Origin: a virus
DNA length: 64,000 bases
IMG/VR virus record: IMGVR_UViG_3300027987_000382
Location: 64,001-128,000 of that record
Strand: one strand, 5' to 3'
Below the pieces are notes generated by a model that saw only the letters and a list, made by a program, of their open reading frames with translations, was not told the origin of the DNA and did not search any database. This document shows positions 1 through 64,000 of the stretch, one piece after another; the stretch's first letter is position 1, and each line of letters opens with the position of its first letter. Made by a program: the position numbers and the translations under genes.

Positions 1-1
1 G

Positions 2-139
2 TATGGTGAGACATGGGAAATTGAAGTGACGTTGATGTGGTGCGGCCAAAACATCGTTGGTGGCCTACACTATTGTCCGAACAATCCAAAACTTCTATCG
101 GACATTCACGACCATCTCATGTATTCAGTCAACGACTGA
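2..139 (+). CDS. 3' end of a hypothetical protein (partial, starts before the window)
   Basis: Frame 2 is open from the window edge to TGA 137-139 (...LHYCPNNPKLLSDIHDHLMYSVND). Confidence 0.55.
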   Translation, partial: YGETWEIEVTLMWCGQNIVGGLHYCPNNPKLLSDIHDHLMYSVND

Positions 140-218
140 TTTGCGGTTGAGTGCGAAGGCTGCAGCTGTATTGTAGTCGCGGAGACTCCGCCCGCAGCCC
201 TGGCACGGAAGAGACGGA

Positions 219-2042
219 ATGGCAACAGAACTTGAACAGGCTCCTGTACTGCGACCGCCAGTACGCTTCAATCCAGACAAAATCGATGATCATTTCCCAA
301 TGCTCTCGTACCGAGAGGGCCAGCGGGCGGCAATCGAATTCGCCGTCAACGCCTTCAATTCTGGGAAAAGAATCGTAATCATCGAAGCCCCGACCGGCAG
401 TGGCAAGTCTGCTGTAGCCATGACCCTTGCCGATATGGTAAATGACGCTTACTATCTAACGATCACCAAAATCCTTCAAGACCAGTTGAGCGGCGATTTT
501 GGCGAAGAGTCAAGCTACCACGACCCGGTGATCGAGTTGAAAGGCCGAAACGCCTACCCGTGCACTTTCTGGAGCAGATACGGTAAGAGTTACGTCACCA
601 AGAAGTTGTGGTCACAATCCGAGCTTGACGACATGATCGACAAGCACGGTAATTGTGCTGACGGATTCTGCCGAACGAAATGGAATCAAGAACCTGGCAA
701 GAAGAAAATCCGGAAGCACAAATGTGACAAGTGCTTTCAGACTCGCGAGGAAGACCAAGCTCAATCTTGGAAGGTGAAACTCCCGGCGGGTTCATTGGAT
801 CATCTGCCGCCTGGGTTCGAGTACAGCACATGCCCGTACTATGAGCAGGTCTTCAAGGCGATCGCTAATCGCAAATGCGTAATGAATTTCTCAAGCTTTC
901 TGTTCCAGACTTCATTGACACCGCGATTTGACGTTCCTCGTAATCTGATGGTGATCGACGAGTGTCACAACGTCGAGCCAATTCTTCTCGATTTCGTTTC
1001 GTTGACAATCAACGATATGCAGTTGCAGGAACACGGGATTTTTATCCCAGAACTCGATTCGGCCGACGCGTATGCGATTTTCTTTCAAGATGCGAAGATC
1101 GAGCAGACTATCATGGAGGTTATCAAGCAGGCCCAGGTCGATGAGAAGAATAAGCTTGTGGACGAATTGTCTCGAACTCTGAAGAAGTACGAGATGTTCA
1201 TGAAGCATGTCACCACGACGGGAGCTGAATGGGTCGTCGAGTATGAGGAGAAGAATGATGGGAAAGGTGGGATTTCTCACCGATCCGTTACTTTGCGGCC
1301 TGTCTATGCGATGAGCTTCCCAGAGGAGCTTCTGTTCAAGTATGCCGACAAGGTTCTGATGTTGAGTGCGACCGTGCTCGATGTTGGCGTTATGTGTCGA
1401 TCGTTGGGTATCGATCGAGACGAGGTCGCGGCATTCAGAATGAAGAACAGGTTCCCGGTTGAAAACAGGCCGATTTATCTAGATCGTGTCGCCAAGATGA
1501 CTGGTGGCAAGGATAAGATGGGCGAGTGGATGCCAAAGGTCATCAAACGTGTCGACGAAATCGTGTCTGCTCATCCTGACGAGAAGGGGATCATTCACAC
1601 GCACAATTTCGCGATTATGGACAACATTCTGACGAAGTGTAGTCCGTCTACGAAGGCGAGATTATGCAACCAGCGTGACTTCCGCGACAAGGCTGAGATG
1701 CTTGAGTTTCATTCGCGGAATCCTGGTAATGTACTTATTGCCCCTGCGATGCATGAGGGTATTGACCTTGTTGGTGATCTGAGTCGATTTCAGATTATTT
1801 GCAAGGTTCCGTATCCGAATTGCTTTGATAATGAGCAGTTGGCTCGGCGAGTTGAGATCGACCGAAAATACTATGATTGGTTGACGGCTCTCAAACTCGT
1901 TCAGTCGTACGGACGCAGCATCCGTAGCGTTGATGATTACGCCGTCACTTACATTCTAGATGAAGCGATTGACCGCTTTCTCAAGGTGACGAAAAAGATG
2001 CTGCCGGATTGGTTCTTGGAAGCTATTCAGGATGGCGACTAA
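219..2042 (+). CDS. DinG/Rad3(XPD)-family SF2 helicase
   Basis: Q-motif YREGQ, Walker A APTGSGKS, LKGRNAYPC and CPYY Fe-S-type cysteines, DECH box, SAT motif, EGIDL, QSYGRSIRS motif VI. Confidence 0.92.
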   Translation: MATELEQAPVLRPPVRFNPDKIDDHFPMLSYREGQRAAIEFAVNAFNSGKRIVIIEAPTGSGKSAVAMTLADMVNDAYYLTITKILQDQLSGDFGEESSYHDPVIELKGRNAYPCTFWSRYGKSYVTKKLWSQSELDDMIDKHGNCADGFCRTKWNQEPGKKKIRKHKCDKCFQTREEDQAQSWKVKLPAGSLDHLPPGFEYSTCPYYEQVFKAIANRKCVMNFSSFLFQTSLTPRFDVPRNLMVIDECHNVEPILLDFVSLTINDMQLQEHGIFIPELDSADAYAIFFQDAKIEQTIMEVIKQAQVDEKNKLVDELSRTLKKYEMFMKHVTTTGAEWVVEYEEKNDGKGGISHRSVTLRPVYAMSFPEELLFKYADKVLMLSATVLDVGVMCRSLGIDRDEVAAFRMKNRFPVENRPIYLDRVAKMTGGKDKMGEWMPKVIKRVDEIVSAHPDEKGIIHTHNFAIMDNILTKCSPSTKARLCNQRDFRDKAEMLEFHSRNPGNVLIAPAMHEGIDLVGDLSRFQIICKVPYPNCFDNEQLARRVEIDRKYYDWLTALKLVQSYGRSIRSVDDYAVTYILDEAIDRFLKVTKKMLPDWFLEAIQDGD

Positions 2043-2541
2043 TCTTCACATCCATGGTCTAATTCCTGGCTGTAGAGTCGCTCTTTTCGAAATAGCTGGC
2101 GAAGAGATAAAGTCCGAAATCTTCAACGAACGGGTCTTCTGGTGGACTATCACCAAGCAGATCGAATTCAAGGGTGACGCCCTGTTGCGTGTTCGCTGTG
2201 GTAGCGTCGCCCCTTTCTTGCCGTTCGAAAGCACGCTGGTAATCGACAACGACGAAATCTCCGTCTCTGCCGTGATGGTTCGAGACAGCGTCGTTATCAC
2301 CGACGAAGCTTTACCAGCGGCGTCGAATGAATTTTGTGCCGCAATGGTAATGTGGGCCAAAGAAGCGTTCCACTCCAAGGTCCATCTACAGCACAACGAC
2401 GTCGTGATAGACGGCGTTGGTATTATAAGGTGTCAGCTTGGCGTGGTGCTAGCCATTAATCAGGCCGGTGCTCAAGTACGATACCTGTGGGAAGACCCAG
2501 CCCTCTTCGATTTGATACTGGAAGCTTTCAATGTCTCGTGA
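2032..2541 (+). CDS. hypothetical protein
   Basis: 169-aa ORF overlapping both neighbours. Confidence 0.65.
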   Translation: MATNLHIHGLIPGCRVALFEIAGEEIKSEIFNERVFWWTITKQIEFKGDALLRVRCGSVAPFLPFESTLVIDNDEISVSAVMVRDSVVITDEALPAASNEFCAAMVMWAKEAFHSKVHLQHNDVVIDGVGIIRCQLGVVLAINQAGAQVRYLWEDPALFDLILEAFNVS

Positions 2542-3004
2542 ATGTGGTGAATGCCAACTCTGCTGCGTACTCATCGGAGTTGAAGAACTCGGGAAGTATC
2601 CACACCAAGCGTGTCAACATCAGTGCGAGACCGGCTGTGCGATCCACGAATCACGGCCGCGTGAGTGCCGTACGTATCAATGCCACTGGCGTTCAGACGA
2701 GACAATCCCAGAAGAATTGCGTCCCGATAAGCTGGGATGCATCGTCGACATCCATGACACGCCGATCGGGCTCGCTGTGGTCATTCATCAGCAGCGTCCG
2801 AACCAGTGGCAAGACAGACACATCGCAGAACTACTACAGCGTTTGGCCCATCACAACAAGTGTTGGATCTATGCTATATATGGCAACGACAGGCAAGCGA
2901 TCTTCCCAGAATGGGCCAAGCAGCAGCAGCGGAAATTTGACACGATGGCAGAATCTGGGTCGATACCCGAGATGTACGGACATATTGCACATCCAGACGA
3001 GTAA
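2531..3004 (+). CDS. YkgJ/FliB-family cysteine-cluster (Fe-S/Zn) protein
   Basis: CGECQLCC...CQHQ...CAIHESRPRECRTYQC pattern. Confidence 0.8.
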   Translation: MSRECGECQLCCVLIGVEELGKYPHQACQHQCETGCAIHESRPRECRTYQCHWRSDETIPEELRPDKLGCIVDIHDTPIGLAVVIHQQRPNQWQDRHIAELLQRLAHHNKCWIYAIYGNDRQAIFPEWAKQQQRKFDTMAESGSIPEMYGHIAHPDE

Positions 3005-3009
3005 AGGTA

Positions 3010-4839
3010 ATGCTTGAACTGAAATCAGTCGCCTGGCGAAATTTCATGTCGTACGGCGACTACGAAACAGCTCTACCACTCGATTCACTTGGTCAGTGCT
3101 TAATCACTGGTGAGGTCGTCGACAACGATAAGTCCATATTCGATACAAGCTCCGATTTCCAGATTGCCAAATCAAACGGTGCTGGAAAATCGACCATCGT
3201 CAACGTGATTCAGTGGGTCTTATTCGGCAGGACAATGCATTCAGGCAGTCCTGGGGACAAAGTCGTCAATTACTTCACAGGGAAGGACTGTGTCGCCACC
3301 CTTGAATTCAAGAACGGCGATTTCATTACCAGAACCAGGAAGTCCGGCGGCCACAACGAGCTACACTTCGTCAAGGACGGTAACGAATTCAACCTGACGA
3401 GCGATACTCTGTCGACGCAGAAGAATCAGCAGAAGCAGCTCAACCGCGAGTTTGGTCTCGATTGGGAGCTTTTCTGCGGCTCCGTTTTCTTCAACCAGTA
3501 CGGCAAGCCATGGATGGAAATGGCTGAGCCAACCAGGAAGAAGGCAATCGAACGAGCACTTCACGTCGATCGATTCACCTATTACGCCAAGAACGCGAAG
3601 GGCAAATGCGAGGCACTGGACCGAAGCGTTGAAACTAAGCGGGAGCGTATTAGCACACTCTCGAGCAACATCACTCGTTACGAGGCTGATATCGAGAGAC
3701 TTATCGCGGCATCACAGAATTACGGAGCCGATCGTGACAGACGGATCACGGAAGCACTCCAGCAAGCAGTCGAGGAGAAGAAAAAGCGGGACGAGATCGA
3801 AAAGCCTGACCTTACGCAGCTGCAGGCGAAGTGGGACGTGGTCAAGAAAGTCGAACAGCAAATCGCGGCCAAAAGGGAAGCCCTCAACTCACTGACCAGA
3901 GTGATCGCCGAACTCGATGGTACAGTTAGTTCGCTCAAGAAGAAAATCAAGACTTGGGAAGACAAGACAGGTGAGATGTGCAATACCTGCGAACAGGAAG
4001 TTCCAGCAACTCATACAGCCGCCAAGATCGATCCAATCCAGAATCAACTGACTGAAGAAACTGAGAAGATAGAGGCCCAGCGGGCGGAGCTGGAGAAACT
4101 TCGCAACACCATCAAGACGGCCGAAACTCAGCTGGAACAACGTAAACCGAAGATGACAATGCGGGCTGCCAAGGACCTACATGAATCGTGGAATCGACAT
4201 GATAAAGCAATGAAGCGTCTGAAATCAGACGCTGAGAAGATTCAAAACGAAAAGAATCCTCACGAAGTGTCGATTAACAATACCCGCGAGACGATTTCGA
4301 AGGCAAGAAAGGAGATCGACAAGGTCGATAAGGAGATCGAACAAGAGACCTTCCTAAATCGCCACTATGCCTACATCTACAAAGCGTACAATGACCGCAC
4401 CAAGATCAAGAGTTTCGTTTTCCAGGATCACGTCCCGTTCATCAACAGTAGGCTCCGCCATTACCTCGACGTATTTGGACTTGATGTTCAGATAGAATTA
4501 ACTCCTGCACTCGGAATTTCGAGCAACATGTGGGGGTATGAGTTCGAGTCTGGTGGTGAGCGGAAGCGAACAGACGTCGCTTTCATGCTCGCGATGTTCG
4601 ATTTCCACGAGCAGATGTACGGTCGCCAGTGCAATCTACTTGTCCTGGATGAAGTGGATGGCCGCCTTGATGATGACGGCATCGATTCGCTGATCAACAT
4701 CATCAAGAACGATCTGGCACCGAAGGTCGAGACGATCCTTATCATCTCGCACCGAAACCTAATGCACGACACTTTCCCAAGAGAGCTGAAAGTGATCAGG
4801 ACCGATCGGTTCTCACAAATCCTCATGGATGCAGCGTGA
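3010..4839 (+). CDS. SbcC/Rad50 (T4 gp46-like) recombination nuclease ATPase subunit
   Basis: NFMSY, Walker A NGAGKST, long coiled coil with Zn-hook CNTC, signature SGGE, Walker B LLVLDE, D-loop, ISH. Confidence 0.93.
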   Translation: MLELKSVAWRNFMSYGDYETALPLDSLGQCLITGEVVDNDKSIFDTSSDFQIAKSNGAGKSTIVNVIQWVLFGRTMHSGSPGDKVVNYFTGKDCVATLEFKNGDFITRTRKSGGHNELHFVKDGNEFNLTSDTLSTQKNQQKQLNREFGLDWELFCGSVFFNQYGKPWMEMAEPTRKKAIERALHVDRFTYYAKNAKGKCEALDRSVETKRERISTLSSNITRYEADIERLIAASQNYGADRDRRITEALQQAVEEKKKRDEIEKPDLTQLQAKWDVVKKVEQQIAAKREALNSLTRVIAELDGTVSSLKKKIKTWEDKTGEMCNTCEQEVPATHTAAKIDPIQNQLTEETEKIEAQRAELEKLRNTIKTAETQLEQRKPKMTMRAAKDLHESWNRHDKAMKRLKSDAEKIQNEKNPHEVSINNTRETISKARKEIDKVDKEIEQETFLNRHYAYIYKAYNDRTKIKSFVFQDHVPFINSRLRHYLDVFGLDVQIELTPALGISSNMWGYEFESGGERKRTDVAFMLAMFDFHEQMYGRQCNLLVLDEVDGRLDDDGIDSLINIIKNDLAPKVETILIISHRNLMHDTFPRELKVIRTDRFSQILMDAA

Positions 4840-5600
4840 AGGTTCTTGTTGCGTCAGCCCACCTTCGCACTTCTCGCGGAAAGCTTTGGCGTGATCTTCA
4901 GTGGAAGTTCCTGAGCGAGAATGCCGACGTCGATTTCGATTACGCCGTCGTAGCCAATGGGACGAGTCCTCAGCTTTATGAGAACGCCAAGTTCGTTCTC
5001 CCTATGACGGACGCGACTCATCTTGCTTGTATCCGCGAAATCCTCGGTTTGTTCAGGGAGCATGAACGGTATACTCACCTGCTCTTGTTGGACAGTGACG
5101 CGTGGCCGGTTCGCCCGTGGTTTGAGATTTTGGACAGCCTGTTAGCGAGGTTCGATAATGTCTACGCGGCTCCCATGCGGGCGGAGAACTATGATGATTT
5201 CCCTCATCCTTCGGCTGTTCTCATGGCACGCAACGTTGTGGAGTGGGCTGATTTTGGTGGCAGTAATAAGTACTATAATTTATTGGGTCAGTCTGTCAAT
5301 GATGTCGGTTGTGGGATGGATCAAGGGAAGAGGTCGGGCCGTCTTTGGCTTCCTCTGATGAAAACTAACATGTGGTCGCCACACCCGTTGTTCGCATCAA
5401 TCTACGGCGATTTGTTCTATCATCATGGGGCTGGGTCGAGAGAGCCTGGGATTCGGTTGGCAGGGCTTGGAGTTTACGACCACATTCTGAAGCGGCAGGA
5501 CCACAGGAAAATATACAATAGAGTTACCAGAGAGCTGAAGCGAGACCCTGATGGCTTCATTGGAAGATTGCGTGGTCTAGATGGATTCCAGAACAGTTGA
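4836..5600 (+). CDS. putative GT-A fold glycosyltransferase-like protein
   Basis: Hydrophobic strand followed by DxD (LLLLDSDAWP), HPS and YHHG motifs. Confidence 0.5.
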   Translation: MKVLVASAHLRTSRGKLWRDLQWKFLSENADVDFDYAVVANGTSPQLYENAKFVLPMTDATHLACIREILGLFREHERYTHLLLLDSDAWPVRPWFEILDSLLARFDNVYAAPMRAENYDDFPHPSAVLMARNVVEWADFGGSNKYYNLLGQSVNDVGCGMDQGKRSGRLWLPLMKTNMWSPHPLFASIYGDLFYHHGAGSREPGIRLAGLGVYDHILKRQDHRKIYNRVTRELKRDPDGFIGRLRGLDGFQNS

Positions 5601-6129
5601 CACTCTGAAGCATGTGTCGAACACCGAAGTGATTCGGCGTTTGCTGATTAAGTATTTTGTCGACAAGGGATTCTTCGAGAGCTTCGACCGTCAACTCTAT
5701 CCTGCCGCTATGCAGGACCTCCCGTTCGTGGTTCCGGCTCTGGCCAGCAAAATTGAGGTTGTCCCCCACGCAGAAAACATCGATACGGCACTCGGCAAGG
5801 CCGTGATTGGATGGAACCTGTTCTGCCTTGGTAATCAGAGGATGTATCTCGGCGAGACACATCACAACAATCTGCAGGATTTGGCGAGGCAGATTAAGAG
5901 CGGCATGATTATGCCGGAAGGGACACAATCGTCAGCACGTCGCCAAACGACTCCGCGAAGAGTGGTTGCTTTCTTGACGCGGGTGCTTGGCGACCATCAG
6001 GCTGGCTACGTGGATCTTGCTCCGATCACTAGGCCGGTTTCCCAGCCGGGCGATGTCTACGGTGCCCGTCGCAATGCGATGAGTGGTATGCCGCAGCAGT
6101 TCTTCACCCGGTCTGGTTACGGCACCTAG
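5581..6129 (+). CDS. hypothetical protein
   Basis: 182-aa ORF; its stop overlaps the stop of the convergent gene (CTAG 6126-6129). Confidence 0.7.
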   Translation: MDSRTVDTLKHVSNTEVIRRLLIKYFVDKGFFESFDRQLYPAAMQDLPFVVPALASKIEVVPHAENIDTALGKAVIGWNLFCLGNQRMYLGETHHNNLQDLARQIKSGMIMPEGTQSSARRQTTPRRVVAFLTRVLGDHQAGYVDLAPITRPVSQPGDVYGARRNAMSGMPQQFFTRSGYGT

Positions 6130-7484
6130 TTCTTGGGCACCAGTCCGTGGGCGAGGCACACGGTCCTGATGTTCTCCATGTAGATGTTCACTGACCGGGT
6201 CGTAATCCCGAGAAACATCGCGATGTGATTCTTCTTCGGTCGGTCGTCACCAAATCGTTCTGAAAACTCGTCGTAGACATCGCCGATGCCGCATTGGATG
6301 TCGAAGATCTTTTGACAGTCACCTTCTGGCAGCGACTCTCGTACAGCGATCATCACGTCCGTGGCATCGATTGTTGCGATGTGATCGTCCTGGTCCATTT
6401 TCTGTGCTCCAACGGTCCTGAACGAGAGCTGGCTGATCGTGAAGCTGTCACTTTCATCATCGCTCCCGCTCTTGGTGTGGTTATCGAGAACCAGGACGTG
6501 TTCCGGCTTGGAGACGTACGCTTCTAGGTCTCCGGCATCCGCGTTTTCAACGACCTGAATCTCTGACGGATTGCAGAGGACTTCAATCCCAAGTCCTGTT
6601 GCTTTCTTCCGCAATACGGCAAGCTCGGCCGTGAGTTCAGGCGGTGTGAGGAGACCGACAACGTTGATGGTGTATCGTCCATTGGACGGGTTGTCAACGT
6701 GCGAGTAGTTGAAGTCACATTTGAGGCGTGACAGCTGACCGATGATCTCTTCCGTGATCACCTTGTCGGCACGTCCGACGATTTTCTGTGGCTCCTTGCG
6801 GTGCTCTTTTCGGACGTTCTCTGCAAGTTGCTGGCGGAAGTAGTTCCAGACGAATTCGCCGAAGAATTTGACGAGCTGGGTGTCGTCATTGATGATGTCG
6901 TTCGGGTTTTCGTACTTCTTCTCGCCTGGAATCCAGTCGATGGGCGATTCGCACTTTGGTGCTCGCTTCGTCTGGTCGAAGTATTTGTAGCTGTCCTGGA
7001 AGACGTCGAAGGTGACGTAGCTGCCGACTTCGAGGTCGGTGTCACCGGCGTCTGTCACGCGGACTTGCTTACAGTTGGGGCATTTGTCCGCTTGGCGGTT
7101 GATCTCGCGTGGGACGCCCTGTTGCGTGATCCAGGTGTCGGAGCCGCAAGCTCGGCAGTGGAAGGTGTACTTGCGGTGGTAGAATAGCTCGACGGTCCCC
7201 TTCCAGACCGCGATTTGGTACTCGATGTCGCCGCACTTCTTGTCGCTGGCGTAGTCGGCACCGATTGTGTTACCAAGCTCTTCGATGACACCTGCTCGGT
7301 GTCTGGCCATTCCAGGATGGGTGGCGACGTACTCCACGATGCTTTCGACGTGGAGCTTTTCATCTTCGGTCAGGTTCGCCATCGTTACATTGGCGAGTGA
7401 ACCCCTGAGATAGAGTTCGGGCATTTGGCGTACGAGGGCCATGAATTCCTCCGGTTGGGATAGTACGTCCTTGAAACGTTGCAC
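6126..7484 (-). CDS. sigma70-like transcription factor with Zn-ribbon insertion (putative)
   Basis: C-terminal region-4-like HTH (SLPEGDCQKIFDIQCGIG...KNHIAMFLGITTRSVNIYMENIR); region-2-like segments flank CRAC/CPNC pairs. Confidence 0.5.
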   Translation of the reverse strand: MQRFKDVLSQPEEFMALVRQMPELYLRGSLANVTMANLTEDEKLHVESIVEYVATHPGMARHRAGVIEELGNTIGADYASDKKCGDIEYQIAVWKGTVELFYHRKYTFHCRACGSDTWITQQGVPREINRQADKCPNCKQVRVTDAGDTDLEVGSYVTFDVFQDSYKYFDQTKRAPKCESPIDWIPGEKKYENPNDIINDDTQLVKFFGEFVWNYFRQQLAENVRKEHRKEPQKIVGRADKVITEEIIGQLSRLKCDFNYSHVDNPSNGRYTINVVGLLTPPELTAELAVLRKKATGLGIEVLCNPSEIQVVENADAGDLEAYVSKPEHVLVLDNHTKSGSDDESDSFTISQLSFRTVGAQKMDQDDHIATIDATDVMIAVRESLPEGDCQKIFDIQCGIGDVYDEFSERFGDDRPKKNHIAMFLGITTRSVNIYMENIRTVCLAHGLVPKN

Positions 7485-7570
7485 ATGTTGTAGTAATTAG
7501 TAGCACGTCCCGCGAATACATCCGTATTTGGGGGAGTACCTTCCGGTCGTCTTGTTACAAGGGGAACACG

Positions 7571-8350
7571 ATGAGTCAATATTGCGACAGCAAGGTTTTG
7601 GAACAGAACTGGTTCAACTGGCTGCTGTCTTCGTCCGTTCCGGAACTCGAGCCGTTCCGTAAGGCGGGAGTTTTGTGGACGAAAGTCGTGGGCACTGTTA
7701 GGCGGGATGACGGGACGGAAATCCTCCGTCACGGAGTGCCCTTGGCAGATCCATCGTACCCTACCAGAGCCCATTGCATTGCTTTGGGGCATCCGGTGTA
7801 CTTGAACAGTTACAATGGTGTTCCGCAGTCTGCTGGTACTGTCTTCATCGCCGGGGAGCCGACCCCCGTTACCTTGTTCGATCTCGTCAGCGAGCTGCAT
7901 CTCCTTTCGGACGCGTGGTTTCACAACCTCGGGAATCCACTGAGTCAACATGAGACCCTCCCGCACATCGAGGTCAATGGGTATATTCGGGAGGTGCCAG
8001 AAGAGGTATCTTGGCACGCGATCCTGGGCGACATCGACAAGATCTGCCAGGGGATCGCGATGAAGTTCAAGCAGCCGTCAGAAGAGGAGAGATTGGACTT
8101 GGCGAATGAAGCCCTACTCCAGGTCACCAACAAGCTTGTCAATCGCAAGCTTGTGTACACTCCGGGTAAGGCACCAGTCTTCAATCTTCTCACAACGACG
8201 ATCCACCGCTGTATGTATTCGATTATGAATCGGCGGACCAACAGAAGGCAGGGTCAAGCCAAGCTGCTAGAAGATGCCCAAGCAGGCATCCTGCCAGACT
8301 CACAACGGTCATTACGCACGCCGACGCGACGAACCATTAGATCACACTGA
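7571..8350 (+). CDS. T4 gp55-like (late) RNA polymerase sigma factor (putative)
   Basis: YCDSKVLE N-terminus and KICQGIA...DLANEALL...YTPGKAPVFNLLTTTIHRCMYSIM resemble the gp55/region-2 pattern; no region 4; GGGG RBS. Confidence 0.55.
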   Translation: MSQYCDSKVLEQNWFNWLLSSSVPELEPFRKAGVLWTKVVGTVRRDDGTEILRHGVPLADPSYPTRAHCIALGHPVYLNSYNGVPQSAGTVFIAGEPTPVTLFDLVSELHLLSDAWFHNLGNPLSQHETLPHIEVNGYIREVPEEVSWHAILGDIDKICQGIAMKFKQPSEEERLDLANEALLQVTNKLVNRKLVYTPGKAPVFNLLTTTIHRCMYSIMNRRTNRRQGQAKLLEDAQAGILPDSQRSLRTPTRRTIRSH

Positions 8351-8497
8351 AGGTTTCGTGTCAATACCGGATACAGAGCGTGCCATCTCCTTCAAATACA
8401 TCCGGAGTGTTTCTCTCGAACAACGTTGATCCCCTCTCGATGCTAGCACGTATTTGTACGTTAGGGAGCGAGATCACAAGTAAGCGAGATTCCTCCA

Positions 8498-8755
8498 ATG
8501 ACAGATCGAGCACCCACGGAGGGACAGCCACCAGCTGCGGTGAAAGAACTTCTGGCAGACCACCAGGAAGTCTTGGTCGTATTGCTTGACCCAGACACTA
8601 CCACTGAAGGCGAATCTACAATAGCATGTTTCATGAAGCTCGAAGAGAAAAGCCGATTGTCAGCTTACCTCCAAAAGCTTCTGCAGCAGTTATTGAAGAC
8701 AAGCAGTGCCAAATCAGGTGGTCACATCGCGACTCAAACCACAATTAGTCCGTAA
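8498..8755 (+). CDS. hypothetical protein
   Basis: 85-aa ORF downstream of a GTATT-containing intergenic region. Confidence 0.45.
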   Translation: MTDRAPTEGQPPAAVKELLADHQEVLVVLLDPDTTTEGESTIACFMKLEEKSRLSAYLQKLLQQLLKTSSAKSGGHIATQTTISP

Positions 8756-9689
8756 AAGGACTATCGTTCGAGTCCCCCCGACAGTTAAAGTTGTTGTCAA
8801 GAGCGTCGCCGGGGAGCCAAAAGTCGCAAGACCGGATCAGATCAAGCAATTGAAGCAGATCCGTATCCGCTCCAACAGTGCACAACAGCAAGCCTCCCCA
8901 CCGCCACAACAACGAGCAGTCCCACCACCGTCGAACGCCGTAGTTCAAGGCAGAAACAGACGAGGTATCAGGCGTGCGACTAAGGTCAAGTACATCACAC
9001 GTGGTGTCTCGCCAGAGTCAATCGCCAAAATAAACGCTCTCAGGAACGCCGGACGCGGGAAAATCCTGATCATAGTCGGAAACGGACCATCCATTAGCGA
9101 AGCACCTCTAGATAAGCTCCGCAATATCCGTAACATCGACACTCTTTCTATCAACAAGCCCGACGACCGGCTTTGGCCGACTTCTCACTGGGCATTCTTC
9201 GACGGTTCGCAAATGCGGAGACACGAAGCATTGTGGACCAGCTACGGTGGCTACATCTTTAATAGCACGGCCATCAAAAGGCAAAAAGAGAAGTCGATGC
9301 AATTCAAGAATCTTGGCGGGCACGGCTTCAGTCGCGACATGTCAAAGGGGCTTCACATCGGACGTTCCTCGGTTTACGCCTCTATGCAGATTGCTCTTTG
9401 GATGGCATACGAGCACATCTACATTTTCGGTTGCGACATGAACCCAGCAGGGCTGAACGGCAAACTACACTTCTACGGAGTGAATCCTGACGTCGATCCA
9501 CACAATCGTGCTGAACGATTCCAAAAGGAAGCTGAACACTACGATACGGCTGCCAAAGCACTTTCTCCAGAAGAGCGTGCGAAATTCACGTTCTGCACGG
9601 AGTACAACCCTTGGCAGTTCGTCGATTCGTTCAACAAGATGAGCCACAAGGATGTCAGTAAGATTCTGGAACACGCTGCGAAGCTGTAG
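8706..9689 (+). CDS. Maf/DUF115-like (CstII-related) glycosyltransferase with basic N-terminal extension
   Basis: IIVGNGPS, SSVYASMQIA, IYIFGCD and HFYG motifs; first ~110 aa are R/K/V/P/Q-rich. Confidence 0.7.
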   Translation: MPNQVVTSRLKPQLVRKRTIVRVPPTVKVVVKSVAGEPKVARPDQIKQLKQIRIRSNSAQQQASPPPQQRAVPPPSNAVVQGRNRRGIRRATKVKYITRGVSPESIAKINALRNAGRGKILIIVGNGPSISEAPLDKLRNIRNIDTLSINKPDDRLWPTSHWAFFDGSQMRRHEALWTSYGGYIFNSTAIKRQKEKSMQFKNLGGHGFSRDMSKGLHIGRSSVYASMQIALWMAYEHIYIFGCDMNPAGLNGKLHFYGVNPDVDPHNRAERFQKEAEHYDTAAKALSPEERAKFTFCTEYNPWQFVDSFNKMSHKDVSKILEHAAKL

Positions 9690-9699
9690 AACTACAGTC

Positions 9700-9727
9700 G
9701 CAACAATGCTCCGAGTTGTTGTATTGA
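9700..9727 (+). promoter_or_regulatory. bipartite promoter candidate GCAACAAT-N13-GTATTGA
   Basis: Both boxes and their spacing are identical to 39321-39348; intergenic, just upstream of ATG 9734. Confidence 0.6.
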
Positions 9728-9733
9728 AGTAGC

Positions 9734-10162
9734 ATGCGTGGTAGAATATATGTGGGCACTAGCCTTCGCAACGCGAAGAGAGCAAATGAGCTTCAACAGC
9801 GTTTCAGAGACGCTGGTTGCGAGATAACGTACGATTGGACTACGCACGGACAAGTATATACTGATGCGGAGCTAGAGGAGTTTGGAGTCGAAGAAGAACG
9901 CGGGGTTGAATCAGCCGACGTGTTCTTTATGGTGTTCCCGGCTCGTAACGGCTCGCATTGTGAGCTTGGTTTGGCACGAGGTTTTGGGGTAAAAATCGTC
10001 TTGTTGATCGAAGAAGAGCACGAGAAGAAGACGTTCTACTACTTACCGAAAATCGCGAACAGACCAGAGGTTTCGCGTTTCACCAACGAGGACGAAGCCG
10101 TTCAATTTACTCTTGATTTCCTGGATACCAAATATGAGCGGTGCAATTCTCAACCGGCTTGA
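9734..10162 (+). CDS. nucleoside 2'-deoxyribosyltransferase / nucleotide N-glycosidase family protein
   Basis: RIYVG, YDWT, ADVF, GSHCELGLA (putative nucleophile Glu). Confidence 0.75.
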   Translation: MRGRIYVGTSLRNAKRANELQQRFRDAGCEITYDWTTHGQVYTDAELEEFGVEEERGVESADVFFMVFPARNGSHCELGLARGFGVKIVLLIEEEHEKKTFYYLPKIANRPEVSRFTNEDEAVQFTLDFLDTKYERCNSQPA

Positions 10163-10844
10163 AATCGATGTCATGCAAGCAAACGAGCTTGTCGAAGCTT
10201 CCGAGCTTGCCTCAAAATACAAAATGCCAGCCCTCATAGTTCACCCGGATCTTGCCTCAGAGGCTCAGATCTATCGCGGTCGGACGAGAGGGAGGTACGC
10301 ACTGATCACGCCAATCGATTGGCCGAAAGGTGAGACGTTCGGGCAGAACAAACTTCGCGGCCTTTCAACTGACGCCCTCGACGCCGATGGTTTCGAGATT
10401 CTGTTGACTGGCGGCAAATCGGTGACAGATACCAGGAACGAGGCCAAATACCTCACAGAATTCCTGAAGCAGCATTTGTCAGAGACAATCGAGGTCAGGT
10501 TCGTCCTCGGCTCTAATATGCGTGATCACCAGAACGTCTTGCAGATGTGTGAAGCACTGCGTGGCGTCAGAACCCCAGCGTATGTCAGAAATGACACACA
10601 GCTCAAGTTGCAGGTTAGCAAGGCTAACCCAGACACTCACAATGCCTTGATGGAAGAAATCCGAAAGATAATCAAGGTTCCGATCAAGCTGAGTGGCAAC
10701 ATCACAGGCGTCAGGGCCATTACTTCATGCAATGATGCATCACGTTTTGCTGTCAATCTTCTGCAGGCCAAAAATGTGGTGAAAGAACTCCAACAGCAGC
10801 CTGAAGAATTACGGCAGCTGTTGGAGAGTCAAGATGCAACATGA
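10134..10844 (+). CDS. DeoC (deoxyribose-phosphate aldolase)-like TIM-barrel protein, divergent
   Basis: ALIVHP, ITPIDWPKG (cf. TVxxFPxG), DADGFE, PIKLSGNI (cf. KASGGIR); start moved to ATG 10134. Confidence 0.55.
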   Translation: MSGAILNRLEIDVMQANELVEASELASKYKMPALIVHPDLASEAQIYRGRTRGRYALITPIDWPKGETFGQNKLRGLSTDALDADGFEILLTGGKSVTDTRNEAKYLTEFLKQHLSETIEVRFVLGSNMRDHQNVLQMCEALRGVRTPAYVRNDTQLKLQVSKANPDTHNALMEEIRKIIKVPIKLSGNITGVRAITSCNDASRFAVNLLQAKNVVKELQQQPEELRQLLESQDAT

Positions 10845-11217
10845 GCATGTGATCTGTCCACATTGCGGTGGCAACATTGGATGGGAATTCGTCCGGGCGG
10901 ACATCGAAACACGATTGTCCGAAGGAATACCGGATGGTCCGTACCATTGTTATCATTGCGACAGGTCATTCACTCTTGTTTCAGACGGGAATTTGACGGT
11001 CGAAAATACTGGTAGAGTTAATCTGAAAGAAAGTCTCCCAGTATTAGAAAAAGGAACGACGGTACTACTAAACAATGAAGAACACCCTTGGCACAACGAA
11101 ATCGCTCTGATCTGTGATCGGAAGCACAAGTTCTACCGTCTGGAAATTCGTGGGAAGAGGCTTTGGGTACCGGAAGAATGGGTAAAAACCGATGAATCAC
11201 TTGCTGACTCAGATTAG
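10834..11217 (+). CDS. Zn-ribbon hypothetical protein
   Basis: CPHC...CYHC pairs plus a short beta-rich C-terminus. Confidence 0.65.
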   Translation: MQHEHVICPHCGGNIGWEFVRADIETRLSEGIPDGPYHCYHCDRSFTLVSDGNLTVENTGRVNLKESLPVLEKGTTVLLNNEEHPWHNEIALICDRKHKFYRLEIRGKRLWVPEEWVKTDESLADSD

Positions 11218-11578
11218 TGAGTTAGGCGAGGATGCTGATCTGCTCACAAGACATGATGATTGGCTTGAGACGCAACGGAATGCCCTACAAGGTGATCTTG
11301 AACAAAAGGCGACTGAACTAAGAGCCGTCCTTCTTGCTCAACGTATCAAAAGACTTCTGCAGCAAAAGAATCTGGTCGCTGTTCAGCACCTGATTCGCAG
11401 CAGCGAAGGCAAGGTCATCGACATCGTCATACGGATCATGAACCTGCCTGACGCACTTCAACATCTCCTCGAGAAGCCAGTCGACACCCTCGACGAAGTC
11501 AATGCCGCAGCTCAAGTCCACGGATGGGACCGAGACGGCTATGACATCCCCGGCTCGCAAGCTCTCCGCTCCGCATAA
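11192..11578 (+). CDS. hypothetical helical protein
   Basis: 128-aa ORF overlapping the upstream gene. Confidence 0.6.
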   Translation: MNHLLTQISELGEDADLLTRHDDWLETQRNALQGDLEQKATELRAVLLAQRIKRLLQQKNLVAVQHLIRSSEGKVIDIVIRIMNLPDALQHLLEKPVDTLDEVNAAAQVHGWDRDGYDIPGSQALRSA

Positions 11579-11656
11579 TTGCGTGTCATCTCCAGCTTCT
11601 GTTCCAGTATTGAACTGGCAGTCGTAGGAGAACCATCACGCCAAAGGAGAGCAGAG

Positions 11657-12826
11657 ATGCAAAGTCGTCGATTCAACGTCGTAACAGACGGCCAATGGGG
11701 TAGCTGTGGCAAGGGCCTCATCACCACCGCCCTCGCCGCTCGATACCGCCCCGAGATCATCTCGACGACAAACATGGCGAACGCCGGGCACACCGCCGTG
11801 CACGAGAACGGCGAAGACAAATTCGTCGCCAAAGCACTCCCATCAGCTGCGATTCTCCGCCAATGGATAGCCGGATACGACCCACACATCGTCGTCGGCT
11901 GCAGTGCGGCATTCACGATCGAGCAAATGCACGACGAAATCCAACTGACCGGATCAAACTACCAGCTCACGATCCACGAAAGAGCTGGTGTCATTACCGA
12001 AGCACACAAGGCCGCAGAAGGTAGCCTCGAGACCGGTACAAAGCACGTTGCCAGCACCATGCAAGGCTGTGGAGCATTCCTTGCCGACAAGATCATGCGA
12101 CGCAAAGATCTCAAGCTCGCTCGAGACTACCCAGAACTCAACAGCCACATGCCAGAGCATCTCGGCAAAAAGATCGACAACATCAACCCGGCAATCAGGG
12201 ACGCGGTCGCCGGAATGAGCCTACCACGTGCTCTCGCCACGCTGATGCACCTGTTCGACATCACAATTCTGCACGAAGGAGCCCAAGGATTCTCGCTGGA
12301 CATCAATCACGGCTCGCACTACCCACAGTGCACAAGTCGTAGCACCACGGCAATGCAGAACTTGGCTGACATGGGATTGAACCACACCCATGTCGGCGAC
12401 ATCTATCTTGTCATCAGACCGTTTCCGATCAGAGTGGGGAACGTCATCGAAGAAGGCAAGACTGTCGGCTACTCTGGTGATTGCTACGACGATCACGAAG
12501 AGACCACCTGGACCGAAGTTGCACAACAATGCAACGCACCGCCAGAAGTGATGCAGGGCGAACTGACCACGGTGACAAAGCGTCTACGACGCGTCTTCAC
12601 CTTCTCTGAAAAACAATTGCGAGAAGCTGTTGCCATCAATGGTGCAACAAAGATCGCCCTCAACTTCGCCAACTACATCGACTGGGCCTGCTACGGCACG
12701 AGTGAATATCGCGAGCTGCCGACGAAGGTCGTAGATTTCATCACTCGCATTGAGGATATCGCCGGTATTCCAGTCACCGTGGTTGGAACCGGTCCACACA
12801 ACGATCACGTCTGCTTCCTGAGTTAA
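11657..12826 (+). CDS. purZ: PurZ-type adenylosuccinate-synthetase homologue (N6-succino-2-amino-dAMP synthase candidate)
   Basis: GQWGSCGKG (Ser where PurA has catalytic Asp), NAGHT, EGAQG, FPIRVG, ELTTVTKRLRR, LNFANY; AAGGAG RBS before ATG 11657. Confidence 0.85.
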   Translation: MQSRRFNVVTDGQWGSCGKGLITTALAARYRPEIISTTNMANAGHTAVHENGEDKFVAKALPSAAILRQWIAGYDPHIVVGCSAAFTIEQMHDEIQLTGSNYQLTIHERAGVITEAHKAAEGSLETGTKHVASTMQGCGAFLADKIMRRKDLKLARDYPELNSHMPEHLGKKIDNINPAIRDAVAGMSLPRALATLMHLFDITILHEGAQGFSLDINHGSHYPQCTSRSTTAMQNLADMGLNHTHVGDIYLVIRPFPIRVGNVIEEGKTVGYSGDCYDDHEETTWTEVAQQCNAPPEVMQGELTTVTKRLRRVFTFSEKQLREAVAINGATKIALNFANYIDWACYGTSEYRELPTKVVDFITRIEDIAGIPVTVVGTGPHNDHVCFLS

Positions 12827-12911
12827 CAATGGCTACTTCCATTGTATATAGTGCGTGTTGGGCTGGCAAAATCCTCACGCATATCGAAACTCCGGGAGTA
12901 TTCGAGGTAGA

Positions 12912-13742
12912 ATGGGTGGAGAAACAGTACAATCTAGAAGTGGGCGAACGAGAGATACGCTCCGAGTCGCCGCTTATCTTGAAGAGGTTGGAGAAGACCC
13001 AGCAACCTCTTGTGGAAACCTATTAGAATTCAGGATTCCGTACGTTGCGTTGAAGCATGTCTGGACCGGGAACGTAGATTCTCTTCCCGACAACGCTTAC
13101 CAGCGGCTCCGCAAAACCATCTCAGAGCATGAGATGACGGTGGTTCTGATCGCTAGCGATCTCGGCAGCGATCCAGCCGATTCCCTCAGTAAAATCGGTG
13201 AATCACGGATCGATCACGTCTTCAATCTCGCCTCCTATTTCAAATCCCCGTTTGTCAGAATTGGTATTGGCACCGAATGTAGCCAGAAATGTGCCACTGC
13301 TATTGACGAATGGATGGCGAAGATCTCCACGAAGGCTATCAAGGCCAACGTGACGCCACTGCTCGAAATCACACACAACACTTATATCAACACGCCAAGT
13401 GGCGTCGCCAATCTACTGCTAAAACACAAGCGGTGGAAAATTCTCTACGATCCTGTCCAATTCATTCTACGACAGAATCAAGATCCGTTTGTGAAATACT
13501 GGACTCTGCTGAAGAACAGCGTTTCGGCTATCGATGTTCGCGATCTGAAGATAGGTAAAGGATTCAAGCCGTCTGGGTTTGGTAATTCCAGGATCGACTT
13601 AACGATTAAGGACGCTATCGGCAGCGGCTACCAGGGCTGGTACATAATGGAGCCGTCCCTCGGAAGGCGTCATGGCGACGCTCTGACGAAAAAGGACACG
13701 TTTAAAATGGCTCTCGACGCCTTTGATGCTATCATAGAATAG
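12912..13742 (+). CDS. xylose-isomerase-like TIM-barrel protein (sugar-phosphate isomerase/epimerase, AP-endonuclease-2 family)
   Basis: AAYLEEVG...VALKHVWTGNV N-terminus; LLE, ILYDP, IDVRD, G.G.ID and YIMEP motifs; GAGG RBS before ATG 12912. Confidence 0.7.
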   Translation: MGGETVQSRSGRTRDTLRVAAYLEEVGEDPATSCGNLLEFRIPYVALKHVWTGNVDSLPDNAYQRLRKTISEHEMTVVLIASDLGSDPADSLSKIGESRIDHVFNLASYFKSPFVRIGIGTECSQKCATAIDEWMAKISTKAIKANVTPLLEITHNTYINTPSGVANLLLKHKRWKILYDPVQFILRQNQDPFVKYWTLLKNSVSAIDVRDLKIGKGFKPSGFGNSRIDLTIKDAIGSGYQGWYIMEPSLGRRHGDALTKKDTFKMALDAFDAIIE

Positions 13743-13783
13743 TAATCAAAGTTATGGCGGGACATAGTACCCTGGAGTGACCC

Positions 13784-13999
13784 ATGGCTGTCAATGTCAA
13801 CGAGGCAATCGTAAAGATCAAAGAGGCCGGTTCATCAAACGTCCGAACCGTGCCGATGCCAGGCCAGAATGTCAATTCTGGCCAATACCAGATCGAAATC
13901 AATCAGGCTGGAACGTGGGTTCCAGTCGCAACGGGGATCAGCAAGAAAATCGCAGAGGACATTATCAGCCAGGCGACCAACAGGGTCATATTGGGATGA
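13784..13999 (+). CDS. hypothetical protein
   Basis: 71 aa, GGAG RBS. Confidence 0.7.
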   Translation: MAVNVNEAIVKIKEAGSSNVRTVPMPGQNVNSGQYQIEINQAGTWVPVATGISKKIAEDIISQATNRVILG

Positions 14000-14009
14000 G
14001 GTACCCAAA

Positions 14010-14459
14010 ATGGCTCGACGAAACAAAGAACGCATTTCGTCGGTCTTGGAGCTTTCCCGCTACAAGGTCGGCGAAACAGTCTGGTGGGTGATCCTTCGGA
14101 ACACAGAACCAGTTCCGGACATCTCTGAAGAAGACCGTTGGATGGAAAGCCACCATCCAAAGGCTCTCTACGAACGTGGTCCATACCAACGCTTGTGGAC
14201 CAGCAAAGCCATGCTTCCGAAGCTGCAGCATATGGACTTCGGGATGATGGTGTCGCTCCTCACCGCAGAATTCAAAGTTGAACCGTTCACCATCGTAGAA
14301 GTCGTTCGCAGCAGAGACACAGCCGAATTCTTCTACTCGAACGCCGATGACGAATGGATGCCAGAATCAAGCCTCTTCTGCACCGACATCGCGGCCCGTC
14401 GTGAACGAAATCGCATTATGAGGCTCATTAAAAAGTGGGCAACCAGCCAGTCCACTTAG
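14010..14459 (+). CDS. hypothetical protein
   Basis: GAGG RBS before ATG 14010; in frame with ORF 13869..14459. Confidence 0.65.
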   Translation: MARRNKERISSVLELSRYKVGETVWWVILRNTEPVPDISEEDRWMESHHPKALYERGPYQRLWTSKAMLPKLQHMDFGMMVSLLTAEFKVEPFTIVEVVRSRDTAEFFYSNADDEWMPESSLFCTDIAARRERNRIMRLIKKWATSQST

Positions 14460-14464
14460 GCGGC

Positions 14465-15154
14465 ATGATGAAGATATACGCCGATGGATCAGATCCAGAC
14501 GAAATGGTGGCATTGACCGAAAACCGCACAATCTCCGGTTTCACCACCAACCCTACCCTCATGCGGAAAGCAGGAATCACCGATTACGAACAATTCGCCA
14601 AACAAGTCCTACAGCGAATCCCGCACCACCCAATCTCATTCGAAGTTTTCGCCGACGACCATTCAGAAATGGAACGGCAAGCACATAAGCTAGCCTCCTT
14701 CGGCGATAACGTGTTCGTTAAAATCCCAATCACCAACACAAAAGGCGAGACGACCACCCACTTGATCAAACGGCTCCTGGACTCAGGAATCAAAGTCAAC
14801 GTCACAGCAGTTCTAAGCAGCCGACAAATTAACGAAGTGACGCACTTCCTAGCGAGCGAAACCAGAGCCATTCTCTCTGTCTTCGCAGGACGAATCGCCG
14901 ATTCAGGTGTCGACCCAAAGCCCCTCATCAAAGAAGCTCTTGGACTAGCAGCTCCCAACGTCGAAGTTCTTTGGGCGAGCTGCAGAGAGATCTACAACGT
15001 GTACGAAGCCGATTCTATCGGTTGTCACATCATCACCGTCCCCAACAATCTGATTCCAAAATTGGCGTTACGTGATAAAGATCTGGATGAATTCTCTCTC
15101 GAGACTGTCAAGATGTTCTACGACGACGCCGAGAGCAGCGGATTCGTTTTATGA
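14465..15154 (+). CDS. tal: transaldolase (small TalC/FSA family)
   Basis: GFTTNPTL, VFVKIP (Schiff-base Lys), VNVTAV, SVFAGRI, LWASCR. Confidence 0.93.
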   Translation: MMKIYADGSDPDEMVALTENRTISGFTTNPTLMRKAGITDYEQFAKQVLQRIPHHPISFEVFADDHSEMERQAHKLASFGDNVFVKIPITNTKGETTTHLIKRLLDSGIKVNVTAVLSSRQINEVTHFLASETRAILSVFAGRIADSGVDPKPLIKEALGLAAPNVEVLWASCREIYNVYEADSIGCHIITVPNNLIPKLALRDKDLDEFSLETVKMFYDDAESSGFVL

Positions 15155-16116
15155 TCCTGACCAGAACGCCATTTCGCATCACCCTTGGTGGCGGCGGCAC
15201 AGACATACCCTCATATTACCAGCACAACGGTGGGCTGGTATTGTCGATGGCGATCGACAAATACGTCTACATCACCCTCAAGCCAGATGCCTTTGAACAT
15301 CTCTGCAAAGTCCGATACTCGGAAATCGAGATCGTCGACAACCTCTCTGATCTGAAAAACACAAGAGCCAGAGAAGCACTCATAGCTCATGATCTCCTAG
15401 CAGTCGAGATCAATACTTGTGCCGATCTCAACCACAGATCTGGCCTCGGCTCATCCGGCTCTTTCCTGGTCGGCCTATTGAAAGCGATCAGAGAGTACAA
15501 GCAACTTGATAGCTCTCCACACACAATAGCCGACGAAGCTTGCACAATTGAAATCGAAAGACTCAATGAACCGGTCGGCAAACAGGATCAATATATTGCT
15601 GCCTTTGGCGGCGTCAAGATTTTGAAGATCTCCAAAAGTGGTTCCGTCGAAGTAAGTCCGCTCGAGATTGATCATGCTGCTCTAATCCAGAACATGCACA
15701 TCTACTCGTTGGGCGTCTACCGCGATGCGTCCAGTGTTCTGGCAACTCAACAGAAGATGGGCGGCACCACCAAACAAACGCTCGACACGATCATGGAGTT
15801 TGGAGAGAGGACGATCGAACTTCTGTCGTCTTCAGAATTCGACGAATATGGCCGTCTACTTGATGCTTATTGGACCGAAAAGAAAAAGCTTTCCAACAAG
15901 GTGTCGATCCCTATCGTAGACAAGATCTACGAAGAGGTAAAGGGATTCGGTGTCCTTGGTGGCAAAATAATTGGTGCTGGCGGAGGAGGGTTCTTGCTGT
16001 TATATATAAATCGAAGGCACGCTGAACTTGAACAATTCATGGCGAGCCGGGGTCTGCGGAGACTGCGGTACGAAGCAGACTTCACAGGCAGCAAGATCCT
16101 AGGAAATTTCTTATGA
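15151..16116 (+). CDS. hddA: GHMP kinase, D-glycero-alpha-D-manno-heptose-7-phosphate kinase-like
   Basis: PFRITLGGGGTD, SGLGSSG, GKQDQY, KIIGAGGGGF. Confidence 0.85.
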   Translation: MILTRTPFRITLGGGGTDIPSYYQHNGGLVLSMAIDKYVYITLKPDAFEHLCKVRYSEIEIVDNLSDLKNTRAREALIAHDLLAVEINTCADLNHRSGLGSSGSFLVGLLKAIREYKQLDSSPHTIADEACTIEIERLNEPVGKQDQYIAAFGGVKILKISKSGSVEVSPLEIDHAALIQNMHIYSLGVYRDASSVLATQQKMGGTTKQTLDTIMEFGERTIELLSSSEFDEYGRLLDAYWTEKKKLSNKVSIPIVDKIYEEVKGFGVLGGKIIGAGGGGFLLLYINRRHAELEQFMASRGLRRLRYEADFTGSKILGNFL

Positions 16117-16997
16117 AGATTCTCGTGACAGGCGGCCGTGGTTTTATCGGCACCCACTTGGTACGAAGATTGACGCAGCAACACTCCGTGCGAGTCATCG
16201 ACAATCTCTCATCAGCCAGCCTACCAAAGGTGCGAGACGTCGAATATCATTGCTACGACATCCGAAATTTCGATGATATCGAACCCTTGTTCGCCGGTGT
16301 CGACGGCGTCTTTCACCTCGCGGCAGAGGCAAGAATCCAAGCAGCAATCGACGATCCAAGAAACACCGCCGAAATTAATATCCTCGGCACCGTCAACGTT
16401 CTGGAAGCGTGCAGGATCAACAATGTCCCAAGAATTATCAATTCAAGCACCTCGGCGATTTACGGTCTAACCGATCAATTTCCAACTTCTGAAGACGTGA
16501 AACCTGATTGCCTCAACCCGTACGCCTCTAGCAAGCTCGCCGCAGAGGAGATGGTGCGATGTTACTCAAGTCTTTACGGCATCAAGTCTCTCAACCTCAG
16601 ATACTTCAACGTCTTTGGGGAAGAATGTCCCGTCACTGGCCCATACTCGCTCGTCGTCGGTCTGTTCTTACAACAACGTAGCAATGGCGAAAGCTTAACC
16701 ATTGTCGGAACCGGCGAGAGCAGGCGTGATTTCGTCCATGTTGGCGATGTTGTCGACGCCAACATCAGAGCAATGAGCTGCAAACTAGAAAAGAGTGGGG
16801 AGCAGGTCAATATTGGCTCTGGGAGTAATATATCGGTTCTGGACGTAGCAAAAGCGATATCGGACAATATGGTCTTCGTCGAACCACGGCCAGGGGAAGC
16901 CAAAGAGACCTTAGCGGACGTATCACGAGCAAAAGAATGGCTAGGCTGGGAGCCGAAAGTCAACCTTTTGGACTGGCTTCAAAGAAGCAGTCATTGA
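16113..16997 (+). CDS. NAD-dependent nucleotide-sugar epimerase/dehydratase
   Basis: TGGRGFIG, HLAA, YASSK, LRYFNVFG, RDFVHV. Confidence 0.92.
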   Translation: MKILVTGGRGFIGTHLVRRLTQQHSVRVIDNLSSASLPKVRDVEYHCYDIRNFDDIEPLFAGVDGVFHLAAEARIQAAIDDPRNTAEINILGTVNVLEACRINNVPRIINSSTSAIYGLTDQFPTSEDVKPDCLNPYASSKLAAEEMVRCYSSLYGIKSLNLRYFNVFGEECPVTGPYSLVVGLFLQQRSNGESLTIVGTGESRRDFVHVGDVVDANIRAMSCKLEKSGEQVNIGSGSNISVLDVAKAISDNMVFVEPRPGEAKETLADVSRAKEWLGWEPKVNLLDWLQRSSH

Positions 16998-17586
16998 TGT
17001 TGGCCATTCCAATAAAGCGATAGCCCTTCTCAGCCATATACTCGATCATCCTCTTCTTGCGGTAATCGAGTGATGAAGTCTCAACTCTGATGAATCTTGG
17101 CGGATTCTTAGCGAAGTCGAGCCCATTCATGGCTTCGTATTCATAGCCTTCCACGTCCAGGGACAAAAGGTCGATACGATCAATACCGTGCTGGTCGATA
17201 ATCGACTGCAGAGTTCTAGCCGGTACGTGAACGACAGTCGGCTTCACCGCTTTCTCCTCAGCGGCCGTCCTCTGATGGACATCGTAATAATCGAGCGGAA
17301 TTGTGATCTGCCCGACAAGACTGTCATCGATCCCTATTTCTGCGAAATTCCCCGGAATTGTTGCTTCGCTATAATCGAAAGCCACTAATGCACAGTGTTC
17401 GAAGATATTCTTGGATGAGCGATTGGCTTGACATTCTGAGAGCCGTTGTTTGTTTGGTTCAATCAGCAATCCATGCCAACCCATCATTTCTAAACGAATA
17501 GTGTTAGATTGGGCGAGGCCGTTATTCGCACCGGCCTCGATGTAGAAACCATTGTTGAAGTCCAGAAATTCATCCATGTAATTCAC
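16960..17586 (-). CDS. FkbM-family methyltransferase
   Basis: FYIEAGANNG, GWHGLLIEP, IDLLSLDVEGYE. Confidence 0.9.
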   Translation of the reverse strand: MNYMDEFLDFNNGFYIEAGANNGLAQSNTIRLEMMGWHGLLIEPNKQRLSECQANRSSKNIFEHCALVAFDYSEATIPGNFAEIGIDDSLVGQITIPLDYYDVHQRTAAEEKAVKPTVVHVPARTLQSIIDQHGIDRIDLLSLDVEGYEYEAMNGLDFAKNPPRFIRVETSSLDYRKKRMIEYMAEKGYRFIGMANINDCFFEASPKG

Positions 17587-18136
17587 ACAACCAGTTAACT
17601 ACGAGATGCCACACGATTCCTTGCCACTCCTCCGCGTGAGGCGTAATTCTTTTTTTCTCAACAATAGGAATCAGAACGCATGTGTCGCCATGGAATCTAG
17701 CATAACCACCATCTCGCGAAACGATCGATAGGATTTTGGCTCGTTGCGATTTCGCATAGTCGATCGCCTCAACGATGTTGTGCGATGTTGTCAACGAGCC
17801 ACCGCCGACAGATAGAACGAACAGAGCGTCGCGTTCATTCATCGACGACGTCTTGAGCCATTGCGAAAAGCTCGTGCTCCAACCATCGTCGTTGATCCTC
17901 GCCGTTAATTCAGCCACATTATCTGTGACGGCGTAGCATTCGATACCGGCGATTTTGCGGAAATCATTAACGGCATGAGAACAGTTAGCAGCACTGCCAC
18001 CGACACCAACAAAGAAAATTCTGCCTTTGTTGTTGCGAATTTCAGCGATTGATGTGACGAGATCACTGATCTGAGAGCGGTCTATCTTTTTGGCGATCTC
18101 GATCACCTCAGATAGATATTGGTCAACGTAAGTCAT
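17570..18136 (-). CDS. gmhA: SIS-domain phosphoheptose isomerase (GmhA-like)
   Basis: GVGGSAANCSH, TARIND, LSVGG, EEWQ. Confidence 0.8.
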   Translation of the reverse strand: MTYVDQYLSEVIEIAKKIDRSQISDLVTSIAEIRNNKGRIFFVGVGGSAANCSHAVNDFRKIAGIECYAVTDNVAELTARINDDGWSTSFSQWLKTSSMNERDALFVLSVGGGSLTTSHNIVEAIDYAKSQRAKILSIVSRDGGYARFHGDTCVLIPIVEKKRITPHAEEWQGIVWHLVVNWLCELHG

Positions 18137-18756
18137 TTTTTCAACATCACATGGAAACTGTCGCCATACCGAACTTTATTCTTGAACGGCAGGTCGGTTA
18201 TTACGGAAAAGTGCTCTGGGAGTAGGACATTGAACCAGACATCCTTCGGATATACCGACTGATGCAGAACATGGCCTTCGACCACGTCTGGGATCGGGGC
18301 GATACTGGCACAAAAGATCGCGTCGTCCGCCATGTGCTTTTTGATATTGTCGAAGAACGGTCGCAAATCGTGCGAGGCGATGTGTTCCACGACCTCCCAG
18401 GAAGTGACCAGATCGAAAAGAATCTGGTTTCCTTCGTCATCAACGATCTGGTATGGCTTGGTGGCGTCACACGTGAAAAGGCAAACGTTGTGGAACTGCG
18501 GCCAATTGGCACGAGCATGTTTCACGCTGTAGTCGCTTCCTTCGATTCCAACGGCCATGTGGCCTCTATTGTTGAAGTCGATGGTCAGTTGCCCGCCAGA
18601 ACACCCAACATCCAACGTCTTGATCTTCCTGCCGCCGAACCATTCCTCGATCTCACGGATGAAACCGGGGTCCGTGGTGTTGTCGCGTTTCGTTCCCCAA
18701 GGGAAGATGTGGTCCGGTGAATCATAAGCTACCGGATGATCTGTAATGACTTTCAT
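18133..18756 (-). CDS. class I SAM-dependent methyltransferase
   Basis: LDVGCSGG, FDLVTSWEVVEH. Confidence 0.88.
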   Translation of the reverse strand: MKVITDHPVAYDSPDHIFPWGTKRDNTTDPGFIREIEEWFGGRKIKTLDVGCSGGQLTIDFNNRGHMAVGIEGSDYSVKHARANWPQFHNVCLFTCDATKPYQIVDDEGNQILFDLVTSWEVVEHIASHDLRPFFDNIKKHMADDAIFCASIAPIPDVVEGHVLHQSVYPKDVWFNVLLPEHFSVITDLPFKNKVRYGDSFHVMLKK

Positions 18757-19424
18757 TGGATCAGGAACCCTACTTGAGAATAATGTTCGTGAATTTGATA
18801 TGAAAGAGGCTTCGCCTTTAATCCGGTTTCAATCAAGAACTCGGCGAAAGCTTTCACCTCATGTTCTCGATCTCTGTTATGAGGATAACCGCACCAATCA
18901 TCAAAGCACATTACCGTGCCAGGTACGATCTTGTCGAAAAAGGCCCCAAGGATCGTCTTACAAGAGCTGTAAAGATCCGAGTCGATGTGCATAAATGCCA
19001 CAAGCTCAGAATGTTCTTTCACGAACTGAGGAAGCGTATCCTCAAACCAGCCCTTGACGAACCTGACATTCTTCGGCCAGTCTTCCCACACTTTGCCGTG
19101 GATCACGTTCTCACCTCGGAAGATTCGTTCTGGAATCTTGCCACCAAGCGAGAACGTTCCCTTCGGATTTGTCGGAGTCCAATCCTCTGGTAGCCCTTCG
19201 AAACTGTCAAATCCGTAAATCGTCTTGTCGGGATTGCAGTTGGCGATCGTCCCCAGTGATTTACCCTGGAAAACCCCGAATTCCATCCACAAGCCGTTCA
19301 ACTTGACGTGCTTGAAGCAGTGGCTGAAATGAGTCCTGTTGCAATCGCCGTGGATATGCGGGAATTTCGGTTCCGATTTCTCCAAATCGGCCAGTAATTC
19401 GTCTATTTTCTCATTGATGTCCAT
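18753..19424 (-). CDS. TylF/MycF-family O-methyltransferase
   Basis: EFGVFQG, GFDSFEGLPE, KGWFEDTLP, HIDSDLYSS, FDD; start moved to ATG 19424. Confidence 0.88.
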   Translation of the reverse strand: MDINEKIDELLADLEKSEPKFPHIHGDCNRTHFSHCFKHVKLNGLWMEFGVFQGKSLGTIANCNPDKTIYGFDSFEGLPEDWTPTNPKGTFSLGGKIPERIFRGENVIHGKVWEDWPKNVRFVKGWFEDTLPQFVKEHSELVAFMHIDSDLYSSCKTILGAFFDKIVPGTVMCFDDWCGYPHNRDREHEVKAFAEFLIETGLKAKPLSYQIHEHYSQVGFLIQ

Positions 19425-20115
19425 CAAGTATCCTCTGTCGTAATTCTGATGACGAGTAATTGTGCGATCGATCGTGGAAGTAGAGAACCCCGCAGTATTC
19501 CTTGCCTGTGATCTCACCCTGGTTATCAGAGCCAAGGAATCGAATATCCGGCCGGATATCCTTGAGCAGAGTTGTCAAGTCCGCTTCTGTGTCGTACTGA
19601 ACTATCTCGTCAACGTACTTACAACCTTCAAGTTGAATGCGACGCTCTTCAAGCGATTGAATTGGTTGATTTTTACTCGGCCGATCGATAGTTGGATCTG
19701 TCTGCAAGGCCGCTATCACGTGGTCACATCGTTCTTTGGCTTCTTTCAGAATCAAACAGTGACCGGCGTGAAGAAGGTCGAAGCAACTCGCCAAGAAGCC
19801 AACTAATCTGATATTTTGTTCCATCCTCCATGCAGCCGTGCTGATCGCTTTGTCATCAACCAGACGATCGAACGAATGTTTCCCGGTCAAGAAGTAGTGA
19901 TACTTGACGCCCCATTCGTTCAACTGGAAAATGCTCAGTGGTCCGTAATCTATCCCAGACGTTCCGCCACGCGATGTGTGGATCGTGATTTCGTGTCCCT
20001 CATCGTACAGCTGATTCACACGCTGGATCACTTTGAGAAGCGGAACCGCCTCTGAATAGTCCCTAGACGCTGGAGTTAAGCAGAGCGTCTCATCTAGGTC
20101 GAAATAGTATCTCAT
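19411..20115 (-). CDS. fusion of HAD-family phosphatase and TagD/HldC-type cytidylyl/nucleotidyltransferase
   Basis: N-terminal FDLDETLC...HTSRG...GK...VDDKA; C-terminal FDLLHAGH, ER, VDEI, SSSELR. Confidence 0.85.
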   Translation of the reverse strand: MRYYFDLDETLCLTPASRDYSEAVPLLKVIQRVNQLYDEGHEITIHTSRGGTSGIDYGPLSIFQLNEWGVKYHYFLTGKHSFDRLVDDKAISTAAWRMEQNIRLVGFLASCFDLLHAGHCLILKEAKERCDHVIAALQTDPTIDRPSKNQPIQSLEERRIQLEGCKYVDEIVQYDTEADLTTLLKDIRPDIRFLGSDNQGEITGKEYCGVLYFHDRSHNYSSSELRQRILDGHQ

Positions 20116-21179
20116 AGAAGTCCACGAAATCTGCTCGCGACCAAGCTGTATTCGTACACGGATAGGTACCTCTCATAGGTCATTTTGGCCAGTTCAGCAC
20201 GATATCCAGTATCGAAGAATTTGCTCATCTCGGCAGCATATTCACCTACCGAGTCCGTAACAGCACCGATCCCTCGCACCTGCTCCAAATGGCCAAGGTT
20301 AGTCCCATCGCCGTAATGGCTAACGATCGGTTTGCCATGGGCCATTGCTTCAATGAGGCTAGCAGAACAGACCTCACCGTCGCGACGACAATGTGCATAG
20401 ACGTCGATCGATTCAAGGAAGGCGTGAACCGTCTCTACACCGGAGACTGGCAGAAAGATGACGTTCTTGATTCCCTGACTTTGGACGAACTGACGATGTT
20501 GTTGATCGCCACCAAGGATGACATAATAAGTGTTATTGCGTACTATTTGAGAAAAGGCGTTCAAGGAGACGAGCGATGGAACCCCAGGTGCTTGGTGTAA
20601 TCCAAACACAAGAGCGTCGGCCGGAACACCAATTGATTCTCTGAAGCCCGTACCATCGACTCGTGGGATTGGAATTAGAGACGGGATTACCTCGAGCTTT
20701 GACGTATCACCACCATTCGCTTTCCATTGATTCGCTTGCCAATTGCACAAGAGCACCGACTTGCGAATGTTGGGGGCATTGTAGACATGCCACCCATGGA
20801 TCGTGTGAATAATCGGGACTCGCCCCAATTTGGTGTATGGAAATTCTGGCCTTCCGTCACCGGCTGTTACTAACCGATCGTACTTCGACTCATCGAACAG
20901 ATCAAAGAAATTGGTGTCAACCCAACCAGCTCCATCTGCCGCACTTCTGCGTCTACTTAACTGCACCAATTTGGTGTTGATCCCGGCGGATTCGACAAGC
21001 TCTTTCCTGGCAGGACATGTATCTGGATGTTGCCAGTTCGTTCCCTCGATTGGTGTCGCATTGGTGTAAAAGTAATCGACTTCGTGACCGGCTTCTTTGT
21101 ACAATAATGCAAGACTTTGGAGGTACTTTTCAGTGCCACCGGCCGCCAAACCACCGTACTTGCAAAAAGCGATTTTCAT
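20112..21179 (-). CDS. GT4-family glycosyltransferase
   Basis: GGTEK, HTIHG, GEVCSASLIEAMAHGKP (Ex7E). Confidence 0.88.
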   Translation of the reverse strand: MKIAFCKYGGLAAGGTEKYLQSLALLYKEAGHEVDYFYTNATPIEGTNWQHPDTCPARKELVESAGINTKLVQLSRRRSAADGAGWVDTNFFDLFDESKYDRLVTAGDGRPEFPYTKLGRVPIIHTIHGWHVYNAPNIRKSVLLCNWQANQWKANGGDTSKLEVIPSLIPIPRVDGTGFRESIGVPADALVFGLHQAPGVPSLVSLNAFSQIVRNNTYYVILGGDQQHRQFVQSQGIKNVIFLPVSGVETVHAFLESIDVYAHCRRDGEVCSASLIEAMAHGKPIVSHYGDGTNLGHLEQVRGIGAVTDSVGEYAAEMSKFFDTGYRAELAKMTYERYLSVYEYSLVASRFRGLL

Positions 21180-21199
21180 ACGCTGGAAAACCTATCTTT

Positions 21200-22738
21200 A
21201 TGGAAACAACAAAAGTATCCGGTCTAACGATCGTCCGTAACGCCATTTCGAACGGCTACATGATCGCCGAAGTTATCGACACTTTGGCGGCAGTGGCAGA
21301 GCATCAGATAGTTGTATGTGACGGCCACTCTGACGACGGCACGTACGAGTATCTACAGACACGAAACGACATCGAATTATTCCAAGACCGGTGGGATCTC
21401 GAATCCGAAAACGGCCTGGAATTCGCCAAGATTACCAACCTTGGATTGAAACGATGCACCGGAGACTATATATTCTATCTTCAAGCCGACGAGCTGATCC
21501 ATGAAGACCAGATCGAACAGCTCAAAGAATTGATCCAATCTGGCAAGTATAACTCTATTTCTTGCAAATTCAACCATATCAGATACGATTTGGAATTTGC
21601 ATTGACAGAAGGCTACCAAAGAGCCGCCAGAGTGATCAAGAACAATGTCGGCATCAGCTCTGCTTACGACGGCTATGATTTCCAGGGCAGCGGTATGCAC
21701 CCACAGTGCATTTCAGGGGTCAACATCTACCACTACGGCTACGTCTTCCTCGAGAACATCATGAGGAAGATGATCAATCACTCCGACAATTTCTACAACA
21801 GAGCACCGAATTACGCGAACAGGAAACGCCTCGCCCAAGATTTCCTGAAGAGGATAGAGGCAGGTGAGGTTCTAAACGCTCTCGACCTACAGAAGACTCT
21901 GGAACCAGAGTACACGATACAAAAGCATGGTTTGCCGCTACCAGCCTGCATGGAAAGGTTACGGATCACAACAATCACCTACAGCACTGTTACCAAGTAT
22001 ACCTTACCACCGATTCCAGAGCCACCGGAGCCTAAAGAGCCAGAAGGTCCCGTGCGTACCATCGAGGATCTCGCCGTACATATCCCATTCTGGGATATCG
22101 CTGGTATCAAATTCACACGATCACACAGAGGCAACGCGTGGGTGAATCATAGGCTAAAAATAGCGTGCCTCGGGATACCAAAATGTGCTAGCACATCGTT
22201 GAGAAATCAGTTCAAAATGTCGGAACTGATGTTGGTTGAAGATATCCCAGACGATTATTTTCTATTCAGTGTGATAAGAAACCCGATCGGCAGAATTATC
22301 TCTGCATACATCGAGGTAGTCGAGAAGTGCCGGGCTTATCCAAATGGCAGATATAACACAGATCTTGAACTTTCTGAGGATCAAGTCTCGTTACTCGATG
22401 ATTTGATGGCTGACTACGACGATTGTGGCCGTTTCTCAGTCTATCTCAGCAAAATCCAAGATGAACTTGGTTTCTTCGAGCTTCACTGCGTTCCGCAGAT
22501 CATCTATCTCACGAACGAAAACAATCAGTTAATACCACGCATAGAGATCTTCAGGATCGATCGGCTCGAAGCCTTAGAGAAACGGCTCGGCACCAAAATC
22601 CAAAAAGAGAACCAGTCAGAGAACCCTGGTCTGAAGAATAAACTGGGGCACTTCGTGATGGCAAATTCCACTATCAGAAAACAGATCGCCCAGCTTTACA
22701 ACTACGACGCAAGAATCTGGGAAGAGTACGGCTTGTAA
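21200..22738 (+). CDS. fusion of GT2 glycosyltransferase and sulfotransferase (Sulfotransfer_2-like)
   Basis: DGHSDDGT, LQADE, HYGY; Pro/Glu linker; IPKCASTS (5'-PSB), RNPIGRIISAY (3'-PB), HCVPQ. Confidence 0.85.
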   Translation: METTKVSGLTIVRNAISNGYMIAEVIDTLAAVAEHQIVVCDGHSDDGTYEYLQTRNDIELFQDRWDLESENGLEFAKITNLGLKRCTGDYIFYLQADELIHEDQIEQLKELIQSGKYNSISCKFNHIRYDLEFALTEGYQRAARVIKNNVGISSAYDGYDFQGSGMHPQCISGVNIYHYGYVFLENIMRKMINHSDNFYNRAPNYANRKRLAQDFLKRIEAGEVLNALDLQKTLEPEYTIQKHGLPLPACMERLRITTITYSTVTKYTLPPIPEPPEPKEPEGPVRTIEDLAVHIPFWDIAGIKFTRSHRGNAWVNHRLKIACLGIPKCASTSLRNQFKMSELMLVEDIPDDYFLFSVIRNPIGRIISAYIEVVEKCRAYPNGRYNTDLELSEDQVSLLDDLMADYDDCGRFSVYLSKIQDELGFFELHCVPQIIYLTNENNQLIPRIEIFRIDRLEALEKRLGTKIQKENQSENPGLKNKLGHFVMANSTIRKQIAQLYNYDARIWEEYGL

Positions 22739-23656
22739 TTACGCGTCAATTACGTTTAAGACTCGCTCTGGGGCGAACTCGTCCAAGACGGTCCTTTTCA
22801 GGGGTGGCTCACTGACCATTGACAAATATTCGCTATCGTTGGTCAGGATTTTCTTAACTCGCTTGATTACGGCTGGCCAATCATCTCGGCCGCCAACTGG
22901 AATGAAGTTCCGTTCGTTGAAGTATTCAAATATCTTGTCCGCTCCCCAATAGATTGGCACACATCTGGTGCAAACCCCATGAAGTGCCTTCTCTGTAAGG
23001 TATCCGGGATGCTTGCTGTTTTCAAAAGCGATGATTGATCGGTATCGATTGATGAAGTCGATCTTTTGTTTCTGATCCCCACGTCCACCAATTTCTGGGC
23101 AATTATTCAGAACCGGCCCAGCACAGTCTACTTTGAGGTGTTTCTGCATTTCTCTGCAGAATTGATTCCTCTCTGTTGCGGTTGGGTTCTTTGCTAAGAA
23201 GCAACAACCGTCCGTCTTTTGGCGAAGAAGAACATTACTATCTGTGATCGGCTCGAACAGGCTGTCCATACTCGCCAGGAACGCCATGTCGCGGTTGTGA
23301 TCGTACGGAACATTGAACCAGTTCATGAACAGCACGAATAGAGGCAGGTAGGTGTTCCTTCCCTCGGTCTTGTCGAATGTCAAAGTGACGTCGTAATCAA
23401 GCTTTATATCGGTCCAGTGCCCATTATGCACAGACCAAAGTCCTCTGTTTTCACCGCTGAAAAACACCTTCTTGCAGCGGTGCTTTTCGTACCGAAGCTT
23501 ATCCATGCTGTAGCACGACATGAAGACGATGTCAGGGTCTGACTCGTCGATGAGTACGTCGTACTTCTGCGAGAGGAGATGGAAGAAATAATTGTCTCGT
23601 TTTGGTAGGGCTGGCCAGAAATCAACGAAGTCGATTTTTATCGTTGGTGACTGCAT
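22739..23656 (-). CDS. GT10-family alpha-1,3/4-fucosyltransferase
   Basis: FVDFW, FFSGEN, IAFENSKHPGYLTEK, PIYWG. Confidence 0.9.
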   Translation of the reverse strand: MQSPTIKIDFVDFWPALPKRDNYFFHLLSQKYDVLIDESDPDIVFMSCYSMDKLRYEKHRCKKVFFSGENRGLWSVHNGHWTDIKLDYDVTLTFDKTEGRNTYLPLFVLFMNWFNVPYDHNRDMAFLASMDSLFEPITDSNVLLRQKTDGCCFLAKNPTATERNQFCREMQKHLKVDCAGPVLNNCPEIGGRGDQKQKIDFINRYRSIIAFENSKHPGYLTEKALHGVCTRCVPIYWGADKIFEYFNERNFIPVGGRDDWPAVIKRVKKILTNDSEYLSMVSEPPLKRTVLDEFAPERVLNVIDA

Positions 23657-24267
23657 TGGTAAGTTCCGTTTTCTGATCCTTGGACAACGATCCCCGGCTC
23701 GTACCAGTACACGTTGAGGTTATGCTTCAGAAATCGATAATTCAGATCCCAGTCAATTGCGGCATAGACTCTGTCGCTAACGAGATCGTCGTAGACTGTT
23801 TTAGCTGCTCGGTGATGGATGAGCATGCTGTCTGCACATTTCGATTTCAGTCTCCCGGTGTGTTTGACAAATCCTTTGCCAGGTATCGTTAGGTTTAAAC
23901 CAGTGCCAAAGAAGCACCAATCCAGATCGCCAGGCATTGTAGCACATTCGCGGACAAATTCGTCAAATTTCTTCGGGTCGAAGATGGCATCGTCTTCGAG
24001 TATGATTGCTGGCTCGCCACCGCGTGCGATCTTTCCGAACGCTCGGAAATGTTTGTGGTAAACCGATCTTTCCAGTTTGGTGGTTGCATGCATCGGCCAC
24101 CCATCAGGAAGCGTCGCCTTGTTTTCCTCAGGTGTGGAGAATTTTACTGCACTTGTTTCAGAGGTGATTAGTTCGATGTCTTCGACAGTCTCACAGGCGA
24201 GCAATCGCTCAAACATCGGAGAAATCCTCTCCTTCAGTGCTTTGTAGTGGAGCAGATAAACTTTCAT
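23638..24267 (-). CDS. GT25-like glycosyltransferase
   Basis: IILEDDA, AIDWDLN, VVQGS; GAGG RBS before ATG 24267. Confidence 0.75.
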   Translation of the reverse strand: MKVYLLHYKALKERISPMFERLLACETVEDIELITSETSAVKFSTPEENKATLPDGWPMHATTKLERSVYHKHFRAFGKIARGGEPAIILEDDAIFDPKKFDEFVRECATMPGDLDWCFFGTGLNLTIPGKGFVKHTGRLKSKCADSMLIHHRAAKTVYDDLVSDRVYAAIDWDLNYRFLKHNLNVYWYEPGIVVQGSENGTYQCSHQR

Positions 24268-24315
24268 CTGAATCCTCACGGTACATACGACAACCTTTAA
24301 TAATTACGGTGACCA

Positions 24316-24753
24316 ATGGCGAAACGACGCAAGCAACCAACATTTTTCGTGCTCGAAGGAACAATCCTTTGCTATGAGGACGGAAGTATGTTGGAGTTGC
24401 ACGGACAAGTCCAACCAGCTGAATGGGAACAGATTGTCGAGGAGACAGTCAAGTATCTGGTCTTTGTCGAATGCCTCAAATCTACTGGCATTCCGCTCCT
24501 GGAAGAACGTTGGACCGAAGACGACGACTACTTTAGGATTCAACTCGAAGTTGCCGTATCTAGGATGAGGAATATCGATCCTCTCCTGGTGGCAAAATTC
24601 AAGCAGGACGAAATCGCCGAAGAGTACAAGAAGCAAATGAAAAGTGGGGCCATCGAAGTTAAAGAGGTGGTCACCCAAGTCCGGGAAGCCAACAAGCAGG
24701 CAATCCTGGATCGTTTCGGCGATGGTAATGCTACGCAGGTGTCGGATCTTTAG
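24316..24753 (+). CDS. hypothetical protein
   Basis: 145-aa ORF divergent from the GT25 gene. Confidence 0.65.
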   Translation: MAKRRKQPTFFVLEGTILCYEDGSMLELHGQVQPAEWEQIVEETVKYLVFVECLKSTGIPLLEERWTEDDDYFRIQLEVAVSRMRNIDPLLVAKFKQDEIAEEYKKQMKSGAIEVKEVVTQVREANKQAILDRFGDGNATQVSDL

Positions 24754-24757
24754 CCTC

Positions 24758-24784
24758 GAATCTACACAAATCTACTGTAGATTC
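24758..24784 (+). promoter_or_regulatory. 9-bp inverted repeat upstream of the giant gene
   Basis: GAATCTACA-caaatctac-TGTAGATTC. Confidence 0.45.
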
Positions 24785-24798
24785 TTGAGAGCGAGGAT

Positions 24799-27700
24799 AT
24801 GGCCACTGGCACCGTAAAAGACCCGTTCGAAGACTACAAACGCCCCATTTGTGGCGAGTTCGTCGAGATCGGGCAACCAACATTCGCTGAACTTATCTGG
24901 GCTCGAGAAGTTCTAACACGAGCCACAAGCGGCCCCGACCCAGACGTCGCGACGGCCCTCAGGATTATTGCATATAGCAAAGGCCCTGTCGAACTGCCGG
25001 AAATGCGGAAGAAAAAATCCTTCCACGCAATTCCACCGCCAGTAGCATCAGAGGCTGCAGCCGCCAAATACGCAGTCAACGCCAGAAATAACGCCAAAGC
25101 ATACAAGCAGAAAGTCAAGGGCCTCGGCATCGCTAAGACGAGCGTTGAATTTCGCAAACTCGTCGCCAACGACCCAGAAATCCTCTCCGGTGATCCAGAA
25201 CTACTCAACCCATTAGGTCTGGAAGATTGCGTTATGCTTTCTGGTGGCGGGTTCGGTGGAATCACTCCCATCATCACGCCGACAGGATGCCCACCTAGCG
25301 AATGCGTCGTTGACGCTGTTTTCAGCATCGACAATAGCGGCAGTATGGGCCAATCCATTACTAATGTCAAGAACGGTGCGAATCAGATGGCATCTCTGAT
25401 TTCCACCGTTGCCAATGGCAGCTACCGATTCGCTCTAACAAGATTCGGTCAAGGACAAAACAACGGCAACCTTGACGTCCTGTTGGACATGACAAACCGC
25501 AATTGCGGTAATATTACTGAGTTCCAGACTGCCGTCAACACGATGAATGCCTCTGGTAGTACGGAACCGTGGCACCAGCAATTGCTTCAAGTTCAGGGTA
25601 ACGCAGGTCTTCGCTGGACATTCAGAGAAGAGTCGAACGCAAGGATCATCTTCACAATCACAGATGAGTCCGGCAATGTCACCACCGCTGACACATTGGC
25701 AGCCGCATCCAAACTAGGCAGTTGCAACATTCGTTGGGTTCTGATCTGGACCGGACTGATAAACCCTTACAACCAGACATTCCCAAATCGAACTGCTGAT
25801 GGATTCTCGAACGAAGGACAATTTTTCGACGCAATCGCAAAAAGGACTGGTGGCACCTGGGTGTGGGCTCCAAGAGGCACAGATATCGTGCCACTCATGA
25901 CGAGCTTCATCTTCAGCGTCTGTGCCTCAGCTGGTGAACTGGCCGAATGCCCAGGCGGTGTTGACAAAATCCTGAACGGAAGATTCGAAACGAGCATCGC
26001 CAACTGGAATAATCTTTCGACGCTTCCCCGTACGATCAGCTGGAACAGCGGGTTTCAATCACTCGAATTAAATGGGGCCGCTGGTCAAAAGGTCACTGGT
26101 CTTACTCCAGGTGACATCGCTATCATGAGTTTCGACGTCTGGGTCGAAACCACTCCGAGTGCTGCGAAAGCGGACGCCCCACTTGTTCCGCTTTCTGGTC
26201 CTGCGTGCCCAGCTGGGTATTCGCTACTAGACGAGGATGATTGGACTGGTGGCAACACCTCTCTCCAAGGTTGGGATGGCAGTGGGGCAATAGTCGAAAC
26301 AGGTGCTATGAAGTTCGCTACCATCAACGAAGGTGGCGGAACTGGCTCCTTGACAGACAAGTTGATCTTGACGGCCTCAGATAAGATCAAGACTTCGAAT
26401 CCAGATGGCACCGGTCTCACCGATTTGCTAACTGGATCTGGGAATGCACGCGATCTTGATGTTGACACCGTCCAAAAGCACATTTATTGGATGGAAATCA
26501 ACCAAGCGGGCGGCACCGAGAACGCCATTTATCGTGCGAATTTTGATGGCAGTGGTATAACAAAGATCAAGGACGTCGTGTATTCGCTCGGATTGTTTGT
26601 CGAGAGCACCACTCCATCCTACATCTACTACGGCGAAGCATCTGGGTCGTTCAGAATCAGAAGAATGGATCTCGATGGCACGAACGAAATAACTATCGCC
26701 ACCAGCCCACGCCGAGTAGTCAGATTACAAGTAGACAAAGACAACGGCTACATCTATTGGGTTGGATCGTCATCGGCCAGCAACGGCAGCGTCTATCGAT
26801 GCAATCTTGACGGAAGCAATCTGATTGTCATCATCGACGAAACATCTCAGCCAAAGATGGCGAATGCCAGAGGTATCGCCGTCGATAAGGCTAACGGCAA
26901 GATCTACGTCGCAACAGCCACCGACTTGTTATGGATGAATCTGGATGGTTCTGGATTTGCCGACATCGGAGACACAGGCGGTGCTGGCGATGATGTCTGG
27001 ATTGATCCAGTGGCAGGCCGTCTCTACGTTGCAGATGGTGGTACGGACACAGTTTTCAAGTATCGACTCGATGGCAGCAACCGACAACAACTATTCCCAA
27101 CCAGCACAGCCAATTTCAGTGGTGTAACCAGGCTCGCCGCCAATGCTGGATATGTCACCAAAACAAGCACCGGACTCACACCAGGAGATGATTTCAGATT
27201 TGCTGTTGATTTTCAAGCGATTGGTGGGTCCGGAACAGTTGCGATACAATTGTTTGACGGAGCGGTTCTGCTGGCTGAGAAAACCGGTATCACGATCGCC
27301 GCGATCGAGAACATCTCAGCAACTGTCCCAGCAAGCGGACAGATCACTGCAGTCATCAGAGCCATTCCGAATCCAACATTCAGCATGTCCATCAGAGTTT
27401 CTTCCACTTCATTCTGCGTCTCTGGTGCGGTCGGTGGCAGCGGTGGATTGCTGAAGTATAAGCTGCGGAACAATTCTGGCATAGTCTTAACCGAAGACTC
27501 TGTGACCGACTCTGATCTTCAACCTCCAGGCGTGGCTAACGCACAAAGATTCGACCTCTTTACCACAATTGGTATAGATGGGACAATCGAAGTCTTCTTC
27601 ACAGCGGAAGATGGCGACGACGTCGATTTTTATATCGACAACTGTCTGCTGTGCATTCTGAAAGAAGACGACTGCGGCCCAGGAACCAGAAACCTCGTCC

Positions 27701-30700
27701 TCAATCCGAACTTCGAAAGTGGCGTCGAATTCTGGGACGACAGCACGAACACCCCGATTTCGCCAACAGACGACCCAAACGTCTGGGACGACTTGCTCAA
27801 CGCCATCATCGTCAGCATCACCGGTGAGCGGGAAGTCAGAACAACAATCAACGACCTGAAGCCCGGTGCGAACTACAGCGTTAATTTCGAGTTGACATCA
27901 TTCGAACCGGAAGTAATCGGCACTCTCGAATTCATCTACGGTGTTCTGGACTCCAGCGATGTCGTGATCATTCAAGCGACGAAACTCCGTAGCGAGGTCA
28001 ATCCGCCAGAGAGACTGCAAATCGATTTCGTGGCACCAGCCAATGGAATCGCACGAATCTTCTTCAAAGGCGGCATCACTAGTGGTGTGGCCAAAATTCG
28101 CAACGTCCTGTGCTGCGAAAGATCCGGAGAATGTGAGCCGGGATACACAAAACTGTCGTTCAACGACTTTTCGACTGGTCGTGGTGCGTGGGCAGGTGGC
28201 ACATACGACGCAGTCAACCAATTGATGACGTTGGGAGCGACTGGCGGTGGCAATGATATTCTCAGCCAGACGTTTGCAGCACTCGACCCAGGCTCAACGA
28301 TTCAGATCAGCCTCAATGTTCTGAACAGTCCAGGTGGAGTGGGGGTATTCCAAGTTGAATTCCACTCCGATGGTATCATTGACCAATTCAACACCGGCGG
28401 AACACCCGGCATAAAAAGCTTCTCGTCGATCGTCCAAGACAGCGGCCTCGTGCTGATCAGAATCAAGAATCTATCAGCATTTGCCGCCAATCTCGACGAT
28501 ATCCTCGTTTGTGTCCAGAACGCACCGCCTTGCGACGGCAGCATCACGAATCTTGAAGTGCTGGTTGAATGGGACGGGATTCCGCGTAAACCAACCAATC
28601 TGTTCAATGCCATTGTCAGGTACACGATTAGAGATCCGAACGACCCATTCTCCATCTCGACGGTGACGCACATTCCAACGGACGAAGGTGCCCTTGGCCT
28701 GGCTTCTTGCGACCTTTGGAAGCAACAGGGTCAAGGCGGTGCTCCGCAGAATGGAATTTTGGCCTTTGGAATGACTCCATCGTTGGCCGCCACTATCGAT
28801 AATGGCGATTTCGCTAGTGTCGCCACAAGGACAAACTGGGTTTGGTCGATTCCGGACACAGGCGGCATTCAAGACACGCTCTCGATCGCGTTCCCAGATC
28901 CACCAGAGGGTCTGATCGAAAGTGTAGAAGTGTTCTTGCTGATGAATCACGTGACTCCAAGCGGGTCTGATTCGTCGCCGGTTCACCCAGCACCATTGCT
29001 ATGCACACCGGACCTTGCTTCTGAATTGACAGTTTCGATTCGTTACATCAATAGCCAGAATCTGCAGCGTGAGTTCACCAAGAAGATCAACAAGAACGAT
29101 GTCTGGCAGCAAAATGCAGATTTCACTGTCGGTCTCCCGTGGGATACCGATACGCCTCTCGGTAACGGATTAAAGGGTTCCTCCGCACGATGGGAGTCGT
29201 GGGAATTCGTACTAGACGATGTTGATGGCAAGGGCCTAGACCAGTGCACCACGGCTTTGTTCTTTACAGCAACAGGCCAAGGTGTACTCACTTTCCCAGA
29301 ATTCGGTTTTAAGAACTCGAAGGCACGATTTGTCGATGCTTGTTTAGCCGAAATTCTCATCACCGGTCTATCAGCTGGCTCGGCGGTCAATGAAGTCCAG
29401 TCAATCGTTCTGCCGAACCCATCTGGTGGAACTTGGACATTAACTTTCGATTTCGGTACGGTCGAAACGACGGCCACAATCCCGTGGAATGCGTCGGCGA
29501 CGATGGTTCGAAATAAACTCGCGGCGTTGCCGAACATCGGTTCAAACAACAATGTATCAGTCACTGGAACTGGAACTCAGGCCGATCCGTTCCTCGTGAC
29601 ATTCAAGGGAACTCTCGGTGCGACTGACCACAAACTATTGGTGGCAAATGGGTCTGGTCTAACTGGTGCGTCGACCGCATTCGTTACAACAATCACAGAT
29701 GGAACAATCAACGAACGTCAGACGATCACTCGCAACAGTAGCACAGTAACAGCCGACTTGTTGATCACATTCGGCGGACAAACCACTGTTCCTCTTGCAT
29801 ACAACCGCAGCTTGAACGAAGCTCAATCAGCCCTAGAGGGTCTCTCGAGTATCGGTGCTGGAAACGTCACAGTCAGTGGCGACGTGACCGATCGCGACGC
29901 TCCTTACACCGGCCCACTACGAGTCGATTTCATCAACGCTCTTGGCGGCCAGAATGTGTCGCTGATGACCGTATCGCCAGCGTCGCTCTACACCGTCACG
30001 CAGGATTGGATGGGTGGTGTGCCGCCAGCTGGTGGCGTCAATGAGAAACAAGAAGTTACTGTCGAAGCATTTGGCGGCACATTCGTGCTCCGCGTCTTCG
30101 ACATCGGTGGTACGGCCCCAGATATCATAGTCAACACGGTACAAGATGGTGGTAATACCAACGTTGACATTTATGATATTGAATTTGGTGGAACCCTAGC
30201 CGGACAAGATATCACCGCATGTAGAGGATTGTTCTTTTCCCCAAGTGGTGCCTGGAATGCTGAGGTTTCAACTGTCAGAAACGGTGCGGCTGGTACTGAT
30301 CCGATCACCGAAATCCAAAGGTATTCTCTCATCTGGAGTAGCGGGTTCACTACAGGTTCGTGGGACATCCGAAACATCAGCGGTGAATGCAACATCGACC
30401 CGATTTTCTCCTCTATCCAGGGTTTATTGCTAACAGATCTCACGAAGGGTGTTAATCAATCCTCAATCATCAAAGGCGATCTGGAAACAGCATCAGCTAT
30501 CACTGTCGGCGACCTCACTGTGACGAATGTCCAGCTCGCTGGTTCTCTGAATGAGATCCAGACAATCACAATCACAGGCAATCCAACCAGTGGGACATTC
30601 ACCCTTACAATCGCCGGGGAAACAACAGCCCCAATTCCATACAATGCAACCGCGACCCAGGTCCAAAATGCACTCAATTCGCTGATGGCACTTGCTGGAG

Positions 30701-31890
30701 TCACAGTTACCAAATCCGGAAGTCTACCAGGCGATGTCATTTACACCGTCACATTTGGCGGTGCGTCTGGTGGCCAGGATTGGGAAGAATTGGTTCCTGA
30801 CACAACCAATTTGGTTGGTGGTTCGAACTACGCAGACACCGCCGGTATTGCCTACAATGCCGCCGCTGCAGCAGTCAAGTCCGCAATCGTGACCGCAGCT
30901 TCTTGGCTTTCTGACACCGACATCAATGTAACATCAATTCCGGATTTGCCAGAAGGGATGTTCCAATGGATCGTCGAGTGGACCGGTGCATACAAGAGGA
31001 TGGATATTCCTCGTATGCAAGCCGATCCTAGCGGCTCGCAGCTGACAGGTGCACCGATCATTATCGAAGAAGAGGTGAAAGGATCTGGCTCCAACGAGCG
31101 TCAGCGTCTACAGATTCTCCGTGCCACTGGCGGATCGTTCAGAATCACCATCACAATCGGCGGTAAATCGGATACGACCACGCCAATTCCGTGGAATACG
31201 ACAGCCGCAGGTCTCGAAGCTCAACTTCTACAGCTGATGTTCTTCGATACTCCTGGCCAGTTGTCAGTCGTCGATGAATACCCATCGAGTCTACCACCGT
31301 CTCCAATCAATTCGTCTTATATCGTTGTCTTCCAGAAGATCTTCGGCGATGTCCCGCCCATGGTCGCCGATTTCCAAGAGACATTGCTCTGCAACCCAAT
31401 AATTCTGCCGATCGTCGATCCAGGCCCGTACCCGTACCCACTACCAGAATGCGATGATTTGAGCGACATTTCTTGCCAATCTGGACCGCTCCTTTGCAAG
31501 CCGGGTGAAGGAGACGAGCCGATCCCAGAGATCGATTGCTGCGACAACGAGACAATCACGTCTTCCGCCAATTTCTCCAGACGGATTCAAATCGAACGAG
31601 ACCTATTCGATCCGAACAGAAAAGTCAACGGCAAACGATTGACACTCCGAGATCTAGCATTGATCAAGGGGTTGAAGATCAGCGAATATACACCATACGT
31701 GAGGAATTGGAATCTCGGCACTCTGAAAGAAACTTCTTGGACGACCGAGATCTATACGAAACAGAGTTTTGTGTTGATCGAGAATAATCTCGATACGACG
31801 AGAGGACGGCAGAGGATTCTCGGCCATCTCGCCGGTCATCGAGAGATTCTACCAGCACGATTCGTCTGGCCAGAAGGAAATTTCACATAG
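24799..31890 (+). CDS. 2363-aa multidomain virion/adhesin-like protein (vWA, CBM-like modules, LDLR-B/YWTD beta-propeller, NEvQ repeats)
   Basis: MIDAS DNSGS and TDE; IYW/IYV...xLDGS repeats; NxxFE-type beta modules separated by Cys-rich linkers; six N/TExQ-type repeats, most followed by GGTF...IxxNA. Confidence 0.8.
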   Translation: MATGTVKDPFEDYKRPICGEFVEIGQPTFAELIWAREVLTRATSGPDPDVATALRIIAYSKGPVELPEMRKKKSFHAIPPPVASEAAAAKYAVNARNNAKAYKQKVKGLGIAKTSVEFRKLVANDPEILSGDPELLNPLGLEDCVMLSGGGFGGITPIITPTGCPPSECVVDAVFSIDNSGSMGQSITNVKNGANQMASLISTVANGSYRFALTRFGQGQNNGNLDVLLDMTNRNCGNITEFQTAVNTMNASGSTEPWHQQLLQVQGNAGLRWTFREESNARIIFTITDESGNVTTADTLAAASKLGSCNIRWVLIWTGLINPYNQTFPNRTADGFSNEGQFFDAIAKRTGGTWVWAPRGTDIVPLMTSFIFSVCASAGELAECPGGVDKILNGRFETSIANWNNLSTLPRTISWNSGFQSLELNGAAGQKVTGLTPGDIAIMSFDVWVETTPSAAKADAPLVPLSGPACPAGYSLLDEDDWTGGNTSLQGWDGSGAIVETGAMKFATINEGGGTGSLTDKLILTASDKIKTSNPDGTGLTDLLTGSGNARDLDVDTVQKHIYWMEINQAGGTENAIYRANFDGSGITKIKDVVYSLGLFVESTTPSYIYYGEASGSFRIRRMDLDGTNEITIATSPRRVVRLQVDKDNGYIYWVGSSSASNGSVYRCNLDGSNLIVIIDETSQPKMANARGIAVDKANGKIYVATATDLLWMNLDGSGFADIGDTGGAGDDVWIDPVAGRLYVADGGTDTVFKYRLDGSNRQQLFPTSTANFSGVTRLAANAGYVTKTSTGLTPGDDFRFAVDFQAIGGSGTVAIQLFDGAVLLAEKTGITIAAIENISATVPASGQITAVIRAIPNPTFSMSIRVSSTSFCVSGAVGGSGGLLKYKLRNNSGIVLTEDSVTDSDLQPPGVANAQRFDLFTTIGIDGTIEVFFTAEDGDDVDFYIDNCLLCILKEDDCGPGTRNLVLNPNFESGVEFWDDSTNTPISPTDDPNVWDDLLNAIIVSITGEREVRTTINDLKPGANYSVNFELTSFEPEVIGTLEFIYGVLDSSDVVIIQATKLRSEVNPPERLQIDFVAPANGIARIFFKGGITSGVAKIRNVLCCERSGECEPGYTKLSFNDFSTGRGAWAGGTYDAVNQLMTLGATGGGNDILSQTFAALDPGSTIQISLNVLNSPGGVGVFQVEFHSDGIIDQFNTGGTPGIKSFSSIVQDSGLVLIRIKNLSAFAANLDDILVCVQNAPPCDGSITNLEVLVEWDGIPRKPTNLFNAIVRYTIRDPNDPFSISTVTHIPTDEGALGLASCDLWKQQGQGGAPQNGILAFGMTPSLAATIDNGDFASVATRTNWVWSIPDTGGIQDTLSIAFPDPPEGLIESVEVFLLMNHVTPSGSDSSPVHPAPLLCTPDLASELTVSIRYINSQNLQREFTKKINKNDVWQQNADFTVGLPWDTDTPLGNGLKGSSARWESWEFVLDDVDGKGLDQCTTALFFTATGQGVLTFPEFGFKNSKARFVDACLAEILITGLSAGSAVNEVQSIVLPNPSGGTWTLTFDFGTVETTATIPWNASATMVRNKLAALPNIGSNNNVSVTGTGTQADPFLVTFKGTLGATDHKLLVANGSGLTGASTAFVTTITDGTINERQTITRNSSTVTADLLITFGGQTTVPLAYNRSLNEAQSALEGLSSIGAGNVTVSGDVTDRDAPYTGPLRVDFINALGGQNVSLMTVSPASLYTVTQDWMGGVPPAGGVNEKQEVTVEAFGGTFVLRVFDIGGTAPDIIVNTVQDGGNTNVDIYDIEFGGTLAGQDITACRGLFFSPSGAWNAEVSTVRNGAAGTDPITEIQRYSLIWSSGFTTGSWDIRNISGECNIDPIFSSIQGLLLTDLTKGVNQSSIIKGDLETASAITVGDLTVTNVQLAGSLNEIQTITITGNPTSGTFTLTIAGETTAPIPYNATATQVQNALNSLMALAGVTVTKSGSLPGDVIYTVTFGGASGGQDWEELVPDTTNLVGGSNYADTAGIAYNAAAAAVKSAIVTAASWLSDTDINVTSIPDLPEGMFQWIVEWTGAYKRMDIPRMQADPSGSQLTGAPIIIEEEVKGSGSNERQRLQILRATGGSFRITITIGGKSDTTTPIPWNTTAAGLEAQLLQLMFFDTPGQLSVVDEYPSSLPPSPINSSYIVVFQKIFGDVPPMVADFQETLLCNPIILPIVDPGPYPYPLPECDDLSDISCQSGPLLCKPGEGDEPIPEIDCCDNETITSSANFSRRIQIERDLFDPNRKVNGKRLTLRDLALIKGLKISEYTPYVRNWNLGTLKETSWTTEIYTKQSFVLIENNLDTTRGRQRILGHLAGHREILPARFVWPEGNFT

Positions 31891-31899
31891 AGGCCACCC

Positions 31900-32169
31900 A
31901 TGTCATTTCAAGACATCAAAATTCACCGCGATTTTCAGGTCATCAATGACTTCGTGCAGATCCCTCCCAACAATGAGACGGATAAGACGCGAGTCACACC
32001 AACTGAAGCACTGTCGCTCATTGCTGGATCGGAACAAAAGCATCTCTCGCTCGGTTCCGGACGGCCACGCGGATCGAAGGCTGGTCAGCAATCGTTCATT
32101 CGCCTGCCTGGTATCAGCCCGAATGAATGGTACGCAACCGATCCTGTCGATGACGTCGCAGGTGCCTAA
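31900..32169 (+). CDS. hypothetical protein
   Basis: 89 aa, GAGG RBS. Confidence 0.65.
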   Translation: MSFQDIKIHRDFQVINDFVQIPPNNETDKTRVTPTEALSLIAGSEQKHLSLGSGRPRGSKAGQQSFIRLPGISPNEWYATDPVDDVAGA

Positions 32170-32507
32170 TGTCCTGCCGCCGTAGCAAAGTCTTGGCGGA
32201 GCATACGGCAGTCGACAAGGACAAGAAACCGCTTTACGCGATGTTCTGGTTTTGGTGTCCCGGCTGCAACGAAGCCCACGCATATGCGGCCAAAATCAAA
32301 GGAGTTGAGCCTCCTCCGAATAGGCCGATGTGGACATTCGATGAGAACATGGATGCCCCAACCTTCACCCCAAGCCTTCGGATCATCAGTGAAGAACGCC
32401 CCTGCCATCTCTTCGTCAAGAACGGGCATATTCAGTATTGTGGCGATTGTTTCCACGAGCTGAAGGGGAAGATAGTTCCGATGGTAGAGATACCGGATTG
32501 GATATGA
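32169..32507 (+). CDS. DUF6527-like small metal-binding phage protein
   Basis: FWCPGCxxxH, WTFD...PTFTPS, CHLFV..G.IQYCGDCxH. Confidence 0.75.
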   Translation: MSCRRSKVLAEHTAVDKDKKPLYAMFWFWCPGCNEAHAYAAKIKGVEPPPNRPMWTFDENMDAPTFTPSLRIISEERPCHLFVKNGHIQYCGDCFHELKGKIVPMVEIPDWI

Positions 32508-32638
32508 ACCAGAACCCATTACAACCACCAGAAAATCCTAATTGGTGGGTAATTAGTGGTGTCATCATTACTGTCGCCGGGGTGGTGAAAGCCATTCACT
32601 ATCTTCTGACGCACGTCGATGTCACTTGGAGATTCTAG
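32504..32638 (+). CDS. small membrane peptide
   Basis: 44 aa, one hydrophobic helix, ATGA overlap with the upstream gene. Confidence 0.55.
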   Translation: MNQNPLQPPENPNWWVISGVIITVAGVVKAIHYLLTHVDVTWRF

Positions 32639-32686
32639 ATTCCACAGATTAACCACTTCGGCGATTTCGATTCAGATCCGCAAGCT

Positions 32687-33283
32687 TTGGCGGCCAGAGA
32701 AGCGGCGAATGCGAATTCATCTTGTGATTTCGACATGTGGCTGATCGATCAGCTAGAGTTGTCAGACAATCCCGTGGTACTGGATCTCGGATGCGGGTCG
32801 GGAAGACATATCAAACAAATCAAAAAGCGACACCCAGGTGCGACAGTAATTGGTGTCGATCTGAACCCAGGCCAAGATATTATTGTATCTTCTTTCGAAG
32901 AGTACGTTCCGGACCGGACTTTTGAGACGATCTTTTCATCGTACGCACTTTACTACGCTGAGAACATGATCGAACTCATTGAAAGGCTGCTTGGGTATAC
33001 CCGTATGATGTTCGTATGCGGGCCAGCGAAAGGTACGAATCAAGAATTGGCTGATATTGGCATCATCCCTCCAGTCCCTGACTTCATTTCAGCAGAAGAA
33101 ATCGCTCAATTAGAAGCTCGATGCTCGAGTCTTGAGCAAGTGCGTCTTGATAACACCGTATTGTTTACAGAGGGATCGTTTGAATCATGGTGGCATAACC
33201 ACAATGCCTATGATCCAAACGTCGAATTTATCAGACCACTGTCAATGAGTAAGAAAACGCTCGGGATCAGAATGCATGCGTAA
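32687..33283 (+). CDS. class I SAM-dependent methyltransferase (start uncertain, possibly ATT 32639)
   Basis: VLDLGCGSG, IGVD, YALYY. Confidence 0.8.
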   Translation: MAAREAANANSSCDFDMWLIDQLELSDNPVVLDLGCGSGRHIKQIKKRHPGATVIGVDLNPGQDIIVSSFEEYVPDRTFETIFSSYALYYAENMIELIERLLGYTRMMFVCGPAKGTNQELADIGIIPPVPDFISAEEIAQLEARCSSLEQVRLDNTVLFTEGSFESWWHNHNAYDPNVEFIRPLSMSKKTLGIRMHA

Positions 33284-33884
33284 GGTGCTATTTGTGGGGG
33301 CACATGTTGATGACATCGAACTTGGATGCGGCGGGACGCTGCATAAGCACCAAGATTGGGACTGTCACTGTCTGACCATATCGAAACACAGTTTCTCTCC
33401 GCTTGGGAAAGATGGTCCAAACCCAGATATATGGAAATCACAAGTCGCCGCATTGAAACATCTTGGCGATCCGCCTTTGGAGTTGTACAGCCATCGGACC
33501 AACTTTCTCGAAGAGGAAAGAAACGCTGTCTATCAGACTCTGAAAAACGCGGCTGAGAAATTCGCTCCAGATTGGGTCTTCGTTAATCATCCAGACGATC
33601 ACCAAGACCACGGCACTGTCTACCGAGAAGCCGTCAGGGCATTTTACGATTCATCTCTGATCTGCTACCCAATCTCAAGCAGCACTCAGAACTTTGAAGC
33701 CAATTATTATGAGGTCCTTCCGGACGATTCTGTAGAAGCGAAAATAGCTTCTCTACGAGAGTACGGAATGTATAAAGACAAGCCGTACTTTAAAAATGCG
33801 AGAGAACATCTCATCGCTGCGGGGACGTACCTCAGACAAGGACCGACAGAAGTTTTCAGGATTGTGAAACTAATCGAGCCTTAG
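33276..33884 (+). CDS. PIG-L/LmbE-family N-deacetylase
   Basis: AHVDDIELGCGG and HPDDHQDH motifs. Confidence 0.88.
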   Translation: MRKVLFVGAHVDDIELGCGGTLHKHQDWDCHCLTISKHSFSPLGKDGPNPDIWKSQVAALKHLGDPPLELYSHRTNFLEEERNAVYQTLKNAAEKFAPDWVFVNHPDDHQDHGTVYREAVRAFYDSSLICYPISSSTQNFEANYYEVLPDDSVEAKIASLREYGMYKDKPYFKNAREHLIAAGTYLRQGPTEVFRIVKLIEP

Positions 33885-34501
33885 ACGTCGAACCGCACTT
33901 CGACCCATTCGAATCCGAGTTTCTCGAGGTACTCGAGAGCTTTGTCTCCAATCTCTGGCCCGGCAAGATAGCCACGTGCTGACTCGAAGGTTTCGACGTA
34001 CTTTCGCAGCTGGCCACAATCAGTGACGGTAGCTTTCCGTCTCTTCACCTCAATGACGTGCTTGGTTTCATCAAATTCTGTTCCAAGCAGGTCAATCGGG
34101 CCGTGTTCTGTCTGAACTTCGGTTTCAATGCTGAAACACTCAATGTCGAAGTAATCTGGCCAGTTCCAAAAGAGCTTTTGTACCAACTCTTTTTCTGTTC
34201 GCCGCAATCTGACTTCGTCCTCGGACCAGCCATCCATCTCGCGGTAGAACAGAACCTCATCGACTATTACTTCTATCGTCTCACCATGTCTGGTAAAGGC
34301 AAGGCGTCCACATTCGACACTGCCTTCCATTTCTGTTCCCGCTCCCATATAGTTGCGTGGAGGTATCAGAGAGCCGCCATGGACAGATACGCTTCCGTCG
34401 TTCTTCCTTAGCAGAAGAAAGCTTCCTGGACCAAGGAGGCCCAGAGCCCGGCCATCATAGCGGACGGAGCCGGAAAAGTACAAGGAGAAGCTTTCAGACA
34501 T
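33881..34501 (-). CDS. nucS: NucS/EndoMS-family endonuclease
   Basis: V.YDGRA, LLLRKNDGSVSVH...PRNY, EKEL, GPIDLL, VIEVKRR, QLRKYV, RGYLAGPEI. Confidence 0.85.
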   Translation of the reverse strand: MSESFSLYFSGSVRYDGRALGLLGPGSFLLLRKNDGSVSVHGGSLIPPRNYMGAGTEMEGSVECGRLAFTRHGETIEVIVDEVLFYREMDGWSEDEVRLRRTEKELVQKLFWNWPDYFDIECFSIETEVQTEHGPIDLLGTEFDETKHVIEVKRRKATVTDCGQLRKYVETFESARGYLAGPEIGDKALEYLEKLGFEWVEVRFDV

Positions 34502-34537
34502 GCCTTATCTACAAACATACCTGCGGAGGATCAAAAG

Positions 34538-34900
34538 ATGCGGAAAGAACATGTTTGGAATGCTGTTTTGGCGGCCATCGCAACAGCCCTATTGGGTATT
34601 GTTGGATGGCTATCGCTGTCTGTTATCCATCTGCAGAACCAGCAAGCGGCAGAAGACGCCGAGAAGAAACTACGAGCAGACATCACCGACGTGATGAATG
34701 ATGTCGACAAAAGACTCGCAGTAATCGAAGCCTTGATGCGAAGAGACCCGATATCGCCATCGGTGTTGCCGTCGCCGCCGACTACAGCTTCGCCGAACAT
34801 CTTCAGCGACGACCCAGAACCATCGCCAGAACCGCCATCGCCACAGATACCGCTCCCTCGTTATGACTTACGGGAGCAACAGAAGCTTCCGGACAACTAG
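34538..34900 (+). CDS. membrane-anchored coiled-coil protein with Pro-rich tail
   Basis: N-terminal TM helix, heptad segment, GGAGG RBS. Confidence 0.7.
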   Translation: MRKEHVWNAVLAAIATALLGIVGWLSLSVIHLQNQQAAEDAEKKLRADITDVMNDVDKRLAVIEALMRRDPISPSVLPSPPTTASPNIFSDDPEPSPEPPSPQIPLPRYDLREQQKLPDN

Positions 34901-35154
34901 CCGCCGTCCTGGTCTGCAGCCGCAGCTTGAGCAGCAAAGTTCACCGGATCGTTCGGCCGGTACTTGAGCTTGGCGATTTTGAACACAGTGCGACAAATTA
35001 AGTATGTCACGGCCGCCACTGTAAGACAGACGATAAGAATTCTGGTGACGTCGCTTGGGGCTGTCGCCGCCAAAATCGTGTTGACCAGACCGGTGACGGT
35101 CGTCAACCAAAGTTCCGTTGTCTTGAATCCCGGATTGTTGGTGTCGTCTGTCAT
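34897..35154 (-). CDS. small 2-TM holin-like protein
   Basis: PGFKTTELW followed by two hydrophobic helices and basic residues. Confidence 0.55.
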   Translation of the reverse strand: MTDDTNNPGFKTTELWLTTVTGLVNTILAATAPSDVTRILIVCLTVAAVTYLICRTVFKIAKLKYRPNDPVNFAAQAAAADQDGG

Positions 35155-37004
35155 GCTCCCGCCTGCTTCGCTTTTCTTGAGTCAAGCAATGCCTTAGTTT
35201 TGGCTGCAGCACGCTTGAGCTTGTCTGTTGGAATAGTACCTCCAGCACGAGCAACCGCCTGTTCCATTTTCTGCTGGCTTGGTTTTTGGCCGGTCAATGC
35301 CCACCAAAGGAGAAAAGCCTCTTGAGTGTTAAGTGCTGGTTTGGCAGAAATCTCTTTGAGCTTTTGGATGACCGGACTAGTTTGTTGTGGTTGGGGCGTC
35401 GGGGTCTCGAGTGGTGCCACCTCAAGTGGTTCCGGCTCTAGATCAGGCTGCCCGGCCTGTGTTGGTAATGTGGTAGTTGGTCTTGGTGCTGGTGTTGGTG
35501 TTCGCGTTTGTGCCGCTTCAGGTGCAGCTCCCAGCCCAGCAGCATCAGGAGGCGTTTCTGGTTCGGCCGGTGCTTCGATCTGATTGAACTGATGCTTCTT
35601 GTTGCCGTGATTGAAGAGTTTGAATGCCTTTTTCAGCGTGTCAGCCGCCTGATTGTAAGTTGCCAGTGCCTGCTGATCACCAGCTTCAGCCTTTGGCTTC
35701 AGTTTTTTCCATTGATCATACGTTTGAATAATTTGGTCCGGTGTCAGACCATTCGCGGATAGTGCTGCTTGGAATTTTTGTCGAATGTTGTCCGACAGAA
35801 TCTGAACAGCGAGTTTAGCGGCCCGCTCGTTCGTGGCAGCTGCTCCCGAAGCCGCCAACTGCTGCTGAGCATAGGCCGGATTCGACGCCATGTTTTTGGC
35901 TGTCTGAATTCCGCCACCGATGCGATTAGCAAGTCCTCCTAAGGCTCCCTTTAGACGTCCAAGAAGGCCGCCTTGTTCGGCTTCTGTCAGGGCTGGGATT
36001 GATGTACTGTGTTCGCGACCAATCTTCATCAGCATAAGATTGGCGATGAGCCCGATATTCCTGCAAACCGCCTGCTCGCACATGAGGTCCATCGCTAGTT
36101 CGCGGACGATGTCCTCACCTTTGAGCCTCTTGGCGGTTTGTTCATATTCTGGCGACCCAGGTAACGCCAAGCCTGGAGGTTTGGCGATCTGGCTTTGTGG
36201 CGTCACAATCGGACTTTGTGGTGCTTGTGGTGCCGCTTGTGGTGCCGCTTGTGGTGCCGCTTGTGGTGCCGCCGGAGCTGTCGGCTGCGTCTGTTCGGGT
36301 TGAGCTGCACCAGCCGCCTTTCTCGCTTTGATATCCTCCAACCTTTTGAGCAATTGTCCCAACCGCTCACGATGACTGCCTTGTGTCGTTGGCTGTTGCC
36401 GCTGTGCACCACCAAGTAGTTGTTGAAGCAAACCCTGCTGTTGCTGCGGCTGCTGCGGCTGGACTGGTTGTGCTCCGTTCTGACCTTGCGGTTGCTGAGC
36501 CTCGGCCTGAGCTGCCTGCTGCCCGCCACTGAGGATGTCCTGCTGGACTTGTTGCTTTACAGCCGTCTTTGATTCTTGATCGACACCGCCGAATGCCCCA
36601 AACAGTGATTCCCACCAGTCGGCGTTCGTGTCGTCGAGAATCGATCCTTGGAGTTGTCCGGCCTGTTTGATCAGATTGTTGATCTGCTGGCTGCTCCCGC
36701 TCGGGGCCATAATCGAGAGCAGTGTCTCGAGATCGCCACCTGGTCCTGGAGTCAGAGCTGAGCGTAATTTTGCGAGACCGGTCTTGAAGAGTTCTCCGAG
36801 AGCACCTTCGCTCAATACATTACTATCCAGTACGGATTCGACGAATATGTAAGGTATTGGGCGTGGTTCGCGATAGACGCGGCCGTTCCCGGCTTTGATT
36901 CTGACGATTGTGTTTTCAACCACGACTGGACGCATTCCATCCAGCATCAAACGAAGCTGGAGGAAGTATGGGTCGTCCAGGGTTGTGATCTTAGCCAGTT
37001 TCAT
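35151..37004 (-). CDS. Q/A/P-rich low-complexity protein, possibly virion-internal
   Basis: 617 aa, poly-Q and APQA repeats, several hydrophobic-x-E sites. Confidence 0.7.
   Translation of the reverse strand: MKLAKITTLDDPYFLQLRLMLDGMRPVVVENTIVRIKAGNGRVYREPRPIPYIFVESVLDSNVLSEGALGELFKTGLAKLRSALTPGPGGDLETLLSIMAPSGSSQQINNLIKQAGQLQGSILDDTNADWWESLFGAFGGVDQESKTAVKQQVQQDILSGGQQAAQAEAQQPQGQNGAQPVQPQQPQQQQGLLQQLLGGAQRQQPTTQGSHRERLGQLLKRLEDIKARKAAGAAQPEQTQPTAPAAPQAAPQAAPQAAPQAPQSPIVTPQSQIAKPPGLALPGSPEYEQTAKRLKGEDIVRELAMDLMCEQAVCRNIGLIANLMLMKIGREHSTSIPALTEAEQGGLLGRLKGALGGLANRIGGGIQTAKNMASNPAYAQQQLAASGAAATNERAAKLAVQILSDNIRQKFQAALSANGLTPDQIIQTYDQWKKLKPKAEAGDQQALATYNQAADTLKKAFKLFNHGNKKHQFNQIEAPAEPETPPDAAGLGAAPEAAQTRTPTPAPRPTTTLPTQAGQPDLEPEPLEVAPLETPTPQPQQTSPVIQKLKEISAKPALNTQEAFLLWWALTGQKPSQQKMEQAVARAGGTIPTDKLKRAAAKTKALLDSRKAKQAGA
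36225..36272. repeat. 12-bp tandem repeat x4 (TTGTGGTGCCGC; encodes AAPQ on the minus strand)
   Basis: Four perfect copies. Confidence 0.9.
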
Positions 37005-37028
37005 ACTCTATCTTTGCGGATCTGGACA

Positions 37029-37460
37029 ATGAAGTTTCCCATCATGGTGCTCACCTACGGTGCTTTCGGAGCAGACCAGAAGAAATTGTATATCTACGAA
37101 AGCGAAGGGGTACCTCTATTTCCAGCTTTCCACGATCCTGTGGTTGCAGCACAATTCCAAGCAGCACATCAAAAGATCATCGCGGAGCATGGGGACGAGC
37201 GGCGTCTTACGCTTCAGGTCTGCAAAGAACCGAAGTACATGCGAGACATGATGGTCGTCATGATGTCCATCGCTCCGGACGTCACTACAATAATTTTTGA
37301 CCCGTCTCCGCCAGAGGGCCTTTCTCAGAAGGCGATGAAGGCTGGGGTCAAGCCCCAAGATAGGCAGCGATCATTTGAAGACGTGATTCAAGAATTGGAG
37401 GATTCTTTGTCCACCAAATCGCCGTCAAATGCGGAGAAATCGTCAGAGCACTCGAAGTAG
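37029..37460 (+). CDS. hypothetical protein
   Basis: GGA RBS before ATG 37029. Confidence 0.6.
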   Translation: MKFPIMVLTYGAFGADQKKLYIYESEGVPLFPAFHDPVVAAQFQAAHQKIIAEHGDERRLTLQVCKEPKYMRDMMVVMMSIAPDVTTIIFDPSPPEGLSQKAMKAGVKPQDRQRSFEDVIQELEDSLSTKSPSNAEKSSEHSK

Positions 37461-37535
37461 ACTGGTTCTTTTCTCTTCTGGCCATCTACTATCACGATGG
37501 TCGGCTCCTCGATATCGTCAAGCGAGATCTCTTCT

Positions 37536-38561
37536 TCAACTTGAGATGACTTTGTCGAGTTGTCGTCTATTCCAGACACGGTGTTCGATCTTCCTCTGTT
37601 CATTCGAGAACGTCATGTGAAGATTGTCGTATTCGTCTACGCACATTGATGGGTATCCACCAACATCGCCGATCACACAGATCTTTTGGACACTCGGAAC
37701 TCTGTCCTTAAACGCGATCTCGCCTAATGTTAGGTTTCGGCGGCTGATCTTGTCGGTGTCATTCCATAATAACAGATCACGGCCCGCCCATTGGATAGCG
37801 TGCAATGAACTATTTCTGTTCGGGATTTTAGTCGGTCGTGGTGAAGACCAGCTTTCTCCGAAATCATCAGAGTAGCAATATCGGCACGCAGTTTCGTTGG
37901 TACCGAAATTTCTGCTGAGCGAGTGGACCCGGTTATCTGTCTTCCACAAGGTCGGCTGAATCATGTCCTGCCCAATCGATCCAACACGCATCGTGTGCAT
38001 CGTCTGGTCCAGCACTCTTGTGGTCGATTTGTCAACGATCCTGATCTTATAGATGACGCCGGATCGTGCTAACTCATCATATAAAGGCAGTAAATAATCG
38101 GTTCTGCATCCGATTGTCCCGTAGTGAATGGGGTTACAACGCCCAAGGAGGTGCTGGTCAGGGAATGCTAATTGCCTTGGTTCGGCGACAAATTCGATTC
38201 CGTTATTGAGGACCACCTCCTGTATCCAAAGACTACAGAACCTCCAGCGGTCAACGATGCGGCGTACATCGCCGGTGTCTTCGAACTTGGACCAGATAAG
38301 ATAGGCTTGTGTGCCGTGCGACCAAATCACAGGATTGCCAGTTTTGTCGCCGATTCTCACGGCTTCGGAGTATGTGCCATCGTCCTTGCTGAATGTGACG
38401 TACACGCTTTGATCGTCGCGGCATTCACCTGTTCCGGAATACCAGGCCAAAAGCACCCCTCCACGAAACGGACAAACAGAAGAGCAGTGATTGAACCTCC
38501 CGGCCCCAACTTCGTGTCGGCGGCTAGTCGCGAAGATACTACGGATGATTCTTCGGAGCAT
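37536..38561 (-). CDS. BNR/Asp-box sialidase-like beta-propeller glycoside hydrolase
   Basis: HCSS...LLAWYSG.GE, GNPV, IQPT, Asp-box YSDDFGESWS, PNRNS, GYPS. Confidence 0.82.
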   Translation of the reverse strand: MLRRIIRSIFATSRRHEVGAGRFNHCSSVCPFRGGVLLAWYSGTGECRDDQSVYVTFSKDDGTYSEAVRIGDKTGNPVIWSHGTQAYLIWSKFEDTGDVRRIVDRWRFCSLWIQEVVLNNGIEFVAEPRQLAFPDQHLLGRCNPIHYGTIGCRTDYLLPLYDELARSGVIYKIRIVDKSTTRVLDQTMHTMRVGSIGQDMIQPTLWKTDNRVHSLSRNFGTNETACRYCYSDDFGESWSSPRPTKIPNRNSSLHAIQWAGRDLLLWNDTDKISRRNLTLGEIAFKDRVPSVQKICVIGDVGGYPSMCVDEYDNLHMTFSNEQRKIEHRVWNRRQLDKVISS

Positions 38562-38591
38562 CGAAGCCTCCTCGGATTTGGAAGCGTGTCA

Positions 38592-38981
38592 ATGGAACGA
38601 TCAACGATCAGCAGTTGGATTCGTCAAGCACGATACCGTGCCAAGCGTCAAGATATCTACAGCGATTTGGAGATTTCCGATGTAGAGGAAATAATTGAGA
38701 GTTACGAGGACAAGTGTGCGTATTGTGGTGATGAAGCGGAGACTCTCGATCATCCGTTCCCACTAAAACCAACCGCACCGAATGTCCCCGCGAACATCCT
38801 GCCGTCGTGCAAGGACTGCAAGGCTCACAAGAAAAATAATGATCTTGTCTGGATGTTCTCGTCAGGCACGCTCGAGCAAGTAAAGTATCTCGAATTGCTC
38901 CAACAGATGTTCAGTCGCAAAGGTGGGGACACGATTAAGGAACACGTCAGAAAAGTGACTGGCCTCGTTGGAGACTCTTAG
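38592..38981 (+). CDS. HNH-like endonuclease
   Basis: CAYCG...LDHPFP...NILPSCKDC; start moved to ATG 38592. Confidence 0.75.
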   Translation: MERSTISSWIRQARYRAKRQDIYSDLEISDVEEIIESYEDKCAYCGDEAETLDHPFPLKPTAPNVPANILPSCKDCKAHKKNNDLVWMFSSGTLEQVKYLELLQQMFSRKGGDTIKEHVRKVTGLVGDS

Positions 38982-39240
38982 CGTGTCGAAAAAACCTTAT
39001 CCTGGCTTCTCGCCAAATTACAAGACTGTGGACGAAACCGCAGGCTTCAAGAGAACGTGCATTGTTCTCGAATTTCTCAGCATCGGACCGCTCGAATCAA
39101 CGCATCTGGCTCTAATCCAAGAGCAGCTTGAAGCTCTCACAGAACGACTACAAAGACAAATTCCATACGTCGAAAACACGGACGTCGTCCTCCCAGACCG
39201 TTTCGACCCGGTCCTGAAGGAGGGTCTCCGGCTCTCATGA
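38968..39240 (+). CDS. hypothetical protein
   Basis: 90-aa ORF overlapping the HNH gene. Confidence 0.55.
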   Translation: METLSVSKKPYPGFSPNYKTVDETAGFKRTCIVLEFLSIGPLESTHLALIQEQLEALTERLQRQIPYVENTDVVLPDRFDPVLKEGLRLS

Positions 39241-39320
39241 ATCACGTGTTCTCGAATGGTAGTTCTCTGTATTTGAGGAAGTACCAATTGTAGTCCTCAT
39301 TTAACGGGGACCATTGCGTT

Positions 39321-39348
39321 GCAACAATTCGCCGTTTCAACGTATTGA
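39321..39348 (+). promoter_or_regulatory. bipartite promoter candidate GCAACAAT-N13-GTATTGA
   Basis: Matches 9700-9727; followed by GGAGG RBS and ATG 39367. Confidence 0.6.
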
Positions 39349-39366
39349 TCTCCGGAGGATTGACTG

Positions 39367-40197
39367 ATGAGCACAAATTCGGGTGGACGTGAGAGGTTCC
39401 CAACAGGCCAAGAGGTCCAGATACTACTGTTGACAGGCCAAGTAGATCCAAAGATCTACGTCGTCGAACCAGAGCCGGTCGAAACGACCGACGAAGATGA
39501 CAACGAAGCCGAAAACATCGTACCAGACTTCGTCAGAGCCGACAGGAAAGGGCACGTCCCGCTCCGCGAGAAGGACGGCACCCGCACTTGCAAGATTCAC
39601 TTTCGCCGGATTCTTCCGCTGGACTCAGATGGCAAAGCGACTGTCATTGAGTCGAGTGATAAATACCGTGCGATTTGTCCGAAGTGTGGGAACGTATTCG
39701 ATGTTGGACCGGATTGTGAACGGATCAACTGCCCCAATGACGGCGAATTCGAGTTATCCTGGCTAGGAGTCAAACCCATGACAACAGAGACGAAGAAGGA
39801 AACCACCACCGCCACTGCTCCGAAGAGCAAGAGCGATACGAAGGACAAGCCCAAGCCCGAAAAGAAGAAAGTCGCCAAAGAGCCGGTGCTCGTCGACTTC
39901 AAGGCCCTCGAAAGCCTCGATGGATGCGAACTCTGGACGAAAAAGAACGTCAAATTCGACCATCCCGAAGTTGACGTCAGGGCACACGTCCTGCTCTTCA
40001 CCGGCGAATCGCCGCGTAAGTATTGCTTCAACACGTACAACGGTGCTCTCGGCAAAAAGTCCACCGCAATCCACACGGACGAATTCATCGCCGACAAGCC
40101 CATCAAGGGAGCGAAGAAAGATCGCCCCTGGTTCGCCGTCAAAGACCTCGACAAAGAGCGAGAACGCCTCACCAAGAACGGCTACGAGCAGTCCTGA
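39367..40197 (+). CDS. hypothetical protein with Zn ribbon and Lys-rich linker
   Basis: CPKC...CPND; GGAGG RBS. Confidence 0.75.
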   Translation: MSTNSGGRERFPTGQEVQILLLTGQVDPKIYVVEPEPVETTDEDDNEAENIVPDFVRADRKGHVPLREKDGTRTCKIHFRRILPLDSDGKATVIESSDKYRAICPKCGNVFDVGPDCERINCPNDGEFELSWLGVKPMTTETKKETTTATAPKSKSDTKDKPKPEKKKVAKEPVLVDFKALESLDGCELWTKKNVKFDHPEVDVRAHVLLFTGESPRKYCFNTYNGALGKKSTAIHTDEFIADKPIKGAKKDRPWFAVKDLDKERERLTKNGYEQS

Positions 40198-40253
40198 GTC
40201 CCGTCGACAACTGGACACGGCCGTCCGAATCCCCATAGCAACGGAGTGCAGAC

Positions 40254-40451
40254 ATGCTAGTTCTGTCACGTAAAAAGAACGAATCGATCGTGATCAGCAA
40301 CGACATCGTGATCACGGTCGTCGAAATCCGGGGCGACAAAGTCCGCCTCGGAATCGAGGCACCGAAAGAGATCCCCGTCCATCGCTCCGAAGTCAAGGAC
40401 GCGATCGATCGGGATGCTGCAAAAGCAGCAAAAGCTAACACGTCAGTGTAA
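40254..40451 (+). CDS. csrA: carbon storage regulator CsrA/RsmA RNA-binding translational regulator
   Basis: MLVLSRKKNESIVI...KVRLGIEAPKEIPVHRSEV. Confidence 0.96.
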   Translation: MLVLSRKKNESIVISNDIVITVVEIRGDKVRLGIEAPKEIPVHRSEVKDAIDRDAAKAAKANTSV

Positions 40452-40469
40452 CGCAATCCGCCGTCCGTG

Positions 40470-40500
40470 GTCGAGAGCCGGGTCCTGCCCGGCTCTCGGC
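40470..40500 (+). terminator. strong GC-rich hairpin downstream of csrA (terminator or processing site; no U-tract)
   Basis: CGAGAGCCGGG-tcctg-CCCGGCTCTCG. Confidence 0.5.
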
Positions 40501-40512
40501 GTATATAATCCC

Positions 40513-40794
40513 ATGGATGAACACACCCCAATCGACGGTGAATACGGCCTCGATTACCAGCTCTTCGTCATGCGACGAATGATCGAGCAACTCCCGCCCG
40601 ATCTCGCAACCTCTCTAAACGGACAATTGGATTCCATTATAGAAGCCATCAAGAACCGCTTCAAAATTGTCCGAGACAACATCGAAAACAATCTCGATGA
40701 CGCCGTCCTGGCCGTCAAAATGCTCGAATTCGACCTACAAGCGACGAAGAATGAACGAGACACCCTCCAAGAACGTCTCGACGGCTCTCCCTGA
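40513..40794 (+). CDS. hypothetical coiled-coil protein
   Basis: ATG 40513 just after GTATATAAT. Confidence 0.65.
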   Translation: MDEHTPIDGEYGLDYQLFVMRRMIEQLPPDLATSLNGQLDSIIEAIKNRFKIVRDNIENNLDDAVLAVKMLEFDLQATKNERDTLQERLDGSP

Positions 40795-40878
40795 GCCTTT
40801 CTAGCCCTCTCCGCCCTCAGCCCCACCGCTTCCAGAATTCAAAGGAAGCCAAGAGAGAAGCTCGGAGCCACATAGTAG

Positions 40879-42261
<1,383 letters not shown>

Positions 42262-42265
<4 letters not shown>

Positions 42266-42456
42266 GCGACGACGCCCCCGACACAGCGGAATCGGATAGT
42301 CCACGCGAGCAGAAACGACGGCAAGTTCAACGGCACTGGTTCGACCAGCAGCCAGAGAAGAAGCAAGACGAGATTATCAAGCCTCACTTCGACGCCGAAC
42401 ACAAGACGTCTGAAGACGTCAAAAAAGCCGTCAAAGACTTTGAGGAGTATCAGTGA
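42262..42456 (+). CDS. hypothetical protein
   Basis: 64 aa, coupled on both sides, AAGGAG RBS. Confidence 0.6.
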
Positions 42457-43181
42457 GCAAGCTCACTTTGATGGTTTCGATCTACAACAGCGGTGATTGG
42501 ATCGCAAACCGACTCAAAAACATCCTCTGCAGCACCGTCATCAACGACATCGAAGTCTGGTGCGTGAACGCGAATAGCCCAGACGAACGAGATCACGATG
42601 TCCCGCTAGCGTTCTCACAACAACACCCACAAATCAAGTACGAACGGCTCGCAGACAGGATTTCTGTTTACGAGACCTGGAACTATATCATCAAGAGATC
42701 ACAGAGCACCTACATCGCCAATGCGAACACAGACGATATCGTATCACCAGTGTGCTACGAAACCCTGATGGGTGCTCTAGACTCTGAAGGGCCTGGGTGC
42801 GGACTAGCATATTGCAGTTGGTACACAACTGGAAGGCCGAACCAAGAATGGGCCAAGATGGTAGCCGCCGCTCCAGACGGAAAGCCCGGCAACTACGCTG
42901 GAAATATTGACACAGCAGGAGTAGGTCATTTCCCATTATGGAGACGCTCTTTACACGACGAGATCGGTCTCTTCGACACTTCGTTCCAAGCTCTCGCTGA
43001 TGCCGACTGGTGGGCAAGAATCTACTACGTAGCCAAAAAGCGATTGAGGTGGATCAATCAAGACCTTGGCCTTTACCTGTGGCGTAACGGCCAAAATCTT
43101 TGGCATCAGAAAGTGAACGGAGAGGAATGGCGGAAATACCACAGCAAACTGGCGATGTACAAGCAAGGAAAGTTGGAGTAG
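42453..43181 (+). CDS. GT2-family glycosyltransferase
   Basis: SIYN, YETWN, NTDD, WRRSLH, D.DWWAR. Confidence 0.85.
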   Translation: MSKLTLMVSIYNSGDWIANRLKNILCSTVINDIEVWCVNANSPDERDHDVPLAFSQQHPQIKYERLADRISVYETWNYIIKRSQSTYIANANTDDIVSPVCYETLMGALDSEGPGCGLAYCSWYTTGRPNQEWAKMVAAAPDGKPGNYAGNIDTAGVGHFPLWRRSLHDEIGLFDTSFQALADADWWARIYYVAKKRLRWINQDLGLYLWRNGQNLWHQKVNGEEWRKYHSKLAMYKQGKLE

Positions 43182-43963
43182 AATCCGCACACGGATTCGG
43201 CGATTGCCTCTTCAACGCTCCGCTCATCAAAGCCATCGGCGAGAAACACGGCACCACAGTCGATGTGACCGTACGCCCTCACTGTGCCGATGCCTTCACC
43301 AACTTTCCCTTCATCGGTAAAATCATCCACGTCCAAGAGATGAACCACGGAGTCAGACTCTTACGACAGCAAGGATACCAGCACGTCTACCAAATCACAC
43401 AGAACGTCAAATTCTTCGAATTCAGACAACACGATAATCATCACTCACTCATTGACACCCCGGCCCTGACTGGCAAACAGATCGGCGTCGAATTCGACCC
43501 ACGGCCCCTGTTTGCCGCCTCACCAAAAGAATTAGCCGCCGCCAGCTCTCTCCCAGACGTGCCGACGATCGCCATCGAGAGCGTCTATAAATCAGCTCAG
43601 AGCTGGGCTCAGCGAAATCACGTGATGGAGATCGTCGAGAAATTCAAGAGCACACATCGCATCTTGTGGCTCAGCAACGAAGGTTGCCCTAACGCCCCGA
43701 ACATTGACAACATGCTTCGCTTCAGCAGACGCGAATGCATCATGTGTCTCCAAAAATGCTCGTACTTCTTTTCGGTTGGCTCAGGCTTCTTCTGTGCGTC
43801 GCTCGCCCTTCCAAAAGAATGCCAGCCGAAACACATCGTCTGTCTCTGGACGGATGATCTGTATAGATACGAGGGACGCTTGAGCGAATTCAAATGGCAC
43901 CCACAAATAACATGGATTCACAATGCCCGTGATCTGACAACGGCTTTGCAGATTATCAGATAA
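43127..43963 (+). CDS. GT9-like (heptosyltransferase-fold) glycosyltransferase
   Basis: HGFGDCLF...P.IKAI, N.P.I, FSVGSG. Confidence 0.6.
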   Translation: MAEIPQQTGDVQARKVGVESAHGFGDCLFNAPLIKAIGEKHGTTVDVTVRPHCADAFTNFPFIGKIIHVQEMNHGVRLLRQQGYQHVYQITQNVKFFEFRQHDNHHSLIDTPALTGKQIGVEFDPRPLFAASPKELAAASSLPDVPTIAIESVYKSAQSWAQRNHVMEIVEKFKSTHRILWLSNEGCPNAPNIDNMLRFSRRECIMCLQKCSYFFSVGSGFFCASLALPKECQPKHIVCLWTDDLYRYEGRLSEFKWHPQITWIHNARDLTTALQIIR

Positions 43964-44673
43964 TGCAAGAAAAACTGTGTACAATCCTGGTCGCCCTCTG
44001 GCATGCTGGCCGCTTCATTGAGGCCAAGCTCAAGAACTTGAGTGCACTGGAAGGATTCGACAACTGCTGGATAGTGCTGTTGAATTGCCTGGATCATGAT
44101 GATGTATCGAAGAAATATGCATATTTCCTCGAGCATCCAAACGTTCTCGAAATCAAGTACGACCAGCAGGTCAACCTATACCCAACCTGGAACGACGGCA
44201 TCAAAGCGACGTCATCGAGATTTGTTATGAACAGCAATGTTGATGACATGTTGCACCCGACATACGTCCAACGATGTTGCGGTTGGTTGGATTCGCATCC
44301 TCAATTCGCTTGTGTGTCATCCAGTGTACTCGTGACACACTCACCAAATCAAGATGACCATACCAAATGGGAATGGCAACGAAAAATGCCGTTTTACCCA
44401 TATCCACATTCGTCGGCCGGACCATGCCCTGTGTGGCGTAGATCATTACACGGAAAATATGGATATTTTGGCGACTATCGCGTCATTGGTGACGCCAGAA
44501 TGTGGGAGAAATGGCTGGCGAATGGCGAACAATTCGGCCTAGTCAAGGAAGATCTTGTCCTGTACTACAGGCACAACAGCTCGCTAGAGATGAGATTCGA
44601 CGAAAACGGAACCATGTATCGAGACCTGGACCTTGCGGAAGATAAAGCCAAATCTGAAGCGGCAAAAGATTAG
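43963..44673 (+). CDS. GT2-family glycosyltransferase (paralogue of 42453..43181)
   Basis: YPTWN, NVDD, WRRSLH, GDARMW. Confidence 0.85.
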   Translation: MQEKLCTILVALWHAGRFIEAKLKNLSALEGFDNCWIVLLNCLDHDDVSKKYAYFLEHPNVLEIKYDQQVNLYPTWNDGIKATSSRFVMNSNVDDMLHPTYVQRCCGWLDSHPQFACVSSSVLVTHSPNQDDHTKWEWQRKMPFYPYPHSSAGPCPVWRRSLHGKYGYFGDYRVIGDARMWEKWLANGEQFGLVKEDLVLYYRHNSSLEMRFDENGTMYRDLDLAEDKAKSEAAKD

Positions 44674-45670
44674 AAAAGAACCAATCGTACGCCGCCTTGT
44701 TAGGACTACGCCGCGAGATCGGCCAGCGTCTCCAGCTGTCGCTGTACCAACCAAGAGTCCACCAACCTACACTAAAGACTCCCGCAAGAAGATCGCTTTG
44801 ATTCAGACCGGATGTTGGGGAGATAACGTCAATAGTACATTGATGTTCGGGCCGATAAAAAACCGTTTCAACGATTGCATCATTGACGTTCATACCTCGA
44901 CCCTGTATGAATCAGCCTTCACCAACAACCCCCTCATCGACCACATCGTCACTTACTCGGCGGATCGCAAGCAAGACGCATTGCATCTGACAATGACGAT
45001 TCCACCTAAGATCGTTTCTGCCGGATACGATATGGTGTTTGCCCCGCATCCGATGTATAACGGAGACAAGTGGAAAAGCATACTGCACCCAGATCTCGGC
45101 GACAATCTCATTTTCGCCTGGGTCAGAGCACTCGAAGACGCCAAAATTCCTTATGAGCTGCCGCTTGAGACTATCTTACGGCTGACGTCTCACGAGATCA
45201 ACAACGTCGTCAAATTCAAGACCAAAATCAAGACGTTCAACAAGTTTCGTAATATTCTGATGGAGGTGCATGGGGAATCTGGTCAGACATTCTGGGACCA
45301 CACGTGGACGGTCGCGGTTGGGAAATATCTGCTGGAAAATGAAGAGACAAATCTCTTTATAAGTCGCAAGAACACCAGTGGTGACGTTCAGGAGTTGGCT
45401 GCACTCGCTCCGGGCAGAGTGTTCTTTGTAGGGACACTCAGCATTAGAGAATGTGCGGAGTTATTCAACCACTGCGATGCCTTCTTCAGTGTGTCAAGCG
45501 GATTGTCGAACGCTTGCAATACGAATTGGTGCAAAAACGACATCAAATGGATCGAAACGATCAACTCACAAGCAGTGTCAAGTGCACCGATCCGTAAAGA
45601 AGGGAAGGTCTTCTGGACTCACAATGACAAGAAGAAATTCTTCCACATGCTCAAAGACGAGGGATTATGA
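44633..45670 (+). CDS. GT9-like glycosyltransferase with basic N-terminal extension
   Basis: GCWGDNV, NNPLID, LSIRECAEL, SVSSGL. Confidence 0.6.
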   Translation: MRKIKPNLKRQKIRKEPIVRRLVRTTPRDRPASPAVAVPTKSPPTYTKDSRKKIALIQTGCWGDNVNSTLMFGPIKNRFNDCIIDVHTSTLYESAFTNNPLIDHIVTYSADRKQDALHLTMTIPPKIVSAGYDMVFAPHPMYNGDKWKSILHPDLGDNLIFAWVRALEDAKIPYELPLETILRLTSHEINNVVKFKTKIKTFNKFRNILMEVHGESGQTFWDHTWTVAVGKYLLENEETNLFISRKNTSGDVQELAALAPGRVFFVGTLSIRECAELFNHCDAFFSVSSGLSNACNTNWCKNDIKWIETINSQAVSSAPIRKEGKVFWTHNDKKKFFHMLKDEGL

Positions 45671-46092
45671 ATGTCACAATCACCCTCCTGCAAGCCGGTG
45701 ACCTGTTCAACGGATTCCTTGAGACTCTCTCCGCCCTCCGTGATCCAGAGCTGACTCCGGACGAAGCACGACAGCTCAACGACATTCGTCGAGAGAGCGG
45801 TATCGACACTTACGTCGCCAAAATGGCAGATGAGGTCGTCGGAACTTTCTCTGTGTTTATTGAGAGGAAGTTCATCCACAAAGGCGGCAAAGTTGCACAC
45901 ATCGAAGACGTAGCTGTCCGCGAGGACATGCAACGTAAAGGCATCGGTAAAGCAATGATGCAGGCGGTCGACTCAATCGCAAACCTTGCTGGATGCTACA
46001 AGATCATTCTTGATTGCGGCGATCACAATATCGGCTTCTACGAGAAATGTGGCTATCGCCTGCACGAGAAGATGATGAGAAAGGATACATAG
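45667..46092 (+). CDS. glucosamine-6-phosphate N-acetyltransferase (GNA1-type GNAT)
   Basis: IERKFIH.GG.VAHIEDVAV, QRKGIG, CYKIILDC, FYEKCG. Confidence 0.88.
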   Translation: MNVTITLLQAGDLFNGFLETLSALRDPELTPDEARQLNDIRRESGIDTYVAKMADEVVGTFSVFIERKFIHKGGKVAHIEDVAVREDMQRKGIGKAMMQAVDSIANLAGCYKIILDCGDHNIGFYEKCGYRLHEKMMRKDT

Positions 46093-46114
46093 TTTCGCTT
46101 CTAGGGGCTCCCCA

Positions 46115-46132
46115 CGGATTATAGGAGATCCG
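46115..46132 (+). promoter_or_regulatory. hairpin with GGA/RBS in the loop (candidate CsrA site)
   Basis: CGGAT-tataggag-ATCCG immediately before ATG 46136. Confidence 0.45.
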
Positions 46133-46135
46133 AAA

Positions 46136-46504
46136 ATGAGAGGTCGTATCGCTATCGTTATGCTGATCGTTCTATTCCTCGCAAGTGACGAAGCTCACGC
46201 AAGACGTCGGTTCAGGCGATCCGCGTCAAATTCCGGCAACAACGTCGGAACAGAATGGACGGGGGCAGTCGCGATTCGTGAAGACGACCAGGCAGCCTGC
46301 CAACGCGAAGCAGAATACATGGCCAAACACGGAATTCGTGGCCACGTCTTCGGGGTTATTGGCAGATTCGAAGGATGCGGTTGGGGAGCAAGAGGAAAGA
46401 ACCGTTGTGGTACCTGTCGACCCGGCTGGAACGCGACACTCACCGGCGATGCCGAAGCAACATCATCCTGGGGAGAAAAGTTCAGGGTTAGGTCTTGGAG
46501 GTAA
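46136..46504 (+). CDS. small secreted Cys-containing protein
   Basis: Signal peptide ending AHA, then GHV.G.IG.FEG.GW and C..C. Confidence 0.7.
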   Translation: MRGRIAIVMLIVLFLASDEAHARRRFRRSASNSGNNVGTEWTGAVAIREDDQAACQREAEYMAKHGIRGHVFGVIGRFEGCGWGARGKNRCGTCRPGWNATLTGDAEATSSWGEKFRVRSWR

Positions 46505-46505
46505 T

Positions 46506-46808
46506 TTGTACTACTACAGAGTCCTCTCAGGACCAACCAGAGTCGGCGAAGACGAACACGGTGCACGTGTCTCCTGTTTCAATATCTTGCCAGCTGGCGA
46601 ATCATTAGAAGGAAACGTGCCCATCATCGGATGCGAACTTGATCTGACGGATCAGCAAGGACTCGCAATCAGGAAGATGATGCAAGAGATTGACGTCTTC
46701 TTTGACGATTACATGTACGAGTACAGGGCACAATACCAACAAAAAGATGAAGAAGGCAAACTGAAGCGAATCCTCCTTGAGGTCAAGAACGGAATAAAGG
46801 TCAGATGA
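46506..46808 (+). CDS. hypothetical protein
   Basis: GGAGG RBS before TTG 46506; 3' part of ORF 46185..46808. Confidence 0.6.
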   Translation: MYYYRVLSGPTRVGEDEHGARVSCFNILPAGESLEGNVPIIGCELDLTDQQGLAIRKMMQEIDVFFDDYMYEYRAQYQQKDEEGKLKRILLEVKNGIKVR

Positions 46809-47770
46809 GAATTCACTTCGTGTACGCTTTCGATCCCGATAATGGTGTTCTGCAATCACCGTACAGCATCACTCGTAATCTCCACCGCTATCTCAAAGCA
46901 CGAGCGGAAGTCGTCTACTACCAATGGGATCAGAAGAGAACTCCGGAGTTAAAGCCGGACGACATCTTCATCGGCCACCCACACTACGACCCAGACACCG
47001 TCGTCCAAAGAGTCTTCCGCAAGAACTTGCAATGTAAAGCACGTTGCACGATCCACCCATTACACACGGCCAGAGTCAACGACAACTGGCCATTCGACTT
47101 CATGGCTCAGCAGGCCAACAAGATCTTTTCGATCTGCGGTCCATACTGGGTGGATACCATCGAAAACACCGTCTTCAAGCATTGGAAGCCGAAGATCACC
47201 AGACTCGACATGGCGGTCGACGCCAACCACTTTCCATTCCTACGGAAGAAATTCCACGAATCCGGCAAAAGAAGACTCGTTTATATTGGCAGTGCTATGC
47301 CCCAGAAGAATCTTGGGTACATGGCACAGCTGATGTCCACCATGCCCGATGTCCAACTGGACTGGTACGGCGGAGACTCGAATCATCCACTAGCCAAATT
47401 GGCAAACGTCAGGACTTTTGGGTGGATGACTCTCAATTCTACTGTGGCTCAGAAGATCATTGATGACTGTGACATCATGATCAACACCAGCATCTCTGAC
47501 GCAAATCCGACGACACTGCTAGAAAGCCGAGCATGGGGATTAATCACGGCCTGCACACCACAGTCCGGCTATTACAACGACCCCTTCTTCACAGAATTGG
47601 ACCTCGGAGATCTCAAAAAGTCACGAGAGGCCCTTCGTTACCTTCTCCACGACGCAAGTAACGAAGAACTCATGGTACGTGCCATTAAATCCCGCAAAGA
47701 GATCGAAGATAAATACACGTGGGAGAATTTCTGTGGCACAGTCTGGCGAGAACTCGAAAAGTTCGCCTGA
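46805..47770 (+). CDS. GT4-family glycosyltransferase
   Basis: VYIG...QKN, DANPTTLLE, YTWE. Confidence 0.8.
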   Translation: MRIHFVYAFDPDNGVLQSPYSITRNLHRYLKARAEVVYYQWDQKRTPELKPDDIFIGHPHYDPDTVVQRVFRKNLQCKARCTIHPLHTARVNDNWPFDFMAQQANKIFSICGPYWVDTIENTVFKHWKPKITRLDMAVDANHFPFLRKKFHESGKRRLVYIGSAMPQKNLGYMAQLMSTMPDVQLDWYGGDSNHPLAKLANVRTFGWMTLNSTVAQKIIDDCDIMINTSISDANPTTLLESRAWGLITACTPQSGYYNDPFFTELDLGDLKKSREALRYLLHDASNEELMVRAIKSRKEIEDKYTWENFCGTVWRELEKFA

Positions 47771-47919
47771 GATCATCCCATTCGACACAGAATGCATCCT
47801 CTGCGGAAAGCCGTTCATAGAGGCTGAGTCAACTCGTATCGACAAATGCCCAGAATGCGTGGCTATCCAAGAAGCAGCAATCAAAAAAGACGTAGACGAA
47901 TGGCTTGCGAGGCAACAGA

Positions 47920-48999
47920 ATGCTTCTTCCGGTTCTAACTGACAAAATGCATTGTTGGGCTTGGAACCGCATATACGTCAAATCCAACGGCCGAGTCCCC
48001 TGCTGGTGTGACGCCGGAGAGATCAAAACAATCTGGCAAAAAGACTTTGGCGAATCAGACTTCGTCAAAGACCTCGTCAACGGCCCAGAGCTGCGAGAAA
48101 TGCGGCTCAAAGTCCTCCGCGACCAGCAATACTACATCGAAGAATGTGGCAGATGTTGCTGCATGATCGAAAAGGGCAAAGGCAGCCACTGGCGGTACCC
48201 TGACGGCGATCGCGACATCGACGTCGGCAAAATGAACGAAACCGCCCTCGGCATCTTGCGACGCGTCGCCAAAGTCAGAAAATGGCCCTACGGCAGCATC
48301 GACAAAATCGCCGAAATCCAGCTCGAGCCATCATTCCCATGCAATCTTCGCTGCCCAGGTTGTCTTCATGGCTGGCACAGCGACCCAATGAGCACAGAAG
48401 AGCGGCCATATTTCTTCCCGCTTGATTGGTTCACCAAAATGATCAAATCGATCGTCGTGAACCGCGTCACCCTAAAGCGGATCGCATTCGTAGGACGCGG
48501 AGAACCGACGCTCAATAAGCAATTCCCGGTCATGATCGATCACGCCAGGAGTCGTATCCCAGAAGTCCTCATGTCCATGGACACCAACAGTAATCAACCA
48601 TGGAGAGACGAGTACATCTGCCTCAATTGGATAAACTGCTCTATTGATGGGTCGACACCAGAAGCGTATTCGACCTATCGTCTGCGTGGTCGTTTCGCAC
48701 CAGCAATCCGATTTATGGAGAACGCTGTAGCCGCAAGAGATGCAGCCGGTGATACAACCAACTGCAAGATTCGCTGGAAATACATTCTATTTGACACAAC
48801 CGAATCAGATGAGCTGCTGAATCGGGCTCAACAGATGGCGAAGGATATCGGCATCGACGAGCTTGACTTCGTGATCACTACTGTCGGAGCATTCGACAAG
48901 ACGGTGAATCCAGCCACCAGATTCAAAACCATGGAACAGTTCAACGAATATCTGACAGGAAATCCGATATTCACAGGATCAATGGTGTCACGATCATGA
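47920..48999 (+). CDS. radical SAM protein with N-terminal SPASM/twitch domain
   Basis: N-terminal CWAW..IYV..NG.VPCWCD...C..C; CNLRCPGC; GEPTL; SIDG. Confidence 0.85.
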   Translation: MLLPVLTDKMHCWAWNRIYVKSNGRVPCWCDAGEIKTIWQKDFGESDFVKDLVNGPELREMRLKVLRDQQYYIEECGRCCCMIEKGKGSHWRYPDGDRDIDVGKMNETALGILRRVAKVRKWPYGSIDKIAEIQLEPSFPCNLRCPGCLHGWHSDPMSTEERPYFFPLDWFTKMIKSIVVNRVTLKRIAFVGRGEPTLNKQFPVMIDHARSRIPEVLMSMDTNSNQPWRDEYICLNWINCSIDGSTPEAYSTYRLRGRFAPAIRFMENAVAARDAAGDTTNCKIRWKYILFDTTESDELLNRAQQMAKDIGIDELDFVITTVGAFDKTVNPATRFKTMEQFNEYLTGNPIFTGSMVSRS

Positions 49000-49733
49000 C
49001 TCACCCATTCAATGACATGAACCAGTGGGTCGGCTCTCCAGTCGACTACCGAACCGGCGACAAGGCCAAACAAGCCCTAACAGAAATCAACGACAACCGA
49101 TATTGGAACGACGAAACTGGCAGCATCCTCGTGGACGATGCCCGCTGGCGACAAGCTCAGCAATACGAACACGACACCTGGATGAAGCACGGCCTCGGCA
49201 CGAGTACCGATCGGGATAACCAACATACCGCCAATTTCGGCAATTACGACGTCGTTCCCAAACATCTTCATCATTTGGTGGAGATTGGTTGCGGTCCCTT
49301 CACACAGACCTACAACATTCTACAGGGACGGCTAGCAGACTCTATCACTCTGGTCGACCCACTTCTGAACGAATATCTCAGACACCCGCATTGTCGTTAT
49401 CGGAAACTCCAGACTCCAGGATCGCCAAAACCACCAATCCTCAAACCGATCCCGGCGGAAGACTTTGACGGTAAGGGCTTCGACACAGCTGTCTGCATCA
49501 ACGTGCTAGAGCACGTGCGAGATGCCACCAAAGTCATGGAGAACCTCGTTGGCTGCCTCCGTAAAGGCGGCACCCTGATCTTCCATGACAGGACTTATGA
49601 CGGCCTCGATATCACAAAGATCTATGATATCGGTCACCCAATACGGATTACGACGAAGTTCCTTGAACCGTTTCTTAAACAATTCACGCCCCTACGCGTG
49701 CACGGGGATTATTTCATAGGTCAGAAGGAGTGA
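48996..49733 (+). CDS. class I SAM-dependent methyltransferase
   Basis: EIGCGP, VDPL, NVLEHV, LRKGG. Confidence 0.85.
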   Translation: MTHPFNDMNQWVGSPVDYRTGDKAKQALTEINDNRYWNDETGSILVDDARWRQAQQYEHDTWMKHGLGTSTDRDNQHTANFGNYDVVPKHLHHLVEIGCGPFTQTYNILQGRLADSITLVDPLLNEYLRHPHCRYRKLQTPGSPKPPILKPIPAEDFDGKGFDTAVCINVLEHVRDATKVMENLVGCLRKGGTLIFHDRTYDGLDITKIYDIGHPIRITTKFLEPFLKQFTPLRVHGDYFIGQKE

Positions 49734-50269
49734 AGATGGCCAAGCCCAAACCAGTCAACTGGCAGCTCATTGAGGACCAAGAGCTATACACCTTTGTTGG
49801 CGAACTCATCGAGAAATTCCACGGCAGCGACAAAGACATCGGCGGCGTCGGCCTCAACTTCGTCCTCATGTGGCGGCACAACGTCAAAATGGACCAAGAC
49901 GGCTACGTCGTGCTCGCCGACGTCACAAAATCCTCGGACCAGAATCGCGAGCTGCGTCCACATGATGTCATCATCGGCGTCAACAAAGACGCCTGGAGCG
50001 TCATGGACGCCAGACAGCGGACAGTCGTTATCGACTCCCAGCTCGAGCGAATCGCCGTCTGCCTAGACAAAGACGGCAACCCGAAAGAAGACGATCGTGG
50101 TCGCACCCTGTTTCGACTCCGTCGAGTCGAGACGATCGATGACCACACATTCGCTCGGCGGCACGCCCACACAATGCGTGAAGTCCAGGAATTCATTCAC
50201 GACCAATTCGCAAAAGCGGGTGCAGAAGAAGGCAGCTATGTAGCTGAGCAGCTGGAAGACGATGAGTAA
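49730..50269 (+). CDS. phage metallopeptidase-like protein, catalytically degenerate
   Basis: Layout D.II.VN...W.......R..+ID, but DSQLER where DHELxH is expected. Confidence 0.55.
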   Translation: MKMAKPKPVNWQLIEDQELYTFVGELIEKFHGSDKDIGGVGLNFVLMWRHNVKMDQDGYVVLADVTKSSDQNRELRPHDVIIGVNKDAWSVMDARQRTVVIDSQLERIAVCLDKDGNPKEDDRGRTLFRLRRVETIDDHTFARRHAHTMREVQEFIHDQFAKAGAEEGSYVAEQLEDDE

Positions 50270-50732
50270 TTGTACCTCCAAGTTCAGCAGATTCCAGCTC
50301 CCAATGATGCGGAAGGTCTATCCATCGTTGATCGCCAGCAGCATTGTTAGCGTTCAACCGATGAGTCAGCCCGCAAGCCTCATCTTCTACCTCAAGCACA
50401 GATACAAGGGAGCTTTCATACTGAAATCTGGCTTCTACGTGCTGGTCGGCACATGGATTCACAACGACAAAGAATTATTGCTCCTACGAGAATTCAGTGG
50501 AGATCCAGACGAAGAATGCGTTTATGTCGATGTTGCTGAGAACATGACCGAGCCAGGACAAGACCAATCCAAGCAACAATACCAGCTCAGAGTTGAGTTC
50601 GAAAACGGCGATATCAAGGAAGGCAACCAAGAGTTCATCGACACAAACGTAGACATCAAATTCCACAAAGATGGGATCTGCCACGATTTCAAGTTCATTC
50701 GCAAAGAGATGGCAGCCGTATGCCTGACCTAA
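50262..50732 (+). CDS. protein with an N-terminal fragment homologous to T4-like major capsid protein gp23
   Basis: PMMRKVYPSLIASSIVSVQPMSQPASLIFYL resembles gp23 MVRRAIPNLIAFDICGVQPMNSPTGQVFAL; the rest is unrelated and far too short for an MCP. Confidence 0.7.
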   Translation: MSNCTSKFSRFQLPMMRKVYPSLIASSIVSVQPMSQPASLIFYLKHRYKGAFILKSGFYVLVGTWIHNDKELLLLREFSGDPDEECVYVDVAENMTEPGQDQSKQQYQLRVEFENGDIKEGNQEFIDTNVDIKFHKDGICHDFKFIRKEMAAVCLT

Positions 50733-51493
50733 CCAAGCCAGGACGACTTTTCGAAGCACAGGTGGAGTTCACAACGAACTGTAATCTCCGCTGCATCTAC
50801 TGTGCCGTGAGTCAGCCATGGTATCAAGGCAAGGCACCTGAAGGCGGCCGAACTGAAGACAGGCGAAAGGACCTTGTCGTCAATGTTGACGAGCTTATTG
50901 AGATCTTCAAAAGACGGCAGACCAAGATCGTCAACATTCACGGGCATGGTGAGACCACCATGCTTGATGGTTGGCACCACACAGCCCAAAAGTTCATTGA
51001 CGCCGGATTTGACGTTATTGTCTGTACCAATCTGATCAAGAGATATTCTGAGGAAGAGTTGCGAGTCCTCAGTAAGCTAAACAGCATCACAGTCAGCATC
51101 GATGCTGTTGATCAGAGTACTTTCAAACAGCTGAGGGGAGGCGATGTCCGCCAGCTGGTCTACAATATGGTCCGGATTAGGGCCATCGCTGAAGAAAGGA
51201 GTTTTTATCAGCGGTGGGTTTGGTCGATCGTCGTTGTCGATCGTTCTTTACCGGGGCTTTTGGACGTCGTCAAGACCGGCCTCGCCCTTGGAGTAGAATC
51301 ATTCTGCTTCTGCGATTTCTACAAGGAGGCGATAGTATCCCCGGTGGTTGGCATAGGGGATATGGGGGAGGATGCCAGGGCTGAGGCAGATAGAATTATG
51401 CGTGAGGTCCAGGACTACTGCTTGACCAACGGTGCCGTTTTTATGACGTCTCTTGATGGACAGGAGCGATTCAGCAAGAGGGGTTATCTATGA
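50720..51493 (+). CDS. radical SAM protein
   Basis: CNLRCIYC, GHGET, TN, SID. Confidence 0.88.
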   Translation: MPDLTKPGRLFEAQVEFTTNCNLRCIYCAVSQPWYQGKAPEGGRTEDRRKDLVVNVDELIEIFKRRQTKIVNIHGHGETTMLDGWHHTAQKFIDAGFDVIVCTNLIKRYSEEELRVLSKLNSITVSIDAVDQSTFKQLRGGDVRQLVYNMVRIRAIAEERSFYQRWVWSIVVVDRSLPGLLDVVKTGLALGVESFCFCDFYKEAIVSPVVGIGDMGEDARAEADRIMREVQDYCLTNGAVFMTSLDGQERFSKRGYL

Positions 51494-51783
51494 GTGAGCA
51501 GACGAGATTGTGCCTCGATCCGTGGGCGAAGGTATTGATTAAAAGCAACAGATCGGTGTGTATTTGTTGTTATTCGCCGCCCGTTGGGCATCTCGACAAG
51601 TCCACTCTGGATGAGATATTGGATGGTGCCGAAGCTACCGCATATCGTGCCAAATTACTGTCTGGGGAAATGATGCCTGCTTGCAGGATCTGCCCTGATA
51701 AGAATATGGTTCCGATCGAGAGGCTCAAGGAGGCTGTCACCAACTATGTCGAATCTGGGGAGAAGCCATACGGGATTGGATGA
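51490..51783 (+). CDS. stand-alone SPASM/twitch domain protein
   Basis: CLDPW..V.I...SV..CC...VG.L...L.EI...C..CP. Confidence 0.8.
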   Translation: MSEQTRLCLDPWAKVLIKSNRSVCICCYSPPVGHLDKSTLDEILDGAEATAYRAKLLSGEMMPACRICPDKNMVPIERLKEAVTNYVESGEKPYGIG

Positions 51784-52109
51784 ACTCTGTTGCGATACTA
51801 TTCATGCTCTACGCAATCAAGCAGCAGAAAATTCCGTACAAAGAAACCGCGTGCACAGCGTCTCGCACGATCTACGTAGATCTCCCTGATAGAATTCACG
51901 CTCTTGCTACTGAGATAGAAATCCAGATCACCCTGGAAGTCGGCCAAGAGTTCATTTCACTCGAGGCCGTCTTTGGCAACAGGCGATTGACGAAAGTCGC
52001 CAAACTACAATTATCTGGTTTCATCATGGGCACCACCTCATTCCTTGAGCCCCAACGGGCTTGCATTTCGTTGATTGAAGAAGCATGGGACAGCTTACAG
52101 CCGAAGTAG
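51780..52109 (+). CDS. hypothetical protein
   Basis: 109 aa, ATGA-coupled. Confidence 0.55.
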   Translation: MNSVAILFMLYAIKQQKIPYKETACTASRTIYVDLPDRIHALATEIEIQITLEVGQEFISLEAVFGNRRLTKVAKLQLSGFIMGTTSFLEPQRACISLIEEAWDSLQPK

Positions 52110-52573
52110 TCATCTACACAGACGGGGCCTGCGAACCGAATCCAGGCCCTGGAGGATGGGGGACTATCCTCCTGTTCGAAAATTCCAAAGGATTGCACGA
52201 ACGTGTCCTCTCTGGAGGTCATCATGACACCACCAATAACCGCATGGAGATGATGGCAGTCATCAAGGGTCTAGAAGCACTCTCACGACCCTGTGACGTT
52301 ATCGTCTACTCCGACAGCCAGTATGTTGTCAAAGGAATTGGCAACTGGAACGAAGGCCAAGGTATACACCCAACTGGCTGGATGGTCAGCTGGGAGAAAA
52401 AAGGATGGCGAAAGTCGGACGGCCCACTCAAGAATGTGGACCTCTGGCAAGACCTATTCAAACTTGTGCGAGAGCAGAACAGCGTACAAATGAAATGGCT
52501 GAAAGGACACGCCGGTCATGAGTACAACGAAAGATGCGATGTTTTGGCTCTCGAAGAGAGACAGAAATTCTAA
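52085..52573 (+). CDS. rnhA: ribonuclease HI
   Basis: YTDGAC.PNPGPGGWG, TTNNRME, SDSQY, KNVDLW, KGHAGH..NE.CD. Confidence 0.96.
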   Translation: MGQLTAEVVIYTDGACEPNPGPGGWGTILLFENSKGLHERVLSGGHHDTTNNRMEMMAVIKGLEALSRPCDVIVYSDSQYVVKGIGNWNEGQGIHPTGWMVSWEKKGWRKSDGPLKNVDLWQDLFKLVREQNSVQMKWLKGHAGHEYNERCDVLALEERQKF

Positions 52574-53073
52574 TGTACGACAAAGACGAACACTTAGACA
52601 ACCTCATTCGACACATCTCACTTGTCCGAGATGCCTGTACCCTACTTGGGAAAAGACTAATCTCACAAGGACGATGTGAATTCGGAATCCAACTAATCGC
52701 ACGTGGCCATAATCACGACGTCTCGAAATTCTACGGAATCGAGCACGACTTCTTGCATCGTGGCCCAGACACGCCAGCAGAAGAGCTTGAACTGGCTATC
52801 AACCAGCACGTGCGAACAAACTCCCACCACCCCGAATTCCACGGCGGCGTCGGGCACATGCCCGAACTCGACGTGGCTGAAATGGTCTGCGACTGGTATG
52901 CTCGCGGCCAAGAATTCGGCACCGGTCTCCGCGACTGGATCGCGGACTCTGCGATCGATCGCTACAGTATCGATCTGGAAGGGAAACACTATCAATGGAT
53001 CAACGCCTTCGTTGATCTTCTCCTGCAAGATCCATTCAGCAAGGAAGTGAAAGCCCAAAAGGCAGCAGTGTAA
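52573..53073 (+). CDS. DUF5662-like HD-motif protein
   Basis: RHI..V, HDVSKF, H...NSHHPEF, MP..DVAEMVCDW. Confidence 0.7.
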   Translation: MYDKDEHLDNLIRHISLVRDACTLLGKRLISQGRCEFGIQLIARGHNHDVSKFYGIEHDFLHRGPDTPAEELELAINQHVRTNSHHPEFHGGVGHMPELDVAEMVCDWYARGQEFGTGLRDWIADSAIDRYSIDLEGKHYQWINAFVDLLLQDPFSKEVKAQKAAV

Positions 53074-53363
53074 TGTGCACTGTCTTCCATCTGATGGACT
53101 TCGACAAAGTTGAACGCTACAACCTTGTCGTAAAGCCCGGACCGTTCTCTGCCGACTCGTGGGAATTGCAAGACGAAGTCGGCAGACCGGTCCGAGAAAT
53201 GGTATCCTACGCCATGTCATCCGATGCTGTATCTGAGGAGCATCAAGTCGTACTTAAACGGAAGGACGACAGCCTCCTCAAACTAGCACTAGTCGGAGTC
53301 AGTTCATGGCGGAATTCGCAAAGCAGCTCGAAGCCCTCAGATGGAAGCGGTTCTCCGCCCTAG
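53073..53363 (+). CDS. hypothetical protein
   Basis: 96 aa, TAATG-coupled. Confidence 0.5.
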   Translation: MCTVFHLMDFDKVERYNLVVKPGPFSADSWELQDEVGRPVREMVSYAMSSDAVSEEHQVVLKRKDDSLLKLALVGVSSWRNSQSSSKPSDGSGSPP

Positions 53364-54217
53364 GCACCGGCGAGGTCTGTCTCGTTGACGTCATGGGCGA
53401 TGACAGTGCAATCGTCCAAGCAGCCCGAGTCAGCTACGGCGAAGGAACCAAAAAGGTCTCTGACGATCGCACGCTAATCCGCTATCTCATGCGGCACCGG
53501 CATACGACCCCGTTCGAAATGTGCGAGGTCAAACTCCGAGTCAGAGTACCGATGGACTGCTGGCGGCAATGGATTCGCCACCGCACAGCCAACGTCAATG
53601 AATACAGCACTCGCTACAGCGTCGCCATCGACGACTGTCAAATCACCAGCCCGACAGAATGGCGGTCACAAGCCACAACCAACCGCCAAGGCTCCGGCGA
53701 CTTTCTCAATGAGGAAATCGGCCTCGGCCTCACATTGGCCGAGACAGAACTACAAAAGCAAGCCCGCGATGTCTATCAAAACAGACTCGATGCTGGCGTC
53801 GCTCGAGAACAAGCTCGCAAAGATCTTCCGCTTAGCACTTTCACTGAAGCGTACTGGAAGGTCGATCTCCACAACATGTTCCACTTCCTCTCTCTCCGCA
53901 TGGATTCTCATGCACAGAAAGAGATTCGAGAATACGCGACCATCATCGGCAAACAAATCATCAAACCACTCTACCCACTCGCGTGGGAGGCATTCGAAGA
54001 CTACCGTCTCGGTGCTATGTTCCTATCACGGCTGGATATTGGCGTCATCCAGCGGCTTAACGAAATGGCACGCTCCGAACGCGGCTACACAGAACCGGAC
54101 TTTATCGTCGCTCAAGATTCCAGCTGGAAAGAACTTGAGCGTTGTCGTGAACGAGACGAGTGCTTCGAAAAGCTCGCTCGCCTCGGTATCATAGAAGTAC
54201 CAATCATCGCTGCGTGA
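53306..54217 (+). CDS. thyX: flavin-dependent thymidylate synthase
   Basis: AARVSY, HTTPFE, RHRTANVNEYSTRY, REQAR..LP, HAQ.EIR. Confidence 0.96.
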   Translation: MAEFAKQLEALRWKRFSALGTGEVCLVDVMGDDSAIVQAARVSYGEGTKKVSDDRTLIRYLMRHRHTTPFEMCEVKLRVRVPMDCWRQWIRHRTANVNEYSTRYSVAIDDCQITSPTEWRSQATTNRQGSGDFLNEEIGLGLTLAETELQKQARDVYQNRLDAGVAREQARKDLPLSTFTEAYWKVDLHNMFHFLSLRMDSHAQKEIREYATIIGKQIIKPLYPLAWEAFEDYRLGAMFLSRLDIGVIQRLNEMARSERGYTEPDFIVAQDSSWKELERCRERDECFEKLARLGIIEVPIIAA

Positions 54218-54242
54218 GGACATTGTGATGAAGGAGCAACAA

Positions 54243-54875
54243 ATGACAGAGTGGTTGCAATTGAAGCGTCTAGAGCGTAACAATCTTCCACTACCCAAGT
54301 ACGAAACAGAGCACTCAGCAGGCATCGATTTCAGCGTCTGCCTAACACGAACTTGCAAAGAATGCTTGCCCGGCGGATCGAAGCGAAAATTCCTCGCAGT
54401 CGATAAAGGTGGACACGGATTCGGCCGCCACCACTTTGGCGAAGAAAATGTTCCAGACATCATCCAGTGCCCCAACGGTCCAGACAAACTTGCGGTCGTC
54501 ATACAACCGCGAGAAACCTTGATGCTACCGCTAGGCTGGATCGCAGAGTTTGGAGCCAACTTCGTCCTCAAAATCCACGTCAGATCCTCGGCAGGGCTCA
54601 ACGGACTGATGCTGGCAAACGGCACTGGCATCGTCGACCCAGACTATCGCGGCGAGTTATTCGCCTGCCTCTGGAATCGGACAGACGGCCCAATCCAGAT
54701 CAAACACGGACAACGCGTAGTCCAAGGAGTCATGCTCGCCTTCAATCAGGCGATTGTCACAGAAGCCAAAGAAGTGTCGGAAACAGGTCGCGGAGACGGC
54801 GGATTCGGCTCAACCGGCGATCAACTCACAATTCCGGCACCGGCAGCGGATCCTCCGCCGCAATCAGGCAGTTGA
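54243..54875 (+). CDS. dut: trimeric dUTPase with internal insertion
   Basis: SAGID, RSS, GIVDPDYRG, RVVQ, RGDGGFGSTG; AAGGAG RBS before ATG 54243. Confidence 0.93.
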   Translation: MTEWLQLKRLERNNLPLPKYETEHSAGIDFSVCLTRTCKECLPGGSKRKFLAVDKGGHGFGRHHFGEENVPDIIQCPNGPDKLAVVIQPRETLMLPLGWIAEFGANFVLKIHVRSSAGLNGLMLANGTGIVDPDYRGELFACLWNRTDGPIQIKHGQRVVQGVMLAFNQAIVTEAKEVSETGRGDGGFGSTGDQLTIPAPAADPPPQSGS

Positions 54876-56055
54876 CCAAATTCTGACGCATCTTCGCGAT
54901 CACACGAGGCATCGAGTCCGCACGGTTCACTGTCTCACCCGGATCAGATTCGAGATCGAATAGGAACTCATCATCGCCGCATATCCAATATTTAAAGCGG
55001 CTATTCCTCACCATCTTCAATCTCGGTTTGTAACCGACCATGCTCAAGGCACACCGAGTAAAATCAATATGCGTCAAACTCTTCCCTTGAATACCAGGGC
55101 CGATTTCTTGTTCCAGCATCTCAAGTATCGTCGGCACAACATCAATATGCTCATGCAACCCATAACATCGCCTTGGCCCCCAGCCCGGAATGCGAACAAT
55201 CAACGGCACCGACACTACTTGTTCGTAAGCATATAAACCCTTTGAGAAGCACCCATGGTCGCCGAGCATGTCACCATGATCAGAAGTGAAAACAACGATT
55301 GTGTCTCGAGCTTTCCTATCCACAAAGTCCATGATACGGCCGACATTGTCATCTATCCATGAGACACAGCCGTAATATTGGCTTTTGATCATTCGCCAAT
55401 CTTCCGGCGTCAGCTTCGTTCCCTCGTATGTCTCAATCCCATCAGGAGCAGAAAAAGAATCAGGATCATACATGCCACAGAACGGCGGAGGAGAAGCATA
55501 CGGAGGATGAGGACCTCTGAACCCAATCGCACATAAGAATGGTCGCTTGCAATTACTCATGAATCTGACGGCACGCTCCGAAATCACATCCTCATGCTGA
55601 TAAAGGCGACTGCTCAACTTAGCCGCCCAAGACGTCGTCTTCATGATCTCCAGATACTCACGACGGGCAACGCCAGCATCACGGCCCGGCAAATCCTTTC
55701 CTTCTCTCCAATCCTCGGACAAATACGAATTTTGCGGATCGAATCCAAAATGGCCTAGAGTGTGGGTCGTTCTGTCCAGATGCCATTTCCCGAAATAGGC
55801 AGTCTCGTACTGGACATCACGGAGCATGTTGGCAAGCGTCTGTTCCGTCTTCGCCAACTCCATCTCATTCCACCACATCCGCAAAGTGCTCGGATAGCGG
55901 CCGGTCCAGAAGGCCGCTCTTGCCGGTTGGCATTGCGGGCTTTGAGCGTAACAGTCGAACGAGAGTGACTGTTCTGCGAGTTTGTTGATGTTCGGGGTGC
56001 ATGCACCGATCGTATCAGTTCGTTGCTGATCGGTCATGATGATCAAGACATTCAT
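54826..56055 (-). CDS. formylglycine-dependent sulfatase
   Basis: NVLIIMTDQ, CQPAR (CxPxR), TGRYP, GKWH, PHPP, SDHG, KG..YE, VPLI. Confidence 0.93.
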   Translation of the reverse strand: MNVLIIMTDQQRTDTIGACTPNINKLAEQSLSFDCYAQSPQCQPARAAFWTGRYPSTLRMWWNEMELAKTEQTLANMLRDVQYETAYFGKWHLDRTTHTLGHFGFDPQNSYLSEDWREGKDLPGRDAGVARREYLEIMKTTSWAAKLSSRLYQHEDVISERAVRFMSNCKRPFLCAIGFRGPHPPYASPPPFCGMYDPDSFSAPDGIETYEGTKLTPEDWRMIKSQYYGCVSWIDDNVGRIMDFVDRKARDTIVVFTSDHGDMLGDHGCFSKGLYAYEQVVSVPLIVRIPGWGPRRCYGLHEHIDVVPTILEMLEQEIGPGIQGKSLTHIDFTRCALSMVGYKPRLKMVRNSRFKYWICGDDEFLFDLESDPGETVNRADSMPRVIAKMRQNLVNCLIAAEDPLPVPEL

Positions 56056-56405
56056 GCTACTTCTACTTCCATAAACAACACTTCGAAAATATGTATGTCG
56101 CCGTCAGGTGCGATGATCACTTTGGGATTCTTCAAAAGACGCTTGACCGCTTTGATGGAGCACTCTGCTTCCTCGCGAGTCCATCCATCTGACATCATAT
56201 CTTCTGGAGTGCTGAGTTTGTCGGCTCGCCTGCCGCCAAACATGACGATCTCGCCATCCTTGTCATATTCCCACGTCTTTGGGACGTTGGCACAAGTGAA
56301 ACAGATCTCTGGGTAAGTGCGACCGTCTATGAACGGTTCCTCGGAGAAGCATCGTACAATGACTTCGATTGGAGTCTTGCAGATGGGGCAGAGGTAGTCA
56401 TCCAT
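56052..56405 (-). CDS. Zn-binding hypothetical protein
   Basis: CPIC...CFTC; start ATG 56405. Confidence 0.6.
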   Translation of the reverse strand: MDDYLCPICKTPIEVIVRCFSEEPFIDGRTYPEICFTCANVPKTWEYDKDGEIVMFGGRRADKLSTPEDMMSDGWTREEAECSIKAVKRLLKNPKVIIAPDGDIHIFEVLFMEVEVA

Positions 56406-56724
56406 TATCAAACAGGCCCTCGTGGCGATGAGCCCTCCTACCGCACAGATCGCAAATGTGCTCTGAATCGTTGTTTCCAGAAGCGTCTGGATAATACGTC
56501 GTTTCGAGATGCGGACACTGCTTCTGTAAATCCACTCTTCTTGCATTTATCTCGCCGACAGCTTTCTTATGACGCTCCTCTTCATCCTGCTCGTCGCGAG
56601 TGATGGACCGCAATTCTTGGTGGAGTGTCTTGTCTGTTTCGATGGCGTTAGCGATGTAATCACCCAGTTCGCTTTGCTCACCCTTGAACTCGTCAACCAG
56701 CTTTTTGATTGTTTCTGATTTCAT
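56398..56724 (-). CDS. hypothetical coiled-coil protein with C-terminal Zn knuckle
   Basis: CPH...CDLC; start ATG 56724. Confidence 0.6.
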   Translation of the reverse strand: MKSETIKKLVDEFKGEQSELGDYIANAIETDKTLHQELRSITRDEQDEEERHKKAVGEINARRVDLQKQCPHLETTYYPDASGNNDSEHICDLCGRRAHRHEGLFDNG

Positions 56725-56953
56725 CGTGACGTCCTTCCCGGAGCTTCTTGACCCAATCCTCAAGGTCAGATGCTGGATCTGTAAAGCACAACGCGTATTC
56801 GGTTCCAGCAGCGATGCCGTAGACCACGTCATCTTCGACCACAAACATGAGGCGATGCCACTTACCGTCAGGTCCTGGAAAGGACGATCGCACAACGTCA
56901 CCTTCAATCCTGAAAGCTGGGTCCAGGACAGCGGCGATCAAATCAACAATCAT
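56693..56953 (-). CDS. hypothetical protein
   Basis: Overlapping chain of small ORFs. Confidence 0.55.
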   Translation of the reverse strand: MIVDLIAAVLDPAFRIEGDVVRSSFPGPDGKWHRLMFVVEDDVVYGIAAGTEYALCFTDPASDLEDWVKKLREGRHDEIRNNQKAG

Positions 56954-57269
56954 CGAGCGATTCTGTGAGGGCAAGATCAAGGTCGCGGAATAACGGTTCG
57001 AAGTCTGCATTTGGATCACACATATCGTACGACTTCAAGACGTCGCGGTAGACTCTTTCAGTCGGCGGTTTGGTTGTGTCGCCTTTCTTGTGATATCGAA
57101 CTATTTTCAGATCACCGTCGAAGACAATCTGATATTGTTGAAGATCAAGAGTTATTTCAATACAGTGCTCATCGTAAATCTTCGTTGTGTAAACTATCGC
57201 CTTCGGCCAGCGTGCTTTCAGCTGTTCCGCCAACGCCATGTAGAACGTCTTAAGCCAGTCTCCGCTCAT
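56943..57269 (-). CDS. hypothetical protein
   Basis: GAGG RBS; CAACGTATTGA box just upstream. Confidence 0.65.
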   Translation of the reverse strand: MSGDWLKTFYMALAEQLKARWPKAIVYTTKIYDEHCIEITLDLQQYQIVFDGDLKIVRYHKKGDTTKPPTERVYRDVLKSYDMCDPNADFEPLFRDLDLALTESLDDC

Positions 57270-57382
57270 TGTTCCTCAATACGTTGTCGGCCGGATTTAA
57301 CGAGGGGTTCACCGCTCGCAACACGTGTATTAGAAAGAGGTGCAACGGCACCCCATCCCGGATACCCCGAAGGAGACTGCGT

Positions 57383-58396
57383 ATGCCTACGAAAGCAACG
57401 GTGAGCGTCGCCCAGAGATCTGCTCTGATCTCAGAGACCGGCTTCAAGAACTACGACGTCATGATGAATCCGTACGTCGGCTGCGAGTTCGGCTGCACGT
57501 ACTGCTACGTCCGGTTCTTCATCAAAGACGAAGACCACGACTGGGGCGAGTTCGTCCGCGTCCGAGCACACATGGCGAGCAAACTCCCCAAAGAGCTTCG
57601 CAAAAACCAAGTGAAGCTCAAGGACGGTTGGGAGAACTACGAAGACGAAGAAACAGGAGAAGAGAAACGCCGACGACGCTACCGCTACCTCGCGATTCCC
57701 GAAGCACGACTGGTAATCGGTACGATGACTGATCCCTACCAGCCGGTCGAACGGAAACATAGAATTATGAGGACAGCACTCGAAATTCTCACGACAGACT
57801 CCATGCCACAATTCCAAAAAGTGGGCATCTTCACACGCTCCCCGATCGTCCTAGACGACCTGGAACTCATCCAGAAACTCCCCAAAGCCAGGATTCACTT
57901 CACAGTCACGCCCTTCCCTCCAAACGTCCTCAGAGTCATCGAGCCCTACAGCCCGAAGACCTCAAGACGCTGGGACGTCGTACGACGCCTCAAAGAAGCA
58001 GGGCTCCGCGTGCACTGCAACATCTCGCCGGTCATCCCCGGACTAAGCGAGGAGTTCATCGAGGAGTTCGCAGAAATGGTCGCAGAGCTGCAAGTCGACG
58101 AATATTTCGTGGACCCAATGCAGCCCTACAAAGAGAGCTTCGACAGCTTCCGCAACGCCTGCCAAAGCTTGCCCGGCGTCAACTGGCCTGACATCGAACA
58201 GACGATGACAGACAAAGACCGATACCTCGACTGGAAAGCAGACTTCTTCGGACGCTGGAACGAAGAGCGGCAGAAGCACCAACACAAAGCACCGAATCAG
58301 CTGCCGATCTGGTGCGACCACGAAAACCACGTCTGGATCAACATGCTCACAATGAAGCAGATGGACCACAAGCACTACGGAGAAGAGGCGAACTAA
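57383..58396 (+). CDS. SplB/Rv2578c-like radical SAM (spore photoproduct lyase family) protein
   Basis: NPYVGCEFGCTYCY, TDPYQPVE, TRSP, IEP, PVIPG; AAGGAG RBS. Confidence 0.85.
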   Translation: MPTKATVSVAQRSALISETGFKNYDVMMNPYVGCEFGCTYCYVRFFIKDEDHDWGEFVRVRAHMASKLPKELRKNQVKLKDGWENYEDEETGEEKRRRRYRYLAIPEARLVIGTMTDPYQPVERKHRIMRTALEILTTDSMPQFQKVGIFTRSPIVLDDLELIQKLPKARIHFTVTPFPPNVLRVIEPYSPKTSRRWDVVRRLKEAGLRVHCNISPVIPGLSEEFIEEFAEMVAELQVDEYFVDPMQPYKESFDSFRNACQSLPGVNWPDIEQTMTDKDRYLDWKADFFGRWNEERQKHQHKAPNQLPIWCDHENHVWINMLTMKQMDHKHYGEEAN

Positions 58397-58404
58397 GTCA
58401 CGAA

Positions 58405-58500
58405 TCACCACCGGCCCGGAGCTAGCCTCCAGGACCACGTCCCTCGATGGGTGTGCGAGAGGTGTCTACAGGCTTAATGAGAGCGGCGGGCCGGTGGTGA
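58405..58500. ncRNA. candidate structured RNA (unclassified)
   Basis: Perfect 14-bp terminal inverted repeat TCACCACCGGCCCG/CGGGCCGGTGGTGA enclosing nested stems. Confidence 0.4.
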
Positions 58501-58522
58501 AATTTACGACTGGAGATACAAG

Positions 58523-59008
58523 ATGATCAACGAACACGAACTTGGCGAGCGACTTGGCAACATCATCAAACATGGTGATTGGATCAAGCCCAAGCTCGAC
58601 CGGCTCCAGCCGTGGGCTCGCAAACTTGTTGCAACCTTCTTCGACCGACACGGTATCGGCTGGCAAGTCAGCAAAGAGAAAGTGAACGAAGCCCTCGTCG
58701 TGAAAATCGACGATCCTCGAATCAAGTACATGCTCGTACTGCCACACCAATGCTACGCCGGGCAACAATGTGACCAATTCTACTGGATGATCGGAGATGA
58801 TCCCAATAATGATGATCACTCAATCCATCCAGACCAAGCCTCGGCCTACCTGATGGCCAGAGAATTTCCAGGAATAAAGATCACCGACGAACGCGGCGAC
58901 GACGGCTCCTGTATTTCCACCATGGAGATGCCAGAAGGTAACAAAATCGTTATCGCCTTCCCACCAGGGACGTTCTCGGACAAGACCTATGCTCCGAAGG
59001 ATTCTTAA
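58523..59008 (+). CDS. hypothetical protein
   Basis: GGAG RBS, 161 aa. Confidence 0.7.
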   Translation: MINEHELGERLGNIIKHGDWIKPKLDRLQPWARKLVATFFDRHGIGWQVSKEKVNEALVVKIDDPRIKYMLVLPHQCYAGQQCDQFYWMIGDDPNNDDHSIHPDQASAYLMAREFPGIKITDERGDDGSCISTMEMPEGNKIVIAFPPGTFSDKTYAPKDS

Positions 59009-59375
59009 ATTCCTGACAGCTTGGTTCCAGAGCAAGCAAGAGCCGCGAAAACTCTTGTGGCATGAAGTCAAGAGACGAACTACACAGAACGGTGTTCAAC
59101 TCACACCACAAGAGTTCGCGATCATCGGACAATGCCTTTGTCCAGATTGCGGCAGCAAACTGCTGAAAGGACCAGAAGGAGGTGGCTCAGTCAACGTCTA
59201 CTGTGCAAACGACAAAGACTGTGGAAGCCGCTACAACCTGATGGGCTGGATCGGAGCAGAACGGATTAATGACAGCCGAGGATCAATGACCCTCGTCGAG
59301 ACATTTAAGCCTCATCGTACTCCGGCAACCGCTCGGTCGGATGCAGCGAGATCTTGTCACGCTTCGCACCAGTGA
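58989..59375 (+). CDS. Zn-ribbon hypothetical protein
   Basis: CPDC...GP.GG.S.N..C....C. Confidence 0.6.
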   Translation: MLRRILKFLTAWFQSKQEPRKLLWHEVKRRTTQNGVQLTPQEFAIIGQCLCPDCGSKLLKGPEGGGSVNVYCANDKDCGSRYNLMGWIGAERINDSRGSMTLVETFKPHRTPATARSDAARSCHASHQ

Positions 59376-59712
59376 GCAGCTCCTGAATACCGTCAAGAAT
59401 CTCAGCGAGATTCACGATCTTCAGCTCCTCGTTCTTCCACAGAAGACGAGCATTCTCCAGATCAACGATCACACGGAGATTCTTCCGGCCAGCCCCCTTG
59501 CCCGACTTCTCCCACGAATCCGTGGTGAAGTCACGGACCTTGAGCTTCGCCGTGATCTCGATATCAGCCCTCGGGTCTGACAGAGGATGGCCGTTCTTCG
59601 AGCGGACTTCGACGGTGCACATTTCGGCATGAGGCCGCATACACCGGATGGTTCCCAGATTCACTCTGGTTTCCTTCTCGAATTCCTCGTTGATAGTTCG
59701 CTTGATCGCCAT
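59305..59712 (-). CDS. hypothetical protein
   Basis: AAGGA RBS, 135 aa. Confidence 0.65.
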   Translation of the reverse strand: MAIKRTINEEFEKETRVNLGTIRCMRPHAEMCTVEVRSKNGHPLSDPRADIEITAKLKVRDFTTDSWEKSGKGAGRKNLRVIVDLENARLLWKNEELKIVNLAEILDGIQELLTGAKRDKISLHPTERLPEYDEA

Positions 59713-59786
59713 CGTTTGATCCTTAGAGACTTGTGATGTCCCTATGTTGCAGCTCCTGGCCCAAAGTTAATTGCCATGTCCTACCT

Positions 59787-59818
59787 GCAACAATACCTCG
59801 GGACCACCATGAGGTATT
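59787..59818. promoter_or_regulatory. divergent promoter region with inverted GAGGTATT boxes
   Basis: AATACCTC (59792-59799) and GAGGTATT (59811-59818) between divergent genes; GCAACAAT at 59787. Confidence 0.45.
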
Positions 59819-59829
59819 AGGGTAATAGA

Positions 59830-60228
59830 ATGCCAAGAAAGAATGAGTACAGCCTAAGAGCCGCCGTCATACTATTTTCGCTGATTCCGCACACCGGCAA
59901 AGAAAAGTTGCAGGTCTGGCAAGCAGGGAACAGGTGGACTACCAAAGACGGTAAAGTCAAACAAGCTCGAAAACGCTTCAAAACAGAGGGCATCGCAACG
60001 CACGAAGCTCACCTCAATGGCAAGAACATAACGGAAGCAGGAACTTCGATCGAATCACCGAACGCCAACACCGCCATCATTGTCGCCAGACACGGTGACT
60101 GGAGGCTAATACATAACGAAGAAGAATACAAGATTCTCACCTGGCGTGATCTCGAAGGCGGCGGGACACACCCGGTAGCCAGAAAACACAAAGGCCGCAT
60201 GGTCTACCTACTACGGAAAATCCAATGA
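59830..60228 (+). CDS. hypothetical basic protein
   Basis: 132-aa ORF. Confidence 0.6.
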   Translation: MPRKNEYSLRAAVILFSLIPHTGKEKLQVWQAGNRWTTKDGKVKQARKRFKTEGIATHEAHLNGKNITEAGTSIESPNANTAIIVARHGDWRLIHNEEEYKILTWRDLEGGGTHPVARKHKGRMVYLLRKIQ

Positions 60229-60752
60229 TCTACTGCCCCGGCCGATTCATCTTCATCCACATCCCAAGAACAGCAGGCATCTCAATCACACGAGGACTCG
60301 CCTCAACCGACGTCTGTGATCTCGCCCTCATCAACACCTGCAACACCCCCGCCGAATTCTGGCGACACGTAACCGCAACAGAAGTCAAACCACTCATTCC
60401 GGATTGGGGCGAAATCAAGAAATTCGCCTTCTACAGATCGGATCACGACATCTACGAATCCGACTACCGCCTCCACAAAAGCTGTATCAAAGACATAGAC
60501 TCCTGGCCAGACGTCTCAATGCTCTCCGACTGGAAGAAAAGCGTGCTCCAGTCCAATGATGAGTCATTCCAACAGTTCATCCAAAGACATTGGGTGCCCT
60601 GGCTCGGTCAAGACCGCACCGTCTGGGAACACTGGACGACACACGAATTCGAACGATTCAAGTTCGACGATCTCATAAACGAATGGAATCGTCTCCTCGA
60701 ATGGCTCGAAATTACCTATGTTCCACTACAGCACTTGAACAGAACGAAATGA
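60225..60752 (+). CDS. sulfotransferase-like protein (Sulfotransfer_2-like, divergent)
   Basis: FIFIHIPRTAG.SI, H..A.E, KFAF.R, HLN.T. Confidence 0.65.
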   Translation: MIYCPGRFIFIHIPRTAGISITRGLASTDVCDLALINTCNTPAEFWRHVTATEVKPLIPDWGEIKKFAFYRSDHDIYESDYRLHKSCIKDIDSWPDVSMLSDWKKSVLQSNDESFQQFIQRHWVPWLGQDRTVWEHWTTHEFERFKFDDLINEWNRLLEWLEITYVPLQHLNRTK

Positions 60753-61066
60753 TCGAAGAAGAAATCCTACAAGGACTCGCCGAAGAACTGTCTGAAAAGC
60801 TATTCGACGCCCAATACGGAGACCCCCACCAAGGCGGCCCTCAAGTACGTGTCAAGGGCAATGAGATTAACACGTATTTTGTCAGAATAAAGGATGGTTG
60901 CTTCGAAATAATCGAGTACAGCTCACTCAGTTGTGATCACACTGACGGCATACCAATCAGGACAATCCCACTTGAGCATCCAAACTCCCTGACAGCTGTA
61001 TTTCGTATATTGGACCGAAAATGCGAATTCGGTAGGACTAGACGACGCCAAGCTTTTAGCTTTTGA
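60749..61066 (+). CDS. hypothetical protein
   Basis: ATGA-coupled start at 60749. Confidence 0.6.
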   Translation: MIEEEILQGLAEELSEKLFDAQYGDPHQGGPQVRVKGNEINTYFVRIKDGCFEIIEYSSLSCDHTDGIPIRTIPLEHPNSLTAVFRILDRKCEFGRTRRRQAFSF

Positions 61067-61075
61067 GGCAGAATC

Positions 61076-61645
61076 ATGGGAAGATCAAAGAACGACGCCG
61101 GTCTCGGCGTGCTCATCATGTTGGCATTTTTCATCATCACACCGTTCGTCGTGCTCGGAGTGACCAGATACTTCAAAGGCATCACACTCGAGCAGAACCT
61201 TACCGGCAAACTCAAGCAAGCCGCCGACGCCAACGGCATCCCACTCGCCCAAAAGAAACTCACTGAATGTATCGCGTGGATGGAAAAGAACGACCTCACA
61301 GAAGGATCGACACACGTCTGGATCAAGACACCAGAATGTGACATCGAATTCTTCTACCAGAACCTCGTCGCCGCCAAGAAAGATCTCGACAACTTCCCGC
61401 TAGAACCGGCAGAGAATGCAACACCAGACGAACGGACCAAGCACGATCTCGCCGAATCCAACCAGCTGATCAAACTCCGCGAGACGCTCCTTGATTCAGG
61501 AGAGCAAGGCACCCACGTCACCTGCCCGCCAAATCTGGCCGTCTACCCAAGCCAAATGTTCTGGTGGTGGGTCTGGCCGCTTGCGTGTATCTGGACCATC
61601 GTGGTAATTATCTTCGGAGCTGTGAATTGGAACTGGAACGTGTAG
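61076..61645 (+). CDS. membrane protein (two terminal TM helices)
   Basis: N- and C-terminal hydrophobic helices; GAGG RBS. Confidence 0.7.
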   Translation: MGRSKNDAGLGVLIMLAFFIITPFVVLGVTRYFKGITLEQNLTGKLKQAADANGIPLAQKKLTECIAWMEKNDLTEGSTHVWIKTPECDIEFFYQNLVAAKKDLDNFPLEPAENATPDERTKHDLAESNQLIKLRETLLDSGEQGTHVTCPPNLAVYPSQMFWWWVWPLACIWTIVVIIFGAVNWNWNV

Positions 61646-61653
61646 GAGCCACC

Positions 61654-61860
61654 ATGGATCGTGACGGACAAGCAGTCATAGCCTACCTCGGAGAAGACCG
61701 CCAAATCTACCTCCACAGTCCGGGCAAATCAATCTGCGAGTTTCCCGCTCGCATCATGCACTTTGGGCAACGCAAAGTCATCTACATCACAGAAGTGCCA
61801 GAAAAGTACGATGGCAAAGGCGTCAAAGCCCCGCCAGGGTACGAAATCGATGGAATCTGA
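61654..61860 (+). CDS. hypothetical protein
   Basis: AGGAG RBS before ATG 61654. Confidence 0.6.
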   Translation: MDRDGQAVIAYLGEDRQIYLHSPGKSICEFPARIMHFGQRKVIYITEVPEKYDGKGVKAPPGYEIDGI

Positions 61861-62200
61861 GATCCTCAAAGCGATCGTTGACCTCATCAACACCAGCCCC
61901 AATCATAACGCTTGGCTGGACAACCACCCCTCTTCCTGGCTCAACGAAGAGGGAGAAGTCATCGCCGGATTCGGGACCGGCATGCCCTGTATCCATATCA
62001 CCGGCCCCGTCGTCGATCACTGGCTGCCGGAAGAAATCAAAATCGAAGGTGTCGTCTTGCACATCGGACCACACAAGTTCGACCTGCAAGACCCACAATC
62101 AACACAGCAAATCGAGAGGATGTTCGGTTGTGACATGGAAGCCAAACCACAGTTCGACCCAATAGACGCGATCAGTAACATGATCGAAGAGGAGATCTAA
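61850..62200 (+). CDS. hypothetical protein
   Basis: Start ATG 61850 overlapping the upstream gene. Confidence 0.6.
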   Translation: MESEILKAIVDLINTSPNHNAWLDNHPSSWLNEEGEVIAGFGTGMPCIHITGPVVDHWLPEEIKIEGVVLHIGPHKFDLQDPQSTQQIERMFGCDMEAKPQFDPIDAISNMIEEEI

Positions 62201-62201
62201 C

Positions 62202-62699
62202 ATGAAGGTTCCGAAAATTCTGCCGATCGTCGTAATCCTTGTCGGTTTCTTCTCCATCCCCATCGCCATCGAAATAGCCCGTCCAGAATCCAAAGTCCCA
62301 TGGTGGTACAACGACTCACAAGTCGGCTGGGACCACGACCACCGCAAAACCCCTGTCGGCTATGACGATATCTCACAATATTTCATCAACTCCCACGGAA
62401 TGCACTACATTCCATGGAAGAAAGACGAAATGTGGTCTTATAGCGGCCTCGCTAGCCGCCGCCACCAATGGATTGGTGATAAACTGCTAGTCCGGACTGT
62501 TGACGGAGAAGAAGGCTTCTTCTCCGGTGGCGGCCACGTCCACCCACCACTCACAGAAGATCCGGCAGAATCCGAAAAGACACTCAAGGACTGCCTCGCC
62601 GCCAACGACAACGGCAAACTCCCTGAAAAGCCCTTCAAAGAGCACCCGTCTGTTGTAGAAATGATCGAAGCATCAGGAGCCACAGTGAAGCGTGACTAG
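62202..62699 (+). CDS. membrane-anchored/secreted hypothetical protein
   Basis: N-terminal hydrophobic helix; GAGGAG RBS. Confidence 0.65.
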   Translation: MKVPKILPIVVILVGFFSIPIAIEIARPESKVPWWYNDSQVGWDHDHRKTPVGYDDISQYFINSHGMHYIPWKKDEMWSYSGLASRRHQWIGDKLLVRTVDGEEGFFSGGGHVHPPLTEDPAESEKTLKDCLAANDNGKLPEKPFKEHPSVVEMIEASGATVKRD

Positions 62700-63447
62700 C
62701 CGCGTCATCATCCTAATACGCCGCTCAAGAGCATACTACCTCGATGGCACGCTACAGCTCCCAAACATGGAAGTCGATAACGAAACCGACTTCTGGCGGC
62801 AATATCACGAGCGGTCAGCCCGAGCAATCGCCTGGTGGAATGAACTATTCAGAACTCCATTTCTGGAGTTCAAACGCAACCTCGCCAAAGTAGCCACCCG
62901 CTACTACGTCCACTCCAATTACGACTGCATTCTGCAGCATCTCGACTACCGCCATCTCACGGCGATAGGGAATCTCCACAACACATGGATTTTCCCTATC
63001 GACGAAGATGACTGGCCCCACCCAGACCTACCCAATATTCTCCGCAAAGTCAACACCAAAAAGTTCGACTACATCCTCTGGGACGTCCACCGCATCTGCG
63101 TCCTCGGCCGCCAATGCGTCAAAGCCGACGTTGACTACTACGACCAGAACATCATCATCTCCAACTCCTACGCCATTCGACCAGAAGAACGCCATGCCCA
63201 CATGGCCTACCACGGCCGCATCGACCACATCATGCGGAAAGAAGACACCCGTACCAAGTACATCAAACGCTCCCTCGGCGTCAAAGTCGACAACCCATCA
63301 AGCCTCTCACTCCTAGTCCGCTGCGAAGACAAGGAAATGCTCGCAACCATCACCCAACAGTTCATAGATGGACTCGATGGGATCAACGTGCCACCAGTAT
63401 TTCAAGGTGGATATGATGCACTCAAAGAGGAGATGAGAAAGCTATGA
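62692..63447 (+). CDS. hypothetical protein, possible GT-A-like fold
   Basis: IFPIDEDDW motif. Confidence 0.55.
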   Translation: MTSRVIILIRRSRAYYLDGTLQLPNMEVDNETDFWRQYHERSARAIAWWNELFRTPFLEFKRNLAKVATRYYVHSNYDCILQHLDYRHLTAIGNLHNTWIFPIDEDDWPHPDLPNILRKVNTKKFDYILWDVHRICVLGRQCVKADVDYYDQNIIISNSYAIRPEERHAHMAYHGRIDHIMRKEDTRTKYIKRSLGVKVDNPSSLSLLVRCEDKEMLATITQQFIDGLDGINVPPVFQGGYDALKEEMRKL

Positions 63448-63644
63448 CAGACTTCCTCAAAATGAACCGAGACGGCCCATCCGAAGTCCGCATCTGCCCA
63501 TTCTGCCTCACTCCATACCGCTCCAAGATTCCCACAAGTCCCTGCCCATTCTGCAGCGACAACGAATCATTCGCCAACGGCTATCTCGCCTGTTGGTACG
63601 ACAACTACGAAGCGATCCAAATAGGGCAAGCAGTACGAAAATAG
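63444..63644 (+). CDS. small Zn-finger protein
   Basis: Two CPFC motifs. Confidence 0.55.
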   Translation: MTDFLKMNRDGPSEVRICPFCLTPYRSKIPTSPCPFCSDNESFANGYLACWYDNYEAIQIGQAVRK

Positions 63645-63708
63645 GACGGGAAGCCTCTCCCTTAACTCACGTCGTGCTTTTGGCGGTCTCGAGGCACCAA
63701 AGGCGGCC

Positions 63709-63748
63709 ACGGAACCAAGCCAAACGGAGGCCAAAGGAGAGCCACGGA
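63709..63748 (+). promoter_or_regulatory. array of four ANGGA motifs in a 5' leader (candidate CsrA operator)
   Basis: ACGGA 63709, ACGGA 63724, AAGGA 63734, ACGGA 63744; ATG at 63751. Confidence 0.5.
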
Positions 63749-63750
63749 GA

Positions 63751-64000
63751 ATGAGCAAAACAATCCTACTGATCGACACCGACAAACTGGACCAATTAGT
63801 CCAAAAGAACCTCGTCGACCCCGGCAACTTCATACGCGGACTCTCCCAAGCCGAAGCAATCCTCCAAAAAGACGGCACCTGGATACTCCGCGAATGCAAC
63901 GGAGCCAATGGCCACGGCCCACCACAAACCCCACCGCCCAACCCAACTGATGGCCAATCCTACACAGAAAACGGCGTCACCTGGATCTGGCACCAACACA
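63751..64000 (+). CDS. hypothetical protein (partial, runs off the window)
   Basis: MSKTILLIDTDKLDQ... open to the window end. Confidence 0.6.
   Translation, partial: MSKTILLIDTDKLDQLVQKNLVDPGNFIRGLSQAEAILQKDGTWILRECNGANGHGPPQTPPPNPTDGQSYTENGVTWIWHQH

Follow-up and report, generated by a model that had tools for sequence, protein, structure and literature searches.

The window analysed here, i.e., the whole stretch of 64,000 nucleotides to which all coordinates below refer, carries a run of genes that all lie on the plus strand and include purZ. The run begins with a sialyltransferase/MptE-like gene (8706..9689), conserved in relatives and located directly 5′ of a gene (9734..10162) encoding a 142-aa protein of the NDT superfamily, predicted to be a (deoxy)nucleoside-5′-monophosphate N-glycosidase or transferase. 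The end of the latter gene overlaps by 29 nt the start of a gene (10134..10844) whose 236-aa product is a TIM barrel of the DERA fold without the canonical Schiff-base lysine. These genes are followed by orfA (10834..11217), encoding a small Cys-rich, Zn-ribbon-like protein (weak match to Pfam Zn_ribbon_19), the 128-aa ORFan orfB (11192..11578), purZ (11657..12826), whose start at ATG 11657 is backed by homologues and whose product is a succino-amino-deoxyadenylate synthase of a jumbo-phage lineage, and a gene encoding a xylose-isomerase-like TIM barrel (12912..13742), assigned by Pfam to the AP_endonuc_2 family. A conserved 71-aa gene (13784..13999), for which tblastn gives a syntenic counterpart of 51–83% identity in each of 12 relatives, extends the run past the TIM barrel and precedes the ORFan orfC (14010..14459; ~149 aa). 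Profile searches of the Pfam, PHROG and NCBIfam type found no family match for orfB, and orfC gave no lead in the PDB or the Atlas. A heptose island downstream of the run is unrelated to the module. A protein of the dUTPase family, extended at its N-terminus by ~88 aa and a candidate DutZ-like dNTP pyrophosphatase, is encoded on the same strand at 54225..54875.

The initial annotation had proposed that the co-oriented genes from the NDT-like gene to the TIM barrel, including orfA and orfB as two ORFans, form a module starting at a conserved promoter box. All these genes are indeed present, and both ORFans are conserved in relatives; the 71-aa and dUTPase-family genes were not part of that module. 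The box itself is a GTATT (9721..9725, plus strand) located about 9–15 nt before the ATG of the NDT-like gene. Among the relatives compared, it recurs at the same place only in four close ones (L002, L003, L004 and L034) and not in more distant ones, and no longer motif is clearly enriched within the window; the evidence for a promoter-like box is weak.

The purZ product, of the type that initiates synthesis of the DNA base 2-aminoadenine (Z), matches Pfam Adenylsucc_synt (6.9e-37) and PHROG 1211 (1.6e-58), and its top NCBIfam model is PurZ, with a score (215 bits) under the cut-off of that model. Its GSCGKG motif presents a serine at the position of the catalytic Asp13 of E. coli PurA, a replacement reported in 100% of phage PurZ (PMC12884076), and its NFANY motif corresponds to F295/Y298 of the ATP-type enzyme. 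In our tree, the jumbo-phage PurZ clade (SH-aLRT 98) joins the classical PurZ (96), with PurZ0 and PurA outside; judged from these sequences, the jumbo-phage proteins are a separate lineage, sister to classical PurZ. The identification of purZ in the initial annotation is thus upheld by the PurZ-type residues, the NCBIfam match and the tree placement.

The lack of datZ and mazZ, previously noted for the vicinity of purZ, extends to the whole contig and to complete relatives. Profile searches of the 147-kb contig gave no match to HD, HD_3, YfbR-like, MazG or DUF550, and no match to the last four was obtained in G000–G004, including the complete 356-kb relative G001, which encodes a single generic HD-domain protein unlike DatZ; the DUF550 model matched nothing in any control genome, so that its blank is weak. 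DpoZ was not found in the contig or in complete relatives, nor was a phage lyase gene found. The dUTPase-family protein is recognized by NCBIfam NF001862 (108.8 bits, cut-off 103) and Pfam dUTPase, and is 36% identical to the Dut domain of the DmtZ-DutZ fusion of phage Litotes; by analogy with DutZ, it could be a source of dAMP and dGMP.

A comparison of the purZ neighbourhood in related phages, suggested by the initial annotation, revealed strong conservation, the gene order being kept in over 20 jumbo contigs from IMG/VR (PurZ identity 49–79%). The conserved core consists of the sialyltransferase/MptE-like, NDT-fold and DERA-fold genes and the Zn-ribbon orfA, and the TIM barrel, orfB, the 71-aa gene and orfC are present in one subclade only. 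This core differs from the proposed module, which had omitted its most conserved partner, the sialyltransferase/MptE-like gene. This gene accompanies the DERA-like gene in every case, and the slot between them is always occupied by an NDT-fold gene, from two different subfamilies. Among 80 IMG/VR purZ loci surveyed, those of classical small phages nearly all encode MazZ and DatZ (and DpoZ, if the contig extends that far) and never the module; the jumbo loci carry the module, DatZ/MazZ being present in none, and the module-less L077 has PolA. The purZ slot is filled by three divergent PurZ lineages, each with the serine and an NFxN motif. Every contig found with a DERA-like gene also encodes PurZ, although the module-bearing contigs are all related and these co-occurrence counts are not independent.

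The link between the core and purZ is not obligatory, because the two are separated by ~180 kb in the complete genomes G006 and G007, and because two other complete genomes encode PurZ without the core: G008, which has a YfbR/HD_3 (DatZ-type) protein instead, and the 100-kb G014, which has neither HD_3 nor MazG. In G006 and G007, the core, with orfA still adjoining the DERA-like gene, lies in the same conserved SMC/sigma backbone slot, beside exonuclease, ThyX and Dcd genes, and may therefore serve general nucleotide metabolism. The core could thus be an independent backbone unit, involved in nucleotide salvage, pyrimidine metabolism or a CMP-sugar-linked process, with no specific role in adenine exclusion and brought next to purZ by the clustering of nucleotide genes. 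The closest solved relatives of its proteins, CMP N-glycosidases and CMP-sugar sialyltransferases, also hint at a cytidylate link. We consider this explanation a serious but rather unlikely one: purZ is present in every genome found with the DERA-like gene, three or more divergent PurZ lineages have it directly after the core, and DatZ-type genes are absent from core-bearing genomes and present in the core-less G008.

The NDT-like protein matches Pfam PF05014 under the Pfam cut-off (E 0.0026) and PHROG 12607, and no GenBank phage homologue was found. A profile of 12 orthologues matches the CMP N-glycosidases 4jen, BlsM and MilB (E 5e-6 to 6e-5). Y6, H75 and E77 are invariant among orthologues and D62 nearly so, with a GSHxELG motif around the glutamate, pointing to a conserved Tyr/Asp/Glu catalytic triad (Y6/D62/E77); a tyrosine at the N-terminal position of the NDT triad is held to exclude ribonucleotides. 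The catalytic-Glu motif PxxxG(S/T)HxE(L/I)G is common to this protein and to MilB, BlsM and Rcl (DNPH1), and Rcl also has an N-terminal tyrosine, but the matches to these enzymes are weak and the window's protein carries an invariant YDWTxHG motif of its own. The solved proteins closest to it are glycosidases of CMP and not of dAMP. What the comparison upholds is an NDT-fold protein, with its triad intact, as a conserved neighbour of purZ. Cleavage of dAMP or base exchange, as suggested in the initial annotation, is plausible and has a precedent: work published in 2026 demonstrated this chemistry for DmtZ, an NDT enzyme of PurZ0 actinophages that removes dAMP (PMC12884076; compare bioRxiv 10.1101/2025.10.22.683976). 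Such a route can no longer be called undescribed. The similarity to the DmtZ domain of phage Litotes is marginal (hhalign E 7e-4, catalytic Glu aligned) and no clear equivalent is seen for Asp12, the residue that sets DmtZ specificity; the NDT enzyme described here looks like an independent recruitment.

The DeoC-like protein (AF2 pLDDT 85.6) has the predicted fold of DERA: the top 50 listed Foldseek matches are DERA almost without exception (one bears just the title "an aldolase"), with TM about 0.75. It also retains E84 (E. coli D102), K181 (K201), located on strand β7, and a WPKG motif resembling FPxG, but identity to DeoC/DERA is only 13–15% and no Pfam (including DeoC) or PDB sequence match was obtained. 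The family comprises 306 metagenomic members. Across sequences only 23–59% identical to the window's protein, an invariant arginine (R148, strand β6) replaces the Schiff-base Lys167 of E. coli DERA, R118 is conserved at the K137 position and β6 carries no conserved lysine; distant members do not retain K154. The DeoC-like call therefore stands for the fold and not for the catalytic lysine; canonical deoxyribose-5-phosphate cleavage is unlikely, and the aldol recycling of sugar phosphate attributed to this protein is doubtful.

The TIM barrel scores above the AP_endonuc_2 cut-off (34.5 versus 31.1 bits) and its PDB profile matches are AsbF and Art22 (about 4e-4). Only D180, D211, K213 and glycines are invariant, E152 nearly so, the His ligand is absent, and several module-bearing lineages do not encode the protein; confined to one subclade and with a degenerate set of metal ligands, it does not count among the core partners. 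The full initial scheme appears improbable to us; it would have dAMP cleaved by the NDT enzyme, deoxyribose-5-phosphate split by a functional DERA-fold aldolase that relies on K181 or K69, and the products processed by the TIM barrel. Class I aldolases of related folds carry their Schiff-base lysine on differing strands, and the fold, DERA-like throughout, the retained residues and the overlap with the NDT gene, suggesting coupled expression, are consistent with the scheme; the conserved arginines, a β6 strand with no conserved lysine, the loss of K154 in distant members, the missing DeoC signal and a TIM barrel without its His ligand and missing from many module-bearing lineages argue against it.

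The sialyltransferase/MptE-like protein is composed of a basic, low-complexity N-terminus of ~95 aa followed by a domain with a GNGPS motif. It matches Pfam MptE-like (PF01973; E 8.8e-6) under the cut-off and WaaZ weakly, and its closest ESM Atlas clusters are viral MptE-like proteins. The best structural matches of its model (AF2 pLDDT 91.2) are CstII, Cst-I, Maf and mammalian sialyltransferases (prob about 1.0, TM 0.44–0.59). It has in common with GT42 sialyltransferases (CstII), Maf and MptE-like proteins the fold and the GNGPS and G-x-D-M motifs, and differs by the low TM, the sub-threshold Pfam score, the basic tail and the lack of a conserved CMP-sugar synthesis gene beside it. This tail, which might bind nucleic acid, the barrel with re-tooled active-site residues, the distinct PurZ lineage below the NCBIfam cut-off and a large neighbouring island of sugar-nucleotide and glycosyltransferase genes could indicate a product other than plain Z, such as a purine nucleotide with further modifications, or DNA or a nucleotide bearing a sugar; the DERA-fold and TIM proteins would build a group that the sialyltransferase-like enzyme then transfers. 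We regard this as quite improbable, since the island is present in no relative and is therefore not part of the module, PurZ keeps the residues defining dGMP and ATP use, and no donor-synthesis genes are conserved alongside the core.

The explanation that we favour, to which we give about an even chance, is a jumbo-phage version of the Z nucleotide pathway. PurZ would convert dGMP and aspartate into succino-amino-deoxyadenylate, as its sequence supports, and since no phage lyase gene was found, host PurB presumably completes dZMP. DatZ, MazZ and DpoZ would be replaced by a different set of helpers. The translationally coupled NDT-fold enzyme would act as a deoxynucleoside-monophosphate N-glycosidase or transferase, splitting dAMP into adenine and deoxyribose-5-phosphate as DmtZ does and possibly moving the sugar phosphate onto free Z base; dAMP and dGMP would perhaps come from the triphosphates via the dUTPase-family enzyme. 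The DERA-fold and sialyltransferase/MptE-like proteins are, by comparison of genomes, constant partners of the NDT-fold gene, and the former probably binds or transforms a sugar phosphate without a β6 Schiff base. The genes confined to the subclade (TIM barrel, orfB, 71-aa gene, orfC) are additions to this set.

Two known PurZ systems are close to this one. The classical PurZ-DatZ-MazZ(DUF550)-DpoZ cluster of cyanophage S-2L, vibriophage phiVC8 and Acinetobacter phages has a PurZ of the sister clade with the same serine for Asp13 and F/Y ATP motif, whereas the window lacks DatZ, MazZ and DpoZ, the first of which is among the usual adenine-removing helpers. The DmtZ system of PurZ0 actinophages likewise combines a PurZ-family synthetase with an NDT enzyme with a Tyr/Asp(Asn)/Glu triad and a dUTPase-family gene, without DatZ/MazZ. 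It differs in that the window's PurZ is on the ATP-type (NFANY) side and not PurZ0, the dUTPase-family gene is 44 kb from the NDT gene, neither fused nor adjacent to it, and the phages are jumbo phages instead of 40-kb actinophages. The destruction of dAMP by an NDT enzyme is thus already known from DmtZ (PMC12884076), and what the uncultured jumbo phage adds are the sialyltransferase/MptE-like and DERA-fold partners.

The contig around the window (146,839 bp, of which the window covers bases 64001–128000) has a CheckV completeness of 41% and, because its relatives reach 355–408 kb with terminal repeats, the window is a piece of the genome of an uncultured jumbo phage. All the open reading frames that the initial annotation had named around purZ are present and co-oriented on the plus strand. 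Homologues support the starts of the DERA-like gene at 10134 (a 29-nt overlap with the stop of the NDT-fold gene, 9734–10162), of purZ at 11657, of the TIM-barrel gene at 12912 and of orfC at 14010. The latter was absent from the initial gene list, as were two conserved genes, one upstream encoding a sialyltransferase-like protein (8706–9689) and one encoding a 71-aa protein (13784–13999). The conserved promoter box proposed for this run was found in part: a GTATT lies 10–15 nt upstream of the NDT start codon, but it recurs in four close relatives only, and a longer promoter motif (TTGTATTGAAG) showed no clear enrichment (23 matches versus 15 expected). Among 50,697 GenBank phage records, we could not detect any match to the module (megablast) or to the NDT-like and DERA-like proteins (tblastn); purZ alone has phage protein homologues in this set, all distant (<36% identity). 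The PDB profile search and the ESM Atlas gave no lead for orfC, and a by-eye resemblance between the 71-aa gene and a small ORF of the related genome G006 received no support from BLAST. The coding strand of the window shows a strong positive AT skew (0.14–0.25) over long stretches (8001–16000 and 40001–64000).

Sequence comparison gives good support to the purZ assignment. The encoded protein contains an adenylosuccinate synthetase domain (Pfam PF00709 Adenylsucc_synt, E = 6.9e-37; PHROG 1211, E = 1.6e-58), and its best NCBIfam model is PurZ NF038379, with a score of 215 bits that stays under the cut-off of 300. In an alignment with E. coli PurA, one Acinetobacter phage PurZ and one Gordonia phage PurZ0, the PurZ proteins of all jumbo homologues exhibit a GSCGKG motif with a serine at the position of the catalytic Asp13 of E. 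coli PurA (GDEGKG), a position occupied by Asp in 99% of PurA and by Ser in 100% of phage PurZ (Poubanne et al., PMC12884076). At the site of the guanine-specific TKLD of PurA, these proteins exhibit NFANY (LNFANYI in the window, aligned with LNFANYC of the Acinetobacter phage PurZ); S14, F295 and Y298 are among the discriminating residues of PurZ, F295/Y298 corresponding to the ATP-type motif (Yang et al.). From 66 sequences, a quick maximum-likelihood analysis recovered PurZ in the wide sense (SH-aLRT 96) and a jumbo clade including the window (98), sister to the classical clade (99); PurZ0 branches off first, a position that depends on weak rooting by a single outgroup, E. coli PurA, and the proteins of loci L033, L155 and L158 form a long-branched third group. 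The purZ call of the initial annotation thus agrees with the domain, the serine replacing Asp13, the NFANY motif and the tree, and the PurZ of the window can be read as a new lineage, placed with the ATP-type members of the family.

In the subclade of the window, the gene order is conserved: sialyltransferase-like, NDT-fold, DERA-like, orfA, orfB, purZ, TIM barrel, 71-aa gene and orfC. This conservation of the purZ neighbourhood does not extend to all relatives: purZ is isolated in two complete genomes, G006 (395 kb) and G007 (371 kb), where some 180 kb separate it from the conserved core, and two other complete genomes, G008 (393 kb) and G014 (100 kb), harbour a jumbo-type purZ and neither a DERA-like nor a sialyltransferase-like gene. 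The core is composed of the sialyltransferase-like, NDT-fold and DERA-fold genes, together with orfA. In G006 and G007, it occupies the SMC/sigma backbone slot that also holds it in the window and comprises the sialyltransferase-like gene, an NDT-fold gene from a different subfamily (200 aa; L137:8640–9242 in G006), the DERA-like gene and the Zn-ribbon orfA, followed by exonuclease, ThyX and Dcd genes. In G006, this following stretch (L137:10307–12979) encodes a DnaQ-like exonuclease, ThyX and a dCTP-deaminase-like protein, a nucleotide-metabolism block. The core could thus be a part of the phage backbone that serves nucleotide metabolism in general, without any specific link to adenine exclusion; this is the main rival to the scheme proposed below, and we consider it possible, if somewhat doubtful. 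The separation of purZ from the core in G006 and G007 has to be set against the presence of purZ in every core-bearing contig that we found, the reverse not being true.

At loci L155, L156 and L158, the core, with the 200-aa NDT variant, is directly followed by a very divergent PurZ (GSSGKG, NFANY), and L033 has yet another divergent PurZ in this slot. The PurZ proteins that fill the slot in L033 (8475–9659) and L155 (6635–7936) are only 31–34% identical to that of the window, and they keep both an NFxN motif and the serine that replaces Asp13; this pattern looks like xenologous replacement. At L034, purZ is split or extended (a 1212-aa ORF, 8461–12355) and the sialyltransferase-like gene has become a 682-aa ORF (4504–6552), suggesting inteins or other insertions in both genes. 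Nearly all relatives retain, immediately upstream of the module, two divergently transcribed ORFs without Pfam match (6126–8350 in the window), by which the backbone slot can be recognised. Downstream of the module, a heptose/glycosylation island (14435–24279) encodes a transaldolase, a GHMP kinase, an NAD-epimerase, a FkbM methyltransferase, a SIS isomerase, two further methyltransferases, a cytidylyltransferase-like protein, a GT4, a GT2-sulfotransferase fusion, a GT10 fucosyltransferase-like and a GT25-like protein. We rejected this island as the true context of purZ and as part of the module, since none of the related loci contains it; the island is thus an insertion specific to this strain.

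The module and the helper genes of Z (2-aminoadenine) phages were searched for in 80 IMG/VR purZ loci: HMMs were run for the module proteins, and Acinetobacter phage DatZ, MazZ and DpoZ as well as a DmtZ–DutZ fusion served as BLAST queries. The classical small-phage purZ loci (31–37% identity to the PurZ of the window) served as a positive control: nearly all of them encode MazZ and DatZ, and also DpoZ if the contig extends far enough, and the module is found in none. The two kinds of locus separate cleanly: jumbo purZ loci carry the module, and none of them encodes DatZ or MazZ; PolA is present at the module-less locus L077. Likewise, tblastn with DatZ, MazZ and DpoZ against the contig and the loci detected no homologue, and Pfam searches for HD_3, YfbR-like, MazG and DUF550 domains found none in the contig or in four relatives, including the complete G001 (356 kb), the DUF550 blank being a weak one as this model matched no control genome. 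An HD protein of G001 considered as a DatZ candidate is a generic HD hydrolase located beside a DnaE fragment and is not DatZ-like. The reported lack of an adjacent datZ or mazZ is therefore confirmed and extends to the window, the contig and G001. A Pfam search of G000–G004 for Lyase_1 (PurB) was also negative, and no phage-encoded lyase is evident; the DERA-fold barrel, considered as a PurB analogue, found no support in that role. In the core-less G008, a YfbR/HD_3 protein (C1:93584–94198; L159:585–1199) exhibits an HD...TGD motif as in DatZ. A complementary distribution of DatZ-like protein and core is possible from these sequences. The window also encodes a dUTPase-family protein (54225–54875) whose N-terminus is extended by about 88 aa with Cys-rich motifs. 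G002 and G004 have homologues of this extended, second type, which either accompany a standard dUTPase or take its place. In PurZ0 phages, the dUTPase-family enzyme DutZ supplies dAMP and dGMP (PMC12884076).

The NDT-like protein has weak matches to Pfam PF05014 (E = 0.0026) and PHROG 12607. A profile of 12 orthologues retrieved the CMP N-glycosidases 4jen, BlsM and MilB (E = 5e-6 to 6e-5), followed by true NDTs. Residues Y6 and E77 (GSHxELG motif) are invariant and D62 nearly so, corresponding to the catalytic triad of the superfamily.

The sialyltransferase-like protein combines a basic tail of about 95 residues with a domain bearing a GNGPS nucleotide-binding motif; its match to PF01973 (MptE-like, 26 bits) is under the gathering score of 34.6. 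The AF2 model of the domain (pLDDT 91) resembles CstII, Cst-I, Maf and mammalian sialyltransferases (ST6GALNAC2) with probabilities of 0.99–1.0 and TM-scores of only 0.4–0.6, and weak Pfam MptE-like, WaaZ and ESM Atlas signals agree with this fold. The model thus predicts a sialyltransferase-type fold carrying the GNGPS motif. CstII and Cst-I are CMP-sugar sialyltransferases, and the superfamily also includes a pyrophosphokinase. In distant lineages, a small, extremely basic Gly/Lys-rich protein is encoded between the sialyltransferase-like and NDT-fold genes (L155:4850–5344, L137:8371–8610), echoing the basic N-terminal tail.

None of the 13 members of the DERA-fold family matches Pfam PF01791, and no PDB profile match was obtained. 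An AlphaFold model built on the 13 orthologues (pLDDT 85.6) retrieved essentially only DERA among the best 50 Foldseek matches listed (one titled only 'an aldolase'), with E-values down to 1.6e-11 and TM-scores of 0.72–0.75, so that the DeoC-like call made from the raw sequence is right at the level of the fold. In a motif alignment with E. coli DERA, WPKG corresponds to FPHG (a pairing also given by hhalign), E84 to D102, R118 to K137, R148 to the Schiff-base K167 and K181 to K201; this register is deduced from the motif alignment, the model strands and a partial hhalign, which covered strands beta2–beta3 only and was not significant. R148 lies on model strand beta6 (147–149) and is invariant in 11 sequences 23–59% identical to the protein of the window, in which no lysine is conserved on or near beta6. 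A canonical class I aldolase mechanism is unlikely, because of this invariant arginine at the predicted Schiff-base position and the lack of another conserved lysine nearby. The many conserved basic residues suggest instead that the protein binds an anionic sugar phosphate or nucleotide. The recycling of sugar phosphate by an aldolase step, as initially proposed, agrees with the fold but would need a non-canonical lysine, and we regard it as improbable. The TIM barrel, assigned to the same recycling, is xylose isomerase-like (AP_endonuc_2, 34.5 bits versus a Pfam cut-off of 31.1). In its Glu/Asp/His/Glu metal-ligand set, E152 is nearly invariant, D180 and D211 are invariant, the His is not conserved and 4 of 12 sequences lack the final Glu; the gene is missing from many module-bearing lineages, which makes it a poor candidate for a module partner. 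A search of the literature for its PDB match Art22 brought up nothing relevant.

The likeliest scheme, to which we give moderate confidence, combines PurZ, a DmtZ-like NDT-fold enzyme, a possible Dut-like feed and two partners on the sugar-phosphate side. PurZ would convert dGMP into the Z precursor, the NDT-fold enzyme would act on dAMP in the manner of DmtZ, by removal or base exchange, monophosphates may come from a Dut-like enzyme, and the sialyltransferase-like and DERA-fold proteins would act on the sugar-phosphate side; we infer all these substrates. A more specific reading, which we judge unlikely, sees in the sialyltransferase/MptE-like, NDT-fold and lysine-less DERA-fold proteins a single new unit of three enzymes that replaces DatZ/MazZ in jumbo phages. 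NDT would strip adenine from dAMP and the other two would transform the deoxyribose-5-phosphate moiety in a way not yet described, e.g., by activating it so that it can be joined to the Z base again or by disposing of it without a Schiff base. That the pathway yields a further-modified product is more improbable still than the aldolase step.

Z-DNA phages known so far are small siphoviruses, podoviruses and actinophages, with two known helper sets, DatZ/MazZ/DpoZ and DutZ/DmtZ. The phages of the window's group are widespread uncultured jumbo phages (150–400 kb) with their own PurZ lineage and a candidate third helper set, and we found no literature linking PurZ to jumbo phages. If these phages really use Z, the range of this modification includes jumbo phages, adenine exclusion has drawn on NDT-fold enzymes a second, independent time, and chemistry has to be assigned to two conserved proteins, a DERA barrel whose Schiff-base position holds Arg and a sialyltransferase-like protein that bears a basic tail.

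The classical Z cluster encodes DatZ, MazZ and DpoZ (PolA) near purZ, whereas the window, its contig and G001 have none of them. Another parallel is with PurZ0 actinophages. The destruction of dAMP by an NDT enzyme, suggested in the initial annotation as an undescribed route, stands as an idea but is no longer new: it was published in February 2026 for DmtZ (PMC12884076), and a 2025 preprint associated NDT domains with Z-modified contigs. The NDT protein of the window has in common with DmtZ the fold and the Tyr/Asp(Asn)/Glu triad, the Glu aligning with the DmtZ domain. However, hhalign places it only marginally near the DmtZ group (E = 7e-4, probability 26%), and DmtZ is fused or adjacent to DutZ, whereas the only dUTPase-family gene of the window is 44 kb away from the NDT gene; gp51 and gp52 of Gordonia phage Archimedes are not NDT-like. 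Six residues past the Tyr, where a counterpart of Asp12, the dAMP-specificity residue of the Ghobes enzyme, would lie, the position is variable, and the next residue, N13, is invariant. Given the marginal hhalign score, the lack of GenBank phage homologues and the two NDT subfamilies occupying the slot, the protein does not qualify as a DmtZ orthologue, and the recruitment of an NDT-fold enzyme in jumbo phages looks independent of that of DmtZ.

Follow-up and report, generated by a model that had tools for sequence, protein, structure and literature searches.

Does a giant phage that encodes a PurZ-type enzyme build its DNA with 2-aminoadenine (Z) in place of adenine and, if so, by what route would adenine be kept out? 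The question is raised by a locus in a window of 64,000 nt, the whole stretch of DNA analysed here (positions 64,001–128,000 of IMG/VR virus record IMGVR_UViG_3300027987_000382; coordinates below are those of the window). A preliminary description had read its purZ-type gene as an ATP-type PurZ in a probable jumbo, T4-like phage. The characterised Z phages are small sipho- and podoviruses (PMC8599892). A 2026 survey of NCBI viruses recognises seven groups, with DatZ/MazZ or DutZ/DmtZ as helpers, and adenine is completely replaced in all characterised PurZ phages (PMC12884076). In the literature that we found on PurZ or 2-aminoadenine and jumbo, huge or mega phages this lineage is undescribed, and it may have been mentioned elsewhere; relative to that literature the context is new, with PurZ in a giant-phage lineage and in a conserved block that lacks the usual helpers.

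The protein has PurZ-type active-site residues, is placed in the PurZ clade and is conserved across a large lineage of giant phages. The reading that we favour, with moderate confidence, is that it is a functional ATP-dependent PurZ, that Z replaces much or all of the adenine, and that a pair of genes upstream of purZ disposes of dAMP. We consider below the gene, its active site and its phylogeny, then the phage lineage and its accessory genes, and then the explanations that compete with this reading.

Identification of the purZ-type gene

The purZ-type gene and its neighbours are listed in Table 1. In an alignment, the start Met of the query protein coincides with the start Met of its relatives. 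A longer frame initiated by a TTG at 11579 was rejected as purZ because the relatives share the downstream ATG Met. The four motifs singled out in the preliminary description all lie where it had placed them: GQWGSCGKG at residues 12–20 (nt 11690–11716), FPIRVG at residues 256–261, TTVTKRLRR at residues 304–312 and LNFANY at residues 335–340, with NFAN at nt 12662–12673. A scan for promoters and terminators between 7000 and 17500 gave counts close to the shuffled expectation.

Table 1. Features of the purZ locus in the window
Feature	Coordinates	Strand	Remarks
MptE/Maf-like protein	8706..9689	+	conserved neighbour, 5' of the NDT-like gene
NDT-superfamily N-glycosidase-like gene	9734..10162	+	142 aa; profile and predicted fold
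Deoxyribose-5-phosphate-aldolase-like TIM barrel	10173..10844	+	223 aa; predicted fold only
Small zinc-ribbon protein	10834..11217	+	slot occupied in part of the clade
Conserved 128-aa protein	11192..11578	+	directly 5' of purZ; no family match
Shine-Dalgarno-like AAGGAG	11644..11649	+	7 nt 5' of the purZ ATG
purZ-type gene	11657..12826	+	389 aa, stop-free frame; motifs, Pfam/PHROG/PDB matches, tree
Xylose-isomerase-like TIM-barrel protein	12960..13742	+	directly 3' of purZ; conserved in most related loci

The 389-aa protein matches the Pfam adenylosuccinate synthetase family (PF00709) with E = 4.7e-37, and among phage families PHROG 1211, annotated as '2-aminooxy adenylosuccinate synthetase', fits it best (E = 1e-58). 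Among solved structures, it matches the PurZ enzymes of S-2L (7ODX, E = 3.7e-34) and phiVC8 (6FM1, E = 9e-34); a short archaeal PurA (2D7U/5K7X) matches at 6e-35, level with these PurZ structures, and the match to E. coli PurA is far weaker (1e-18). The E values rule out chance likeness and identify the protein, by sequence, as an adenylosuccinate synthetase homologue. When scored against NCBIfam models, the PurZ model NF038379 comes out on top at 215 bits, which is under its curated cut-off of 300, with the archaeal-type PurA model not far behind (199.5 bits). The protein is therefore a divergent member of the PurZ family and not a textbook one.

Active-site residues

We aligned the query with PurA from E. 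coli and the Thermococci, with PurZ0 from the phages Wayne and Ghobes, and with PurZ from phiVC8, SH-Ab 15497 and S-2L. The catalytic residues common to the whole family (E. coli N38, H41, T129, R143, Q224, T239 and R305) are retained in the query, as N42, H45, T134, R148, Q210, T226 and R311. At the position of the catalytic D13 of E. coli PurA the query has S16, corresponding to phiVC8 S14, and Ser is found there in every homologue with an intact N-terminus (∼270 homologues retrieved). Residue W14 is aromatic, as is phiVC8 F12, T304 corresponds to phiVC8 T262, and F337 and Y340 correspond to phiVC8 F295 and Y298. At the GTP-specific Asp333 position of PurA stands N339; PurZ0 keeps that Asp, as had been proposed, and it is visible in the aligned Wayne and Ghobes loops (LTMLDQ and LSFADQ). 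The LNFANY loop of the query is invariant across the giant-phage clade and is letter-identical to that of SH-Ab 15497 PurZ, an enzyme characterised biochemically. Three of the residues above (W14, S16 and T304) fit the PurZ residue list of bioRxiv 10.1101/2025.10.22.683976, and P257, Y277 and W285 match the residues given in the same work as discriminating the enzymes of dZ contigs from those of dA contigs. The earlier assignment to ATP-type PurZ is thus upheld by the residues (S16, T304 and F337/N339/Y340) and also by the phylogeny.

At one position the query has the residue found in PurA. E. coli PurA Arg303 touches both aspartate and the IMP ribose. An Arg is present at this position in 120/120 clade members, as in PurA, whereas the characterised PurZ and PurZ0 enzymes (including the PurZ of SH-Ab 15497, phiVC8 and S-2L) carry Lys or Leu. 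The sugar or substrate specificity of the clade could therefore differ from that of the characterised PurZ enzymes.

Phylogeny of the Ser-type enzymes

The main tree (IQ-TREE, LG+C20+F+G4 PMSF, 58 sequences, rooted with bacterial PurA) was built from Thermococci PurA, reference PurZ0 and PurZ sequences, cluster representatives from a search of 1.8 billion proteins, and clade members. The archaeal and bacterial PurA outgroups were gathered by a degenerate DNA pattern search of genomes. All Ser-type enzymes form one clade (support 100/100) that is sister to Thermococci PurA, with PurZ0 branching near its base, and a 46-row clade (100/97) unites the query with the PurZ enzymes of S-2L, phiVC8 and SH-Ab. 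Within this clade, the characterised PurZ enzymes form one group (100/100) and the query falls in a separate 24-row group (99/98), inside which the giant phages form a clade of their own (97/98). The topology was repeated by FastTree (162 rows) and by a quick IQ-TREE run. On these sequence trees, the query is bracketed by two biochemically characterised groups that use dGMP, PurZ0 and PurZ. It lies in the Ser-type clade beyond PurZ0 and near the ATP-type PurZ enzymes; clustering with PurA, which the preliminary description had named as grounds for abandoning its claim, was not seen.

The PurZ enzymes of Acinetobacter phage SH-Ab 15497, Vibrio phage phiVC8 and cyanophage S-2L are 31–34% identical to the query. 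Like it, they have Ser in place of Asp13, TTVTK and an NF(A/C)(N/Q)Y loop, and they share with it an insertion after PIRVGN and a place in the crown clade; unlike them, the query retains at its C-terminus a segment alignable with archaeal PurA. The PurZ0 enzymes of Arthrobacter phage Wayne and Gordonia phage Ghobes (27–28% identity) have the same Ser-type active site, but differ from the query in their GTP-type Asp and in lying nearer the base of the tree. Short archaeal PurA (Pyrococcus horikoshii 2D7U/5K7X; Thermococci) resembles the query in its length class, in the alignment of its C-terminus and in the Arg at the Arg303 position, but it has Asp13, GTVTGRRRR and a T-M-L-D loop, and is sister to the whole Ser-type clade.

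The phage lineage

The source record is a linear contig of 146,839 bp with a CheckV completeness of 41%, so the full genome would be ∼350 kb and ∼59% of it is unseen. More than 120 metagenomic PurZ homologues are 59–82% identical to the query, on contigs that reach 438,712 bp, and one relative, G001, is a complete genome of 355,825 bp with direct terminal repeats. These sizes bear out the earlier view of a jumbo phage. In the isolate-phage collection, the best PurZ matches are just 31–35% identical and come from genomes of 38–83 kb, the exception by size being the 168-kb Flavobacterium myovirus MaF61 (PQ858689). This cultured phage is the closest isolate, and its Ser-type PurZ-like gene falls in the 24-row group of the query. 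The query phage thus differs both in size and in its DnaE replicase from SH-Ab 15497, phiVC8 and S-2L (38–83 kb).

The label 'T4-like' held for the capsid but not for replication. A capsid gene of the Gp23 (T4) type is present (1e-78) in 8/10 lineage records, whereas the replicase is a split DnaE, found together with a small, divergent PolA-like ORF of ∼400 aa, and no family-B polymerase was found in the lineage. Z phages usually have a dedicated family-A polymerase. In several relatives purZ is interrupted by inteins, and because inteins typically sit in indispensable genes, their presence counts in favour of PurZ function.

Search for the usual Z helper genes

A search for datZ, mazZ and dpoZ had been suggested as a check on the Z-genome claim, and none of the three turned up, in the complete relative G001 or elsewhere in the records searched. 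DatZ-type HD proteins (PF12917, PF13023, general HD, YfbR-like and HD_3) were absent from 5–10 clade records including G001, apart from one general HD protein that lies beside DnaE in G001 alone, and MazZ/DUF550 (PF04447), DUF5664 (PF18909) and MazG (PF03819) were absent from the record and up to nine relatives, again including G001. A tblastn search with SH-Ab DpoZ gave no match in the record or in the relatives searched. The same searches recover DatZ in phiVC8, S-2L and SH-Ab 15497, and MazZ in S-2L and SH-Ab 15497; because these positive controls worked, the DatZ and MazZ negatives are meaningful. The query purZ differs in this respect from those of SH-Ab 15497, phiVC8 and S-2L, since neighbours of their DatZ, MazZ and DpoZ types are missing beside it.

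The accessory set of Wayne and Ghobes is closer to that of the query, in that it is without DatZ or MazZ and includes an NDT-superfamily enzyme (PMC12884076). Their partners DutZ and DmtZ, however, have no detectable homologues in the query lineage. Neither the 41% of the genome at hand nor complete G001 yielded a recognisable enzyme that takes dATP to dAMP. The Dut homologue of the contig was dropped as a DutZ-like dATP/dGTPase, as it passes the NCBI equivalog cut-off for dUTP diphosphatase and adjoins thymidylate synthase; it is 34% identical to Ghobes gp55, a level of identity that is not diagnostic. A Nudix protein was likewise dropped as a dATP pyrophosphohydrolase, as it matches GDP-mannose mannosyl hydrolase. 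With one record excepted, PurB is not encoded in the clade, so host PurB must be assumed. Most Z phages likewise lack PurB.

A conserved gene block around purZ

The block that contains purZ runs in the order MptE-like, NDT-like, aldolase-like, (zinc ribbon), small protein, purZ, xylose-isomerase-like. We retrieved 13 related IMG/VR loci via PurZ, all of which keep the NDT-like/aldolase-like/purZ block, as do 19/19 loci found via the aldolase-like gene; in related genomes the NDT-like gene lies 1–2.4 kb upstream of purZ. Across related loci with the block, PurZ identity is 53–79% and aldolase-like identity goes down to 37% (37–44%). Within a single lineage of phages, synteny may be a product of shared ancestry instead of joint function. 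At one locus (L136), however, the purZ slot holds a Ser-type enzyme from another lineage, with 31% identity and the motifs GSSGKG, TSVTKKVRR and LNFMNF. This xenologous replacement argues that the block needs PurZ function, and for more than mere inheritance.

At the ends of the block, the MptE/Maf-like gene may belong with glycan genes rather than with nucleotide metabolism, and the TIM-barrel protein 3' of purZ has weak PDB matches only (AsbF, E = 0.006). The ORF of the latter opens at 12855, and homology begins near residue 36.

Throughout the clade, the NDT-like protein has an invariant Y6 and an invariant GSHxELGxA motif, which includes E77. Its profile matches the CMP N-glycosidases BlsM and MilB (∼1e-5) as well as NDTs, and a Foldseek search with its AF2 model (pLDDT 85) returns NDTs, BcmB/MilB and DNPH1. 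As modelled, the protein has an NDT fold with a conserved Tyr and a conserved nucleophile Glu. DmtZ, the dAMP N-glycosidase/dR5P transferase of PurZ0 phages, belongs to the same superfamily and has the structural relatives DNPH1, MilB and NDTs in common with the NDT-like protein (PMC12884076). In both proteins the Tyr and the nucleophile Glu are conserved, and both are encoded near a PurZ gene. Unlike DmtZ, the NDT-like protein is neither fused to nor paired with DutZ, and sequence similarity between the two is undetectable: the NDT-like profile had no match among Wayne and Ghobes genes, and hhalign against Ghobes gp51 and gp52 was negative.

For the aldolase-like protein (model pLDDT 79, pTM 0.75), the top Foldseek matches are nearly all DERA (E = 3e-9, TM 0.71–0.74). 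The predicted fold agrees with that of DERA/DeoC, and the motif register is alike in strands 1, 2 and 4. Unlike DERA/DeoC, the protein has Arg at the strand-4 Lys position and is without a sequence match: none was found in Pfam (PF01791), NCBIfam or the PDB, and hhalign against a Thermococcus DeoC-family protein gave E = 0.054. Residues K145 and K172 are invariant and located in late strands. The family comprises 262 proteins, seen in this phage lineage alone, and many of them lie on contigs equal in length to PurZ-bearing ones. Both MaF61 and the characterised Z phages lack homologues of the NDT-like and the aldolase-like protein.

A possible route to Z-containing DNA

Judged by its residues and its relatives, the protein probably carries out PurZ chemistry. 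It would convert dGMP, aspartate and ATP to dSMP (N6-succino-2-amino-2'-deoxyadenylate), which PurB and kinases of the host would carry on to dZTP. Incorporation of dZTP by the DnaE-type replicase of the phage would then replace adenine by Z to a large extent or entirely, and we lean slightly towards Z being present in virion DNA. The NDT-like and aldolase-like pair could substitute for the missing DatZ/MazZ: the NDT-like enzyme would release adenine from dAMP and leave dR5P, which the aldolase-like enzyme would cleave to glyceraldehyde-3-phosphate and acetaldehyde, so that disposal of adenine nucleotides would be irreversible. We put forward a role of the pair in adenine exclusion only tentatively. 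The full combination, in which a lineage of ∼350–440 kb with a T4 capsid and DnaE builds Z-DNA and keeps adenine out in a way not yet described (an NDT-type N-glycosidase with a phage-specific aldolase), is rather unlikely to hold in every part.

Alternative explanations

The NDT-like and aldolase-like proteins might be unrelated to Z. They could degrade dCMP, dUMP or host dNMP, in salvage or host shut-off, and lie near purZ by descent. This is a serious possibility, although we do not expect it to prove correct. The solved enzymes closest to the NDT-like protein act on CMP (CMP/hmCMP N-glycosidases), no sequence link to the DmtZ-bearing phages was found, and all of the co-occurrence with purZ comes from one lineage; yet the gene order is kept at the lowest aldolase-like identities and across the replacement of purZ at L136, and NDT-family enzymes have been tied independently to Z phages (PMC12884076; bioRxiv 10.1101/2025.10.22.683976).

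It is also conceivable, but fairly improbable, that PurZ is active and the substitution only partial, or that dZ nucleotides serve another purpose, with A and Z coexisting in the DNA. The full replacement in every characterised PurZ phage (PMC12884076) argues against such an arrangement. The failure to recognise a dATP-hydrolysing enzyme in the record or in complete G001, with positive controls that worked, speaks for it, but the unseen part of the genome or the NDT-like and aldolase-like pair could fill this gap, and proteins without assigned function flank purZ. Several A/T-containing restriction sites are strongly avoided (see below), suggesting that not all A sites are protected.

A third possibility is that a PurZ scaffold has shifted to another substrate, a ribonucleotide or another 6-oxopurine nucleotide, and that the block makes or salvages a different modified purine. 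All of the residues so far tied to recognition of the dGMP 2-amino group and to ATP use are present, and the clade is bracketed by two dGMP users, PurZ0 and PurZ (tree; PMC12884076). We consider this explanation improbable despite the score under the curated PurZ cut-off, the PurA-like Arg at the Arg303 position, a gene neighbourhood that no characterised Z phage shares and the unexplained TIM-barrel gene directly 3' of purZ. The view that the gene encodes an ordinary PurA, raising AMP synthesis as an auxiliary metabolic gene, is close to refuted: membership of PF00709 and the high score of the solved archaeal PurA are what such an enzyme would show, but the essential Asp13 is Ser, the GTP-specificity Asp is Asn, and the Ser-type clade, which takes in the query and is separate from the PurA of Thermococci and bacteria, has support of 100/100.

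Consequences for Z genomes

If the favoured reading is correct and the lineage uses Z, the modification extends to giant phages, and a DnaE-type (C-family) polymerase would be a natural replicator of ZTGC DNA. An N-glycosidase acting with an aldolase would be a third, independent way of excluding adenine, and the locus would be a source of new enzymes with which to produce DNA that contains Z or is non-canonical in other ways. Widespread environmental giant phages would then also be partly invisible to restriction-based methods. If, on the other hand, the lineage does not use Z, PurZ-type active-site signatures alone fail to predict a Z genome. This would bear on published predictions by homology, which number in the thousands and among which members of this lineage may be included.

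Restriction-site pattern

The tetramer GCGC is absent (0 observed versus ∼390 expected), as are CCCGGG, CCGCGG, GCCGGC and GGGCCC; palindromes that are purged completely consist for the most part of G and C alone. Among hexamer palindromes, 4/5 of those made of G and C only are depleted, compared with 4/46 of those that contain A/T (Fisher p = 0.0013). A purging biased towards G/C sites fits protection of A-containing sites, for which it is weak circumstantial evidence, and would be explained equally by a host whose set of restriction enzymes favours G/C-rich sites. The A/T-containing sites AGGCCT, GAGCTC and GGATCC are purged too. In most relatives, GCGC is the most depleted tetramer.

Diversity of the PurZ homologues

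Several PurZ homologues recovered by protein search are 730–1200 aa long and carry one or two LAGLIDADG inteins each, inserted around the P-loop region and around the EGAQG region, and another, P0234, has an HNH endonuclease fused at its N-terminus. At locus L136 of a related record, the purZ slot, with the conserved small protein on one side and the TIM-barrel gene on the other, is filled by a Ser-type PurZ from a different lineage that is only 31% identical and has the loop LNFMNF. A Ser-type PurZ-like protein is also encoded by a cultured phage, the 168-kb myovirus MaF61, where it carries a large insertion and its gene sits between those for scaffold and terminase. The publication on MaF61 is silent about this gene.

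Features of the record and its relatives
Feature	Position	Remark
Gp23-type capsid match, piece 1	window 50277-50426	
Gp23-type capsid match, piece 2	G000 (whole record):128532-128630	just past window end
Intein-bearing PurZ homologues	P0121, P0122, P0126, P0131, P0140, P0142, P0164, P0182	relatives of window 11657-12826
PurZ of different lineage	L136:7409-8629	
Ser-type PurZ-like protein with NF-x-N-Y	L007:5983-7326	Flavobacterium phage MaF61, PQ858689
DnaE (Pol III alpha) replicase	G000	separately encoded pieces, upstream of window
DnaE pieces/PolA-like entry	G000:42419-46468 (-), G000:21144-21890 (-)	both upstream of window
General HD-domain protein, 196 aa	G001 (complete relative):305502-305876 (+)	adjoins DnaE gene of G001
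Transaldolase, GHMP-type sugar kinase, nucleotide-sugar epimerase	window 14435-16997	after purZ block
Nudix protein resembling GDP-mannose mannosyl hydrolase	G000:57836-58363 (-)	upstream of window
Thymidylate synthase, then dUTPase homologue	window 53306-54217 and 54225-54875	dUTPase directly after

Replication, nucleotide and glycan genes

A small PolA-like ORF of ∼400–445 aa is conserved in all five genomes checked, and a search for a family-B polymerase in the genomes of the lineage found none. The HD-domain protein of the complete 356-kb relative, a candidate nucleotide hydrolase, was not seen in the other records. The dUTPase homologue of the window is a 216-aa protein with an N-terminal extension of ∼90 aa; some relatives (for example, record G002) encode both this extended type and a canonical short dUTPase. 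In relatives, the sugar and glycan genes lack synteny with purZ.

Capsid gene

Whereas the relatives have a single full-length Gp23-type capsid gene (E ∼1e-78), only two short pieces, ∼14 kb apart, were matched to this family in the present record. The capsid gene may be split, interrupted or very divergent here.

Restriction-site avoidance

Avoidance of restriction sites is extreme in the whole record, G000, of which the window covers positions 64001-128000. GCGC does not occur once in all 146,839 bp, against an expectation of ∼390 from trinucleotides or ∼660 from base composition, and CCCGGG, CCGCGG, GCCGGC, GGGCCC, AGGCCT and GAGCTC are each likewise absent; GGATCC occurs 4 times where 30 are expected. 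GCGC is also the most strongly depleted tetramer in most of the relatives examined alongside it (L009–L018).
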